A DNA stretch of 64,000 nucleotides from positions 7,628,001 to 7,692,000 of the forward strand of contig CM075992.1 of the NCBI GenBank assembly GCA_038087875.1, read 5' to 3'. Both the position numbers and the translations under genes were made by a program. Each line of letters begins with the position of its first letter. Position 1 is the first letter of the stretch. The DNA is from Malacoraja senta. Its lineage: Eukaryota. Shown one piece after another: positions 1 to 64,000 of this stretch. The notes under the pieces are model-generated. The model made no database searches. It was not told the origin of the DNA and was given only the letters and a program-made list of their open reading frames with translations.

Positions 1-669
1 ATTTCGAGGCCCTAGGCTTCAGCCTGCGAAGCCTAATGGTAAATCCGGCTCTGGTTGTGAGGTTGTTGTTTGATTTGTATAAAAAATGGCTACGGGCTAT
101 TGTGACAAATGGTGGTAATTGTGGCAAATGTCACACTGGTTTAGGGAAGATGGAACAGAAGATCAAATTATTACCATGTCATTCATACTGTATTTAAGCA
201 CTGAGATAGGGTAGATAGATAATTAGATATTCACTATATATATATATCATCTTTGGAACTGAGCGCAACCGTGTCAGTGCCAAGGATACAGTCCACGAGT
301 ACCGACAATCCAGCTCATGAACACTAAACCAGAGACTTACTGATTCCTGAATCTGCGGTAGCTAGTTTGATCCATTTGCCTCATCAAATCTTAATTAAAA
401 CAATCTGATCATTTGGCATTTCTTGTAATTGTATTTGAGAGCAGCACAAGGTTGCCAAGATAGTCCAGAGATAAAGGATCAAGAATCGTGGCACACAAGG
501 AACACGGAGATGGAAGCATCAAGGTAAAATAACTGAGTGACACACTGAGACATCTATAGTTTGAACACGTCCATGCTCGTAGATTACACAGAGCACTCTT
601 CAAGATAATATATGGGACACCAAACAATCTTAGTTAAAAAAACACACAAATGTTTAACATAAGGGAACA

Positions 670-2500
670 CGGACAGAAAATCCAGGGTTTCTTCCAGGAT
701 GATACCAACACCAGGAACATGTGGGAAGGCATCCGGGCCATAACAAACTACAAGGCCCCTCAGATGTCTTGTAAGGATGACACAGACTTTCTCAATGAAC
801 TCAATAATCATTTCGGCAGGTTTGAGGCACTTAACACCACTATAGTGAGGAAATTAGAGCCTCAACCAGGAGAACAGACACTGTCTTTTGAAACTGCTGA
901 AGTCCGCAGAATCCTGAAGGGCATTGACAAGCGAAAGGCAGCCGGACCGGATAACATACCGGGGCGTCTGCTTAGGGGATGTGCCGACCAGCTGGCCCTG
1001 GTTCTGACAGACATTTTTAACACCTCCCTGAACCAGGCCATTGTTCCATCATGTTTCAAGACAGCCACCATCATACCAGTTCCCAAAAAGTCCACAATAA
1101 CCTGCCTGAATGATTACCGCCCCGTAGCACTCACACCAATAATAATGAAGTGCTTTGAGAGGCTTATTAAGCAGTACATGGTCTCTAAACTCCCCTCCAG
1201 TTTTGACCCGTTCCAGTTTGCTTATCGCCCGAACCGCTCCACAGAGGATGCTATCTCCTCTGCAGTCCACCTGAGCCGACAACACCTGGAGGAGAAGAAC
1301 ACCAACGTGCAGATGCTGTTTGTTGACTTCAGCTCAGCATTCAATACGATAATCCCCCAGCATCTGGTGAGCAAACTGGCACCCCTAGGATTCAATACCA
1401 CACTATGCAACTGGATCCTGGATTTCCTTTCTGAAAGACCCCAGTCTGTGCGGGTGGGGAAGAACACCTCCTCGGTCATCACACTGAGCACCGGCTCCCC
1501 TCAGGGCTGTGTCCTGAGTCCGCTGCTCTTCACATTGATGACACATGACTGTGTCGCCAGGTCCACTACTAACCATATCATCAAATACGCGGATGACACA
1601 ACAGTAGTGGGCCTCATCCGCAACAACGACGACCAGGCATACAGAGAGGAGGTGGAGCAGCTGGTGAGCTGGTGCAGCAGGAACAACCTTCTCCTAAATG
1701 TGGACAAAACCAAGGAGATTGTCGTCGACTTCAGAAAGAAAAATCAGCCCAGTTACACTCCGCTGTGCATCAACAACTTAGCAGTGGAGCAGGTGAAAAG
1801 CATCAAGTTCCTGGGAGTGCATATAACGGATACCTTAACTTGAACTACAAACATCACATCTCTGGTAAAACGGGCACAGCAGCGTTTGTACTTCCTCCGC
1901 AGGATGAGAAGATCACACCTCCACCCTCACCACATTCTACAGAAGCACCATTGAATCAGTCATGACCAGCTGCATCTCTATGTGGTGCGGCGGCTGTACA
2001 GCTGCGGACTGGAAGTGCCTTCAGAGAGTGGCGAGGACAGCGGAAAAAATCATTGGGACTTCTCTTCCTTCCATCATGGACATTGGTTACAAACGCTGTC
2101 TGTCAAGAGCTAAGGGCATTACCAGAGCCCCCACACCCCCACAATATGGACTGTCTACGCTGCTGAACTCTGGGAGGAGGTACCGCAGCGTGAAGAGCGG
2201 GACAACCAGGTTCTGCAACAGCTTCATCCCCCAGGCCATAAGACTATTGAACTCACAATCAAACCGATGCTAGAACTTTCTTATACATTGCCACTTTAAA
2301 AAACTTTCCTTTTTTAACTATGCACATGAAGCACTTTTTATGGGCACACTAAGTACTTTTACTGATCGCCTGATATAAATGTTATATTCTGCTGCTACTT
2401 TGAAGAGTCAATGCAACGAAATTTCGTTCAATGTGCACTGTGTCTATGTGTATACCTGAATGACAATTAAAGTTATATTTATTCATTATTTATTTATTCA
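670..2500 (+). mobile_element. 5'-truncated Rex1/Babar-clade LINE (RT region plus 3' tail), degraded
   Basis: ORF 650-1843 has KAAGPDNIPG, LNDYRPVALTPIIMKCFERL, FVDFSSAFNTI, GSPQGCVLSPLLF and YADD motifs. In-frame TGA at 1841, then a frameshift into the C-terminal ORF 1962-2273 (SGRRYRS..FIPQAIRLLN). ATT/TTCA-rich tail at ~2470-2500. Confidence 0.9.
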
Positions 2501-2892
2501 TACGCACATTATTTATTTGGACTTTCAAGAAGCATTTAATAAAGTCACTGATGCTTAGAGCTGAAGGCAATTTATTAAATTGTTAAGAAATTAGTTGAGC
2601 AGCAGGATGTGAATTTACAGAATGAGTCAGGTCCATATGTAAGTTAATACATACAAGCTTTTTCAATTTTTATTATTAAAGAATTTTACGAGATGTGCTC
2701 AGCTTTTAATATCCATCATCCCAGGTACCAGGAAAGTCTGCAGATGTCTTGTCCACCAACAGATTTAAGTGCAAGGCACAATATGTTAAAATAACCAGCG
2801 GCGTCAAACATTTCATTCTGTTATTTTATAGTTTGAGATTTCTGACAGTTCTGCACTATAGCAGCCTTATGACTGCTGCCAAAAATACTCAC

Positions 2893-2989
2893 TTGAATCT
2901 ACGAATTCGTCAACAAATGAATATCCTGAAGGTAAAGGGCTTTTATCGGGAAGCAGTAGGATATCTGCCACAACATCCCCATGCGGATT
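2893..2989 (-). CDS. MVB12A: MVB12A coding exon 3 (NPHGDVVADILLLPDKSPLPSGYSFVDEFVDS); gene continues left of the window
   Basis: Flanked by tttcttgtcag and gtgagt; 97 nt, phase 0 to 1. Resembles recalled human MVB12A [32 protein letters not shown]. Confidence 0.9.
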
Positions 2990-3380
2990 CTGACAAGAAA
3001 GCAGACCATCAAATCATTATTTTCTCCTAAAGACCTGCACAAACACCATTTCTAAATCTGGTGATTTATCAGCACCCCAAGCACCTGAAGTTTCATTTAG
3101 ATCTCAACATCACCCACTGCAACTGATAGCGTTCAGCTCAGTGGAGTCCAGCTCAGTAGAATCAAACAGACCATTGAGACTTCATTGATTTTAACTGAAA
3201 TTATCACATTCATACACAAAAAGTGCTAATTCATGTCATTCTTCCAGTACATTAAGTGCATCATTTGGATGTCTTGTCTTGCAATGACCCTGCACAAAAC
3301 TAGAGATCTGATGCACTTAGAGTTGGCACTGGAAGTATATAGTAAGCTATCTTCTGTAAAGGACAATAATGAGGATGATT

Positions 3381-3870
3381 TGGTAGCGCAGCGGTAGTTG
3401 CTGCCTTGCAGCACCAGAGACTCGGCTTCCATCCTGATTACGGGTGCTGTCTGTACGGAGTTTGTACCTTCTCCCTGTGACCAGCGTGGGTTTTCTCCGG
3501 GAAGCTCCGGTTTCTTCCCACACTGCATAGACGTACAGGATTGTAGGCTAAATGGCTTGGTATAAATGTAAATTGTCCATAGAGTGTGTGTAGGATAGTG
3601 TTAAGGGCCTGTCCCACTTGGGCGTTATTTGCGCGACATCATTAAGCGTCACGACGCATGACAAGCACATGGCGCGTGGTGAGACGTGGTGGCGTAGGTC
3701 ACGCGCGGCGCTCCAGGATTTTGGGATTCACAAAATCTTTGCGCACTACCTGCGTGACGCGCAAATGACGCCCAAGTGGGACAGGCCCTTTAGTGTGCGG
3801 CGATCGCTGGTCAGCGCAGACTTGATGGGCGAAGGGCCTGTGTCCGTACTGTAAATGTAAATTAAACTAA
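3381..3870 (+). mobile_element. HE1/V-SINE-like tRNA-derived SINE, interrupted by a MITE
   Basis: Head tggtagcgcagcggtag..gagactcggcttccatcc, V-domain-like core tgtacggagtttgtac..gggttttctccggg, CR1-like tail ending (taaac)n. Confidence 0.85.
3604..3789. mobile_element. PIF/Harbinger-like MITE, 186 bp
   Basis: TIRs AGGGCCTGTCCCACTTGGGCGT..ACGCCCAAGTGGGACAGGCCCT. TTA on both sides, matching the uninterrupted SINE site gtg-tta-gtg. Confidence 0.85.
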
Positions 3871-4522
3871 ATATCCGAACCATCACATTGGATGCCTAGG
3901 ACCAAGCCTAACCCACACACAAAATGTTAGATGACAACAACACAACCATAAATCCAGGCCTAGCAGGTGAACTGCTTATATTCAAGAGCCTTCTGATTAA
4001 TAAATTCAGAAACTTCAAAACACTGGTTTTAATTTTAAACATAAAATATTTATTGTGATGCTTTTAATCAAATTCGTTTTAATTTCCCTTTCCTACACAT
4101 CTCTTATCAATGAGCCTCAGAAGCTGTGCTGCTGTCTAAGTTGTCTCTGTAAACATACCCGTTATATAATGCTTCATCAATGCTTTGATTTAACCAATGT
4201 GAATCTGACTGTTGAATCTCAGCAGGTACCTGCTCTGCTGTTGGAGCCCATGTAGAGTTCAGCGGAAGAATAAACTAACAGATATTACACATTCCAAATT
4301 TGTTCGCAAGTTCAAAACTTCCACAGGACGCAAATACAATTGGGACGGGAGGTGGGAGCTGGATCTTGATCATTCTAACAGTCAAACAAGATAACTGCTA
4401 GCAATTTGGAGTGGATCAACTGAAATTTACCAGAAAGGTCTAGACCCTGAATTCACAGTTGTTATGCAGTGTACTAGTCCCACAACATAAGAAAATAATG
4501 CTGCAATCAAAGAGAATACTCA

Positions 4523-4823
4523 TTTAGTTTTAGTTTAGTTTACAGATACAGCACGGAAACAGGCCCTTCGGCCCATTGAGTCCTTGCCGACCAGAGATCA
4601 CCGCACACTAACACTATCCTAACACCAGGGACAATTTACAATTTTACCAAGCCAATTAGTCTACAAACCTGTACGTCTTTAGAGTGTGGGAGGAAACCAG
4701 AGCTCCCGGAGAAAACCCACGCAAGTCACAGGGAGAACATGCAAACTCCATACAGACAGTAGCCGCAGTCAGGATTGAACCCGGGTCTCTAAGGCAGCAA
4801 CTCTACTGCTGTGCAGCCGTGCC
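4523..4823 (-). mobile_element. HE1/V-SINE-like SINE
   Basis: Reverse complement of the same family, with (tttag)n tail at 4523-4542. Confidence 0.85.
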
Positions 4824-4963
4824 ATTCTGTGAAGATTCCTTGTGCCCAAAACAAATTTAAATTGAACATAGCATCATATACACGGGCATGTCATCTGCGA
4901 TTGGGGGGGGGGGGGGGGGGGGAGGGAGGTTAAGTGGAGGCAGAGAGAAAGATGACAACCTAC

Positions 4964-5062
4964 CTCTTTAATCAGCAAGGAGCTGACACACAGGTAACAG
5001 CCCGATTTCTGACCAAAGCCTTTGGCAAAGTTTGCAGAGGATCCATCTGTTGTCGTAGTGAT
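4964..5062 (-). CDS. MVB12A: MVB12A coding exon 2 (ITTTTDGSSANFAKGFGQKSGCYLCVSSLLIKE)
   Basis: Flanked by ctctttctag and gtaggt; 99 nt, phase 0-0. Resembles recalled human [29 protein letters not shown] (MABP domain). Confidence 0.92.
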
Positions 5063-5654
5063 CTAGAAAGAGATACAAATTAATGGATTAAATGGCAAAT
5101 AATTCCCAATTTATTTATGATCTTGTTTATGCTAACCAGTATTTCACTCTCTCACATCAAGGATGATGCCAAAGCTGACCTTTGTATAGATAGAAGCAAT
5201 GTATTTAATGGGAAGCTGATTCACAACTTCCACCTACATAAGTTACCTTCTTTCTCCACACTTTCCTTAATTATAGAGGCATACAGCATGGAAATAGGCC
5301 CTTCAGCCCAACTTGCCCATGCTGACCAAGATGCCTCATCTACACCTGGCCGCATTTGGCCTATATTCTTCTAAACCTTTCCTATCCATGCATCTGTCCA
5401 AATACACCATGCACTTATCCTCAAAATTGAGTGATCATCATGATCATTAGCCCATCCACTGACTTAAATAGCGATTCCCCCCCTGCTGCATCTTCACTGG
5501 GTATCATCCATAGAATGTGCTGAAAAAATCTGACCAGGCGCAGGACACCTTGTAATTTTGTCAGAGCCCTTTATGTGGTGACTATTTGCATACTTTAGGT
5601 ATGCAAACAAAGAATTTCACTGTGACTTGTCACATGTGACAATAAAGCATTCAT

Positions 5655-6140
5655 AATAATAATAATAATAATATCTTTTATTGTCATTGCACATAGGTGC
5701 AACGAGATTTGGTATGCAGCTTCCATCCGATAGTCATAACTTAAACAACTAATAAAATTTAGATACCCCGAGAAACATGATTTATAAAAAAACAGTAAAA
5801 CAGTCTAAAGTGCAAATATATCTGTGCCGGGTCGATGTGCGTGAATACAGTTCATGGGGGTGGGGGGGCACTCAGCAGGGCCGGTTCAGAGCAGCGATAG
5901 CTCTGGGGATGAAGCTGTTCCTGAGTCTGGAGGTGCGGGCGTAGAAGGCCTTGTAACGTCTGCCGGAAGGTAGAAGTTCGAACAGACTATTACACGGGTG
6001 TGAGGAGTCTTTGTGGATGCTGACGGCCTTCCTGAGGCACCATGTGTAGTAGATGCCCTCCAAGGCTGGTAGCTGTGTCCCAATAATCTTCTGCGCCCTG
6101 TGGACGACCCGCTGAAGAGCTCTCCTCTCTGCCTCCGTAC
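5655..6140 (-). mobile_element. Rex1/Babar LINE 3' fragment
   Basis: ORF 5872-6150 (LQRVVHRAQKIIG..LLPSGRRY..NSFIPRAI) and an (ATT)n tail. Confidence 0.8.
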
Positions 6141-6385
6141 GTTCATTCATTCATTCATTCAAATCACCAAGGCTTTTGTTAAGGCAGCTTCCAAATCTAT
6201 CGCCACATAGAAAACCAAGGCAGCAGGTGCTTAGGAATACTGACTTAGATGTGACATCACTATTCCTTCAATGGTACTGGATTAAATTCTTGGAAATCTC
6301 TACTTAACAACTCTGTTGCAATCCCTTCACCACATGGACTGCAGTATGTCCAGAGGATCCACCATCACCACTTTCTCAAGAGCAG

Positions 6386-6670
6386 GGGTGGCACAGTGGC
6401 GCAGCGGTAGAGTTGCGGCTTTTAAGTTATAGAGACCCGGGTCGATCCTGGCTACGGGTGCTGTTTGTACGTTCTCCCTGTGACCGCGTGAATTTTCCCC
6501 GGGTACTCCGGTTTTCTCCTGCACTCTAAAGACGCGCTGGTTTGTAGGTTAATTGGATTCTGTAAATTTCCCCTGGTGTGTAGGATAGAAGTGGTGCAAG
6601 GGTGATCGTTGGTGGGAGTGGACACGTTGGGCCGAAACGCCCGTTTCAACACTGTATCTCCAAACTAAAC
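6386..6670 (+). mobile_element. HE1/V-SINE-like SINE
   Basis: gtggcgcagcggtagagttg head, V-like core, aactaaac tail. Confidence 0.85.
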
Positions 6671-6837
6671 AACCTGGCATTAGCACAAAAAAAAAAATCC
6701 ATCTTGCTCATATAATAATGAAAAAAACAGTTAAACTATTCTATAATTTCCTAACTTATCCCACTCTTCTCAAAGGCTAATACACCAAGTGCCGAGGGAA
6801 ATATGAACCCAGGATTACTGTCAAGAGGCAGACGTAC

Positions 6838-6933
6838 CAGTTGATATTCCTTTGGACAGGTGTTCGGGTTCGAGGTCCATCCTACACCAGTTAGAGGATA
6901 GCAGTTTGAATCATTCATCTCAGGTGCAGCCAT
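6838..6933 (-). CDS. MVB12A: MVB12A first coding exon portion (MAAPEMNDSNCYPLTGVGWTSNPNTCPKEYQL); whole exon probably 6838-6987
   Basis: ATG at 6933 and donor gtacgt at 6837; phase 0, joins exon 5062 in frame. Resembles recalled human PLAGLAWSSASAPPPRGF. Acceptor tttgatcctaaag precedes 6987. Confidence 0.88.
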
Positions 6934-7129
6934 CTGGTATCAGGTGCAAGCTAAATCCTCTTCGCCAACCACTTCATCAAATCAGTCCTTTAGGATCAAA
7001 CAAAAGCAAATGCAAAGAGAGGTTGTTTACTGGAACACTTAAGAACAAACTTTTGAAGCAAAGTACATAAGAAACAAAAAAGAAATGTCATTCATCTACT
7101 ATCCACGATCCAACAATGTTGAAAATCCA

Positions 7130-7480
7130 GGATAGACACAAAATACTTGAGTAAATCGGCATCTCTGGAGAAAAGGAATAGGTGACGTTTCGGGACGAGA
7201 CCCTTCTTCAGACCGACAATCAGAGGAAAGGGAAACGAGAGATATAGACGATAATTTAGAGAATTATGGGACAAAGGAATGAAAGATATGCAAAAAAGTT
7301 ACAATGATCAAGGTAAGTTGGAGCCCACAATGGTCCATTGCTGGCTTGGGGTAGGTGATAACGAGTTATATAGATAACGAAACTCAACAGGACGACAGCG
7401 AAACCCATACGACAACTAGGGTGGGAGAGGGAAGGAAAGAGAGGGGATGCAAGGGTTACGAAGTTTAAGAAATCAATAAA
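7130..7480 (-). mobile_element. Penelope-like element terminal fragment
   Basis: Shares the terminal sequence found next to GIY-YIG remnants elsewhere in the window and contains a hammerhead core. Confidence 0.7.
7181..7214 (-). ncRNA. Minimal type I hammerhead ribozyme motif
   Basis: Minus strand GGU CUGAAGA A GGG-UCUCGU-CCC GAAAC GUC ACC: catalytic core, stem II, palindromic ACGU stem III, GUC cleavage triplet, 3-bp stem I (GGU/ACC). Confidence 0.7.
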
Positions 7481-7699
7481 GAAATCAATAAAGAAGTCTA
7501 TATTTTTATAGCAATTTATTACATCATCAGTTTATCTCTTGCATTACTGCCATTGCACAAGCAAATCCAGCAGTCAATCTGCAGAGTCTGATCAATGAAA
7601 CAAGAAAAAACAAGATCAATGCTCACAGAATATTATAAACTCAACATCAATCAACCCCAAGTCTGTGCCAGCTTTCGCAAAGAGCAGTCAAAATGTAGC

Positions 7700-7862
7700 A
7701 ACAAAAAACTGTAGATGATGGTTTACAAAAAAGACACAAAATGCGAGAGTAACTCAGCGGGTCAGGCAGCATCCCTGGATAACATGGACCGTGAGGTCAC
7801 CTGTCCATGTTCACCAGGGATACTGCCTGACCCGCCGAGTTACTCCAGCATTTTGTGCCTTT
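7700..7862. repeat. Inverted pair of Penelope-like termini (hairpin)
   Basis: cacaaaatgc..gagtaactcagcgggtcaggcagcatccctgg..catggac is followed directly by its reverse complement. Confidence 0.8.
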
Positions 7863-8939
7863 TTCCCCCCTCAAAGAGCAATTCAGTTGAAGACAATCTA
7901 TTATTTCCCTCTCCTTAAGATCCTTTGCAATTTATGTATGTAGGCTTTTACCAAAACTTTATCCACCTCACTAGTGGGCAGTTCGTCCCAAGCCTTAAAC
8001 ACTTCTTTTTCCATGTTGCCTCTAATTCTAGATAATTGTACCTGTAATCAGTTGTTTTTTTTAGTGGTAGTGTTGAAAGAGAATGCGTAGGAGAAGCAAA
8101 GAAAACAATTACATGGTCTGCGTGGAAAAATTAAGCCACAGTGACATATTTCAATGCTGTAACACTCTTATTCTATGAAATCGTAAGGCAGCAGGAAAAC
8201 AAAAGCTGTGATTGTAATCCCAGTAGGTTAGTATTTGACACCACAGTGAGAAAATTTAGATTTTCTTCATTCATCAGAGGACCCATCGCCTTGAGTGGTT
8301 GTCAATGCGATGGGAAGATGGGTTGTTATCTGTAGAGACAAGTTAAATGATGACAATTCTCCCCTGGAGGCACAAGAGACCGCAGATGCTGGAATAGTTA
8401 GCAAAAAAAAATAGGGCAGCTGGCAGCTCTCAGCAGATCAGACAAGATCTATGAAGAGAAATGGACAGTTGATGTTTTGGGTCAAGATCCTTCAACTAAA
8501 CTGAAATAGAAAGCCCTCGACCCAAAACATCACCTATTCATTTTCTTCAGAGATGCTGCCTGATCCGCTGAGTTACTCCAGCTTTTTGTGTCTATCTAGA
8601 GGGGAAGTAGCCAGTATAAAGAGGTGGATGGAGAAGTGGAGAGAGGGGGGGAAATTAGCTAGCAGGTAATAGGCAGAAAGACATAAAATGCTGAAGTAAT
8701 TCAGTGGGTCAGGCAAGGATTACTGCATATTTTATGTCTTTCCTTGTTAAATCAGCGTTTCAGTTCCTTGTTTCTATATTTAAAGTTTAATAAGGGTGGG
8801 GTGGGTTGATTGGTAGATAACAGCCCTGTGGGGGAGGGAAGGGTGGAGGTAGCAATAGGGCCAAAGTTGACAAATAGGCTGACAGAGGATGGAAGTGTAT
8901 AGATATCCAGGATACTAGATATCCAGGGTAGATCTGCCA

Positions 8940-10160
8940 GGACTAAACCTCCTTTGAGCAGGACACCATCCCTTTCAGTTTTTCCATCCCCACCAGATCT
9001 CCTGAGATGAGGCTTTCCACAGCAGGACATTTGAAATGTCTTCCTTTTTCAGGAAACACGGTTTCCCTCCCACTGTGTTTCACTAAGCCCTCACTACCAT
9101 CTCTTCTATATGTCACACTTAGACTCTTAACTCAACTCGCCCCAAACAGAACAGGGCTAGTGTCTTCGTTCTTGACGGTCACCCCATCAGCCTCTGTATC
9201 CAGCACATCATTCTTCAACAATGCCACCAGCTACAACATGATCCCACCATCACTCACATCTTTCCCTCCCCATCCCTTTCTGCTTTCAGCAGGGACCAGT
9301 CTCCCTGTGACTCCCCAGTTCCCTAAGCACTTTACCCTGCAACCACTGGTGGTATAAAATAGGTCCCTAAATGTAAAACATCTCACCCCTCATCCCCATC
9401 CAGAGAGCTGAACAGCCCTTCCAGGCGACACAGGGAATCACCTGCACCTCCTCCAACTTTATCCACTGCCTGCAATGCTCTTGGCGCGGCCTCCTCTACA
9501 TCGGTGAGGCCAACGGTCGACAAGACGAGCACTTTGCTGAGCACGTGCTCTCTGTCTGCTGTGTCCATCTGAATTTCCCGGTTACCAGTAAATTTAACTC
9601 CCAAAACGACTTGTCTGTCCTAAAGGGCCTGTCCCACGGGCATGCGACTCCATGCGGCAAGCGCGACCTAACCAGAAGTGGGGGCCGCGCGGAGGTCGAG
9701 TGATCCCCGTACAGGGCCAGTCCCACCAGCACGCGGGAAGTGCTACCAAACCGGAAGCGGGGGCCGTGCGGAGGTCGAGTGACGTCAAGACGGTGCGTAC
9801 GGCGTCGAGCGGTGCGCACGGCCTCAATGCGGCTGCGTACGGCGTCGAGGCGGCGCGCACGGCCTCGATGCGGCTGCGGGGCGGCAGGCTGTTGCCGCGC
9901 GGAATTTTTGAACAGTGTCAGTTTTTCGGAGCCCCGCGCGATGTCAGAACCAGCTCCGCACAACTCCATTTGGCTCCGGCGATCGAAGTGGGACCGGCCC
10001 CGCGACTTCCGCGCGGCCCCCACATCCGGTTTGGTCGCGCTTGCCGCATGGAGTCGCATGCCCGTGGGACAGGCCCTTTAATCTCCTCCACTGCCAGGGT
10101 GAGGCCAAATGCAAACTGGATGAACATCAACTCATATTCTACCTGAACGGCATGAGTATT
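8940..10160 (+). mobile_element. Degraded Penelope-like element ORF (GIY-YIG endonuclease region), interrupted by a MITE
   Basis: About 9420-9555 translates to ITCTSSNFIHCLQCSWRGLLYIGEANGRQDEHFAEHVLSV, resembling PLE GIY-YIG domains. Sequence resumes after 10077. Confidence 0.75.
9624..10077. mobile_element. PIF/Harbinger-like MITE, 454 bp, CpG-rich
   Basis: Near-perfect ~70-bp TIRs beginning AGGGCCTGTCCCACGGGCATGCGACTCC; flanks taa and tta. Confidence 0.85.
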
Positions 10161-11112
10161 AAATGTCACGGGGCAAATTTTGCACCACCCCAAGATTGTT
10201 GGCCTCTGCCCCTGCAAGTGTTGTGGTAGCGTGACTTGAAGCACAACTTTCTGCAAGAAATCCAGTTCCCACCACCTTTCCAGGTCCAAGGCAATGCAGG
10301 GCTTCATCTAATGCAAGTCCCCTGCTCTGCTGACTCAAGGGCTTCGACAGCTGATGAAGCCCTGTCCCCAGGCTCGTCAGCTCTTAAAGCTGCCACTATT
10401 TTTGAATGTTTGCAATGCTTTTGATATTCACAAACATTCAAAAACCACCTGGGACCTGTTAGAAGCAAACATTAAAAATGTAAAACTTAAAATTTTAAAG
10501 TAAAGGCCTTAAACAAAAAAATTAAAAACAATTAAACTTCATTAAATAACTATCTCCCTCCTAGTAGCTGAAATTTCCTATTTGTTTTAGTGGGCACAGG
10601 TTCAGCATGCAGATTTTCCAGCCCGAGAAGGTGGCACAGCAATGTTGCCTCCTCAGCTTCAGAGGCCTAGATTTGATCCTGATCATTGTTTCCTCCAACG
10701 TCATAAACTGTGCCAGCATGTTGTAATATACTTTTGGGAAGGAAAATTGTCAAAATGAAAGGGGTTTAATGGCAACATGATAGAGAATAAATTAAAGAGG
10801 TGGGATAACAAAGCCATGTGTTTTGTATTGTTGGGATCTGTGTAGTTACAATGTGTAGTGTAAATAACAGCACTGGAGCCAACTACTGCAGCAGTTTCAG
10901 GCGGTGTGCTATTCCGAGTGGAAGCTTGGATTAGCTCAGATACAGGCTTGTCTGCCAGCAAATCCCATCTGGATTTTTGCAGAAGATCAGCCCCCACATC
11001 TTTCCACAAACCTACCATTACACATTCAGATCTACAAGGCATTAATGCACTGGAGCAGCCAGAGTCTCTAATTCCTAGTTCACATTGAGGGTTCAACTGT
11101 CACTTAGCATAC

Positions 11113-11178
11113 CACCGAGGTTCCGTCCTTGTTGCTTTGGAATCAGGGTGTGGAAATTAGTGGGAACAGCTACACTTC
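11113..11178 (-). other. MVB12A: Putative MVB12A 5'UTR exon, 66 nt
   Basis: Acceptor ttttataataatctgacag and donor gtatgc; another donor-like gtaggt lies near 11015. Splice signals only. Confidence 0.4.
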
Positions 11179-12349
11179 CTGTCAGATTATTATAAAACAA
11201 AAAACTGCAGATGCCAAAAACCTGAAATAGAAACTGAAAATGTTGGAAATATTAACTTTGGGCAACATCTGTGGAGAGATTCTTTCGGGCTAATAAACTT
11301 TCATCAGTGTGCTTCTCCCTTTGCACCTTCCACCCTCAAACCCCCAAATTTGCCCACTGCCAGACAACTATTTCACGTCTATAATAAACTATCACTCTTT
11401 TAGTTACATGCAGAGAGGAAGTTGTGGACTTTGGGAAGAGGACGCAGGACTTGACACAGAAAGAACTAAATTCCAAAAGATATGGTTTTAAATGGTTCTC
11501 GAAGGCAAGTACAAGGCAAAATAGAAATAGGAACAGCTTAAAGACCTTAGCTACAATTTGGAAATTCTGCTCAAAACTGTGCATTCCTTTTTATATACAA
11601 GACTACACCTAGCTCAATGTATTCGTTGGGATACATTTCCAGAAGTTATGACTGGTCTCTGTATCGAATCTTGCAAGTGGAAAAGATTCCGTCAACTATA
11701 AAAATATGAAAAAATAAACCTCTTTCTTTGAGTAAAGATCCCGCGGAAAAGTTGTACACCATAAGACAACAAGTGCGTGAATTAATTCCCCCCCAAAAAT
11801 GTTGAGACTCAGCAACCACAAAATCACATTCAGGCAGTGATCAAGAGGGAAGGATATGGATAAATGCAACAAATGTACACAGTTCCTACCATTTAAGAGT
11901 TGAGAAACACACAGCTGGAACTAACTTCCCATGTAATCTAAAGAAGGTCCCTGACTTGAAAGGTTAACCTTTGCTTGTTCCAAGATGATGCCTGACCTGT
12001 TAAGTATTTCCAGCATTTTTTAGTTTTTATTTCTGATTTCCATCACCTGCAGTTTAAAAATAAATTATTGTTCTGCATAATACAGAAGACAAAAGTTGAA
12101 CATAAACTAACCAGCTTTAAACTATGCTTATAATATCTAGTGATAATGGAGGATATTAGTAAATCTAATCAATCATATATTGCTAAGAAGCACAACCCGT
12201 ACAAAAAAAGTGAAAATATCAAATGCAGCAATGTTAAAAATATACCATGTATACTAAAAGTAAAATTCTTAACAAATGCATTACAAAAAAGACACTGATT
12301 GAGAGAGAACAGGGCATTCTCAAACATATAAAAGTTCTCTGACTAGTTA

Positions 12350-12628
12350 CACAGACCTTCTGATTAATTGTATTGATTGTTTGCCACCTTGTCACCTTCT
12401 CCTAACAATGAACCATTCTACATTTCCTTATCATCGAATGCTTTGATCTGCCGTTTTCACACCTTACCCTTCCATATCTCTAGACTCCCTCTCCCCTGAC
12501 TCTTTGTCTGAAGTAGGGTCTCGACCTGAAACGTTACCCATTCCTCCTTTCCAGAGATGCTGCCTGTCCCTGTGTTGCTCCAGCATTTTGTGTCAATCTT
12601 CGGTATAAACAAGCATCTGTAGTTCTTT
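12350..12628 (+). mobile_element. Penelope-like terminal fragment with degenerate hammerhead, target of an L1 insertion
   Basis: ctgaagtagggtctcgacctgaaacgtt at 12508-12535, followed by ccagagatgctgcctg..ctccagcattttgtg. Confidence 0.7.
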
Positions 12629-13488
12629 TTTTAATTTATTTTTTATTAATAATAATTTTTTATTAGAGGTATCTGCATATCATAGTCCAACCCAATACAA
12701 ACTTTGTGTAACGATTACATATTAAGTATCCAGGGTTCCGGGTACCCAGTTACCAAAGTAGCTGGGGTCTTCCTTTATCGGTTACATATTAACGTTGCCT
12801 CTAATTATTTATTTATATTTATAGATAAGAAAAATAAAGAAATAAAGAAAAGAAATTAGAAAAATAAGATAAACTATCAATAATACAACTTAGGAGATAG
12901 GTCCGTAGGTCAGAAAACGTAACTATTCATCTAGTCCTGGGTTCGGGTTTCAATCAGGCCTCCACGCCGGCCCAGTCTACCCCTTCAAATAATCTATAAA
13001 TGGAGACCATATTTTAGTAAATAATTCTGGTTTGTCAATTAAGACATATCTAATTTTTTCCAAATGTAAGGTTTCCGACATTTCCATAATCCACATCTTA
13101 ATTGTGGGGGTTGCAGGATTTCCCCAAAATTTTAATATTAATTTTTTCCCAATTATTATACTGTACTCAAGGAAATTTCTTTGGTTTGTTGTAAGTTTTA
13201 GATATTGTTCTGATATGCCCAAAATTATTAATTTAGGATCGGGATCCAGTTGAGTATTAACAACTACAGCGATTATTTTTAAAATATCCATCCAGTAATT
13301 TTTAATTTTTATACAATTTACAAAGGTATGGGTTAAATTAGCCGATGAGTATTGGCATTTATCACAAATAGGAGAGATATTAGGAAAGATTCTATTTAAT
13401 TTTGTTTTTGAATAATGCAGTCTATGTAGTACTTTAAATTGTATTAAAGAATGTCTGGCATTTAATGAACATTGATGTATATGTTGTA
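12629..13488 (-). mobile_element. 5'-truncated L1-clade LINE with TSD
   Basis: ORF 12977-13291 (LILKFWGNPATPTIKMW..LHLEKIRY..KIWSPFIDYL) resembles fish L1 ORF2 C-termini. A-rich tail on the minus strand; 18-bp duplication aagcatctgtagttcttt at 12611 and 13489. Confidence 0.85.
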
Positions 13489-13575
13489 AAGCATCTGTAG
13501 TTCTTTCCTACGTTTAAACTATTAATGTCTGTTGAGAGTGTAATCTGGTGCAACTTTTTTATATCAATAACTCAC

Positions 13576-13656
13576 CTAATATAGGCTTTGCCATGCAAGA
13601 TATGATCAAACCACATGAACCACAGAGGACTTCCTCTGATGCTTCCAAGTACAGGA
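13576..13656 (-). other. MVB12A: Putative MVB12A 5'UTR exon, 81 nt
   Basis: Strong acceptor cttttgctgtttgtag and donor gtgagt in unique sequence between the promoter and first coding exon. Confidence 0.55.
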
Positions 13657-14700
13657 CTACAAACAGCAAAAGTAAATCACTAGTACAGTAATGAGACAAG
13701 CCATTTATATTATGAGACTGAAAATAAATTGAAATGCAAAATGTCACAAATTTCAAAGCAGGAAATAGGAGAAAATACAAATCAGTACTTAAAACATGTT
13801 TTTTTATTAGAATAGAGCATCAGGTAAACACTGTGGCTGAAACAAACATATCTTATCCTTTCAGTAGAAAAACTCCATTCTTGAAAATAGACTTGGGAAT
13901 TTTGCCTTCAATACAGGTAACTATTTGGGTCTTGTAATAAATCAAACAGGAAAGGCAGAACTAGAAGTATGAAAAGGCTGCATTTATTGCTACATAAATC
14001 CACCATCAAAACACTTAAGTAGGTAAATATCAAGTTGATGGGGAGGTATTAAATTGCACTTCATGCAACCCAGTAAAACAAAAATTTTAGATATTCCCCC
14101 TTTTACACAAATTAATAAGGAAATGTGTACACGTACAGAAAAAAGTAGACTGATTTTGTAACCAGCATTATATGAACTTTAGGAAGCCTTCTCGAAAATG
14201 TCTTTATGCATTCTGCAAATTAAATTGCAGGTTCAAATGCCGTTCATGAACACAAAGGAAGTCAACCAAATCAGAGTGTTAGATGACTAACAATGCTCCT
14301 AGTCTCGCATTACACAAAGTCCATTATTCTCTTTAACATATGGGAAAAATAAATCCGCAAACCATTGTTGTTGCAATCAACACCAACAGAAAGAATCAAA
14401 GATTACAAATCATTATTTTGCTGTGTATTTGTAAAGTGCTTGTGGAGAAAGAATCGCAATGATGCACGAGATTTTAGACAATCTTGGGTCTTGTTATAGG
14501 AACAGTAAATGGGTCTTGTTATAGGAACAGTAAATACTGAAAGTTTTTGCATCAATGGAGAAAGAAAGAGTTTATGTTCCAAGTTAATGACTCTTCATAA
14601 GTTTATACAATAACAGGAGGAGTAAAGGTGCAAACAGAAATAAAACCCAAAAAATGTTGTTCTTTTGTAAACTGTTATAGAATCATAAAATGGTTACAAA

Positions 14701-14970
14701 CATAGGAGATTTCCCGGATTTTTTTCCCGAATTGGACCTGGGTTTTTATCCGGTTTTTTGCCTCCCCCAGGAGATCACGCGGTTCTTGGGGTGGAGAGGG
14801 GTGATAGCGATATAAAGGGGAGGGTAGTGTCTTGTGTTCTGTGTCTTGTGTCTACTGTTTGTGGGTAAGGGTGACTGTTTAGTGTTCAGCCATGAGCGAA
14901 TGGCGGTGCGGGCTCGATGGGCCTGGTGGTCTACTCTCGCACCTACTTTCTATGTTTCTATGTTTCTATG
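14701..14970 (+). mobile_element. CR1-type 3' end
   Basis: gaatggcggtgcgggctcgatgggcc..ctactc followed by a (ttctatgt)3 tail. Confidence 0.7.
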
Positions 14971-15059
14971 TAAACCTGACCCCCAGTCTTAAGAAGGATC
15001 TATTCCTGAAACGCCACATATTCCTTTTCTCCAGAGATGCTGCCTGTCCCGCTGAGTAA

Positions 15060-15405
15060 AGGGCCTGTCCCACTGTACGAGGTAATTCAAGAGTTCTCCC
15101 GAGTTTTCCCCTGATTCGAACCCGGAGAATATCCGTAGTGGGTCCGTAGGAGTTCGTGGATGTCTTGTAGTGGCTCGTAAGAGTAACGGTAGGTACTCTG
15201 GAAATCCGGTAAAGTCGTGACGTTTTTTCAACACTGTGAAAAATGTCCACGAGTAAAAAAATACTCGAGATGAAATTTATTTTTACTTTTTACTCGTACG
15301 AGCCACTACGAGACATCCACGAACTCCTACGGACATTCTCCGAGTTCGAATCAGGGGAAAACTCGGGAGAACTCTTGAATTACCTCGTACAGTGGGACAG
15401 GCCCT
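15060..15405. mobile_element. PIF/Harbinger-like MITE, 346 bp, inserted in a Penelope-like terminus
   Basis: ~75-bp TIRs AGGGCCTGTCCCACTGTACGAGGTAATTCAAGAG..; interrupts gctgag-tta-ctccagc. Confidence 0.85.
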
Positions 15406-16186
15406 TTACTCCAGCATTTTGTGCCTCTCTTCAGTGTAAACCAACACCCGCAGTTCCTTCCTATACAGTACATATTCAAAAACCGATGTCAATGCTGGCA
15501 CTATCAGAATAACTTACTAGTTTCACATCCTGGCCCCTTTCATCTAATATTGCAATTTTCCCCTAATTTATTCATTTCCCTCTTGATCCTGCCTACACCA
15601 TATATGCCTTCAATGCATTCCACCAAACTAAACGCATGAAAAACAGTTTATCCTTATGTCATCCTTAATTTTCTTCTCCTTTAGTCTTTACTTGTGACTG
15701 ATCCACCAGAGGTAGGCCTCCCATTATCCACTTTGTCCAGATCCTTGTCATGTTATATACTTCTATCAGATCTCTCTTCACCCTTTACTTCTCGAATTCA
15801 TGCTATAACAGCAGTCCCTCATCTAAGGAGCCATTCTCATAAATGTGCTCCAGTCATCTTCATACCTCCATGCCCTTCTTTTGACGATGACTCCAGAAAT
15901 GAACACAGCAATCCTGATGAGCCAGGGCACTGCTTCACAAAAGGTTCAGCATGATTTCACTGTTTCACCTTTGAAACAGACCCTTTGTCCCACAATTATG
16001 TATACTTCATTCAGATCCCTCTCTCAACCTGCTCTGCTCAAGGAACACAACCTCGCACTAGCCTCGTAAATAAAAGGTCCCATCCCAGGCAACATCCTGG
16101 TGAGTTTCTTCTCCAGTACAATCTCATCCTTCCTATTGTATAGCAACCAAAAATACACAAAGCATTATAGTTGTGGCCTAAAGAAT

Positions 16187-16591
16187 CCATCCTTATTATA
16201 ACTATAAAACTCTGATCTTGGATGTGTATTTATTTATTTGTGTGTGATCACATCTTCTCAAAAAAACAACGCGGTAATGGTAACATTTTTACATATTTCG
16301 ATAGATTTATCCCGTGGAGTCCTCTCTCTGTCTGCCCTTCTCTCTCTCTCCGTCTCTGCCACTCTCTCTCTCTGTCTCTGCCCCTCTCTCTCTCTCTAGA
16401 CGCTCCTGCGAGTTGGGGGCTATGCGTGAGTGGATAGGGCGGGGATGGGGTAAAAGGAGCGAATGAATATTGATATAATATCAAGGGAATGGTTTGTGTG
16501 TGTGTGCGGTGGTCAGTGTGTGTGACACCGCAGGCCGCCCCCCGCAACCGCTCGTTGAGGGGACGGGACCCAACGGGTCCCACTTGGTCTA
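16187..16591 (+). mobile_element. Non-autonomous Helitron-like element
   Basis: 5' TC followed by an AT-rich tata..aaaa run, internal (CT)n and (GT)n, subterminal hairpin GGGACCC-aac-GGGTCCC at 16565-16581, CTA end 7 nt after the hairpin. Splits an older CR1 remnant. Confidence 0.5.
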
Positions 16592-18061
16592 TTGTTACAT
16601 AAAATTGCACCGTAACCTCCATGTTCTCATATTCCATGCACTGCCTATTGAAGGCTACAGTCCTGTACACCTTCTTCACTAACTGAACCACCCATGTTGC
16701 AACATTTGGGGATCCATTGACTCGTACACCAAGATCATTCTATTCCTCAATACTCCCCAAGGTCTGCCTACCAAACCGCATAGTCTGATCCTCCCAAACT
16801 GCATAACCGTGCACTTATCAGGATTAAATTCCTTCTGGCATTGCTCTGACCATTTCACCGACTGATCAAATATCTTCCATTAATCTGAGGTCAACATCCA
16901 CACTATCATTATCACCACCAATTTTCACGTCATCTGCAAACGAAACTATACCCAATTGACGGAACACAAAGTGCTGGAGTAACTTAGCGGTTCAGGCAGC
17001 ATCTCTGGAGGGCATGGAAGGGTGACGTTTCGAGTCTGAACCCTTCTTCAGACATTGTAGAGAGGGAGAAAAAGCTGGGAGAGGTGTGTGGTGGGACAAA
17101 CCCTGTCAAGTGATATTTGGATACAGATGAAGGGGGTTTATTTGGCTTAGGGGTGTACAAAGGCTAGAGATGAAATGGAGATGAAATTGACAAGAAGCAA
17201 AAAGGTTTGAATGAGCAGTGAAATGTAAACCCAAGGGGAGAGATGGGGGTGGAAGGGGTTGGGGTGAAAGAGAGGGTGCAACAGTAGAAGAAAGGGTGCG
17301 TAGAAGTGGCCGGAGATGGAGGGGGAAGAAAAAAAAATGCAGCGGGGCTTTATCTAAAATTGGAGAATTCAATGGTTATACCATTGGATTGTAAGCGACC
17401 CAAGTGGAATATTGAGGTGCAGATAGAAGTCTAGCATTGTGCATGTCTTATTAAACATTTTCCGCTTGGGTAGCATGCAATCCAACAGTAAATTCTCCAA
17501 CTTAAAGTAATTTTCCTCTTATCCCCTCTCTCTTTTCTGCACCTCCCCCACCTCATCCATTTCTCCCACTAACTCCCACCCCTTGTGCTCTTGCTCCTTC
17601 CCCCACCTTTGTGTACTCATCTACCATCCATCAATCCCTCATTTCCTTTTTATCCCCCCTCTTTCCTCCTTCCGCCACCCACCCCAATCATCTCCTTATC
17701 CCTCTCTCAGGCTCTACATTTCACGCCTCCTCTTCTCTGGCACCCTTTTGCCACCGTTGCGCCTCTAGCCTTAGTCACTTACTCCTTAACCGTCACTTAG
17801 CTACCAATCAAACATATTCATAAGCGTTAGGAGCAGAATTAGACCATTCGTCTCATCAAGTCTACCACGCCATTCAATCATGGCCAATCTATCTTTCCCT
17901 CTTAATCACATTCTTCTCCCTTCTCCCCATAACCCCTGACAGCCGTACTAATCAAGAATCTATCTATCTTTGCCATAAAAATATCCATTTCCCAGAAATA
18001 TTAGGGATCCGAGGATCCAGTGGGAGGAACTGAAGAGAATCCACATTAGTCAGGAAATGGT

Positions 18062-18158
18062 AGGTACACAAAAGTGCTGGAGAAACTCAGCGGGTGCAGC
18101 AGCATCTATGGAGCGAAGGAAACAGGCAACGTTTCGGGCCGAAACCCTTCTTCAGACT
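18062..18158 (-). mobile_element. Short hammerhead-bearing Penelope-derived insertion with TSD
   Basis: Flanked by ggaaatggt at 18053-18061 and 18159-18167. Minus strand begins AGU CUGAAGA A GGGU-UUCG-GCCC GAAAC GUU. Confidence 0.75.
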
Positions 18159-18372
18159 GGAAATGGTGTTAGGTAAACTGTTGGGACTGAAGGCAGATAA
18201 ATCCCCAGGGCCTGATAGACTGCATCCAGAGAGTTGTGAATCTGTGGAATTTTCTGACACAGAAGGCAGTGGAGGCCAATTCACTGGATGTTTTCAAAGA
18301 GGTTTTACCTCTTAGGGTTAAGGGAATCAAGGGATATGGGGGAAAATCCGGAACGGTGTACTGATTTTGGAT

Positions 18373-18503
18373 CAGTCTGAAGAAGGGTTTCGGCCCGAAA
18401 CGTTGCCTATTTCCTTTGCTCCATAGATGCTGCTGCACCCGCTGAGTTTTTCCAGCACTTTTGTCTACCTTCGATTTTCCAGCATCTGCAATTCCTCCTT
18501 AAA
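18373..18503 (+). mobile_element. Short hammerhead-bearing Penelope-derived insertion with TSD
   Basis: Flanked by tactgattttggat at 18359-18372 and 18504-18517. Begins CAGU CUGAAGA A GGGU-UUCG-GCCC GAAAC GUU. Confidence 0.75.
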
Positions 18504-21361
18504 TACTGATTTTGGATGATCAGCCATGATCACATTGAATGGCGGTGCTGGCTCGAAGGGCCGAACGGCCTACTCCTGCACCTGTTTTCTATGTTTCTAT
18601 CCCAGAGTACTCAAGGACGTGGCGCTAGAAATCGTGGATGCATTGGTGATCATTTTTCAATGTTCTCTCGACTATAGATCAGTTCCTGTGGACTGGATGG
18701 TAACCACTTTTTAAGAAAGGAGGGAGAGAGATAACAGGGAACTATAGACCAGTTAGCCTTACATCGGTAGTGGGGAAGATGCTTGAGTCGATTGTTAAAG
18801 AAGTTATAGCAGCGCATTTGAAAAGCAGTGACAGGATCGGTCAAAGTCAGCATGGATTTATGAGGGGGAAATCATGCTTGACAAATCTTCTGGAGTTTTT
18901 TTGAGGATGTAACAAGTAGAATGGATAAGGGAGAGCCAGTGGATGTGGTGTATGTGGACTTTCAAAAAGTCTTTGACAAGGTCCCACACAAGAGATTAGT
19001 GTGCAAAATTAGAGCACATGGTATTGGGGGTAGGGTATTGATATGGATAGAGAACTGGTTGGCAGACAGGAAGCAAAGAGTAGGAATTAACGGTCCCTTT
19101 CAGAATGGCAGGCAGTCATTAGTGGGGTGCCGCAAGGTTCGATGCTGGGACCCCAGTTATTTATTATATATATTAATGATTTAGACGAGGGAATTAAATT
19201 TCGTTCAGACCGAAAGGTCTGAATGACAAACAAAGGAATCTCTCTAATCTCTCTCTAAATGAGGCATCTCCAAGTTTGCGGATGATACAAAGCTTGGCGG
19301 CAGTATGAGCTGCGATGAGAATGCAATGAGGCTGCAGGGTGACTTGGATAGGTTGGGTGAGTGAGCAGATGCGTTATAATGTGGATAAATGTGAGGTTAT
19401 CCACTTTGGTGGCAAGAACAGGAAGGCAGATTATTATCTGAATGGTGTAAGATTAGGAAAAGCGGTACAACGAGACCTCGGTGTGTTTGTGCATCAGTCA
19501 CTGAAAGTAAGCACGCAGGTACAGCAGGCAGTGAAGAGAGCTAATAGCACATTGGCCTTCATTGGGAGAGTATTTGAGTTTAGGAGCAAGGAGGTCCTAC
19601 TGCAGTTGTACAGGACCCCGGTGAGACCACACCTGGAGTATTGTGTGCAATTTTGGTCTCCTAATTTGAGGAAGAACATTATTGCTATTGAGGGAGTGCA
19701 GCGTAGGTTCACCAGGTTAATTCTCAGGATGGCGGGAGTGACATATGATGAAAGAATGGATTGACTGGGCTTGTATTCACTGGAATTTAGAAGGATGAGA
19801 GGGGATCTTATAGAAACAGATAAAATACTTAAGGATTGTACAGGCTAGATGAAGGAAAAATGTTCCCCATGTTGAGGGAGTCCAGAACCAGGGGTCACAG
19901 TTTAAGAATAAGAGGTAGGCCATTTAGGACTGAGATGAGGAAAAACAACACCCAGCGAGTTGTGAATATGTGGAATCCTCTGCCACAGAAGGCAGCAGTG
20001 TAGGCCAATTCACTGGATGTTTTCAAGAGAGAGTTAGATTTGGCTCTTAGCGCTAAAGTAATCAAGGGATATGGGGAAAAAGCAGAAACCGGGTACTGAT
20101 TTTAGATGATCAGACATGATCATATTGAATGGCAGTGCTGGCTCGAAGGGCCAAATGGCCTACTCCTGCACCTATTTTTCTATGTTTTGACGTCCTAGAC
20201 TCTCCCACTAATAGAAACATCCTCTCCATTATCCAGGCCTTTCACTATTCACACCTCACCTGCATCCACCTATCACTTGCCAGGCTTGCCCTGAACCCCA
20301 CTTCTCATTTCCAGATTTCTCCCCCTACTACAATCAGTCTGAAGAAGGGCCCCGATTCAAAACTAAATCTGACTATTCCCTGCACCGATGCTGCCTTATA
20401 CGCCGAGTTCCTCCAGCACTTTGTGTTTGGCTCACGATTCCACCAGCTGCAGTTTCTTGTCTCTCCTACAAACATTTCATACTGCGTCCTGCTACTCACA
20501 ATGATTCACGTATCCATATTACTAGGTTTCTCTGTTCCCCCACTCTTTTTAGAACAGTAACTTCATTGTAAATTTCCTCACCTCATCCTTACTACCAAAT
20601 TGGATCAGCTCATATTCCTCCACATAAAAATCATGTTTTCATACATCTGACTGTTCTACCAGACTGTGTGTATATCCTGCTGCATTTCATCACTATCTTC
20701 TTCATAAATCACAATATCATCAAGTTTTGCGCATCTGCAATTTTAAAAATTGTGGCTTGCACCCCTGTCCAGTCTGAAAAATCTAAAGTTAATTATCACC
20801 AAGACTCTTAGGTGCAGTTTTCCAGTTAGAATGTGATGTGTACTTAAAAGATCAAACACTATTGCAAATTCGAAAAGATAACACAGCAAGAAGTTTAAAG
20901 AAAGAAAAACACAATACAAATATTCAGTCCTTGGTTTGATTTGAGACAAGCTCATTTACTGGAGCTCTACACTTATTGATTCAAATTAAAAGCAGGGTAA
21001 GATTGAACCAGCGCTTCACAGTGGATTTACAGGTATATGTAACCTCAACTCTGTATTCCAAGCCTTCTACAGTAATCTTTCACTCTCTTGCTAACCAAGA
21101 ATTATTCTACCTCTGCCTTGAAAATACTCAAATACTCTGCTCCCACCTCATTCTGCGGGAGTGTTCCAAAGACTCATGACCATCTTAAAAAATTGACTCA
21201 TAGGTCTTAAATAGCAATCACATATTTCTAAACTGTAACCTTTAGTTCTAGATTCCCCACAAAGAGGAAACAACCTCTCCACACCCATACTGTCAACACT
21301 ACTACTCAGTTTGTATATTTCAATGCCCCTTACTCTTCCAAACTCCAGAATGTACGATGAG

Positions 21362-21545
21362 CAGGAAGAAACTGCAGATGCTGGTTTAAACCAGACACAA
21401 AACGCTGGAGTAACTCAGCGGGTCAGACAGCATCTCTGGAGAAAAGGAATAGGTGACATTTCCTGTTCCTGAAACGTCACGTATTCCTTTTCTCCAGAGA
21501 TGCTTTGTGACTGGCTGAGTTACTCCAGCTTTTTGTGTCTATCTC
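21362..21545. repeat. Inverted pair of Penelope-like termini (hairpin)
   Basis: gacacaaaacgctggagtaactcagc..tctctggagaaaaggaata mirrored by tattccttttctccagaga..gctgagttactccagctttttgtgtc. Confidence 0.8.
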
Positions 21546-23500
21546 CAGAAGAGACAATCTGCCTATCAATTTTTTTCTAAAAAAATAATCCATTCATCCC
21601 AAGTTGAATAAACCTTCTTGAACCTACATATGATGCATTATCATCCTTCCTTAAAAGCAGTGACCAATGCTGCCTACAGTGCTCCTGAGGCCGATACCAA
21701 TTCCAGATATGACTGAATTACAATAAATCTCTGATAATCCTGTGTAGTTATGGAGATATCTAAGTGATTCAACATCTGACCCACTCTCCACTTGCACTCA
21801 TTGGCGCCCCAATACCTGTTCCCCTTTTATGCTCACTGACTTCCTGTTCCCCTGCTCTCTGCATAATTCATTATACTATTGTGGAACATTTAAAGATAAG
21901 TGATTTATAAGTGAGTTGAGGTATTAATAGGAATAACATAGTCTGGATAATCTGCTAATGTGACCCCACTAAAAACTAGAGGATCTCTGGAGAGAAGGAA
22001 TGGGAGACCCTACTTCAGACTGACGTCAGGGTGGGAGGGAGATAGATAAGGAAGTGTGAAGGTATGAAAACAGGGCAAAAGGAATGGAGATCAAGGAAAA
22101 TGCAGAATAGATCATTGTTAGCTGGGAGAACTCCTTGCGGATTCAAGTGCTCGTCTAGATACTTAAATGTGAGAGTACTTGCCTCCGCTGCCCACTCACA
22201 CTGTATTCCAGATTGCAATCGTCCTCTCGATGTAAACAAAGTTCCCTCAGTTTCCTACTAAATCCCTCACTCCTTGACTCTGCTGTGGAGAAAACATTTC
22301 CAACTGTCTATTCTATGTCTGCCACTCAGAAATTTTGTATACCTAATTTGTTTCTCCAATAATTCTACGATTTCACACTTCCAAGCATTAAAACTCCACT
22401 ACCTTATTTTGTTTCATTTTAAAATAGTTTGTCTCTGTTGAAATAGAAGTTCCATCAATCCCAAAACACACAGGGAGATTATTTCCTCATCACCTGATAT
22501 TTTAGGTTAAACAATTTTTCTACAGGTTCCCATAGTACAGACAGTAGCTTTTAAAAATAATTTCACCCACATTCATTATGTGCTGAAGGTACTGAAATGA
22601 CAACCCCCAAGTGGGAAATTCCACACAATGGTTAACTTTGTCATTTATGCTCCTATACTTTGCAACATGCAAAGTTTGTTTCACTCCATATCTACATTTG
22701 CCTGCCCTTAATCATATCCATGTAATAATTCACCATAATTGCTAGTTTCACCATAATTGGTAATAGATTCCACATTTTTGTTGTGCAATATATCAAATAA
22801 ACCATGCATAATTGCTTCCCCTTTTCATTAAGATACCAAAGTGATCAAATGTTCTGGAGACAAGAGACAGTTCACAGCGATCAATGCATACATGTGCGTT
22901 CTGGCTTCTGTACATAAATTTTAGGACCACCCCACCATGCTTAATTTATCACACTCCATTTATTTGTTCTGATCCAAGGTCATCAACCGGAAATATTAAC
23001 TCTGTGCTTCTGTCTCAGTACCTACCCCGAGTAAGACCATGATATTGTTATTATATCTGACTTTCTTCATGTCACTTACAACATTAGACATGTTTCTTGA
23101 GTCAATACTCCTCACAACATCCCAACAATTCAGGTTTCAAAGACACAACCCTTTTCATTCACTGCCAGGAAGAATATGAGATGCCCAGTTATTCCATATA
23201 TCATCACTAAGTCCACACATCAATGTTTGGGAAACCAGGGGAATTGGACACAAATCTTTTCGTTGAAATGTCGCAGTGAGGCATTCAGAGATGACCTGGT
23301 CCTATGATGACGACATCAACTTGGAATTAGTTGGAGACAATAAGGAAGCCTTAAATAGAAAATAAACGTTATCAGGACAGAAACTGTCTTGAGTAATTTG
23401 CCGATTTCATTGGCCGGAGTTGAACTTTTTATCACGCCGGGAGTGTGGTTTCAAACTCGGCAGCGGGGTTAAGCTGGTCACTCAGGTGGGCGAGACTCAC

Positions 23501-23790
23501 CTGTAGCGCCTACCGCGCCCAGGTGCGCTGCTCCCCTCGACAACACGGCGGACATCGGCCAACGCAGCCCACGCGATCTTCTCCGTCCCCCGCTTACCCC
23601 CACACAAACTCACACCCACCAGGCAGCCGCGATCCTCGTAGGTGAATGATCCTCCTTCTCCTCGACCGATCTGATCTAGTCTGATTTTCCCCTCCAGCCG
23701 CCGACGCGCTCGGAACTTTCGGCGAGCTGCCGGAGTTCGCGGGCTCTTCGGCTCTTTCCGGAGCTCGCACGCTCGCGCCGCCCTTTCGAA
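23501..23790 (-). other. MVB12A: Putative MVB12A first exon (5'UTR); start approximate
   Basis: CAG|gtgagt donor at 23500 inside the CpG island; an alternative donor gtaagc lies at 23597. Confidence 0.6.
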
Positions 23791-24062
23791 CTGACTTTAA
23801 CAGTTGGCCGTCTCGCGCAGGCTGCTGCCAGCCGAACGCCTCACACCGACGCCTATTCGCGTCATCACGCGGCCAACGGCATTTCCAGGAGGGGAGGGGG
23901 AGTGCGAGTCTGCTCTGCCTGTGACACTGCCCTCGCGTAACGCAGGCGCCATAGGATCTTTGGGCGAAAGTCTCGCCACGAACTACAATGTCCGGCGTCC
24001 CTTGCGATCGACCCGTGCTCCTTCGCGCGTGCTTTGTCGCGTCGGCGGGAAAAGGTGCAAAA

Positions 24063-24091
24063 ATGGCGGAAGACGGGAATATCAAGAAAAG
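24063..24091 (+). CDS. DSN1: DSN1 exon 1 (MAEDGNIKK)
   Basis: aaaATGG Kozak context in the CpG island, AG|gtaacg donor; phase 2 chains in frame with downstream exons. Confidence 0.7.
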
Positions 24092-24145
24092 GTAACGTTT
24101 GTACTCGACAGGCTATTCCTTTGAGAAAAGGAGTAGTGTTTCCTT

Positions 24146-24765
24146 TACTTTAGACTTCAGAGATATAGCGCGGAAACAGGCCCTTAGGCCCACCGAGTCC
24201 GCACCGACCAGCGATCCCCGCACACTGTCCTAAACACACTAGGGACAATTTACAAATGTACTTAAGACAATTAACCTACAAATCTGTACGTATTTGGAGT
24301 GTGAGAGGAAACCCGAGCACCCGGTGAAAGCCCACGCGTACAAACTCCGTACAGACAGCACCTCAACTTGGCCAAAAAGGCCCAGTGGATCTCCTCAACT
24401 TGGTCAAAAAGGCCCAGTAGATCTCAACTTGGTCAAAAAGGCCCACTTCAAAATATAATCACGACTCTACTCACTCCGACCTGCTCGAGATAACCACTTA
24501 TGAGGTGTTTGCGCAGTTAACTTGTATTTTAACTTGTTAAGTATGGAAGCTATTTGAGGAAATGTGTGGTGTTATGTCTGTCTTGAAGCTGTCGTGGCAC
24601 TGTAATTTCCTGCAAAGGATTATTAAAGGTATAATCAATCAATCAATCAATAAATTAATCAATCAATCAATCAATCAATTAATCAACCAGAACCCGCAGT
24701 CAGGATCGAACCCGGATCTCTGGTGCTGTGAGGCAGCAACTCTACCGCTGCACCACTCTGCCTCC
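24146..24765 (-). mobile_element. HE1/V-SINE-like SINE split by a ~330-bp insert
   Basis: SINE halves at 24146-24362 and ~24690-24765. The insert carries three ~30-bp tandem units (ctcaacttggtcaaaaaggccca) and an (AATC)n tail. Confidence 0.7.
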
Positions 24766-26106
24766 CACATGTACTTTTTTTTCTGTAGGGATCCTCTGCG
24801 CGTCTAACACATTTTTATCTGCGCTTTCTATGTGCCTGGTGACAATCTATCCTGCCCTCTGGCATTTTTCTCATTGTACTACGTGTTGAGCATATGTATG
24901 GTTTAAATTGTACTCATGTGTAGTATGGTTCGACGCAAAATGGTGTAACTCAGCGGGCCAAGAGGATCTGGAGAAAAGGGATATAAACATCTGCAGAAGC
25001 AAAGAACTGCAGATGTTGATTTATACCAAAGATGGACACAAATAATAAAGAGGAAGGAGATTGGACGTTATTGCCTCCAATCATAGTGAGGAACGTGGGG
25101 GATCCGCTGTGGTGGATGTTTATTTTAACTTTTATGTAGTTGAGTGTCTTGCTTTTTTTTTAGTATGGCTGTATGGTAATCTGAATTTCACTGTACCTTA
25201 ATTGGTACATGTGACACTAAACTGACCTTGAAACCTTGAAGTGCCCAAGTAACTCAACGGGTCAGGCAGCATCTCTGGACATAAAGGACAAGAGACGTTT
25301 TAAGTTGGGACCCTTCTTCAGACTATCTGCAGTTCTTTTTCATTTCATTATATTAAGGCTTGACTGGATAGCATGCAAAAAAATGCATTGTATCTCAGTA
25401 CGTGACAATAATATACCAATTCCAAATTGGGTTTGGGTCAGGAAAATGTCTCAGATGTACTTTCAAACAGCAGTTAAGGCGTGTCTGCTCTTGAGAGATA
25501 TGAAAACATGGCTCTCCTTACTGGAAGAACATGGGGAGTTTTAACTGATGTTCCGGTGAATATTTTCTCCTCAAAACACCAAACCCAGTGTTTAAAAAAA
25601 AAAATGTCATCATTGGGATCAGGTAATCTCTATGTCTCAGTTTGGATCTGGTGGGTCACAGTTCCAGCAGGATTGTTCAATCCTGAATAATATAGATACA
25701 TAGACAATAGGTGCAGGAGTAGTCCATTCGGCCCTTCGAGCCAGCACTGCCATTCATCTGGTGATATTTGTGTTTGTACACCCTTCTTATTATTGTTTGA
25801 GTTTCCCCTTGGTGCGCTGGTATCTACACACCTCCCAAAGACATGCTGGTTAGTAGGTTAATTGGCTATTCCAGTTTCATCCCCAGTTTAAGTGGTGATT
25901 AAAACAAATCAAGGTGCAGTTGATATGCTTGTAGGAGAGAGGGGGTAACAGGATTGCTTCCTATTATCCCCCCTCCCATATACATGTCAAAAGAGCTGTC
26001 ATAGACTTGATGACTGAAGAGCTTCCAACATCTTAAGAAAACACCAGATGACAAATTGCCTCGTCTTACTTCAACATAATAATTTCTGCAATGTTCTTAA
26101 ATAGCT

Positions 26107-27440
<1,334 letters not shown>

Positions 27441-28879
27441 CGACGAACTTGATGATGGAGTTTACCTGCTTTGTAGCATGGAAGCAGCATGGAACCAGGC
27501 CCATCGTCCATTTAAACCATGCAAGTCCCATTTGTCTTAGCCTGGCCCATATCCCTCTAAACATTTTCTGTTTATGTACCTGTCCAAATGTATTTTAAAT
27601 GTTGTTATTGTGCCTGCCTCTTTGGGAGTAGGATTTATTAAAGTCTTGTTGTCTTCTAGAGATGTGGTGTTATTAATGATTACTATGGCATGGGCTCTAA
27701 TGTTATTTCTCTTTACTGTTAATAATTTTAAAGAAATGAGCCATATCTTGAAAGTGGGGAATCTGGACCTGTTTTTATTAAACTATATTTTGGCATTTAA
27801 TTCCAGAATGTTTCCCTGTAGTTAAATAAAGCTACATTTCGAAGTGCTTCACAGCCACTCCGTTACTCACAATGTCAGGCCCGCATTTCAAATAAAACGA
27901 ATGTTTTTTAATTCTCCCGTATGCCAGTATTTTGGTAGTAATATTTTCCAGGCAGGAAAATATTACTGCCTGACTTAATAATTCATTAGCTTTCTATAGT
28001 CCTGAAAAGCGCTATATAAATAAAATCTATTATTATTATTATCTCTCCATGCCATTGGAAAAACTGAGAAAATAACTGCCTTGTGTGTTATGTTTCAAGT
28101 TAAGATTGGCAAACTTCTAATCTTTGTAGTAATTGAAGTATTCCCAGATGCTGTCGATTTTCACCTTTTTATTTCAGCATATGGTATCTAACAATTCAGC
28201 CTTATTTCTGAATTTAATATTTTTTAAAGATTTATTTTTAATATATGAGGATTCCTCCCTTTACCGCCTTTGAGGCAGTGAGTCTGAGATCACTGCCACC
28301 CTTTTGGTGAAAACATTTTCCAACCAATTACTCAATACTTGTCTGCAAGTTTTTTTAACATACCAGTTAAGGGAAATATGTCCTTCCAATCTTGGATTTT
28401 AATTTTAATTTTAAATCTTAATTTTATAATTTTATTATGTCTGTGCCTATTTTCAAGTACTGGCAATGTCCACAATCTCAACGGTGCTGTGGCGTTTTCC
28501 TGAAATGTGATGATCAAAATTGTTCACAGTCTCCCCACCATAGATTCCGTCTACACTTCACGCTACCCTGGAAAACCAGCCAACACAATCAAAGATTTGT
28601 CCCACTCCAGTCATTCCTCCTTCTCCCCACTTCTGTCAGGTGGAAGATATGGATGCTTGAAAACGTGCACCAGCAGACTCAGAAACAGCTTCTTTCCCTC
28701 AATCAGGCTCTCTGAACGAACGGTCCTTCCATAAGGTCTGGCACTGTCCGACTCCCCTTTATTCCATTGTGAACATTGGACTTTGTCTATGGAACTGGTT
28801 CACTACAACGTTGAGAACTATATTTTGCACTTTGGTTTAGACCAGCATCTGCAGTTCCTTCCTACACTTATATTTTGCC

Positions 28880-29890
28880 GGCAGAAAGGCAAATGCTGTG
28901 CCTTTATTCAAGATGGGCTGCATGGAAAATGCTGGGAACTGTAGGCCAGTGAGCTTAACATATGTAGTTGGGAAGTTACTAGAGGGTATAGAGGGAAGTT
29001 ACTAGAGGATAGTCAGCATGATTTTATATGTGGGAGGTCGTGGCTCACAAATCTGAGTTTTTTTTAAGACATGACCAAGAAGGTCGATGAGGGCAGAGCT
29101 GTACATGTTGTATATATGGACTTTTGTAAAGCATTCAACAAGATTCCTCATGGTAGGCTGCTCTGGAAGGTTAGATCGCATGGAATCCAAGGAGAGATAG
29201 CTGAATGGATAGAAAATTGGCTTCATGGAAGGAAGCAGAGGGTGATGGTGGAAGGTTGCTTCTCGGACTGGAGGCCTGCAACTAGTGGTGTGCTTCAGAG
29301 TTCGGTGCTGGGCCCGTTACTGTTTGTCATCTATATCAATGATTTCGATGACAACATACGCGGCAAGATTAGCAAGTTTGCAGATGATACAGAAGTGGAT
29401 GGTTTTGCAGAAGTGAAGATGGTTGTGAGGAATTGCAGCAAGATCTTGATCAATTGGCCAAGTAATAGTTGGCTGTGATGTTGGCAAGTAATTGGCTGAG
29501 TAATAGTTGATGGAATTTAATTTGATGAAAAATGTGAGGTGTTGCATTTGGGAAGTCTTAACATGGGTAGGGCCTACACTGTGAATGGTAGGGCTCTGGG
29601 GAGTATTGTGGAGCAGAGGGATCTAGGAGTGCAGGTGCATGGCTTGCTGAAGGTAGAGTCGCAGGTAGATCGGGTGGTCAAAAAGGCCACACAAAGAGTG
29701 GTGGATGTATGGAACAAGCTACCAGAGGAGGTAGTTGAGGTAGGGACTATCCCAACATTTAAGAAGCAGTTAGACAGGTACATGGATAGGACAGGTTTGA
29801 AGGGATATGGACCAAATACTGGCAGGTGGGACTAGTTTGCCGGTGTGGGCATGTTGGGCTGAAGGGCATGTTTCCACACTGTATCACTCT
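28880..29890 (+). mobile_element. CR1 LINE remnant with an internal deletion
   Basis: ORFs 29071-29478 (VVYMDFCKAFNKIPH..SVLGPLLF..KFADD) and 29539-29835. Confidence 0.85.
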
Positions 29891-29924
29891 ATGAATCTTA
29901 AACATGATATGCCTTTAATAAATG

Positions 29925-30220
29925 GAAGCAGCACAGTAGCGCAACGGTAGAGTTGCTGCCTTAGAGCACCAGAGACCCGGGTTCCATCCTGACTACGGGT
30001 GCTGTCTATATGGAGTTTAGATGTTCTCCCTGAGACCACGTGGGTTTTCTCCAGGTGCTCCGGTTTCCTCATACACAGGTTTGTAGGCTAATTGGCTTGG
30101 TAAAATTGTAAATTGTCCCTATTGTGCGTAGGATAGTGTGAGTGTAGGGGATCGCTGGTCAGCATGTACTCTGTAGATCGAAGGGCCTGTTTCCGCGCTG
30201 TATCACTAAACTAAACTAAA
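29925..30220 (+). mobile_element. HE1/V-SINE-like SINE
   Basis: Head, core and (ctaaa)n tail. Confidence 0.85.
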
Positions 30221-30696
30221 TCCATGCTGGTTTTGCATAACCTATCTGGCTGAACATGTCCAAGTGACATCTAATTCTGTCCCTGATTACCATTCATTCC
30301 ATTGTTCCCACCACTGATGTATTGCCGCTGAGTTTATCCTTCTGCCTTCTTTTCAGGAGGCATGTCATATTTCCAGCTGTCCATTTCTTGGGCACCATCC
30401 CATCTTAAGATCATGAAGAAATATGGCAATTTTTTGCAATTTTGAACCTTCCCTTTGTGACTTAGGATGGTTCTTGGCAACTAGAACAGTCATTAAATTT
30501 CAAAAGTGATTACTTAGCAAAGAATTACCATGAGACATCAATACACAACTGTTAGCATTCTTCATTGAAGCAATATGTGTGAGAGCGTATATCAAGCTTG
30601 CATTTGGCAATGATTTAAAAAATGTCTTTTAAAACTTTGAATTTGCTTAATGTCCATTACTGATATGTTCTTTGTTTCTGTTCTGTTGCCAACCAG

Positions 30697-30739
30697 ACTC
30701 AGGAGTTTCAATACCCCAAACACAGCACAACCAGATCAG
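30697..30739 (+). CDS. DSN1: DSN1 exon 2 (RLRSFNTPNTAQPDQ), 43 nt
   Basis: Pyrimidine tract plus ccag, CAG|gttagt donor. Phase 2 to 0 is exactly what is needed to link exons 1 and 3. Confidence 0.6.
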
Positions 30740-31177
30740 GTTAGTAACTTGATGAACAATGTCAATCTTCTCACTTCCCAGGTTTGCTTTAGTCTAGGTT
30801 AGGGTGAATGATAAAAGTTGGCTGGACACCCTCCTCATCCAAGGGTACAAAGACCAGGGAAATGAACAAAAAGTTGAGTGCGGTTGCCTCAAGTTGGTCA
30901 ATATTTTTTTTACAATTGGGTATTAGTTCTTGCACAGCAGACCAATCCAAGATTTAACACTTGGGCCTGTTTGAGTTCACCAACCAGGCTTAGTTTGGCC
31001 CACAGCTTTGGAGCTGCAGGAGAGGGGTGGGGATGGAAGAAGAGTCTTCATAGGATATCCACTGGAAAGTAAATGTGTTTGTGTTCATGCAAAACACAAA
31101 CTCCAGAACAATACACCATCTAGTTTAACTGAAGTTCTTTACCACACCCTATCCAACATAATTCAAATCCTAAATTG

Positions 31178-31400
31178 AGGTGGCACAGCGGTAGAGTTGC
31201 TGCCTTTCAGCAGCAGAAACCTGGGTTCAATCCTGACTACGGGTGCTGTCTGCACAGAGTTTGTACGTTCGCCCTGTGACCCCAAGGGTTTTCTCTGGGT
31301 GCTCTGGTTTCCTCCCACATTTCAAAAGACGTGCAGGTTTGTAGGTTTAATTGGTTTCTGTAAATTGTCCCTCGTGTGTAGGATAGAGCTAGTGTACTGT
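31178..31400 (+). mobile_element. HE1/V-SINE-like SINE, 3'-truncated
   Basis: ggtggcacagcggtagagttgctgcc head and V-like core. Confidence 0.8.
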
Positions 31401-32258
31401 TAAAGTTAGTGAGACTTGATGAGTAGAATAATTATTCATAGAGTCAAAGGTCTCGTTGAACATACTTTTACTATGTCACCCGGGTGAAATAGGACACAAC
31501 CAGTAGTGTGCACTTAGATGCACACTCGCAAGCTGCTACAACTCTACTGACTATACAGAGAAATTACAAGTATCTTTATACTGATAAAACAGCATTAGTC
31601 ACATGGTTCGTAGGCATAAGTGAACAAAGGGCTCAGTTACATACAATGAAATCCTTCCAACTAACATTAAAGAGATATGGGAGTATAGAGATACATGGCC
31701 CAGCTGCATAGGCAAGAAAGCACTATTGTATTCATTGCAACCTCCAGACAGAACACTGATATGGAAAAGAAACGAGATGCTAGGGAACGGCCGTTATCTC
31801 TGTTCCCTTTAGTTAGTGAAGTTCATGTTCACAAGCTTCTGCAGACTTACAAAGTAGTCAATCTTTAAATTTAACCAGCATTCTATTCACAAAATGGAGG
31901 TTGCAGCTAACATGAATAAAATAGCTAAATAAGATGGCGGGGACCGCGCTAGCTCTTACAGTACGGCGTGATCGTTCGTCGACATGAACTCAGTGGGATG
32001 AAGGACCTGTTTCCATGTTGTATCTCTAAACCAAACTAATTTTTTTTTAATTCAAAGTTGTCGCAAATTAAATCATATAGGAATTTTACATTTGCACACA
32101 AAGCTATTTTTGTATTTAATATTCCCCGCTGTAAGAGGAATTCGAGCAAAAATTCAATTAAATTGTAAAATATCAGCAGGTAGTTTGATAGGTTTTAAAG
32201 ATTATTTCACAATGTATGTAATGCATTATTCTTAACTGATTGATTTTGCTTTTAATAG

Positions 32259-32313
32259 GTTTTATCCTCGTCTAAAAGGAAATGTACCGGACATCAGAAG
32301 GATGTGGAATCTG
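32259..32313 (+). CDS. DSN1: DSN1 exon 3 (VLSSSKRKCTGHQKDVES), 55 nt
   Basis: Flanked by ttttgcttttaatag and gtaaga; phase 0 to 1 fits the next exon. Confidence 0.7.
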
Positions 32314-33299
32314 GTAAGAATATGCTCACATTATACTGCGAGATCCTTCAAACGTTCTGTGCAAGTTGAAAAATATATACCACATTTGCCCAGCTGCTGT
32401 CAAAATACAAATCCAAATGTTCTGAAGGTTGAGGAAAAAAATAAAGTAGTGAAAAGGAAAGTATGGCCACTTTGCCAAGAATAGGCTTGTAAAAATCCCG
32501 CATAAACTGACATGGCACAAAAAGCTGAACTCAGCGGGTCAGGCAGCATCTCTGTTGAAAAGCAGTAGGTGAGGTTTCGGGTCGAGACACTTCTTCAGAC
32601 TGGCATGCTCCTTTTAGTGTACACATGGGGGTTAACCAACGAGGAAGGGACTCAGAGGAAACAAATGTAAGGTATTAAGGGAGTAGAAACACTCATCCTT
32701 CAGGTGGATCTTCTTATCGAGTCCACGCACAAGATTAGAAGTTGTTCAGCCAGAGCTGAACACACTTCTCGGCATCTGCATACAATGATGTCTGTCTTGC
32801 GCTTCTTGTGCGTGGTGGTGGAAAGATTGGTGGAAACTGAGCCGTGACGTGTACGCTCTTTCCTTCACCCTCTTCAGTTGGATAAGATCTTGACACAGAC
32901 AAGTTAACAGAGCTATGTAAATATGAAATAACTTGTTCACAGTAGTTCATGCAAACAGCTCAATTAAACTGAGGACGTGCCACTTGATAGCACTTTCAGC
33001 AACACATTCCATCTTTGAGTACTTATTGGGTTGTAATTAACTGCATTAGGACTTCTTTTGAAGATTTAATGTGTTGTTATTGCTAACTTGGCTTAATACC
33101 ATAATCATATTGTACTTGTTAGAGTATAAATAATAACAGGTCAAAAGACCTGTCTCTGGTATTCTACCTAATTTGCAATTTGGTTAAATGATTTAAACAT
33201 TTTGGTATTTGACTTTACTTCCCTTGTGACATTTTGTTTTAAACTTGACATGCAGGAAAAAACGGCAATTTTCATCGTCTTTTCGGAAAGTATTTCTTT

Positions 33300-34080
33300 T
33301 TCTTCAGCAAAAAAGAAATTGCTGGAGGAACTCGGCAAATCGAGCAGCATCTGAGAAGGGGGTGTTGCGGTTGAAGGAATTGTCTACGTTTCAGATCAAG
33401 GCCCTGCAATAGGACTGAGTGGAAAGGGAGAATGGCCTGTATGAAGAGGGGAAGGGTTTGCAACGGGTCAGGTGGATAGGTGCACTACGGAGGTGTGAAG
33501 GATGGTGGGCAGGTGGTGTGAGGGGAGAATGAAGGTGGAGGCCTCTGCTTAATTCTGAAATGATCAGATTTCATAAGTGGAATCTGATGAGGAAGGAAGG
33601 TGATAATGGGAACCGTAAGTGGAGAGGTGAAGGGCAGATGGAACCAGATGGGAGAATGGATTCAATGGGTAAAATATATGGGCAGGAGGGGAATGAAAAT
33701 GGGTGCTAGAGAGGGTATAGGAAAGGGGACAAAAATCAAAAGATGAGATGGGTCAGTGAAGAGCGAGAAAGGAAAAGGTGGTGGTGGGGACCACAGGAGT
33801 AAGGATAACCTGAAATAGCAAAATTCATTGTTCATACCATTTGGTTGTAGTCCACCCAAGTGGAATATGAGATGTTGTTCCTTTAGTTTGCGTTGGCCCG
33901 CTCTGGCAGGGTGGAAGACTGAGGATAGACAATCGATTTCGGAAGGGGAGTCAAAGTGACAAGCAGCTGGGTGTTTGTAATGGACACTGTGGACAAAACA
34001 CAGGAGCTCTGCTCTGCTCACATCAGGACCTTTGACTGCAATAAATGAGGTTGGAGGAGGGCATATGAATCTGTCTCTTC
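33300..34080 (-). mobile_element. Old Penelope-like fragment
   Basis: Minus strand encodes a KLKEQHLIFHLGGLQPNGMN-type PLE C-terminus, followed by a low-complexity tract and terminal motif. Confidence 0.6.
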
Positions 34081-34672
34081 AGCTGCATTTGCGGAGAATC
34101 TTCAGAAGGAATTGTTTTTGTGTCTTTTGCTTCAAACTCTGAATTTCTAGATTTGCCTTGCTGTTTTCTGGGACACCCGTTCTTTGGTTTTGCATATTAC
34201 CGCTGCCAAGTTCAGTACTCGCATAATAATGACTGTACTTTGAAAGTTGGCAGTGAAGAGGTTTAAGGCATCACGAGCAGGTGGGAAGTGCTTATAAATA
34301 CATAAAGATCCTGCTGGACTTCAACCACCAACTGAACAATGAACAATGAACAAAGCACCTTCGTGGCAGAAAATATATGTAGAGCTTTTAGTCTTTTCTA
34401 GTGGTTAGCGTATAGACAAGACTGGCACCATTGTTAACATTAATGCCATAATTAAACTTTGATACTTCTGTTTAAAAGTAGATCTGGGCCAAAATTTAGC
34501 ACATGCACTCTATGGTACTGAAACAGTTAGTCTAATTATTGAATGCATCTTGATCAAATATGCATACATTTCTCAGTATCTGTTGAAGGGCGAAATGATA
34601 AAGGACGTGAATAATTTATGTTCAGTCAAGTGCAGTCTCTAAGTAGAGGAGCACGTAATAAAAAATACCAAA

Positions 34673-34842
34673 GATAGACACAAAATGCTGGAGTAACTCA
34701 GAATGTAAGGCAGCATCTCTGGAGAAAATGGATAGGTGGCATTTTGAGTCGGGTCTTTCCTCCTGACCTGAACGTTACCTATCCATTTTCTCCAGAGATG
34801 CTGCTTGACTCGCTGTGTTACTCCAGCACCCTGTGTCTATCT
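34673..34842. repeat. Inverted pair of Penelope-like termini just upstream of DSN1 exon 4
   Basis: gatagacacaaaatgctggagtaac..gcagcatctctggagaaaatggataggt mirrored by acctatccattttctccagagatgctgc..gttactccagca..tgtgtctatc. Confidence 0.8.
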
Positions 34843-34908
34843 TAAGTAGGGGAGCATTTCTGTTATTATTAGTGTTGAATTTTCTCTTTTTCCTCCCATT
34901 TGTTTTAG

Positions 34909-35217
34909 AATGTACTCAAAAGCCGGAATCATCCCCACAAAGGAAGAGCCTTCGTATCCAGGGCAGCGGCAGGCTAAGCGGTGATTTGTGTACAGATGGC
35001 AGCTTTCTATCCCAGAAACATGATGCGAATCCAAGCCCTCAAACTATCAAGGAACCCCTCACCAGCTCAACAGAAGAACCCAAGAGCAGTCAAGTGCGAT
35101 CTCCTAAAAGACAACACATAAAAAGCCCCCAGCCGCGATCAAAATCGTGGCGACGCTCCAGTTTCAAGGGTGGTAAAGGGCGGAAATCACTGCCTCCAAT
35201 TCAGCGGGACCTTACAG
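34909..35217 (+). CDS. DSN1: DSN1 exon 4, 309 nt, basic autoinhibitory region
   Basis: KSWRRSSFKGGKGRKSLPPIQRDLT resembles recalled human SWRRASMKETNRRKSLHPIHQGIT; flanked by tgttttag and gtgaga; phase 1-1. Confidence 0.93.
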
Positions 35218-35564
35218 GTGAGAAAGGATGAGCGTTGCCTGATTGCAAAACCTTTTTTCTGCTTCGAAACCTTTCCCAGTTTGTATCTGCACCAAGAAAG
35301 ATGCCTCGCTCATTCCTTTTTATTTGGAGATTCCACCGTGGAGTCTGGGAGTAAACAACTTAAATTAGGGAATTATATGCATTTGTTCAAAGTTCTTGCT
35401 GCTTTCTGTTCCAGAAATATTGCTAAAATTATCATTGAATGATTTTGCTCAGCAGTTTGTGGATTTCACTGTTTCTCCTTAAAATCGCTTTGACAAATCA
35501 TTGCTGCCTATATTTCCTTGTGTATTACCATGTGTATTACGATTATGTACCTTTTTTCAACTCG

Positions 35565-36262
35565 TAGGTAGACAAAAATGCTGGAGAAACTCAGCGGGTG
35601 AGGCAGCATCTATGAAGTGAAGGAAACGGGCAACGTTTCGTGTCTAGACCCTTCTTCAGAGTCAACGTGATTAATAAAGTTTTGCTTGGGATGCCACCGC
35701 TGTTGTCATGGCCCAAATAGCTCTCCATTTCATTGCTGTGGGGAGGTGTTGCTGAGCATATTTCTTGTATCTATGGAGCGAAGGAATAGGTGACATTTCG
35801 GGTCGAGGCCCTTCAGAGTGATGTCGGGGGAGGGGGCCGCAAAATGATAGGAGGAGGCGGAGCCACTAGGCTGTGGGAGAGCTGGGAAGGGGAGGGGAAC
35901 GAGGGAGAAGGGGAGTTTAGCAACCTCCTCTCCTTGCTTTCTCCCTCCTCCCCTTCCCAGCTGTCCCACAGCCTACTGTCTCCGCCTCTTCCTTTTTCTC
36001 GCCCCGACATCCGTCTGAAGAAGGGTCTCGACCCGAAAGTTTATTTATTTGTGTGTGTATATATTTATATAATGGTATATGGACACACTGATCTGTTCTG
36101 TATTCATGCCTACTATGTTCTGTTGTGCTGAAGCAAAGCAAGAATTTTATTGTCCTATCAGGGACACATGACAATAAACTCTTGAATCTCTCTTGAATCT
36201 TGAAACGTTGCCTATTCCTTCGCTCCATAGATGCTGCCTCACCCGCTGAGTTTCTCCAGCAG
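35565..36262. repeat. Nested inverted Penelope-like termini with an internal ~150-bp purine/pyrimidine palindrome
   Basis: Arms 35580-35637 and 36203-36260 are complementary; 35851-35990 is self-complementary; hammerhead-like core at 36015-36039. Confidence 0.75.
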
Positions 36263-36861
36263 TGCTCCCACAATTGTTGTGTAGAATGATCCAGGATTTT
36301 TCCCGTGATCCTTGTCCTTGGTTATAAAGGACATGGATTAAGAAGTTTGTTATCAAAGAGGTATTGGCTAGCTACTGCATTACATGTTGTAAATGGTATG
36401 CAGTTCAGCAACAATTTGTTGATGGGAAAGACAGTGCATGCCTTTACCATGTTTTACCATGACAGTTCAAGTGGTGAATGTGATATTGCTGAGATAATCT
36501 GTTCTGGATGGTATGAAGCCTGTTTTGTTGATTTATTCATGCAGGTCTGGTGTTTATTTCATCACCCTCTTAAATGATGCCTCGTGGGCAGTGAAAAGAC
36601 TGCAGGGAGTTGAGTGATGAATACCTTATAAGATATGAGAGACTGCAATATATTCTACTGTTGACATACTCTTATTTATGAAGCTGGCTCAGATGTTTTC
36701 AGTCGATGACCACTTGGGATGGTGGGGCTGCAGTGTGATGTAGTTAGATTATCTTGTGATTGAAATGGAATTTATGTGGTGCCAATGTCACCTATCACAT
36801 AATCGTAGTTATTCAAACCTTTTTATAAATACCATTGAAATCTTATACCATCATTAGAAAA

Positions 36862-37130
36862 CAGGTAGAGAGCTACTGCCTTACAGCACCAGAGATCCGG
36901 GTTCGATCCTGACTATGGGTGCTGTCTGCACGGAATTTGTACGTTCTCCCCGTGACCCGAGTGTTTTTTTTCTGAGATCTTCAGTTTCCTCCCACACTCC
37001 AAAGACGTACAGGTTTGTAGGTTAATTGGCTTGGTGTAAATGTAAAATAGTCCCTAGTGTGTGTAGGGTAGTGTTAATGTGCGGGGATCGCTGATTGGTG
37101 CGGACTCGGTGTATCTAAACTAAACTAAAC
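36862..37130 (+). mobile_element. HE1/V-SINE-like SINE
   Basis: B-box gggttcgatcc, V-like core, (ctaaa)n tail. Confidence 0.85.
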
Positions 37131-37449
37131 ATTACCCAGATGGATTCCTGCAGCCATGTTCAGGTGTTTAAATGATTGGGCTTCAAGGAACCATTAAAAT
37201 CTCTTTGCTAAACGGAAAAGATTGAATTTTACTGGGTTCCTGGATGCTGCACCTCGTCTGCTACTGACATCGAGGGTTTTGTCCATGTCTGGGCTGTGAT
37301 TGTTTACATGTCAGATCGGCAAGATTACAAGCAAAGCCCAAGTGAACAAACAGTCCACACCCTTAAGATTTGTTAAGTTGATGCTCAGCGTTCGGGTGCA
37401 GGAGAGGAAAGATTGACAATAGTTGATCAGCAGTTCATTCTCTGTGGAT

Positions 37450-37770
37450 TGTCATCTTGTCGTGGTGGAACAGCTTGTGTGGACCTGAGATCCTGAGAGC
37501 AATGCCGTCTGGAGCTGTGCTCCTGGTAGGGCCACCCATGGCGGTAAGGTCGAGGGGGAGGTCTCTGACAAAGAGCAATCCAACCAAGACCTCAACGGTG
37601 GAACAGGTGGAGGAAAGGTCTCCAGTCGTCTTGGACTCCGTGCCACTGGATCCTGACCCAGATCTGTCAAGGACCGTGGGGTGGCTGTCTGTGCACCAGT
37701 CTCCCCACGTTAAACAAAGTCACGCACAGGCGTCCTCCAACCCTGGAGACACCCATGGTCAGCCATGACC
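37450..37770 (+). mobile_element. RTE (Rex3/Expander-like) 5'UTR-derived fragment
   Basis: cttgtcgtggtgg..agcttgtgtg..gatcctgagagcaatgccgtc..ctggtagggccacccatggcggtaaggtc resembles recalled RTE-clade 5'UTRs; no ORF. Confidence 0.45.
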
Positions 37771-37997
37771 GAGAGGGGCCTAAGAAGTTACAACAGGGGC
37801 TAGTTTGTGTATGGCATTCTCTCCTGTACGTAGATACACGGTATAATAAGGGCTTTGGTGACAAATAATTTATTCACTTCCATATCTATATCTTTGACAT
37901 TGAGAAATTAAGTGACTTCCTGTGCATTGGAAAACACTCTTTCCTTTGCCCACTTTGCTCTGTCATTTTGTAGGTTGCAGAGTGTGCAGACAGTTGC

Positions 37998-38304
37998 TTT
38001 TAGTTTAGAGATGCAGCGCGGAAACAGGCCCTTCGGCCCACTGATGCAGCACCGACCAGCGATCCCCGCACACTAACATTATCCTGCACACACTAGGGAC
38101 AATTTTTTACATTTTATACCAATTCAATTAACCTACAAACCTGTAAAACTATGGAGAGTGGGAGGAAACCAAAGATCTCAGAGAAAACCTACGTAGGTCA
38201 CGGGGAGAAGGCACAAACTGTACAGACAGCGCCCGTAGTCAGGATGGAACCCAAGTCTCTGGCGCTGTAAAGCAGCAGCTCTACCGCTGCGCCACCATGC
38301 CGCC
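37998..38304 (-). mobile_element. HE1/V-SINE-like SINE, near full length
   Basis: Minus strand starts ggcggcatggtggcgcagcggtagagctgc. Confidence 0.85.
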
Positions 38305-38939
38305 CACAGATTAAGTTGCTGTGCAGGTAATTTCTTATCATGTACATGTTCAAATACCACTTTGATGTGTTTAAGATTTCTGCCTCTACCATCCTTGTAG
38401 GCAGTGAGTTATGAACTCTTGAGTGGAAAAAACTATTCTCCATCACCTTATATCAGTTACTTTGAATCTGTAACCCCTCTTTTGACCCATTATTATGCAA
38501 AATGGGTCCTTTCTGTTCACTTTCACTAAACCTTTATTAATTTTGTACACTTTAATTTAACTTCCCCTCAGCCAAATATCTGAAGCACATTCTATCTATG
38601 TTCTCTCATAGCTACAGTCTCAACACCATCTTTATAAATGTTGATGCCTTCCTCTGTACAATCACATCTATCTCTAATATGGTGACAGGCTATGCATAGC
38701 AACATTGCGCAAATATCATTAAAGGTCTATTGAACAGGTATATTAGGCAAGAGTCATTGGAATAAGGATGTGGTAGACTTGCAAATGGAAGGGCAGGTTA
38801 CTTTGTATTAGTATTCAAATTACATGCAAATCTAGAGCCCGAGGCACAACAAACATAAAATCAACGTCAGGAGCTAACTGATTCAATATTAATTTTTCAA
38901 AGATGTGAAGACATTTTAGAGTTGCAATTTCTAAAGGGT

Positions 38940-39540
38940 CTCTGAGTCTGAAGAAGTGTCTCGATCCGAAACGTCATCCATTCCTCCTCTCCAGAGATGC
39001 CTGACCCGCTGAGTAAATCCAGCTTTTTGTGTCTGTCTTTGTGTGTGACTATCTCCTCTTTCAGTGATTGTGCTACTAATTCCACATCCGCGAATTGTGA
39101 AGCTAGAGGAAGTGATGCAGGGGAGGGGAAAATGGGTGTGAGTTCAGGTGGGGTGCAGGGGAGAGGAAGGGGGGGTTGTAGTTACTGAAAATTGGAGAAT
39201 TCAACGTTCATACTATTGGGTTGTAAGCTACCCAAGTGGAATACGAGGTGCTGCTCCTCCTTGTGGCCTCACTGTGGCAATGAAAGCGGCCTAGGACGGA
39301 AAGGTCTGTCTGGGAGCGGAAAGAAGACCAAAATGGTTAGCAACCGGGAGATCCAGTAGGCCATGGTGGACTGAGCACAAGTGTTCAGCGAAACAGTCTA
39401 AGTTTGGTCTTGCCGATGTACAAGAGCCCACATCGGGAACACTGGATGCGATAGATGAGGTTAGAGGAGGTGCACATGAACCTCTGTCTCACCTGGCAGG
39501 ACTGCTGGGGTTCCTGAATGGAGGTGAAGGAGGAGGTATA
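38940..39540 (-). mobile_element. Penelope-like GIY-YIG remnant (minus) with an oppositely oriented hammerhead-bearing terminus at 38940-39040
   Basis: 39185-39540 is the reverse complement of the GIY-YIG-like region; ctgaagaagtgtctcgatccgaaacgtc at 38948-38975 on plus. Confidence 0.7.
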
Positions 39541-39712
39541 AATCAAAATGTGATTTGGTTCTCAAAAATGATGAAAGGCAAAATCTGAATAATGATTTTA
39601 TTTTAAATGAATATTTTATCAGGCGTGTAAACATTCTCTTGGGTAACTGTGATACAGTATTTAAATGGATGGTTTACCTCTGCCCTTTCAACATTTTATC
39701 AATTTTTTTCAG

Positions 39713-39786
39713 AAATCTGTGAAGATATCAGCATGGATTTGCCTGGGGAAGAGAGGCTGGCAGAGCTGTTTCGTGCTTGTCTGGAG
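39713..39786 (+). CDS. DSN1: DSN1 exon 5 (EICEDISMDLPGEERLAELFRACLE)
   Basis: Flanked by ttttttcag and gtatga; resembles recalled human ELSRSISVDLAESKRLGCLLLSSFQ. Confidence 0.92.
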
Positions 39787-40124
39787 GTATGAAGCTTGTC
39801 AGAGCCATACGTATTTACTGAGGGTCCTGTTGGTAGGTGGGATCCTGGGAATGTCAATAAAATTATTGGGGGAGTTGTGAAATTTCCATGTTGTGTACAA
39901 AGGAAACTAATTTTAGTATAATGTAGATTTTTTTTCATCTGAAGTTGATCTGTAATAAATCACCTTGTATGACAATGCTCTTCCAGTTGCCTTTTCTGCA
40001 AGCAATGCCAGTCAGTTCCCCTCTGGGAATTCTCAGTTGTTCAAGGAACATTAGGGATGAGAGCAGTCTTTCCTTTCTTGTATAAATTTTAATCTGTGCA
40101 TAAATATATGGAAGAAATCTGCAC

Positions 40125-40405
40125 TATTAGTTTTAGCGATATGGTGTGGAAATGGGCCCTTCGGCCCATCTAGACTGTGCTGACCAACAATCATGTCGTA
40201 CACTAGTTCTTTAGTACACACTAGAGACAATTTGCAGAAGCCAATTAACCGACAAACCTGCGGAGTGTGGGAGGAAACCGGAGCACCTGGAGAAAAGCCA
40301 CGCAGTCACAGGGAAATGTAGAAACTCTACAGACACCACCTCTCGTCAGGATTGAACGCTGGTCTCTGGAGCTGTGAGGCAGAAACTCTATCACTGTGCT
40401 GCCCC
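40125..40405 (-). mobile_element. HE1/V-SINE-like SINE, diverged
   Basis: Reverse complement of the family. Confidence 0.75.
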
Positions 40406-40778
40406 TTGTCCCCACGCCCCATGCATTCGAAAACCATTGGGAATGACAGCTACGACCTTTGGAAGATTAGTCTACATCCAATAACGAATTACGCCCTTGC
40501 CAATCAGAATTCCATCCTCTAACCTTTGAGAAGTGAGCCCTCTTCATTAGCTTGCTTTAGTTGCTGTTTGTCTAGTGGTGTCTGAAGCAGTAGTACTGCA
40601 CTCCAAGCAACACTGCAATCAGGTTCATAAGGACGACGTGAGACTCACCAAGTTGTGATCCATAAGTTAATACTAATCTGGCAACAAAGATTAGTTACAC
40701 CAGTAATCATGAATGTGTCTGTAATTTTGACCTGACGTGCATCAACTTAAAAGGCCTTTGGTGCTAACATATTTGATG

Positions 40779-41283
40779 GGGCAGTACGGTGGCACAGCGC
40801 TAGAGTTGCTGCCTTACAACGCTGGAGGGTTTGATCCTGTTCTCAGGTGCTGTCCGTACGGAGTTTGTACGTTCTCCCCGTGACCTGCGTGGGTTTTCAC
40901 CAATATCTTCGGTTTCCTCCCACAGTCCAAAGACGTACAGGTTTGTAGGTTGATTAGCTTGGTGTAAATGTAAAATTGTCCTGAGTGTATGTAGGGTAGT
41001 GTTAATGTGAGCGGATCGCTGGTCGGAGTGGGCCAAAGGGCCTGTTTCCGCACTGTTCAGCTACACTAAACTAAACATTACCCAGAGGGATTCTTGCAGC
41101 CAAGATCTCCAGTTTCCTCCCACATTCCGAAGACGTACAGGATTGTAGGTTAAGTGGCTTTGGTAAAAATGGTAAATTGTCCCTAGTGTGTAGGATAGTG
41201 CTATTATACTGGGAGATCGCTGGTCGGCGCGGACTCGGTGGGCCGTAGCGCCTGTTTCCATGCTGAATTTCTAAACTAAGCTA
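40779..41283 (+). mobile_element. One full and one 5'-truncated HE1/V-SINE-like copy in tandem
   Basis: Copies at 40779-41076 and ~41103-41283. Confidence 0.8.
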
Positions 41284-41357
41284 ATATATTTGGACGACTG
41301 TTTTAGTTTTGTCTTTGCAGATAAGTAGATGTAATGCTGTTGCTGTTTCTTTCGCAG

Positions 41358-41430
41358 TATACTCTACAGAAGTTACAGCACCCCTTGGAGCGACAAGAAG
41401 GTTTCAATCTGCAAGCCTTTAAGTCAAATG
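41358..41430 (+). CDS. DSN1: DSN1 exon 6 (YTLQKLQHPLERQEGFNLQAFKSN)
   Basis: Flanked by tttctttcgcag and gtgagt; phase 0 to 1; QKL..L....GF.L..F pattern of DSN1. Confidence 0.92.
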
Positions 41431-42019
41431 GTGAGTCTTGAATAGTTTTGGTTTGTCATCTTTATCTTCTAAAGCTATTCTTGAGTTACCCATGGTTATG
41501 CCCATGGATATCTTTTGCAGGGTAAAATTATTTTGAGTACTTCCATTCCCATTAGCAAAATTCAGACTTCCATTCTGTTCTTTAGACCCTCGAATTCTGG
41601 TGGGGCACATGCTGTGTATAAGAACACAAGGAAATAGGAGCAGAAATATGCTACCAGGCCTCTCGAGATTGCCATCATGGCTAATATGTGCTATCCTCAA
41701 TGCCTCTAATGCCAGTTCCCTATCTCCCTCAATTCCTGAATCTTTCGAGTATCTAATCAATCTCAACCTTCAATGTATTTAATGATCTGACCTCCACACC
41801 TTCTAGGGCAGAGAATTCCAGAGAACACCATCCTCTGAGAGAAGAAACTTCTGCATACTTCTATTCAGGCACAAATTTTGTAACTACATCTCCATGCTTG
41901 TGACTTTCCTACTGGTGTAAATATCCCATCATCTACCCTGTCAAGCTACTTTAGGATCAGGTATTTTTGAACAAAGGTTGCCCACTCTTTCTCCTCCCCC
42001 CACGTTCTTCTATTCGAGG

Positions 42020-42490
42020 AGAAATAGCAGATGGAGTTTAATCTGAGCTAGTGTGAAGTGTTGCAATTCGGGAGGTCAAATGTAAAGGGAGAAGATACAA
42101 TTAACAGCATTGATGTGCAGAAGTCTCTTGTGGTCCAATTCCATCACTCCCTGAAAGTGGCAACACAGGTAGATAGAGTGGTAAAGAATATGGTATACTT
42201 GCTTTCATAGGTTGGGGCTTTGAGTTTAAGAGTCAGGAAGTCATGATGCAGCTTAGGTGAGGCTGCATTTGGAGTATTGTGTGCAGTTCTGGTTGCGCCT
42301 TTACAGGAAAGATATGGAGGCTTTGGAAAGGGTGTAGGTTTACCAGAATAATGCCTGGATTAAGGGCTATTAGTTGCAGGGTGTTGTTGGACAGAATTGG
42401 ATTGTTTCCTCTGGAGCGCCTGAGGTTGAGGGGAGACCGGATGTACTTGAGGGTCTAGCTTTTAAGGTGAGAGGGTAAAAAGTTTGAACA
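42020..42490 (+). mobile_element. Old CR1 fragment
   Basis: gcagatggagtttaat..gtgtgaagtg and ttggagtattgtgtgcagttctgg motifs. Confidence 0.75.
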
Positions 42491-42557
42491 ACTTATAGCA
42501 CCGTTTTCCTGTCCTACACCCCTGCCCTTTTGCTCATTTTGAAAGAACTCAACAACT

Positions 42558-43050
42558 ATCAATCAATCAATGAATTTTATTTATCCGTTAGGAACTTTGG
42601 TTTCTGCAGCCATACAACAAGAAGAAACAATTCCACAAGACACACACCAACTCAATTCACACAGACATCCATCACAGTGAATCTCCTCACTGTGATGAAA
42701 GGCAAAGTCTTGTCTCTCCCCTGCTCTCCATCCTCTCCCAATGTTAAAGCCCCCGGCGGGCGATGTCAGGCCCCGCTCCGGGTAGTTTTCAGCCCCGCAA
42801 CTCGGGCGGGAGAAGCTGCCGCCGCGGGAGCTCCGAAAAGCGGTCTCCCACCAGGGACCCGCGAGCCCCCGACGTCACAGGCCTGCAGCTGGAGCCTCTG
42901 AAGCTCCGAAGTCCGGTCACAGCCGTGTGCCACCACAGCTCCCCACGCTCTGAGGCCGGCCAGCCCCACGACGGCAAGCCCGCAGGCTCCGCGACTGGAG
43001 CCCCCAGGTCGTTCCAGCTGGAGGCTTCTCCACGGTGCTAGGCCCCAACT
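42558..43050 (-). mobile_element. GC-rich SINE-like retroposon of unassigned family
   Basis: CpG-rich body at 42745-43048; minus-strand tail aataaaattcattgattgatt. Family not identified. Confidence 0.45.
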
Positions 43051-43547
43051 AAACCTTCCTGCTTTGGCAATTCTGCAGAAATATAATTGGAGTAAACATC
43101 CTACTTCTTGTACATGTACGTTATCACAATAAAGGCTTTGTAACATTTACCTTGTGAATTGCCTGCATGTGAGCTTTCAGTGACCTGGGTAGAAGGAGAT
43201 CCAAGTTCCTTTGAACAATGACATATTGTAAACGTCACCATTTAAAGAAATACTTGGGATTTCTGTTTCTTATGCTGGAGTGTGATGTTGTTGCCCACAA
43301 TGTAACTTATGATGAACCATTACAGCCTTTTCATATTCCCATCACTAAAGTATTTATTGCATGTCATCAGCAAATTTGATTTCTCCTGTTCAAACCTCTC
43401 ATGGTTTTGGTCTCTTTCATGGTGCCAGGGCCTCGTGCACCACCAGAGCTTTGCATTGTCTTTCCTGTGATCGGTCAGTTCAAGAATGGTCATCTCTCTG
43501 AAATGCAGCAAATGTTGTCTTAACGTTTTGCTTGGTTGTATCTGCAG

Positions 43548-43635
43548 CCTGTGGAATTTCCAATGATATTAAACGAGTCATAGAGGCAATGAAACTGGAC
43601 GGGACACTGAGGAAATGCACTGAGGAACCAGAAGA
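43548..43635 (+). CDS. DSN1: DSN1 exon 7 (ACGISNDIKRVIEAMKLDGTLRKCTEEPE)
   Basis: Flanked by tctgcag and gtaagt; DGTL.KC.E motif; phase 1 to 2. Confidence 0.92.
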
Positions 43636-43664
43636 GTAAGTAGAGTGCAAAGCAAAGACTAAGT

Positions 43665-44590
43665 CCAATGACAATATCCTAAGCACAAAGCCATGCTGAC
43701 TATCCCTAATCATTCCTTGCCTTTCCAAATGCAGATATATCTTATCTCTCGGGAACTTTCCCACCACTGATGTTAGGCTCCCCAGCCTGTAGTCCCTTGC
43801 CTGTCCTTGCCCCCTTTCTTAAATAAAGGTGCAACCATTAGCCACCCTGCAGTGTTCCGGTACTTTGCTCGTGGCTAAGGAGGATATAAGAAGTTCCAAC
43901 AATTTCTTCCTTTGCATCCCACAATGTCCAAGGATACCTTTAGTCAGGCGCTGGGGAGGTTTCCAGCTTTAGGCACCTTTAGGCTGCCAACACACCTCCT
44001 GTAATATCGATACGTTTCAAGACATAATTGTCCCCCTCACTGATATCCCTCACTTCCTTGCCATCCACAATAAATACAGACGAGAAGTGTACATTTTAAC
44101 ACCTCACCCATCTCCTGTGGCTCCACAAATTGGCAATCACACTAATCCTTGAGGGGGACCTATTCTCTCCTGAGTTATCCTTTTGTTAATATATTGTAGA
44201 AAGCTGGATTTCTCTTTACCTTAACTGCCAAGGAGATCTTGTGTCCCCTTTTTGCCTTCCTGATTTTCTTGTGTGTATTCCTGCAGTCCTTGCATTCAAG
44301 GGATTTACTTGATCCCAGCTGCCTGCACCAACACATGCTACTTTCTTTTTCCTGACCAGATCCTCAAACCACCTTGTCAGTTAGGGATCCCTAATCCCAC
44401 CAGATTTCCCCTTAATTATATGAGGACCATGTTGGCCCTATCTCATGTTTAAAAACCTATGCACTCAGATGTCCCTTTCCCTGCAAACAGCCTCTCCCAT
44501 TCAATCCTGTCTAATGCCATCTAAATTATTTTTGCCCCAATTTAGGACTTTAACTTGTGAACCAGTCCAGTTAATTACCCTAACTATGAT
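43665..44590 (-). mobile_element. Old CR1 ORF2 remnant
   Basis: HLERQGMIRDSQHGFV motif on minus; collinear with the younger CR1 at 45.5-48 kb. Confidence 0.75.
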
Positions 44591-45540
44591 TAATTCCCAT
44601 CAAAGTGATTAACCACTTATTTATTTCTACCTCGCAGGATGTTTCTCCAGAAATAGCCTGTCTAAATACTGATGCGATGTTCTCCCCAGTCAAAAAAGCA
44701 AATCCCTCTCCTGTCTGCAGTACCTGTAGCCCAGCACATTGAGCTGTCAGCCCTGCACATCGCTCAACCATGTTTCCATAATCGCTGTAATATCACAATC
44801 CTATGTGCCTACCCATTCCCTGAGTTCATCTGCCTGTCAAGCTCCTTGCATTAAAATAATTGCAGTTTAGTTTATCAGGCATTCCTCGCCCTCATTCCTG
44901 CCTCTTGACAACTGAACTTGCTTGGACTTTTTCATCTGTCCGTGTACAAAAATCACTGCAAGTAAACCAATTCTGCAAATAGAGGCACAATGCCTGTCTG
45001 AAGAAGGTTCTTCATAGCGAAGAAGGGTCCCGACCAGAAACGTCACCCATCCTTTTTATTCCCAGAGATGCTGCTTGACCCGTTCAGTTACTCCAGCACT
45101 TTGTGTCTATCTTTGGTATAAACCAGCATCTGTTCTTTGTTTCTCAATTCTGCAGATAATTAGGCAAGTTTTATTGCAAGGAGATTTATGTAGGAGGAAA
45201 TTTTATTCTAATTATATGGCCCCAGAGAGACTGCTGTTGACGTATTGGCTATTGGCACAACCTAACATTGAATATATTTACAACAGAGGGAATACAATGA
45301 AGGTTCATCAATTTAATTCCTGATGTTGGGGTATTCTTCTAGGAGGGGAGGTTAAGCAGTCTGTGCCTATGCTTTAGTCCAGATAATATATAAAATGTTA
45401 ACATTCTTGCCAGGGTAAATGCAGGGATGATATTCCTTCTGACTGGGATGTCTAGACCCAGGAGTTACTGTCTCAACATGAAGTATATTTTATTCAGGAC
45501 AATGATGCCAAAAAGGTTTTCACCCAGAGGGTCGTCGATC

Positions 45541-48045
45541 ATATAACCATATAACCATATAACAATTACAGCACGGAAACAGGCCAAACGACCCTTCTAG
45601 TCCGTGCCGAACACGTATTCTCCCCTAGTCCCATATACCTGCGCTCAGACCATAACCCTCCATTCCTTTCCCGTCCATATAACTATCCAATTTATTTTTA
45701 AATGATAAAAACGAACCTGCCTCCACCACCTTCACTGGAAGCTCATTCCATACAGCCACCACTCTCTGAGTAAAGAAGTTCCCCCTCATGTTACCCCTAA
45801 ACTTCTGTCCCTTAATTCTCAAGTCATGTCCCCTTGTTTGAATCTTCCCTACTCTCAGTGGGAAAAGCTTATCCACGTCAACTCTGTCTAACCCTCTCAT
45901 CATTTTAAAGACCTCTATCAAGTCCCCCCTTAACCTTCTGCGCTCCAAAGAATAAAGCCCTAACTTGTTCAACCTTTCTCTGTAACTTAGTTGCTGAAAC
46001 CCAGGCAACATTCTAGTAAATCTCCTCTGTACTCTCTCTATTTTGTTGACATCCTTCCTATAATTAGGCGACCAAAATTGTACACCATACTCCAGAATTG
46101 GCCTCACCAATGCCGTACAATTTTAATATTATATCCCAACTTCTATACTCAATGCTCTGATTTATAAAAGCCAGCACTCAAAAGCTTTCTTTACCACCCT
46201 ATCTACATGAGATTCCACTTTCAGGGAACTGTGCACAGTTATTCCAAGATCCCTCTATTCACCTGCATTCTTCAATTCCCTACCATTTACCATGTACGTC
46301 CTATTTTGATTTGTCCTGCCAAGATGTAGCACCTCACACTTATCAGCATTAAACTCCATCTGCCATCTTTCAGCCCACTCTTCCAACCGGCATAAATCTC
46401 TCTGTAGACTTTGAAAATCTACTTCATTATCCACAGCCCCACCTATCTTAGTATCATCTGCATACTTACTAATCCAATTTACCACACCATCATCCAGATC
46501 ATTGATGTACATGACAAACAACAGTGGACCCAACACAGATCCCTGTGGCACCCCACTAGTCACTGGCCTCCAACCTGACAAACAACCATCCACCATTACT
46601 CTCTGGCATCTCCCATTCAGCCACTGTTGAATCCATCTTGCTACTCCACCATTAATACCCAACCATTGAACCTTCTTAACCAACCTTCCGTGAGGAACCT
46701 TGTCAAAGGCCTTACTGAAGTCCATATATACAACATCCACGGCTTTACCCTCATCAATTTCCCGAGTAACCTCTTCAAAAAATTCAAGAAGATTAGTCAA
46801 ACATGACCTTCCAGGCACAAATCCATGTTGACTGTTCCTAATCAGCCCCTGTTTATCCAGATGCTTATATATATTATCTCTAAGTATCCTTTCCATTAAT
46901 TTGCCCACCACTGACGTCAAACTAACAGGTCTATAATTGCTAGGTTTACTCTTAGACCCCTTTTTAAACAATGGAACAACATGCGCAGTACGCCAATCCT
47001 CCGGCACTATTGCCGTTTCCAATGACATTTGAAATATTTCTGTCATAGCCCCTGCTATTTCTACACTAACTTCCCTCAATGTCCTAGGGAATATCCTGTC
47101 CGGACCTGGAGACTTATCCACGTTTATATTTCTCAAAAGTGTCAGTACTTCCTCTTCTTTGAATCTCATAGTTTCCATAGCTACTCTACTTGTTTCCCTT
47201 ACCTCACATAATTCAATATCCTTCTCCTTGGTGAATACCGAAGAAAAGAAATTGTTCAATATCTCCCCCATCTCTTTTGGCTCTGCAGATAGCTGTCCAC
47301 TCTGACTCTCTAATGGACCAATTTTATCCCTCGTTATCCTTTTGCTATTAATATAGCTGTAGAAACCCTTTGGATTTACTTTCACCTTACTTGCCAAAGC
47401 AACCTCATATCTTCTTTTAGCTTTTCTAATTTCTTTCTTGACACTTTTTACATTTTTTATACTCCTCAAGCACCTCATTTACTCCATGCTGCCTATAATT
47501 ATTGTAGATCTCTCTCTTTTTCCAAACTAAGTGTCCAATTTCCCTTGAAAACCATGGCTCTTTCCAATTTTTACTATTTCCTTGCAACCGAACAGGGACA
47601 TAAAGATTCTGTACTCTTAAAATTTCACCTTTAAATGTCCTCCATTTTTCTTCCACATCTTTCCCATAAAACAAACTGTCCCAATTTACTCCTTTTAAAT
47701 CCTTTCGCATCTCCTCAAAGTTAGCCTTTCTCCAATCAAAAATCTCAACCCTAGGTCCAGTTCTGACCCTCTCCATAATTATATTGAAACTAATGGTATT
47801 GTGATCACTGGTCCCGAACTGTTCCCCAACGCATACCTCTGCCACCTGACCCGTCTCATTTCCTAACAGGAGGTCCAGCACCGCCCCTTCTCTAGTAGGT
47901 ACTTCTATGTATTGCTGCAAAAAACTATCCTGCACACATTTTACAAACTCCAACCCATCCAGCCCATTTACAGAATGTGTTTCCCAGTCTATGTGTGGAA
48001 AATTGAAATCTCCCACAATCACTACCTTGTGCTTACTACGAATAT
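45541..48045 (-). mobile_element. Relatively young 5'-truncated CR1 LINE (endonuclease tail plus RT)
   Basis: ORFs 47426-48022 (VGDFN, SDH), 46255-47478 (RT, YADD) and 45625-46110, separated by only a few lesions; (GTTATATG)n tail. Confidence 0.93.
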
Positions 48046-48742
48046 CTTTGAAACTTTCTACCTAAGCCGGCTTTTGGAGTAATTTAAGGTGGCGGGTATT
48101 AGATGTTTGGAATTTGAAGATAAACACAAAGCAAATCAGTGAATCAGGCAGCATCTCTGGAGAAAAGGAACAGGCGATGTTTTGGGTCGGAACCCTTGTT
48201 CAGGGTGAAAGGTCTGGATGTTTGGATATTATGGAAATTGAAGGATATATACTTCATGCTGAGGTAAAAGATCACGTGCGTTTTGAATGAAAGAGTTGGT
48301 ACGAGGGGGCCTACTTCTGTGATTTATGTTCGCTGCCTGAATGCACCACTGGAGATGTGTACGGGGTCACAGCCAGCACTGCTGCTCATCAATAGGAGAT
48401 ATGGGAATGGCTTATTGATGTTCAAGCTACGCCTACATTTCCCATGGTTAGGATCAGACGCTCTATATTGCTGCACTTGGGATTGCACTTTCTTAGAAAC
48501 GTAGCTGAACACTATCATATCCTCCCTTTAGTAATTATTTCACCAGGCCAAACCTCAGTAAATGCTGTTGAACTGTTGCCATGTTACTGTGTATGTTCTA
48601 TTTGTTTGCAGTCTTTCACTGCCAGAGTTCAGAGTTGCTCCTGCAGTCGTGCATCATCTCTGTTGCTGGCAGTGAATAGTGCATGTGTCAGCAATCTGCT
48701 TGTGGGACAATATTTGTGACCATGATGTTCTTTATCTCTCAG

Positions 48743-48802
48743 TGTTCCTCCTACACCAGAAACAGAAACGTTGATGAAGCAGCTGAAGAATGACATATCT
48801 AG
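48743..48802 (+). CDS. DSN1: DSN1 exon 8 (DVPPTPETETLMKQLKNDIS)
   Basis: Flanked by tttatctctcag and gtagga; 60 nt, phase 2-2. Confidence 0.85.
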
Positions 48803-50064
48803 GTAGGAATGTGAGCTCTTGGCTGTGAGTTGGCATCGAATGACAGGAGTTTGGAGATTTGATTAATAACACGGATATTTTTCCATAACTGAGTACTTAA
48901 TGCCACAAGCATGTTAATTTTACTTCTCTAAAAGAAAACCAACCAATTATTCTGGTCGGCCTTTGGGAAAGGTGCAAAGATCCCTGAGGATGCAGAGGAA
49001 CAATAATTAGAAAGTTTCCAGGGGAAAGTGAATTTGGCTCCAAGATTGGCACAAACGTAGAAAATAGGAGCAGGATTTGGTACTTTGGGCTCTCTGAACC
49101 TGTTTAATCATTTGTAGAGTGATGGAGTTATACAGCAAGGAAACAGGCCCTTTGGCCCAACTTGTCTATGCCAACCAAAGTGTCTTCCAAAGCTCATACC
49201 ATTTGCCTGCACTTAGCCCATGTCTATGAACCCATTCAAAGGTTGTTCAAGCATTGTAACTACCCACTTCTACACTTCCTCCAGCAAAATGATTAAACGG
49301 TTATAGATTAAAGGAGAAGTCGGGGAATGGGCACCAGCAGATATTTAAACAGCTATTTCATAAAGCTTGGCAGAAATTTATCCCAATGAGACAGATGAAC
49401 CATTAGAAATTAACAAAGGAGGATTAGGAAAATATTAAATTAAAAAACAGAGCATAGAAAGTATAAAATATGTTCCCAGATGGAGGATTTTTCAGGCATC
49501 AGCAGTGGAGCACTTCAAAACAAATCAAGAGGGAGAAAATTGATTAGGAGTAAACTGGCAAATAAAGCAAAGCTTTTATGGGAATAGAAAACGGCAAAGG
49601 GCAGCCAAGTTCAAGTCCCTTGAAAGTGAAATGGTGGAATTGGTAATTTAAAGCAAGGTGGTGCCACGTATTTTAAACCATGGCTTGCATCAGTCTTCTC
49701 AGGACATTGAAAACCTCGAAGATAATAAATGAGTTGGTTTCAAATACGAGGGATGAATGTAACAATCCCCATCTTGAGAGATGAAATATTGGACATAGCA
49801 CTGAGATTAAAGGCAGCCAGGTCATCAGGATCTGATGGTCTACTTCCAATGATTTTGAAGAGAGTGGTTGCAAAGATGGTAGAAACATTGGATGATGTTT
49901 TTTCAAAACTAACCACGTTGCTGAATGGTACCAATAAATTGCAAGACCGCAAGTGAGATGCTCTTGCTCCAGAGAGGGAGACAAAAAGCAGGAAACTAGG
50001 AAAATATCCATTGTTGCAAGATGCTGGAGTCTCATCAAGGAAGAAATAGCTAGTAATTTAGAGT

Positions 50065-50322
50065 GTGTAGGAATGAACTGCAGATGCTGGTTTACACTGA
50101 AGATAGACACAAACTGCTGGAGTAACTCAGCAGGGCAGGCAGCATCTCTGGGGAGGAGGAATGGGTGAAGTTTCGGGTCGGGACCCAGCCCGAGGTTTGA
50201 AGAAGGATCGAGACCCGAAACGTCACCCATTCCATCTATCCAGATATGCTGCCTGTCCCGCTGAGTTACTCCAGCTTTTTGTGTCAATCTTCGGTTTAAA
50301 CCAGCAGCTGCAGTTCCTTCCG
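50065..50322. repeat. Inverted pair of Penelope-like termini with degenerate hammerhead
   Basis: Arms of ~120 nt; ttgaagaaggatcgagacccgaaacgtcacc at 50197-50227. Confidence 0.8.
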
Positions 50323-50544
50323 ACAGCTATCTTGTACCATTATGTACATTGCTGCCTTCCGTATATGCTGGGGACTCTGCCTTAAAGGCCAGCTTCCTTT
50401 GAGGCTGTAAGTCTTCTACATAAGCCTTCCAAAACTTAACTATTCGTGGCAAAATAGTCACGGTATTAGTGCCGAACGCAGCATCCATTTTAAATGTGCC
50501 AAAAATGCATACTAGTCAATTTCCATGACATTGATGTCTAAATC

Positions 50545-50765
50545 AATAGGCTGTTGGTTCAAGTCTCTATGGATTAAAATATCCAAGCTGTCAAAATAGT
50601 ACTGCATTGTCAGGGCAGTTGTGGATTTGATGTTAAACAAAAGATTTGTCTATTCTCTCAGATGGACCAAAAGATACTGTGGCACTTTTCAAAGGATGCC
50701 AAGAGTTTTCCCAAGGCCCTTGCCAATATTTATCCTTGAATAACAATTTTAAGCAGACTATCTAG
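50545..50765 (+). mobile_element. Ancient Deu-domain SINE (SacSINE1/AmnSINE1-like)
   Basis: tactgcattgtc..gatgttaaac..ctctcagatggaccaaaagatactgtggcact..gccaatatttatcc resembles the recalled Deu-domain consensus. Confidence 0.7.
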
Positions 50766-51164
50766 TCCAGGCAACCTACAGAGAGCCAACAGCCATTCCT
50801 GAAGCCCAGCATCTGTGTGGTGTTGTGTTGTTTGGGTCAACAGTGCCAATACTGTTCTGCCGTGGCATTGTTGGCCTTCGTTTAAAGATGATCTTGATGC
50901 TCAACACAGCAGTTCCTTACAAAATGGAGTTATATTTCTAACTGAGTTTTAGCAAAACAGGAAGTGGCTCTTTTCAAGATATATTGATATTAATGAGACT
51001 AACATTAAAATGCTGCTTCTTTCTCTCCTTGCCCAGCTGCTTATTCGATATTCCTTCATCCCTTATCCATCCATCTCCCCCCCCCCCCACCCAATTCACA
51101 GAATCCCTTCAAAACTTTGTGGTTTTGTAATGATGTTAAAAGAGCTGTATTCTCAGCTCTTTCA

Positions 51165-51472
51165 ATAGACAATAGGTGCAGGAGTAGGCCATTCGGCCCT
51201 TTGAGCCAGCACCGCCATTCATGTGATCATGGCTGATCATCCACAATCAGTACCCTGTTCCTGCCTTCTCCCCATATCCCCTGACTCCGCTATCTTTAAG
51301 AGCCCTATCTAGCTCTCTCTTGAAAGTATCCAGAGAACCGGCCTCCACCACCGCCCTCTGAGGCTGAGAATTCCACAGACACCACTCTCTGTGAGAAAAA
51401 GTGTTTCCTCATCTCTGTTATAAATGGCTTGCCCCTTATTCTTAAACTGGCCCCTGGTTCTGGACTCCCCTT
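51165..51472 (-). mobile_element. CR1 3' end
   Basis: aataggtgcaggagtaggccattcggccc..ctggttctggactcccc. Confidence 0.8.
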
Positions 51473-51885
51473 TCAGTATGTAGCTAGGCCATCCAGATCA
51501 AAGTGGTTTAGAACTCTGGATGATGTCATCCTACGTTAAGAGTCGCCACTCTACTGTGTGTTTGTGAAGATATTGGCCATCACGTGAACTGGAGCTCAGT
51601 TAAGTGATGTCCTGTGAATATTGCCAGGTTGCAGGGTAACGGAGGAAGCCCTGTGTTCCACTGGGTTGACATTTGGAGAGTGAAAAGGTGTCTCTGTCTC
51701 ACTTCTAAACAGCATTTTCTGATGCTGATCCTAGGTCCAGTAATGAGCAGGCATAAAAGCAGTCTTCTTTTCTGTAATTATAATGCTAAATCTTAGTGAT
51801 TTAAAAATGTCTTGCTAAATACTGGCTGGGAATGTTTGGAAAAATGTTATTAATTTAGATTAGCTAATTGAAATTTTCTCTGCAG

Positions 51886-51956
51886 GTAAATGCGAGTGTG
51901 AATCTTGGAACCAGCTGCTGGAAACCTATCAACAAGAGGCAGACCGATCAACCCAA
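51886..51956 (+). CDS. DSN1: DSN1 exon 9 (..ECESWNQLLETYQQEAD..); phase-incompatible at both ends as assembled
   Basis: Flanked by ttttctctgcag and gtaagt; resembles recalled human ERQTWDQLLLHYQQEA. It is 71 nt between two phase-2 junctions. Confidence 0.75.
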
Positions 51957-52489
51957 GTAAGTTGCTACCGCAGATTTTCTGGTTATTTGATGCACTGGTG
52001 CCTCCTCACATTGCGCAACGTTCAATGAATCTGTTCAGAACCGCAGCGGTGCAAGAAATAAAAGGAGACAATGCTGGAGGTGGTTCATCACGCCAATCTT
52101 TACCACCTTTTTCCGATGGTAGTTATTGTGTAAACTGTGCCATTGGTACTGTGTAGCGTGTAATTCCCATTAACATCGGCTTTGGGCCAGTTCCATGTGG
52201 ACTCGGTGACAATGCGATTTTGTGTTACGCAAGAACGAAAGCCTGACCTTGGCGGCCACTTCAATGCAGTGTTGAGTGAGCGCTGCAATATTGGCAACGG
52301 TATGTTTTCACAAGTGGTATCGAACTGAGCACCTGTCTCTGCAGAAGAGGGCACATTAGATTCAAAGCGCAAGGGAGCCCTGCGAGAGAGCAGCCATTAT
52401 TTAGCTCTCAACCAAACTCAGTAAATATCTGACCAATATCTTTATGCTTGTGGTACTGGAGCATTTTCAAGGCGACAACCTTTTGAGAT

Positions 52490-52792
52490 TGATACACAGT
52501 GCTGGAGTAACTCAACGAGTCAGGCAGCATGTCTGGAGAAAAAGGATGGGCAACGTTTAGGGTCGGGGCCCTTCTTCCGACTGAAAGTAAGAGGTTGTTG
52601 GTTTGGAGGGGGTGGAGAGAAGAATTGTTGTGAGAAAAGACCAGGACTAATCAGGGCCGGCCACAAATGACCTCAGGTCTTGATAGGTCCATTGTTGAAC
52701 ATCCTTTTTCTCCAGAGATGCTGCCTGACCCGCTGAGTTACTCCAACATTTTGTGTCTGTCTTTGGTATAAACCAGCATCTGCAGTTCCTAC
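52490..52792. repeat. Inverted pair of Penelope-like termini
   Basis: 52493-52548 is complementary to 52700-52758. Confidence 0.75.
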
Positions 52793-53347
52793 AACCTTGT
52801 GAGATTAATTTCCTATTTCCCCAATTTCCTTCTGAAGAATGTACAGTTCCATTTCTGCATCATCATGCTGTTCTAAGTGTGAAGAAATAGATGCCAGTCC
52901 ACCCGTATGGCACTGTAAATTGAAATCTAGTTGCTGCTCCTACTCATAAGTTCTAGGAGCAGAATTAGGCCACGGTCCATCAAGTCTACTCCGCCATTCA
53001 ATCATGGCTAATCTTTCCCTCTCAACCCCATTCTCCTGCCTTCTCCCCATAAACCCTGACACCTGTACTTAATCAAGAATCTGTCAATCACTACTTCCTC
53101 ATGAACTAATTAGAAAAATACAACAAGTTTACTGGCTGGTTTGGCTATGTGGTTATTTCTTTATTACAGACCACCAGTTGGTTGCAGTGTAGTGTGAGCG
53201 ATTGCAGTTAAACACTGATAAAGGGGAACTGGTAAAAATGTTCTTTCAGTGAATGTCAGTGGTGTAATAATCAGTTACGTTAGTTTGGTGTCAGTATTTG
53301 GGAGCCAATTGTATCCACTGATCAAAAAGAATGATCATGCACGATGT

Positions 53348-53631
53348 TGTAGTGGCACCAAACGTGGTGAATAAAGGTGAGACGTCAGGCCGGTTCAGTC
53401 GTTTATTCAGGTTGGACACGTTAGGTTGGTGCGCTAACTATATTAACATTGTTGCTGTAGCTGAGCGAGGTTGTTCTCTCGGGCTCAGCTACCGGTTGAC
53501 TACTAAGGTCTCGAGGTGAGATAACCTTAAGTACCAGGACACTCCCTCTAGCCCATGACGTCACGTGCCCGCCTTCGTACCTCCTGACGAGGGTTCGACC
53601 ATAAGTGGCCCGTGTATAGGCTGACGCCACA
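53348..53631 (-). mobile_element. Solo LTR, 284 bp, Gypsy-like
   Basis: TGT..ACA termini, 4-bp TSD ATGT at 53344-53347 and 53632-53635, minus-strand AATAAA at 53402-53407, CpG-rich. Confidence 0.75.
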
Positions 53632-53775
53632 ATGTGCTTATTAATGACAGGTTTTGAAAAAAATGGCAAAAGATTTTAAATGAACCTCCAGAGTGCAGTA
53701 CAAACTGTGGATCTGGTGATTGGCATCTGATGGTCAGCATTCAAATCCAATGTTTAAGTGATCGTTTAATTCCAG

Positions 53776-53923
53776 TGAATTGGAACAAGGGAAAGTGACT
53801 GGAGCGAGGTTAGAGCCAATCCCTGAGATGGAGAATTCGCAGATGGATGTGATTGGGAGTAAACCAGATTATCAGCACATTCTGGATCAAGACCTTCTGG
53901 CGTTTCAGAGCATGGAATGCATG
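53776..53923 (+). CDS. DSN1: DSN1 exon 10 (ELEQGKVTGARLEPIPEMENSQMDVIGSKPDYQHILDQDLLAFQSMECM)
   Basis: Flanked by ttccag and gtgagt; KPDYQ.IL.Q motif as in recalled human SQNEVLNTKPDYQKILQNQ. Confidence 0.92.
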
Positions 53924-55598
53924 GTGAGTGGATGGGTTGAGGTTGAAGTTGGTGCGGAAGGGATGGGATGAAGACCAAGATTTGGAGGGGGTGGGTCGAG
54001 TGCATGAGGGTTGGTGGGAAATGGTGCAATAGCAGTGGTAGAACCAGGTGGATTGGGTGAGAGGGTTGTGGGCACAGGACTGAGGAAACCCTTACCATTA
54101 CCCTAAATCTATGTCGTCTATTTTTATGTCTCTGATGTGGGAAAATGTTTCCTGCAGTCCACTGCTCTTAATTTTATATATCGCAATCGTCCCTTTTTAA
54201 CCTCCACCTGATCCAGGGAAAACAGACCTTGCCTCTCCTCATAACTGAAACAGTCCAGCCCAGTTGAATCTCCTCTGCACATCTTTCCTCGGCTTCCAGA
54301 AGTGCATGCGGTATTGCAGCTGAGGTCTGACCAATGTTGGAGACCAAACTTGAATATTTTTTCCTTTGGTCACTGCTGGATTTGTTTACAAATACACAGG
54401 ACTAGATGTTAAAAGTCCAAAGTGCCAAATATCAATTTACTCCCGATGGGGATGGGAGCCTTCTGCACTCTGAAGGCATTGAGTAAACAGATCTCTTAAG
54501 TCAGGCGTAAGAATCAGTGTCCAACCTCTCTTCCAGCTTTCTTGCCCTTCCCCCCCCCCCCCCAAAACCGCAATCAGTATGAAGAAGGGTCCCGATCTGA
54601 GACGTCACCTATCCACATTCTCCAGAGATGCCTGACTCGCTGAGTTACTCCAGCACTGTCTTTTTTTGTAAACCAGCCTCTACAGTTCCTTATATATATA
54701 TATCTTTTGAGCCATCGTTTCCCATGTGCCAACTCCTCCTGCAGGGAGGGATGAATCTGGGAATTCTTGATAACAGGAACAAAGCTCCTCTGCCGCTTTA
54801 GAAGAGCAAAGTTTCCAGCTTCATCCTGATTTATTAGCTAGCCCTCTTATTCTTTGGATTGCAGGCGTAAAACCTTGCAGCAGAGCTTTGAGCTACCCCT
54901 TATCTCTTCATCATAGTGGCATAAGTTTCGTCCACCTTTAAGATTGCCTCTGGGCTAACACACTCTCAGCTCAGCCAATATGTGATCTCTCAAGCAATTT
55001 GTTGGCCTTGCGCCAGACTAATGTGGCAGTCATCGAATTATTGCCTGCCAGAATGGGTGGCAATGTTCGGCCCAAGGCCGGCTTAAGCACAGGACTAGTT
55101 GATACTAAGCTCGCAGAGCACGTATCTGTTTTCAGACACTGATTAACCCCATTATAAGCAACACAACTGGCTGGCATCAGAACATTCACAAATAGCCTTG
55201 AGGAACATGGCAGGGGAAGAGGCGGTGGCAGCAGAACATGGATATCTACCATTACCCCCCTGCTCATAGTTGAGTGGGGACATTTAGGATTATTTGCTGT
55301 GGGCTTTTTCAGATCTCTACATCTTGTTTTCATTTAGTAATTTAGCATTTTCATTTAGTAATTGAGTTGGTGTGTGTTGGAGAGACTCAGTTTTGTGATG
55401 TTAAATCTGAAGTTCTTATTCTGAAATACATGGTTAAATTAGGAATTATGGGGAGAAGAAAGAGAAGAAAAGCTAGATCCGCCATGATTGAATGGTAGAG
55501 TAGACTTGATGGGCCAAATGGCCCAATTCTGCTCCTTTCACTGAAGTTTCATCGGTGCTTGTGGATAACTGAAATGGATCTGAATTCTAATCTCTCAG

Positions 55599-55686
55599 GT
55601 AGACCAGCTGCAGCAAACCATGGGCCTTATTACCACAGCCAAACAGGAATGGGATTCTTCCCTGCAGTACATATCCAAAGAACTGG
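55599..55686 (+). CDS. DSN1: DSN1 exon 11 (VDQLQQTMGLITTAKQEWDSSLQYISKEL)
   Basis: Flanked by tctctcag and gtgagt; phase 0 to 1. Confidence 0.88.
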
Positions 55687-56136
55687 GTGAGTTTATCCAC
55701 TGCTCCGTGCCCTATCTATCCTCAGCACCTTCTGAAACCTCCTCTAAACACAAGCAAAGGGGCTAACCTGCTCAGTCACCAGTTCCCTTGCTTGGATCAC
55801 CAGGGTTTGAGTAAGGAAACATAATCTTCCTGGCAATGTCCAAGCACATCTTCCCTGTCCTTTAGGGAGCAATTGTACCTCCTGTGGTCAGGGTTCTGAA
55901 TACACTGATGTGTCCCAGACTGGGAGACCGTTACCAAGTGAATACATTCGCTATAGTTTCAGTATAAACCACGGTTTGGATCCTTACTCTGAGCTGTCAA
56001 GAAGAAAAGATTTATTATCAGTGTGATAAATTCTTTAGTCTGTATTCTGTTATGTGGAACCTTGCTTTCATGGTTCATGGAAACTGCTTTTCACAATCTC
56101 ATTGTTGAAGGCTTTACATGAAAGATCACCAGAGGG

Positions 56137-56406
56137 CTTTTAGACTTTAGAGATACACCGTGGAAACAAGCCCTTCAGCCCACCAAGTCTGCGCCGACCA
56201 TCATCACCACACTAACCTACACACACTAGGGACAGTTTTACAACTTACCAAAGCCAATTAACCTACAAACCTGTACGCCTTTGAAATGTGGGAGGAAACC
56301 CACGCGGTCATAGAGGATCGTACAAACTCCGTACAGACAGCACCCGTAGTCGGGATTTAACCCGGTTCTCTGGTGCTAAACAGCAGCAACTCTACCACTG
56401 TGCCGT
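56137..56406 (-). mobile_element. HE1/V-SINE-like SINE
   Basis: Reverse complement of the family. Confidence 0.8.
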
Positions 56407-56607
56407 CCTTTGCTTTCTTCAGTCCCACAGTGACGATAGGAGAGAGGGAACCAGTTATCCTTTCACTCATTCTCCAGGTTCAGACGATCTGAGCTGGAGA
56501 GCAAGCGAACTAAGAACTGACTGAGGGGGAAAAGTAAGCAGCTGATGTGTCACTGTTGTAGGCAGCTTGACCAACCTAAGGCAAATGAATTGTTCTTTTT
56601 TCTGCAG

Positions 56608-56675
56608 CGTCTCAAGCTTTTGAAGGGCTGGAAGAACATCCACTTCAGAAATTTCTAATGACCAAGAAGAAGTAA
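56608..56675 (+). CDS. DSN1: DSN1 last coding exon (ASQAFEGLEEHPLQKFLMTKKK*)
   Basis: Acceptor ttcttttttctgcag; TAA at 56673-56675; P..K.L motif as in recalled human SPARKLL. Confidence 0.88.
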
Positions 56676-58059
56676 TGGAGGACAATGATGTATCCATCAA
56701 CAGACTGAGTGGAAACCATCCCAGAGCCCAAGACTCAAGCACATGGTTGGGTTCTTTAACTTTGCTCAGAGTTTTACCTGAGATTAATGCTTTCTGCTGA
56801 CGTCAAAGGGACTAGCACTCTTTCCCCCAGATATTCCTCTGGTTAGGGCTGAGGCGAGGAATGCAGTCCCTATTTGGCACTTAGCTGCCTGGACTCTCGA
56901 TGGAGGGCACTAAAGTCACTGCAGAGCAAGGAAGCAATGGTGTGGGCCTGGATCACTGACTGCAAGTGGATAACACTGGGTGGTCTGACTGGGCTGGTGA
57001 AGAACAGTCATTGTACAATGTACAAAGGGCCTGGGAACCAACAACTTCAGAGCAGAGGCAGATCCAAGAAAGGGTTGATGCTGGTACAATGTAAAAACAT
57101 AACTGAAAGCTGAAGGATGTAAAACTCCCTTTTTAATATGGTACCATTGTTTTTTATTCAGCTTCTTGTATAATGCAGCATAAGATGCTGTTTTAGAAAT
57201 ATGAGTGGTGTGAACTTGCTGCAACCTAGGCTACTACATTACAAACTGAATGGGGGATGTCAGGGCTCTTTACTGCAAGCACTGTCAATTCGATGGCTAC
57301 TTGCGGCGCTCCTCAGTGGCCAGCATTGTATGTACCCTAAGTGCCAGGGAACTAGGAATGAATTGAGCATCTCCATACTTACCGATGAGGAATTGCTTGT
57401 AAGCAATCCCTGGCTGACGGATTCAGGTATTGAGAGGTGTGTGTATAGCATCATTTAGAGCTAACAGCACAGCACATCAACAGGAAGAGTTGATCTTTAT
57501 TGCCAGAGTGCAGACATCTTGTTCTAATTATAATTGTTTGTGTCCTGGTGACACCACATTAGGAATATTGGATAGATCAGGTCTCTCTGCCCAAGAAAGG
57601 ATATTCTTGTGATTGAGGGAATGCAGATTGGACCTTTATTCGCTGGGGTTCAGAAGAGTGAACATTTTGAAAAGTACAAAATTCTTACCAGCTGATAAAA
57701 CGACATGTTCAAGACAAGAGCTAAAGGTAATGGTTCAGAGCGGGAGGCTCCAGTGCCCCAGTGGGGAGTGTGCTGTTCTGTTTAAATTCTGCCTTGCTCC
57801 CTTCATCCTTGCCAGGACTGTCCAATCCACACTTTTAACTCAGGCGGCATCTCTGGAGAGATGTACTTTTCGAGTCACCCATTCCTTCTCTCCAGAGATG
57901 CTGCCTGCCCCGCTGAGTCACTCCAGCATTTTGTGTCTACCTTCAATTTAAACCAGCATTGGCAGGTCTTTCCTACACCACTCTTTATTTAATATTAATG
58001 CAAGAGTATTTTTAGTTCTTACATAAGTTATCGCATTGAGATTTATATCAACTTTGATT

Positions 58060-61000
58060 TGTGGCAAAAGAAACATTTTATTCTGTTTCATGTTAACCAT
58101 ACAAATAAAAACGCAATACACCTCTTCCTTAACATGTTTTTTTTCTCCAAATTGCTATTGAACTGTTAACATGGTACATACATGGTTTGAAGGAAAAGTT
58201 TGCAAAGGCATGAACCCATTCCAGTAACTGAGAAAGGACCCAGCGTGCGTGTAGTTACATCCTAAAAGTGTAAAAAGCAAGTTTAATATCTTTTAAAAAT
58301 AAAATTTAATACAATAGAATTCTATTTAAACAGATGTCTGGTTCTGGGGCCACAATTCTCATTTCAGCTTAGTCCATTTCTCCCCCCCCCCCCTTTAAAA
58401 AAAACACCACGTGGGAGGGGGTGGATATGAAAAACCATTTTTCAAGTGGAAGCAATTTATAAAATAACAGGACTGTCATATTTATGATCTCAATCGATTG
58501 CAAAAAATACCACCCATTCCCAAAGTCAGGATAAACTTGCAAAACTGAACATAGAGCACTTTTCTTGCTGGTAAGTCAGTGAAATTCCACTGAGAAAATA
58601 CCTTTTGCTAAAAATATTACCAACTCCTTCGACCTGATTGAAAAACAGACTAATGTTGACACAGTAACCCTGGTATTTATATCATTAAATGTTTTTATGC
58701 ATCTCTTTTCCCCATCCATCTGTATAAACAGAAATCACTTGTATTTCGCATTGGAAAATGATGTGTGGTCGTGGATCACAATCACAGATTGGACTTTTAC
58801 ATTGCTTCATTCTTACATTGAAATAAAATAATCAGGACTGTAGGACATTTTCGGCAGACAGGTTGGAAAGGGCACGCCACTGTTAGACATTAATATGAAA
58901 CATTGTAAACAGAGGGCATGTGCAACACACACAGTGATTGTAGTTTGATTTTTGTAGTCTTGTTTTAGTGGCAGACAGGCAAACAGCATCTTGCGGCGAG
59001 GTCTAAAGTGATCAGTGCGGATCTGGGAGTGCCAGCTGCCCCCTCCTGTGGTTGTCGGCTGTAACAACAGCTTGTCCAAATGCTATGGTGTTCGCATCAC
59101 ATCAGAAAGATTTTCATCCGATTTGTACAAACCTTCTGCGTTGAAAACTACATTGAAAACCAATAAAAAGCTCCTCTAATTTAAAAATAACACGCAGAAG
59201 ACTGTATTTTAAAGGCTTCAAAGTTTATGGGAGCGACTGGCTGTTTTTTGCTGGTCTCCCAGTAGTCCTGGATTTCCTGTTCCTTTTAATTCCTGCACTT
59301 TTGGCATCTTGCACACTGAGCTTCAGCAGTCTGTCCCTCAACTCAAATCCAAAGACTGCACAGATCACCTCGGACCAATGCACACAGTGACGCCGGCCTA
59401 AAGCTTCGTGGGACTGAATACATTCATAGCAAAACACGTAACATTCAGGGGCAGAAAGGAGTCCTGCAGCAGACAGAAAGCTCAGCTTCCACGCAATGTT
59501 CTTAAAAAGGAGATCGGGAAGCTTTCTGGGACAGAGCCCTGTTGAAACTTCAACCAGTCACTTCTTTACATTTACAGTAACTGAGTCAGCGCGCTCACAG
59601 AGTAAAAATTGCCTTTGGGATTTAGAATTTGTACAATAACATCAAATTTCAAAAGTTCAAACATCACAACCATCAAGACACAGAACGCCAGAAACAGAAG
59701 ATTAAAAAAGTTAGTAAAGCTGAACCACGTGTACTTTTAGTGTGAGCGTCTGAATGTGATGGAGATTTTTGGTACAGGCGGTGTAGATTTGGATAGATAT
59801 TAATTGCACACAGAGGCGACTACAAAAAGGGGTTGGTTTTCAGGAACGCCACAACTCCAGGCTTGCAAATAGATATTATGTTACCTTTGACGGTCTGTGC
59901 TGAAAGATTTATAAAATTCCAATGAAAAAACATAATTCCTGCAATCCTGACAGCACTTTACCTAAAGAGAACTTTTCCAACATTTCAAACAGTTATCGGT
60001 ATGGTAGACCTCTATGTCCCAATTGAATGAAATGTTTGGCTCCTGCTGTTAACTCAGATTATGGACTGTCGTGTTGGGCTTAATCATTCCAAGAAATGTC
60101 CATAGTTCTCCCGTCCCACCCCTCACTGGAAACAATTCATTGAGTTTGCCCAAAAGGTCCTAGTTGGTACCAGGGCTCCAGAAAAGCAGGTTTTTGATAA
60201 AGCATAACTAAGGAGTGGAATTACAGATTACATAAGGTCACAAGAAGTAACAAAATCCATTATTTTATTTGTCATTGTTATTCTCAGTTTTAAGAAAACA
60301 TTAATTAAAGGGCTTTGGCCATTGTTAACATTCACACTGCAGAACAGCAACAGCTGTCAGCAGGTACAATGTTACCTCACTGCATCAACACTATCACACA
60401 GGCAAGTGCAGACTAGTTTAAGTCAGTCCAGTCACCAACAGAGACCTTCCACACAGCAACTGAGGTCGTTCCTTAAATTATTTTGCACAATGATTTATTT
60501 TTACACTATAGCAGTCCATTTTGCTGAGACAGTGTCTGTACATGTTATTGAAACACCTGTTTCGAATACATTGGTGCTACTGGTTAAACATCCTTCATCC
60601 CACTGTAGCCAAGCTTGAAGATGAAATGATCCAAGGTCAGCCCTGAGAAATATCGTGTTTTCTAGCCAGATTCTGAGCTGATCTCTTAAAACTAGTACTA
60701 ATTTCTAGTCAGACACTAAGACTAACACGTCAATAGAAAAAAAAGTCAGTCTGCATTAGTTTATTAGACCAGCATGCCCTAACACAATCGCATGGTCAGT
60801 GTAGGGTTCAATGTCTGTTTGTGCAGTCACTTCAACCTATAAAAAAACCAGCTAAACACTGCTCAGTAAGAGCAGGAAACTTTGAAAAGCAGGAATAAGT
60901 TGGGCTTTACTTTCATGCATCAGACTGTTAAAATAACCTTTTCCTAACACAGCTGACTGGTGAAGCTGAGTTAAAACGAACATTGCAACACAGATTGAAG

Positions 61001-61337
61001 GGACAGATAGGTTAAAACTCACAAATGTAACATATGAGAAGGTCTAGTGTGTATTGCTGAGAGGTAGTGTGTAAGCACTGTAACCTAGACAGGAAGCATT
61101 CCTCCATTGGTTTCAAAAGGGTTTTACAGTGAGGTAATTGGGCTGCACTCAATTGTGTGAAAAATGTATAAATACCTTTTCTTGTCATACTATATTTACA
61201 TATAGGTGGCAGGGAGCTTCTACCCAGGTAAGTATCCCAAGATCCTTCTAATGATAACAGGTTGGAATCACGTTCTTCTCATCCAACAGGCCTAGTGAAT
61301 TGAAAACCAATGGGAGTAGATGACCACTGACTACTCA
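58060..61337 (-). other. PBX4: Probable PBX 3'UTR, ~3.3 kb
   Basis: Follows the PBX stop codon, no recognisable TE, U-rich on minus. Minus-strand AATAAA at 58077-58082 and 57984-57989. The 3' end is inferred. Confidence 0.6.
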
Positions 61338-61430
61338 TCAGTTGGAGGTGTCGGAGTTGACACTACCAGGTCCTCCAGTGGGAGAAGTCACAGAAGACGG
61401 GGTAGTAGCATCCTGCCAGCTGCCATTAAC
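61338..61430 (-). CDS. PBX4: Last coding exon of a PBX TALE homeobox gene ([30 protein letters not shown]), probably PBX4
   Basis: Acceptor ctttctctctcag. Near-identical to the recalled PBX1/3 C-terminus [33 protein letters not shown] and GSVN residues and linkage to MVB12A favour PBX4; family is secure, paralog is inferred. Confidence 0.85.
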
Positions 61431-62148
61431 CTGAGAGAGAAAGAGAGTAATCAAAGTCAATGTCCATCCCATTTTCCTTATCATGTATCTATACACTGTA
61501 ACTGGCTCGATTGTAATCATGTATTGTCTTTCTGCTGACTGGATAGCACGCAACACAAGCTTTTTACTGTGACAGTAAACTAAACTAGCTTCTTTTCAGA
61601 TCTACATGGAACTGGCAATAACTGAAGCCTTAAAATGGTGCCCAACTCAGTTTGAAATAAGCCTGTACCCCGCTGCAGGTCTAGACCCCATGTTACTAGG
61701 TCCATATTATGTCCTAAACACACAGATCATCTTAATAACACTCAAGAAGAATCAGAAGAAATGCTGCTGCTGATTCCTTCTCCTTGCTAAAATTTACACT
61801 CCTCAGAAGTCATCAATGTGAAGCCAACCTTCCTATGGCATCAGAGTGCTGGCAAACTAACTTCACACCGGACCTGGGATCTATCAGCACTTATTCATAA
61901 TAATGACCTGAGGAGAGGAAAATAAAGTTATATGAGAAACAAAAGCCCACAAATGTGACAGAATGAATTCACACTTAGTCTGTATAAGGAACACAATCCT
62001 CCAACACAGCCTTGCAGGTGGCCAGTATTCCTCATGGTTTGTTTAATATTTTGCTGTCTAATGGCTGTAAGATGAAGATCTTTTGAAGAATCATGCTGGT
62101 AAGAAACCACAAGAGCAGTGTTTGAACCGGAGGGGAAACATTTTCACT

Positions 62149-62418
62149 CAGAATGGTAGGTATATGGAAAGCTGCCAGAGGGGGTAGTTGAGCCAGAATG
62201 GTAGGTATATGGAAAGCTGCCAGAGGGGGTAGTTGAGCCAGAATGGTAGGTATATGGAAAGCTGCCAGAGGGTAGTTGAGCCAGAATGGTAGGTATATGG
62301 AAAGCTGCCAGAGGGGGTAGTTGAGCCAGAATGGTAGGTATATGGAAAGCTGCCAGAGGGGGTAGTTGAGCCAGAATGGTAGGTATATGGAAAGCTGCCA
62401 GAGGGTAGTTGAGCCAGA
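62149..62418 (+). repeat. Minisatellite of six 43-45 bp units inside a CR1 3' fragment
   Basis: Unit cagaatggtaggtatatggaaagctgccagag(gg)ggtagttgagc; lengths 45,45,43,45,45,43. Confidence 0.95.
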
Positions 62419-63464
62419 TACTATAACAACATTTAAAATACATGTGGACAGATACATGGGTTTAGAGGGATATGGGGCATCTTGGTTGGCATGGGCAAGT
62501 TGGGCCAAAGAGGCCCATTTCCATGCCGTGTGACTCTACGACAATGACTTGGTCACATGGACATTGAATATGTCGCCTATCCTCGCATATACCCTAGTTA
62601 AAGAATCAGCAATTGTATGGTGCAATACACAAGGTGCTGGAGTAAATGAGAGAGAATGGAGATGACAGAAAGATATGAGAGAGTCTGGGAGAATGTGGGG
62701 TTGGAGAGAGGATGGGATTGCAAAGCACCAGGAAAGAGGTGGGAAGAGAATAAAAGGAAGTGGAGAGTGGATTGGAGAAGAGGTGGGAGAGAGGAGTGTG
62801 GAAATGAAGAGTGGATGAGAGAAGAGGTGGGAGGGTACACAAGGGAGAAGGTGGGGCAGAAAGAGCGAGAGAAAAATGTGGGTGAGGATTGAAAAGGTTG
62901 GGAGAAAGGAAGGTGCTGGGGCAGAAGGGACAGGAAAAAAGGGGAGGAAAAATAAATATGGAAGAGAGTAAAGTAGGGAGGGAGGGAGAGGTGTGGAATG
63001 GGAGTGGGAGGAAGACTGGGAGGGGAATAGGAGAGGAAGAGTGTGAACTCAGGAGGAAGCTCCTTTCAGCATGTTAAACTTGATTTCTGTTCATCAAATG
63101 GTCAAACATTTATGCATTCATATTTGATATCCTATTTTGAACTATAATATTTCAAGATTTGCTCTTTGATTCATAAATTCCGAATGGTTTAAGCAATCCT
63201 TAAGATTCTGAAAGCTGTACACAAGGGGGGCTCAGAGGAACTAATGTGTTCATTCAGGTCAGGGTTTGCTGCTGAGGAATTGTATAATAACTCAATTTCT
63301 TTGACAAATGCTGTCTTTTCTCATTAGATGAATTAGTTACAAGCTCCACAGGATATTTCAATAGTAAGTTCAGCGTAGTAGGAATCAGACCTGCTGTCTA
63401 ATTGGAAGGATGTTTACAGTGTGGACGGAAAGACTACATTCATAACATTAATTCTAGAGTGCTA

Positions 63465-64000
63465 TGTTCATAAGGTCATATGTTATAGAAGCAGAATTGG
63501 GCCATTCGGCCCATCAAGCCTACTCCGCCACACAAACATGGCTGATCTATCTTTCTCTCTCAACCCCATTTACCATAATCCCTGACACCCTTACTAATCA
63601 AGAATCTATCTATCTCCGCTTTAAAAATATCCATTGATGGCCTCCACTGCCGTCTGTGGCAATGAATTCCACAGATTCACCACCCTCTGACTAAAGAAAT
63701 TCCTCCTCATCTCCTTTCTAAAGGTACATCCTTTTATTCTGAGGCTATGACCTCTGGTACTAGACACTCCTACTAGTGGAAACATCCTCTCCACATCTAC
63801 TCTATCCAGGCCTTTCACTATTCGGTAAGTTTTAATAAGGTCCTCCCTCATCCTTCTAAACTCCACCGAGTATGTTAACGCAATCATTCCTGGGATCATT
63901 CTCCTAAACCGCCTCTGGACCCTCTCCAACACCAGCACATCCTTCCTCAGATATGGGGCCCAAAACTGCTAACAATAGTCCAAATGTGGTTTGACCAGTG
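63465..64000 (-). mobile_element. CR1 3' fragment running off the window edge
   Basis: ORF 63621-63938 (LERVQRRF..TRGHSLRIKG..RRNFFSQRVVNLWNSLP). Confidence 0.85.

Follow-up and report, generated by a model that had tools for sequence, protein, structure and literature searches.

Why do two short inserts, lying on opposite strands and nested in repeat fragments that we take to be of CR1 type, both begin at a ribozyme motif? In the window (the whole 64-kb stretch of Malacoraja senta DNA that was analysed), a minimal type I hammerhead lies 3–4 nt in from the start of each, the distance from that start to C3 of the CUGA being 3 nt for insert 1 and 4 nt for insert 2, and the two inserts differ at 4 of their 97 shared positions. 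The inserts, their target sites and the host of the second one are:

18053..18061, left target-site duplication of insert 1, 9 bp, copy of GGAAATGGT
18062..18158, minus strand, insert 1, 97 bp, probable 5′-truncated 3′ end of a Penelope-like element, no tail
18159..18167, right target-site duplication of insert 1, second GGAAATGGT copy
18232..18601 (limits approximate), plus strand, CR1-type LINE 3′ fragment, host of insert 2
18359..18372, left target-site duplication of insert 2, 14 bp, copy of TACTGATTTTGGAT
18373..18503, plus strand, insert 2, 131 bp, probable 5′-truncated 3′ end of the same subfamily as insert 1, with tail
18504..18517, right target-site duplication of insert 2, second TACTGATTTTGGAT copy

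As a chance control for the duplications, an exact flanking repeat of at least 9 bp was found in 0.7% of 300 random interval pairs. The empty site of insert 2 can be read in CR1 3′-tail paralogs near 20094 and 51252, which hold the 14-mer once, and in 570 contigs of a related organism, among the matches listed, in which the upstream CR1 flank is joined directly to 18504. In the case of insert 1, the CR1 ORF2 frame is broken by the insert and resumes after the right copy with duplicated codons. The CR1 3′ fragment hosting insert 2, with an exact repeat of 6 bp on either side (18226 and 18602), lies in turn within the ORF2 fragment hosting insert 1, and 118 contigs of the relative, among the matches listed, pass at 18227 into sequence resembling that which follows 18602. 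A reverse transcriptase (RT) ORF of this host kind within the window matches RVT_1. That the inserts represent one event or an inverted repeat was rejected, since their duplications are separate and their hosts different. Coordinates, chance control and empty sites all agree with the first-pass annotation, which had described two oppositely oriented insertions of ~97 and ~131 bp with direct repeats of 9 and 14 bp.

The motifs at which the inserts begin are:

18126..18157, minus strand, motif of insert 1, a minimal type I hammerhead with C3 at 18155 and a GUU triplet, cut predicted between 18128 and 18127
18375..18406, plus strand, motif of insert 2, a minimal type I hammerhead with a GUU triplet, cut predicted between 18404 and 18405

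In insert 2 the motif consists of a 2-bp helix I, CUGAAGA with an extra A, a 4-bp helix II with a UUCG loop, GAAA and a palindromic ACGU. A 25-nt core pattern has exactly two exact matches in the window and none in 100 shuffles. The same annotation had placed both starts 3–4 nt upstream of an identical core and recognised a minimal type I hammerhead in which A9 is followed by an additional A and stem III is the palindrome ACGU; the measured starts, the core, the extra base and the helices bear this out. Over the family, the hammerhead structure pairs 85.8% of cells against 11–46% in slid controls, the structure being derived from the same sequences. Covariation was 0.237 against a shuffled 0.233, with 214 of 500 shuffles as high, in a set of 15 decayed copies that carries little power. 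The check suggested with curated hammerhead covariance models gave no Rfam hammerhead family, whether at E values up to 1 over the window or, for 18030–18540, up to 10; motifs with a loopless helix III may escape such models. Whole inserts do not fold better than shuffles (z of 0.41 and 0.74); in the monomer, predicted pairing is 0.04–0.08 for helix II and ~0.01 for helix I, and in the predicted minimum-energy fold of the dimer the two molecules pair with each other through their helix II strands, the catalytic fold being absent. Inserts 1 and 2 have GUU as their triplet; most of the older copies in the window have GUC, as does 38% of the contig depth of the relative at the site of insert 1, a depth that we do not take as copy number. 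Because the predicted cut lies 31–32 nt within both inserts, at a site that is intact, their template was uncut, and cleavage as the process that sets their 5′ ends was rejected.

From which element do the inserts come? The family has 40 profile matches in the window, inserts 1 and 2 among them, and none in three shuffles, a density of about one match per 1.6 kb. Ten of the 25 matches that reach the motif start continue upstream with a pyrimidine-rich tract (at least 70% C+T; background 4%), and two upstream-continuing matches reach the GIY-YIG coding sequence of a Penelope-like gene end, in keeping with the Penelope derivation proposed at first pass. The copies that link hammerhead and gene, and a remnant of the gene, are:

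16955..17420, minus strand, older family copy with GIY-YIG coding end, pyrimidine-rich UTR, hammerhead and 3′ end
33301..34091, minus strand, older family copy with GIY-YIG end, UTR, decayed hammerhead and 3′ end
39194..39540, minus strand, decayed GIY-YIG coding remnant of a parent-type element, E 5e-18 to P0001, no hammerhead attached

The first copy and the GIY-YIG remnant at 39188–39251 share 87.7% identity along 65 nt, and the second was recovered by tblastn with P0001 (E 3e-5), which itself has a Pfam GIY-YIG domain at cutoff. Pfam found no match on 33662–34078, and on the 58-aa GIY-YIG remnant gave only a GIY-YIG match at E 0.041; in the Atlas, a GIY-YIG lead appeared in 10% of one cluster's members. 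In P0001 a Cys cluster, in a stretch outside the coverage of the window's remnants, precedes the GIY-YIG domain, an arrangement typical of Neptune/Nematis (PMC8557442), and the parent element is probably of Neptune type. In it the GIY-YIG end is followed by a pyrimidine-rich UTR (pseudo-LTR), then by the hammerhead, ~65 nt and an optional 33-nt tail, the link to the GIY-YIG end being seen in the family at large and not in the young subfamily of inserts 1 and 2. Scans by DNA pattern gave no matches in viral, metagenome and prokaryote genome contigs, and a sigma-70/terminator scan, which looks for bacterial signals in what is a eukaryotic host, gave nothing above chance. Three raw-read runs gave 10, 0 and 2 aligned reads, numbers too small to serve as a test.

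The window also contains eight head-to-head pairs and one inverted tail fragment; pairs with flanking duplications occur, the pairs often join inside the hammerhead, and head-to-head joints are the best-supported contig joints of the relative among the matches listed. One such pair belongs to a sister subfamily:

35769..36264, head-to-head pair, both arms reaching ~90–105 nt upstream of the hammerhead, the plus arm split by another repeat

The Rfam miRNA matches at 35819–36011 correspond to this inverted pair. A target-site repeat was found for 10 of the 25 units searched, one of only 6 bp.

We therefore consider it probable that the inserts are copies, severely truncated at the 5′ end, of a Penelope-like element that is abundant, bears an endonuclease and carried the motif along. 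Following the biochemistry of the Anolis element, the protein would nick both target strands, here 9–14 bp apart, and reverse transcription would start inside the uncut RNA at one of two sites, yielding a 97-type 3′ end without the tail or a 131-type end with it. Synthesis would often halt within the hammerhead or shortly beyond it, after which the end would be joined to the target. The segment that distinguishes the two types is:

18471..18503, plus strand, optional tail of 33 nt, present in insert 2 and absent from insert 1

An optional tail of 30–40 bp between two RT start sites is known in Penelope-like elements (PMC11167929; PMC8557442), and the 33-nt length difference fits this tail/no-tail pair of internal starts. 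Across the family the 3′ ends are bimodal, with 13 of 40 at model positions 93–102 and 16 of 40 at 119–122, the model end; the tail is present on one arm only in four of eight inverted pairs read by hand. In the relative, 213 contigs among the matches listed depart from the element at 18503, with long, dissimilar flanks (median 255).

What sets the 5′ ends? They pile up at the 5′ edge of the hammerhead, where the stop rate is 3–10-fold higher (with boundaries set by hand); the pile-up covers −15 to +1, and many other ends lie inside the motif. This pile-up exceeds plain random truncation, and its cause we infer: a stop hot spot, formed by the hammerhead or by the C-rich stretch that directly precedes it, would let hammerhead-first copies arise repeatedly. 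The first-pass annotation had kept coincident truncation as an alternative; truncated copies these probably are, but with 5′ ends enriched at the edge, the shared start is not pure coincidence. On the family tree, in which 2 of 28 branches are well supported, hammerhead-first copies form no clade and require 9 changes, against 9.8 for shuffled labels. In the relative, 367 contigs among the matches listed depart at the 5′ edge of the element into a C-rich stretch; their overhangs are short (median 30), and we read them as still repetitive sequence; the agreement of this overhang is 0.47, the contigs were placed at 85% likeness, and other subfamilies are a possible source. The literature as far as it was accessible yielded no paper on a 5′-end pile-up or on head-to-head joining at a Penelope-like hammerhead. 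A third copy of the young subfamily is also short:

26690..26750, minus strand, third young-subfamily copy, 61 bp, 11-bp duplication, without the hammerhead core

It groups with inserts 1 and 2 (support 100/92), and its own first base lies 1 nt downstream of the base that follows the predicted cut. The three copies have exact duplications of 9, 14 and 11 bp; none of the three extends upstream in the window, the nearest extended copy being a sister (support 83/78).

Could the young subfamily instead descend from a short, non-autonomous, SINE-like master that has its start at the hammerhead and relies on the Penelope-like protein for copying in trans? The near-identical starts (−3 and −4) with clean duplications, and the shortness of all three young copies in the window, would suit such a master, and non-autonomous derivatives with trans-mobilisation by pLTRs have been described (PMC8557442; PMC3846280). 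We regard it as unlikely, however, as no A or B box was found on the sense strand at 0–1 mismatch, unrelated subfamilies show this start too, beside extended members, the motif-edge starts are spread (about −14 to +1) and the third copy begins 33 nt further in. One A box with a single mismatch lies on the antisense strand of insert 2. The SINE-like master amounts to the idea of the first-pass annotation minus the need for cleavage; that idea, a separate ribozyme-bearing retroposon of SINE or retrozyme kind, is mostly unsupported in view of the intact internal cut site, the motif-less third copy, the GIY-YIG-linked relatives, the scattered tree and the lack of an array or a Pol III box.

It is quite improbable that the template RNA often begins at the hammerhead edge, with the pyrimidine tract and CAG before CUGA serving as splice acceptor or transcription start and RT running off a processed 5′ end. 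In extended copies a pyrimidine tract and then (C)AG do directly precede UCUGA, and in the Penelope of D. virilis an intron has its 3′ end at the 5′ boundary of a 2-bp helix I (PMC4209133), helix I being 2 bp here as well; but the hammerhead-first copies lack a common upstream exon-like sequence and many ends fall inside the motif. That the inserts are retrozyme monomers, freed by hammerhead self-cleavage of a multimer or circle and then inserted, is hardly credible: animal retrozymes do derive from Penelope-like pLTRs and occur as dispersed monomers too (bioRxiv 10.64898/2026.07.22.740005), the start of the third copy falls within 1 nt of that predicted for the 3′ cleavage product, and a few low-support joints in the relative's contigs, among the matches listed, go back ~33–36 nt within the motif, but a cleaved monomer should run from one GUH to the next whereas both inserts keep an intact site in their interior, the 40 matches in the window include no tandem array of the unit, the lengths differ by the tail and not by the unit, and the pairing predicted for the monomer is as low as given above.

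The truncated-copy reading places the family beside known systems. With the EN+ Penelope-like elements (Penelope/Poseidon, Neptune and Nematis), it shares, in the accessible portions of the published accounts (PMC8557442; PMC3846280), the C-terminal GIY-YIG end, a UTR with a hammerhead, heavy 5′ truncation, the head-to-head inverted partner and the optional 30–40-bp tail, often on one arm. Target-site duplications are common to both as well, 8–16 bp here and 8–10 bp in the rotifer examples of those portions. The copies here differ in being extremely short, in their density and in having 5′ ends concentrated at the hammerhead, a concentration that those portions do not describe. Metazoan Penelope-like minimal hammerheads, mostly dispersed single motifs that have been ascribed to truncated elements, are likewise of type I, with an extra nucleotide between 9 and 10.1, G10.1–C11.1 and a palindromic 15.2–16.2; helix II is 4 bp here compared with 6–8 bp in the published examples, and helix I has the 2-bp length seen in D. 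virilis (PMC4209133). In Poseidon of Anolis carolinensis (PAc), two internal RT starts downstream of the hammerhead define the tail/no-tail ends and uncut RNA is the template; the PAc ORF starts within the hammerhead (PMC11167929), whereas the present element is known from its 3′ parts alone and probably belongs to a different clade. The non-LTR retrozymes of animals, as far as the accessible text goes (bioRxiv 10.64898/2026.07.22.740005; PMC7229834), have in common with the inserts the ORF-less state, the type I hammerhead and the kinship to pLTRs, but form tandem repeats with one hammerhead per unit, whereas here single copies with duplications and Penelope-type 3′ ends are found. A minimal hammerhead at Penelope-like ends is already described, and the inserts are probably not a new ribozyme-driven mobile element.

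As such the inserts are ordinary, two among very many truncated Penelope-like ends, and the solo copies, having neither promoter nor partner, are probably dead. Hammerhead mutants were not impaired in insertion in vitro (PMC11167929), and if cleavage is dispensable there, the family's many short, duplication-flanked footprints offer material for asking what the hammerheads of these elements do. One possible, if doubtful, answer is that the hammerhead is a structural element of integration and not a pair of scissors: it would stop RT, its palindromic ACGU would tether two template RNAs on a dimeric RT, and the cDNAs from both nicks would join at the motif. If true, this would explain the hammerhead-first solo copies, the head-to-head junctions inside the motif and the conservation of weak or non-cutting hammerheads in Penelope-like elements. 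Should the motif prove to be an RT stop or joining site, a ribozyme fold would have a non-catalytic role in retrotransposition.

The two hammerhead-bearing, Penelope-derived insertions nested in CR1 fragments are accurately described by the first-pass annotation as oppositely oriented, repeat-flanked copies sharing one core, and both their sizes and their flanking repeats were reproduced:

Insert 1: 18062-18158, minus strand; 97 bp, with a 9-bp repeat on either side
Insert 2: 18373-18503, plus strand; 131 bp, with a 14-bp repeat on either side

The core pattern has exactly two exact matches in the window and none in 100 shuffles, and an exact repeat of at least 9 bp was found in 0.7% of 300 random interval pairs. 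Both are true insertions, since each of the paralogous CR1 tails at about 20094 and 51252 has the 14-mer only once, and the CR1 ORF2 frame split by insert 1 resumes beyond it. When 144,188 contigs of a related organism (X1) were aligned to the window, 570 connected the upstream CR1 flank straight to 18504 and 118 bypassed the nested CR1 fragment at 18227.

A family profile built from 17 window copies gave 40 matches in the window, some of them pieces of one interrupted copy, against none in three shuffles. Two extended copies (16955-17420 and 33301-34091) run into the last part of a GIY-YIG coding sequence, and a remnant at 39194-39540 matches P0001 (E 5e-18), a database protein that combines an RT-like part with a GIY-YIG part. 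By homology, this makes the repeat unit the 3′ terminus of a Penelope-like element (PLE) that encodes an endonuclease, likely of the Neptune clade to judge from the Cys cluster of that protein. The 40 matches have bimodal 3′ ends: model positions 93-102 account for 13 and positions 119-122, where the model stops, for 16, the other 11 lying elsewhere. At this end insert 2 is 33 nt longer than insert 1. According to PMC11167929, reverse transcription of the Anolis element PAc begins at either of two internal RNA sites downstream of the hammerhead, which delimit an optional tail of 30-40 bp, and mutating the hammerhead leaves insertion normal. In X1, at least 213 contigs depart at 18503, the element's 3′ edge, and continue in long, dissimilar flanks (median 255, agreement 0.39), as expected for a fixed 3′ end. 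At the 5′ edge at least 367 depart; their overhangs are short (median 30) with a C-rich consensus (agreement 0.47), which we read as continuation into the repeat.

The window also holds other repeats, and its repeat content as a whole resembles that of a cartilaginous fish. Another decayed PLE RT/GIY-YIG remnant (8976-9622 and ~10091-10145, plus strand) is apparently broken by a GC-rich repeat at ~9620-10080; a PLE end at 14986-15458 is split at ~15058-15405 by a ~350-bp insert, possibly a MITE, whose ends resemble inverted repeats; and one at 44968-45158 has a 14-bp duplication with one mismatch, ~13 nt of filler, and the start of its hammerhead partly repeated in tandem. Among long LINE remnants, at 46255-48061 (minus), 638-2273 (plus) and 12977-13507 (minus), are RT and endonuclease frames of CR1-like type, RT of a second clade and a zinc-finger end resembling L1. 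A further abundant repeat, ~300 bp long and probably a SINE, has about a dozen copies across 3381-41291 (e.g. 3381-3603, 4529-4822, 29928-30220, 37999-38305). A (CA)n tract of ~400 bp lies at ~26230-26660 and a tandem repeat of period ~45 bp at 62149-62418.

Could the inserts belong to a separate ribozyme-bearing retroposon? Together with a third copy, they form a young subfamily (clade support 100/92):

Third member: 26690-26750; 11-bp duplication, differs from either insert at 4 of 61 nt

Counting against plain truncation, none of its copies in the window extends upstream, so that this subfamily could, with low probability, derive from a short master. The SINE- or retrozyme-like element proposed in the first-pass annotation is largely unsupported. 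The third member begins just past the predicted cut site, without the hammerhead core. On a tree of 31 of the 38 scored arms (seven very short or decayed ones excluded), the 12 hammerhead-first arms are scattered, requiring 9 changes against 9.8 for shuffles, a weak argument because good support is confined to 2 of 28 branches. No Pol III boxes occur on the sense strand and no tandem array of the unit in the window, the feature by which bioRxiv 10.64898/2026.07.22.740005 defines animal retrozymes. Cleavage as the origin of the two inserts' 5′ ends is ruled out, since the predicted cut site lies 31-32 nt inside both and is intact.

The motif itself resembles the minimal PLE hammerheads of metazoans in its extra base after A9, G10.1-C11.1 and palindromic 15.2-16.2; PMC4209133 ascribes most single motifs to truncated PLEs, counts thousands per genome, and reports no monomer cleavage and low dimer cleavage. 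The predicted hammerhead of the inserts has a 2-bp helix I and a GUU triplet, GUC making up 38% of X1 contig depth at the insert 1 site. In the monomer, helix II has a predicted pairing of 0.04-0.08 and helix I one of 0.01; over 15 copies, pairing holds for 85.8% of cells and covariation equals that of shuffles. An Rfam search found no hammerhead in the window; it did give sub-threshold plant miRNA matches at an inverted PLE pair (35769-36264), whose plus arm is split within the hammerhead by ~160 bp belonging to a different repeat, which has a relative at 26110-26231.

The earlier concern that two copies are too few to distinguish a pattern from coincident truncation is partly answered, as 5′ ends are concentrated at the hammerhead across 38 arms, scored by hand with boundaries set by eye, subfamilies pooled and arms of one pair not independent. 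Relative to the motif start, there are 13 ends per 258 nt at risk in -15 to +1, 12 per 940 inside the motif, 3 per 2215 downstream (biased, short pieces being missed) and 10 per 1930 upstream (binomial p 3e-7, for hand-scored, non-independent arms). Shorter extensions, based mostly on homology, give a ratio of 7.5 (p 4e-6), which falls to 3.4 (p 0.005) with the two longest removed. Twenty-five profile matches start at model position 12 or earlier. In 10 of them the preceding 45 nt are at least 70% pyrimidine, against a background of 4%, and the remaining 15 end close to the motif or run into an inverted partner. Heavy 5′ truncation is the described pattern for PLE insertions, which often have such a partner, itself 5′-truncated, and a tail at one end (PMC8557442 and PMC3846280). 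By hand reading, the window has eight head-to-head pairs, four with the tail on one arm only; in six, the ends of both arms fall within about -3 to +34, in or at the hammerhead:

7697-7860, mini-pair
8377-8604, mini-pair
21364-21545, mini-pair
34665-34843, mini-pair
50066-50335, mini-pair
57840-57985, mini-pair

Three of these six have a flanking duplication of 8-14 bp. The best-supported X1 joints connect the two opposed inserts around motif positions +6 to +11 and are thus head-to-head junctions. Arm counts, pair junctions and X1 joints together establish the hammerhead region as a real hot spot for 5′ ends. For its cause we have likely candidates: RT stalling at the fold or at the adjoining C-rich tract; by analogy with D. 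virilis, a splice or start site (PMC4209133 and PMC2377424); occasional cleavage (compare the third copy); or two templates tethered via the ACGU palindrome, dimer cleavage being described in a review (PMC6765202).

X1 contigs also repeatedly fold back, joining 18147-18150 to 18382-18387 across a loop of 3-4 nt where helix II starts. One junction variant is dominant (depth 5711 of 6746), so the fold-back unit may have been amplified whole. In two variants the loop, read on one strand, is of GNRA type.

Literature searches turned up nothing published on this family or on a clustering of 5′ ends at the hammerheads of PLEs. Taken as a whole, the two inserts are quite probably truncated 3′ ends of a common PLE.
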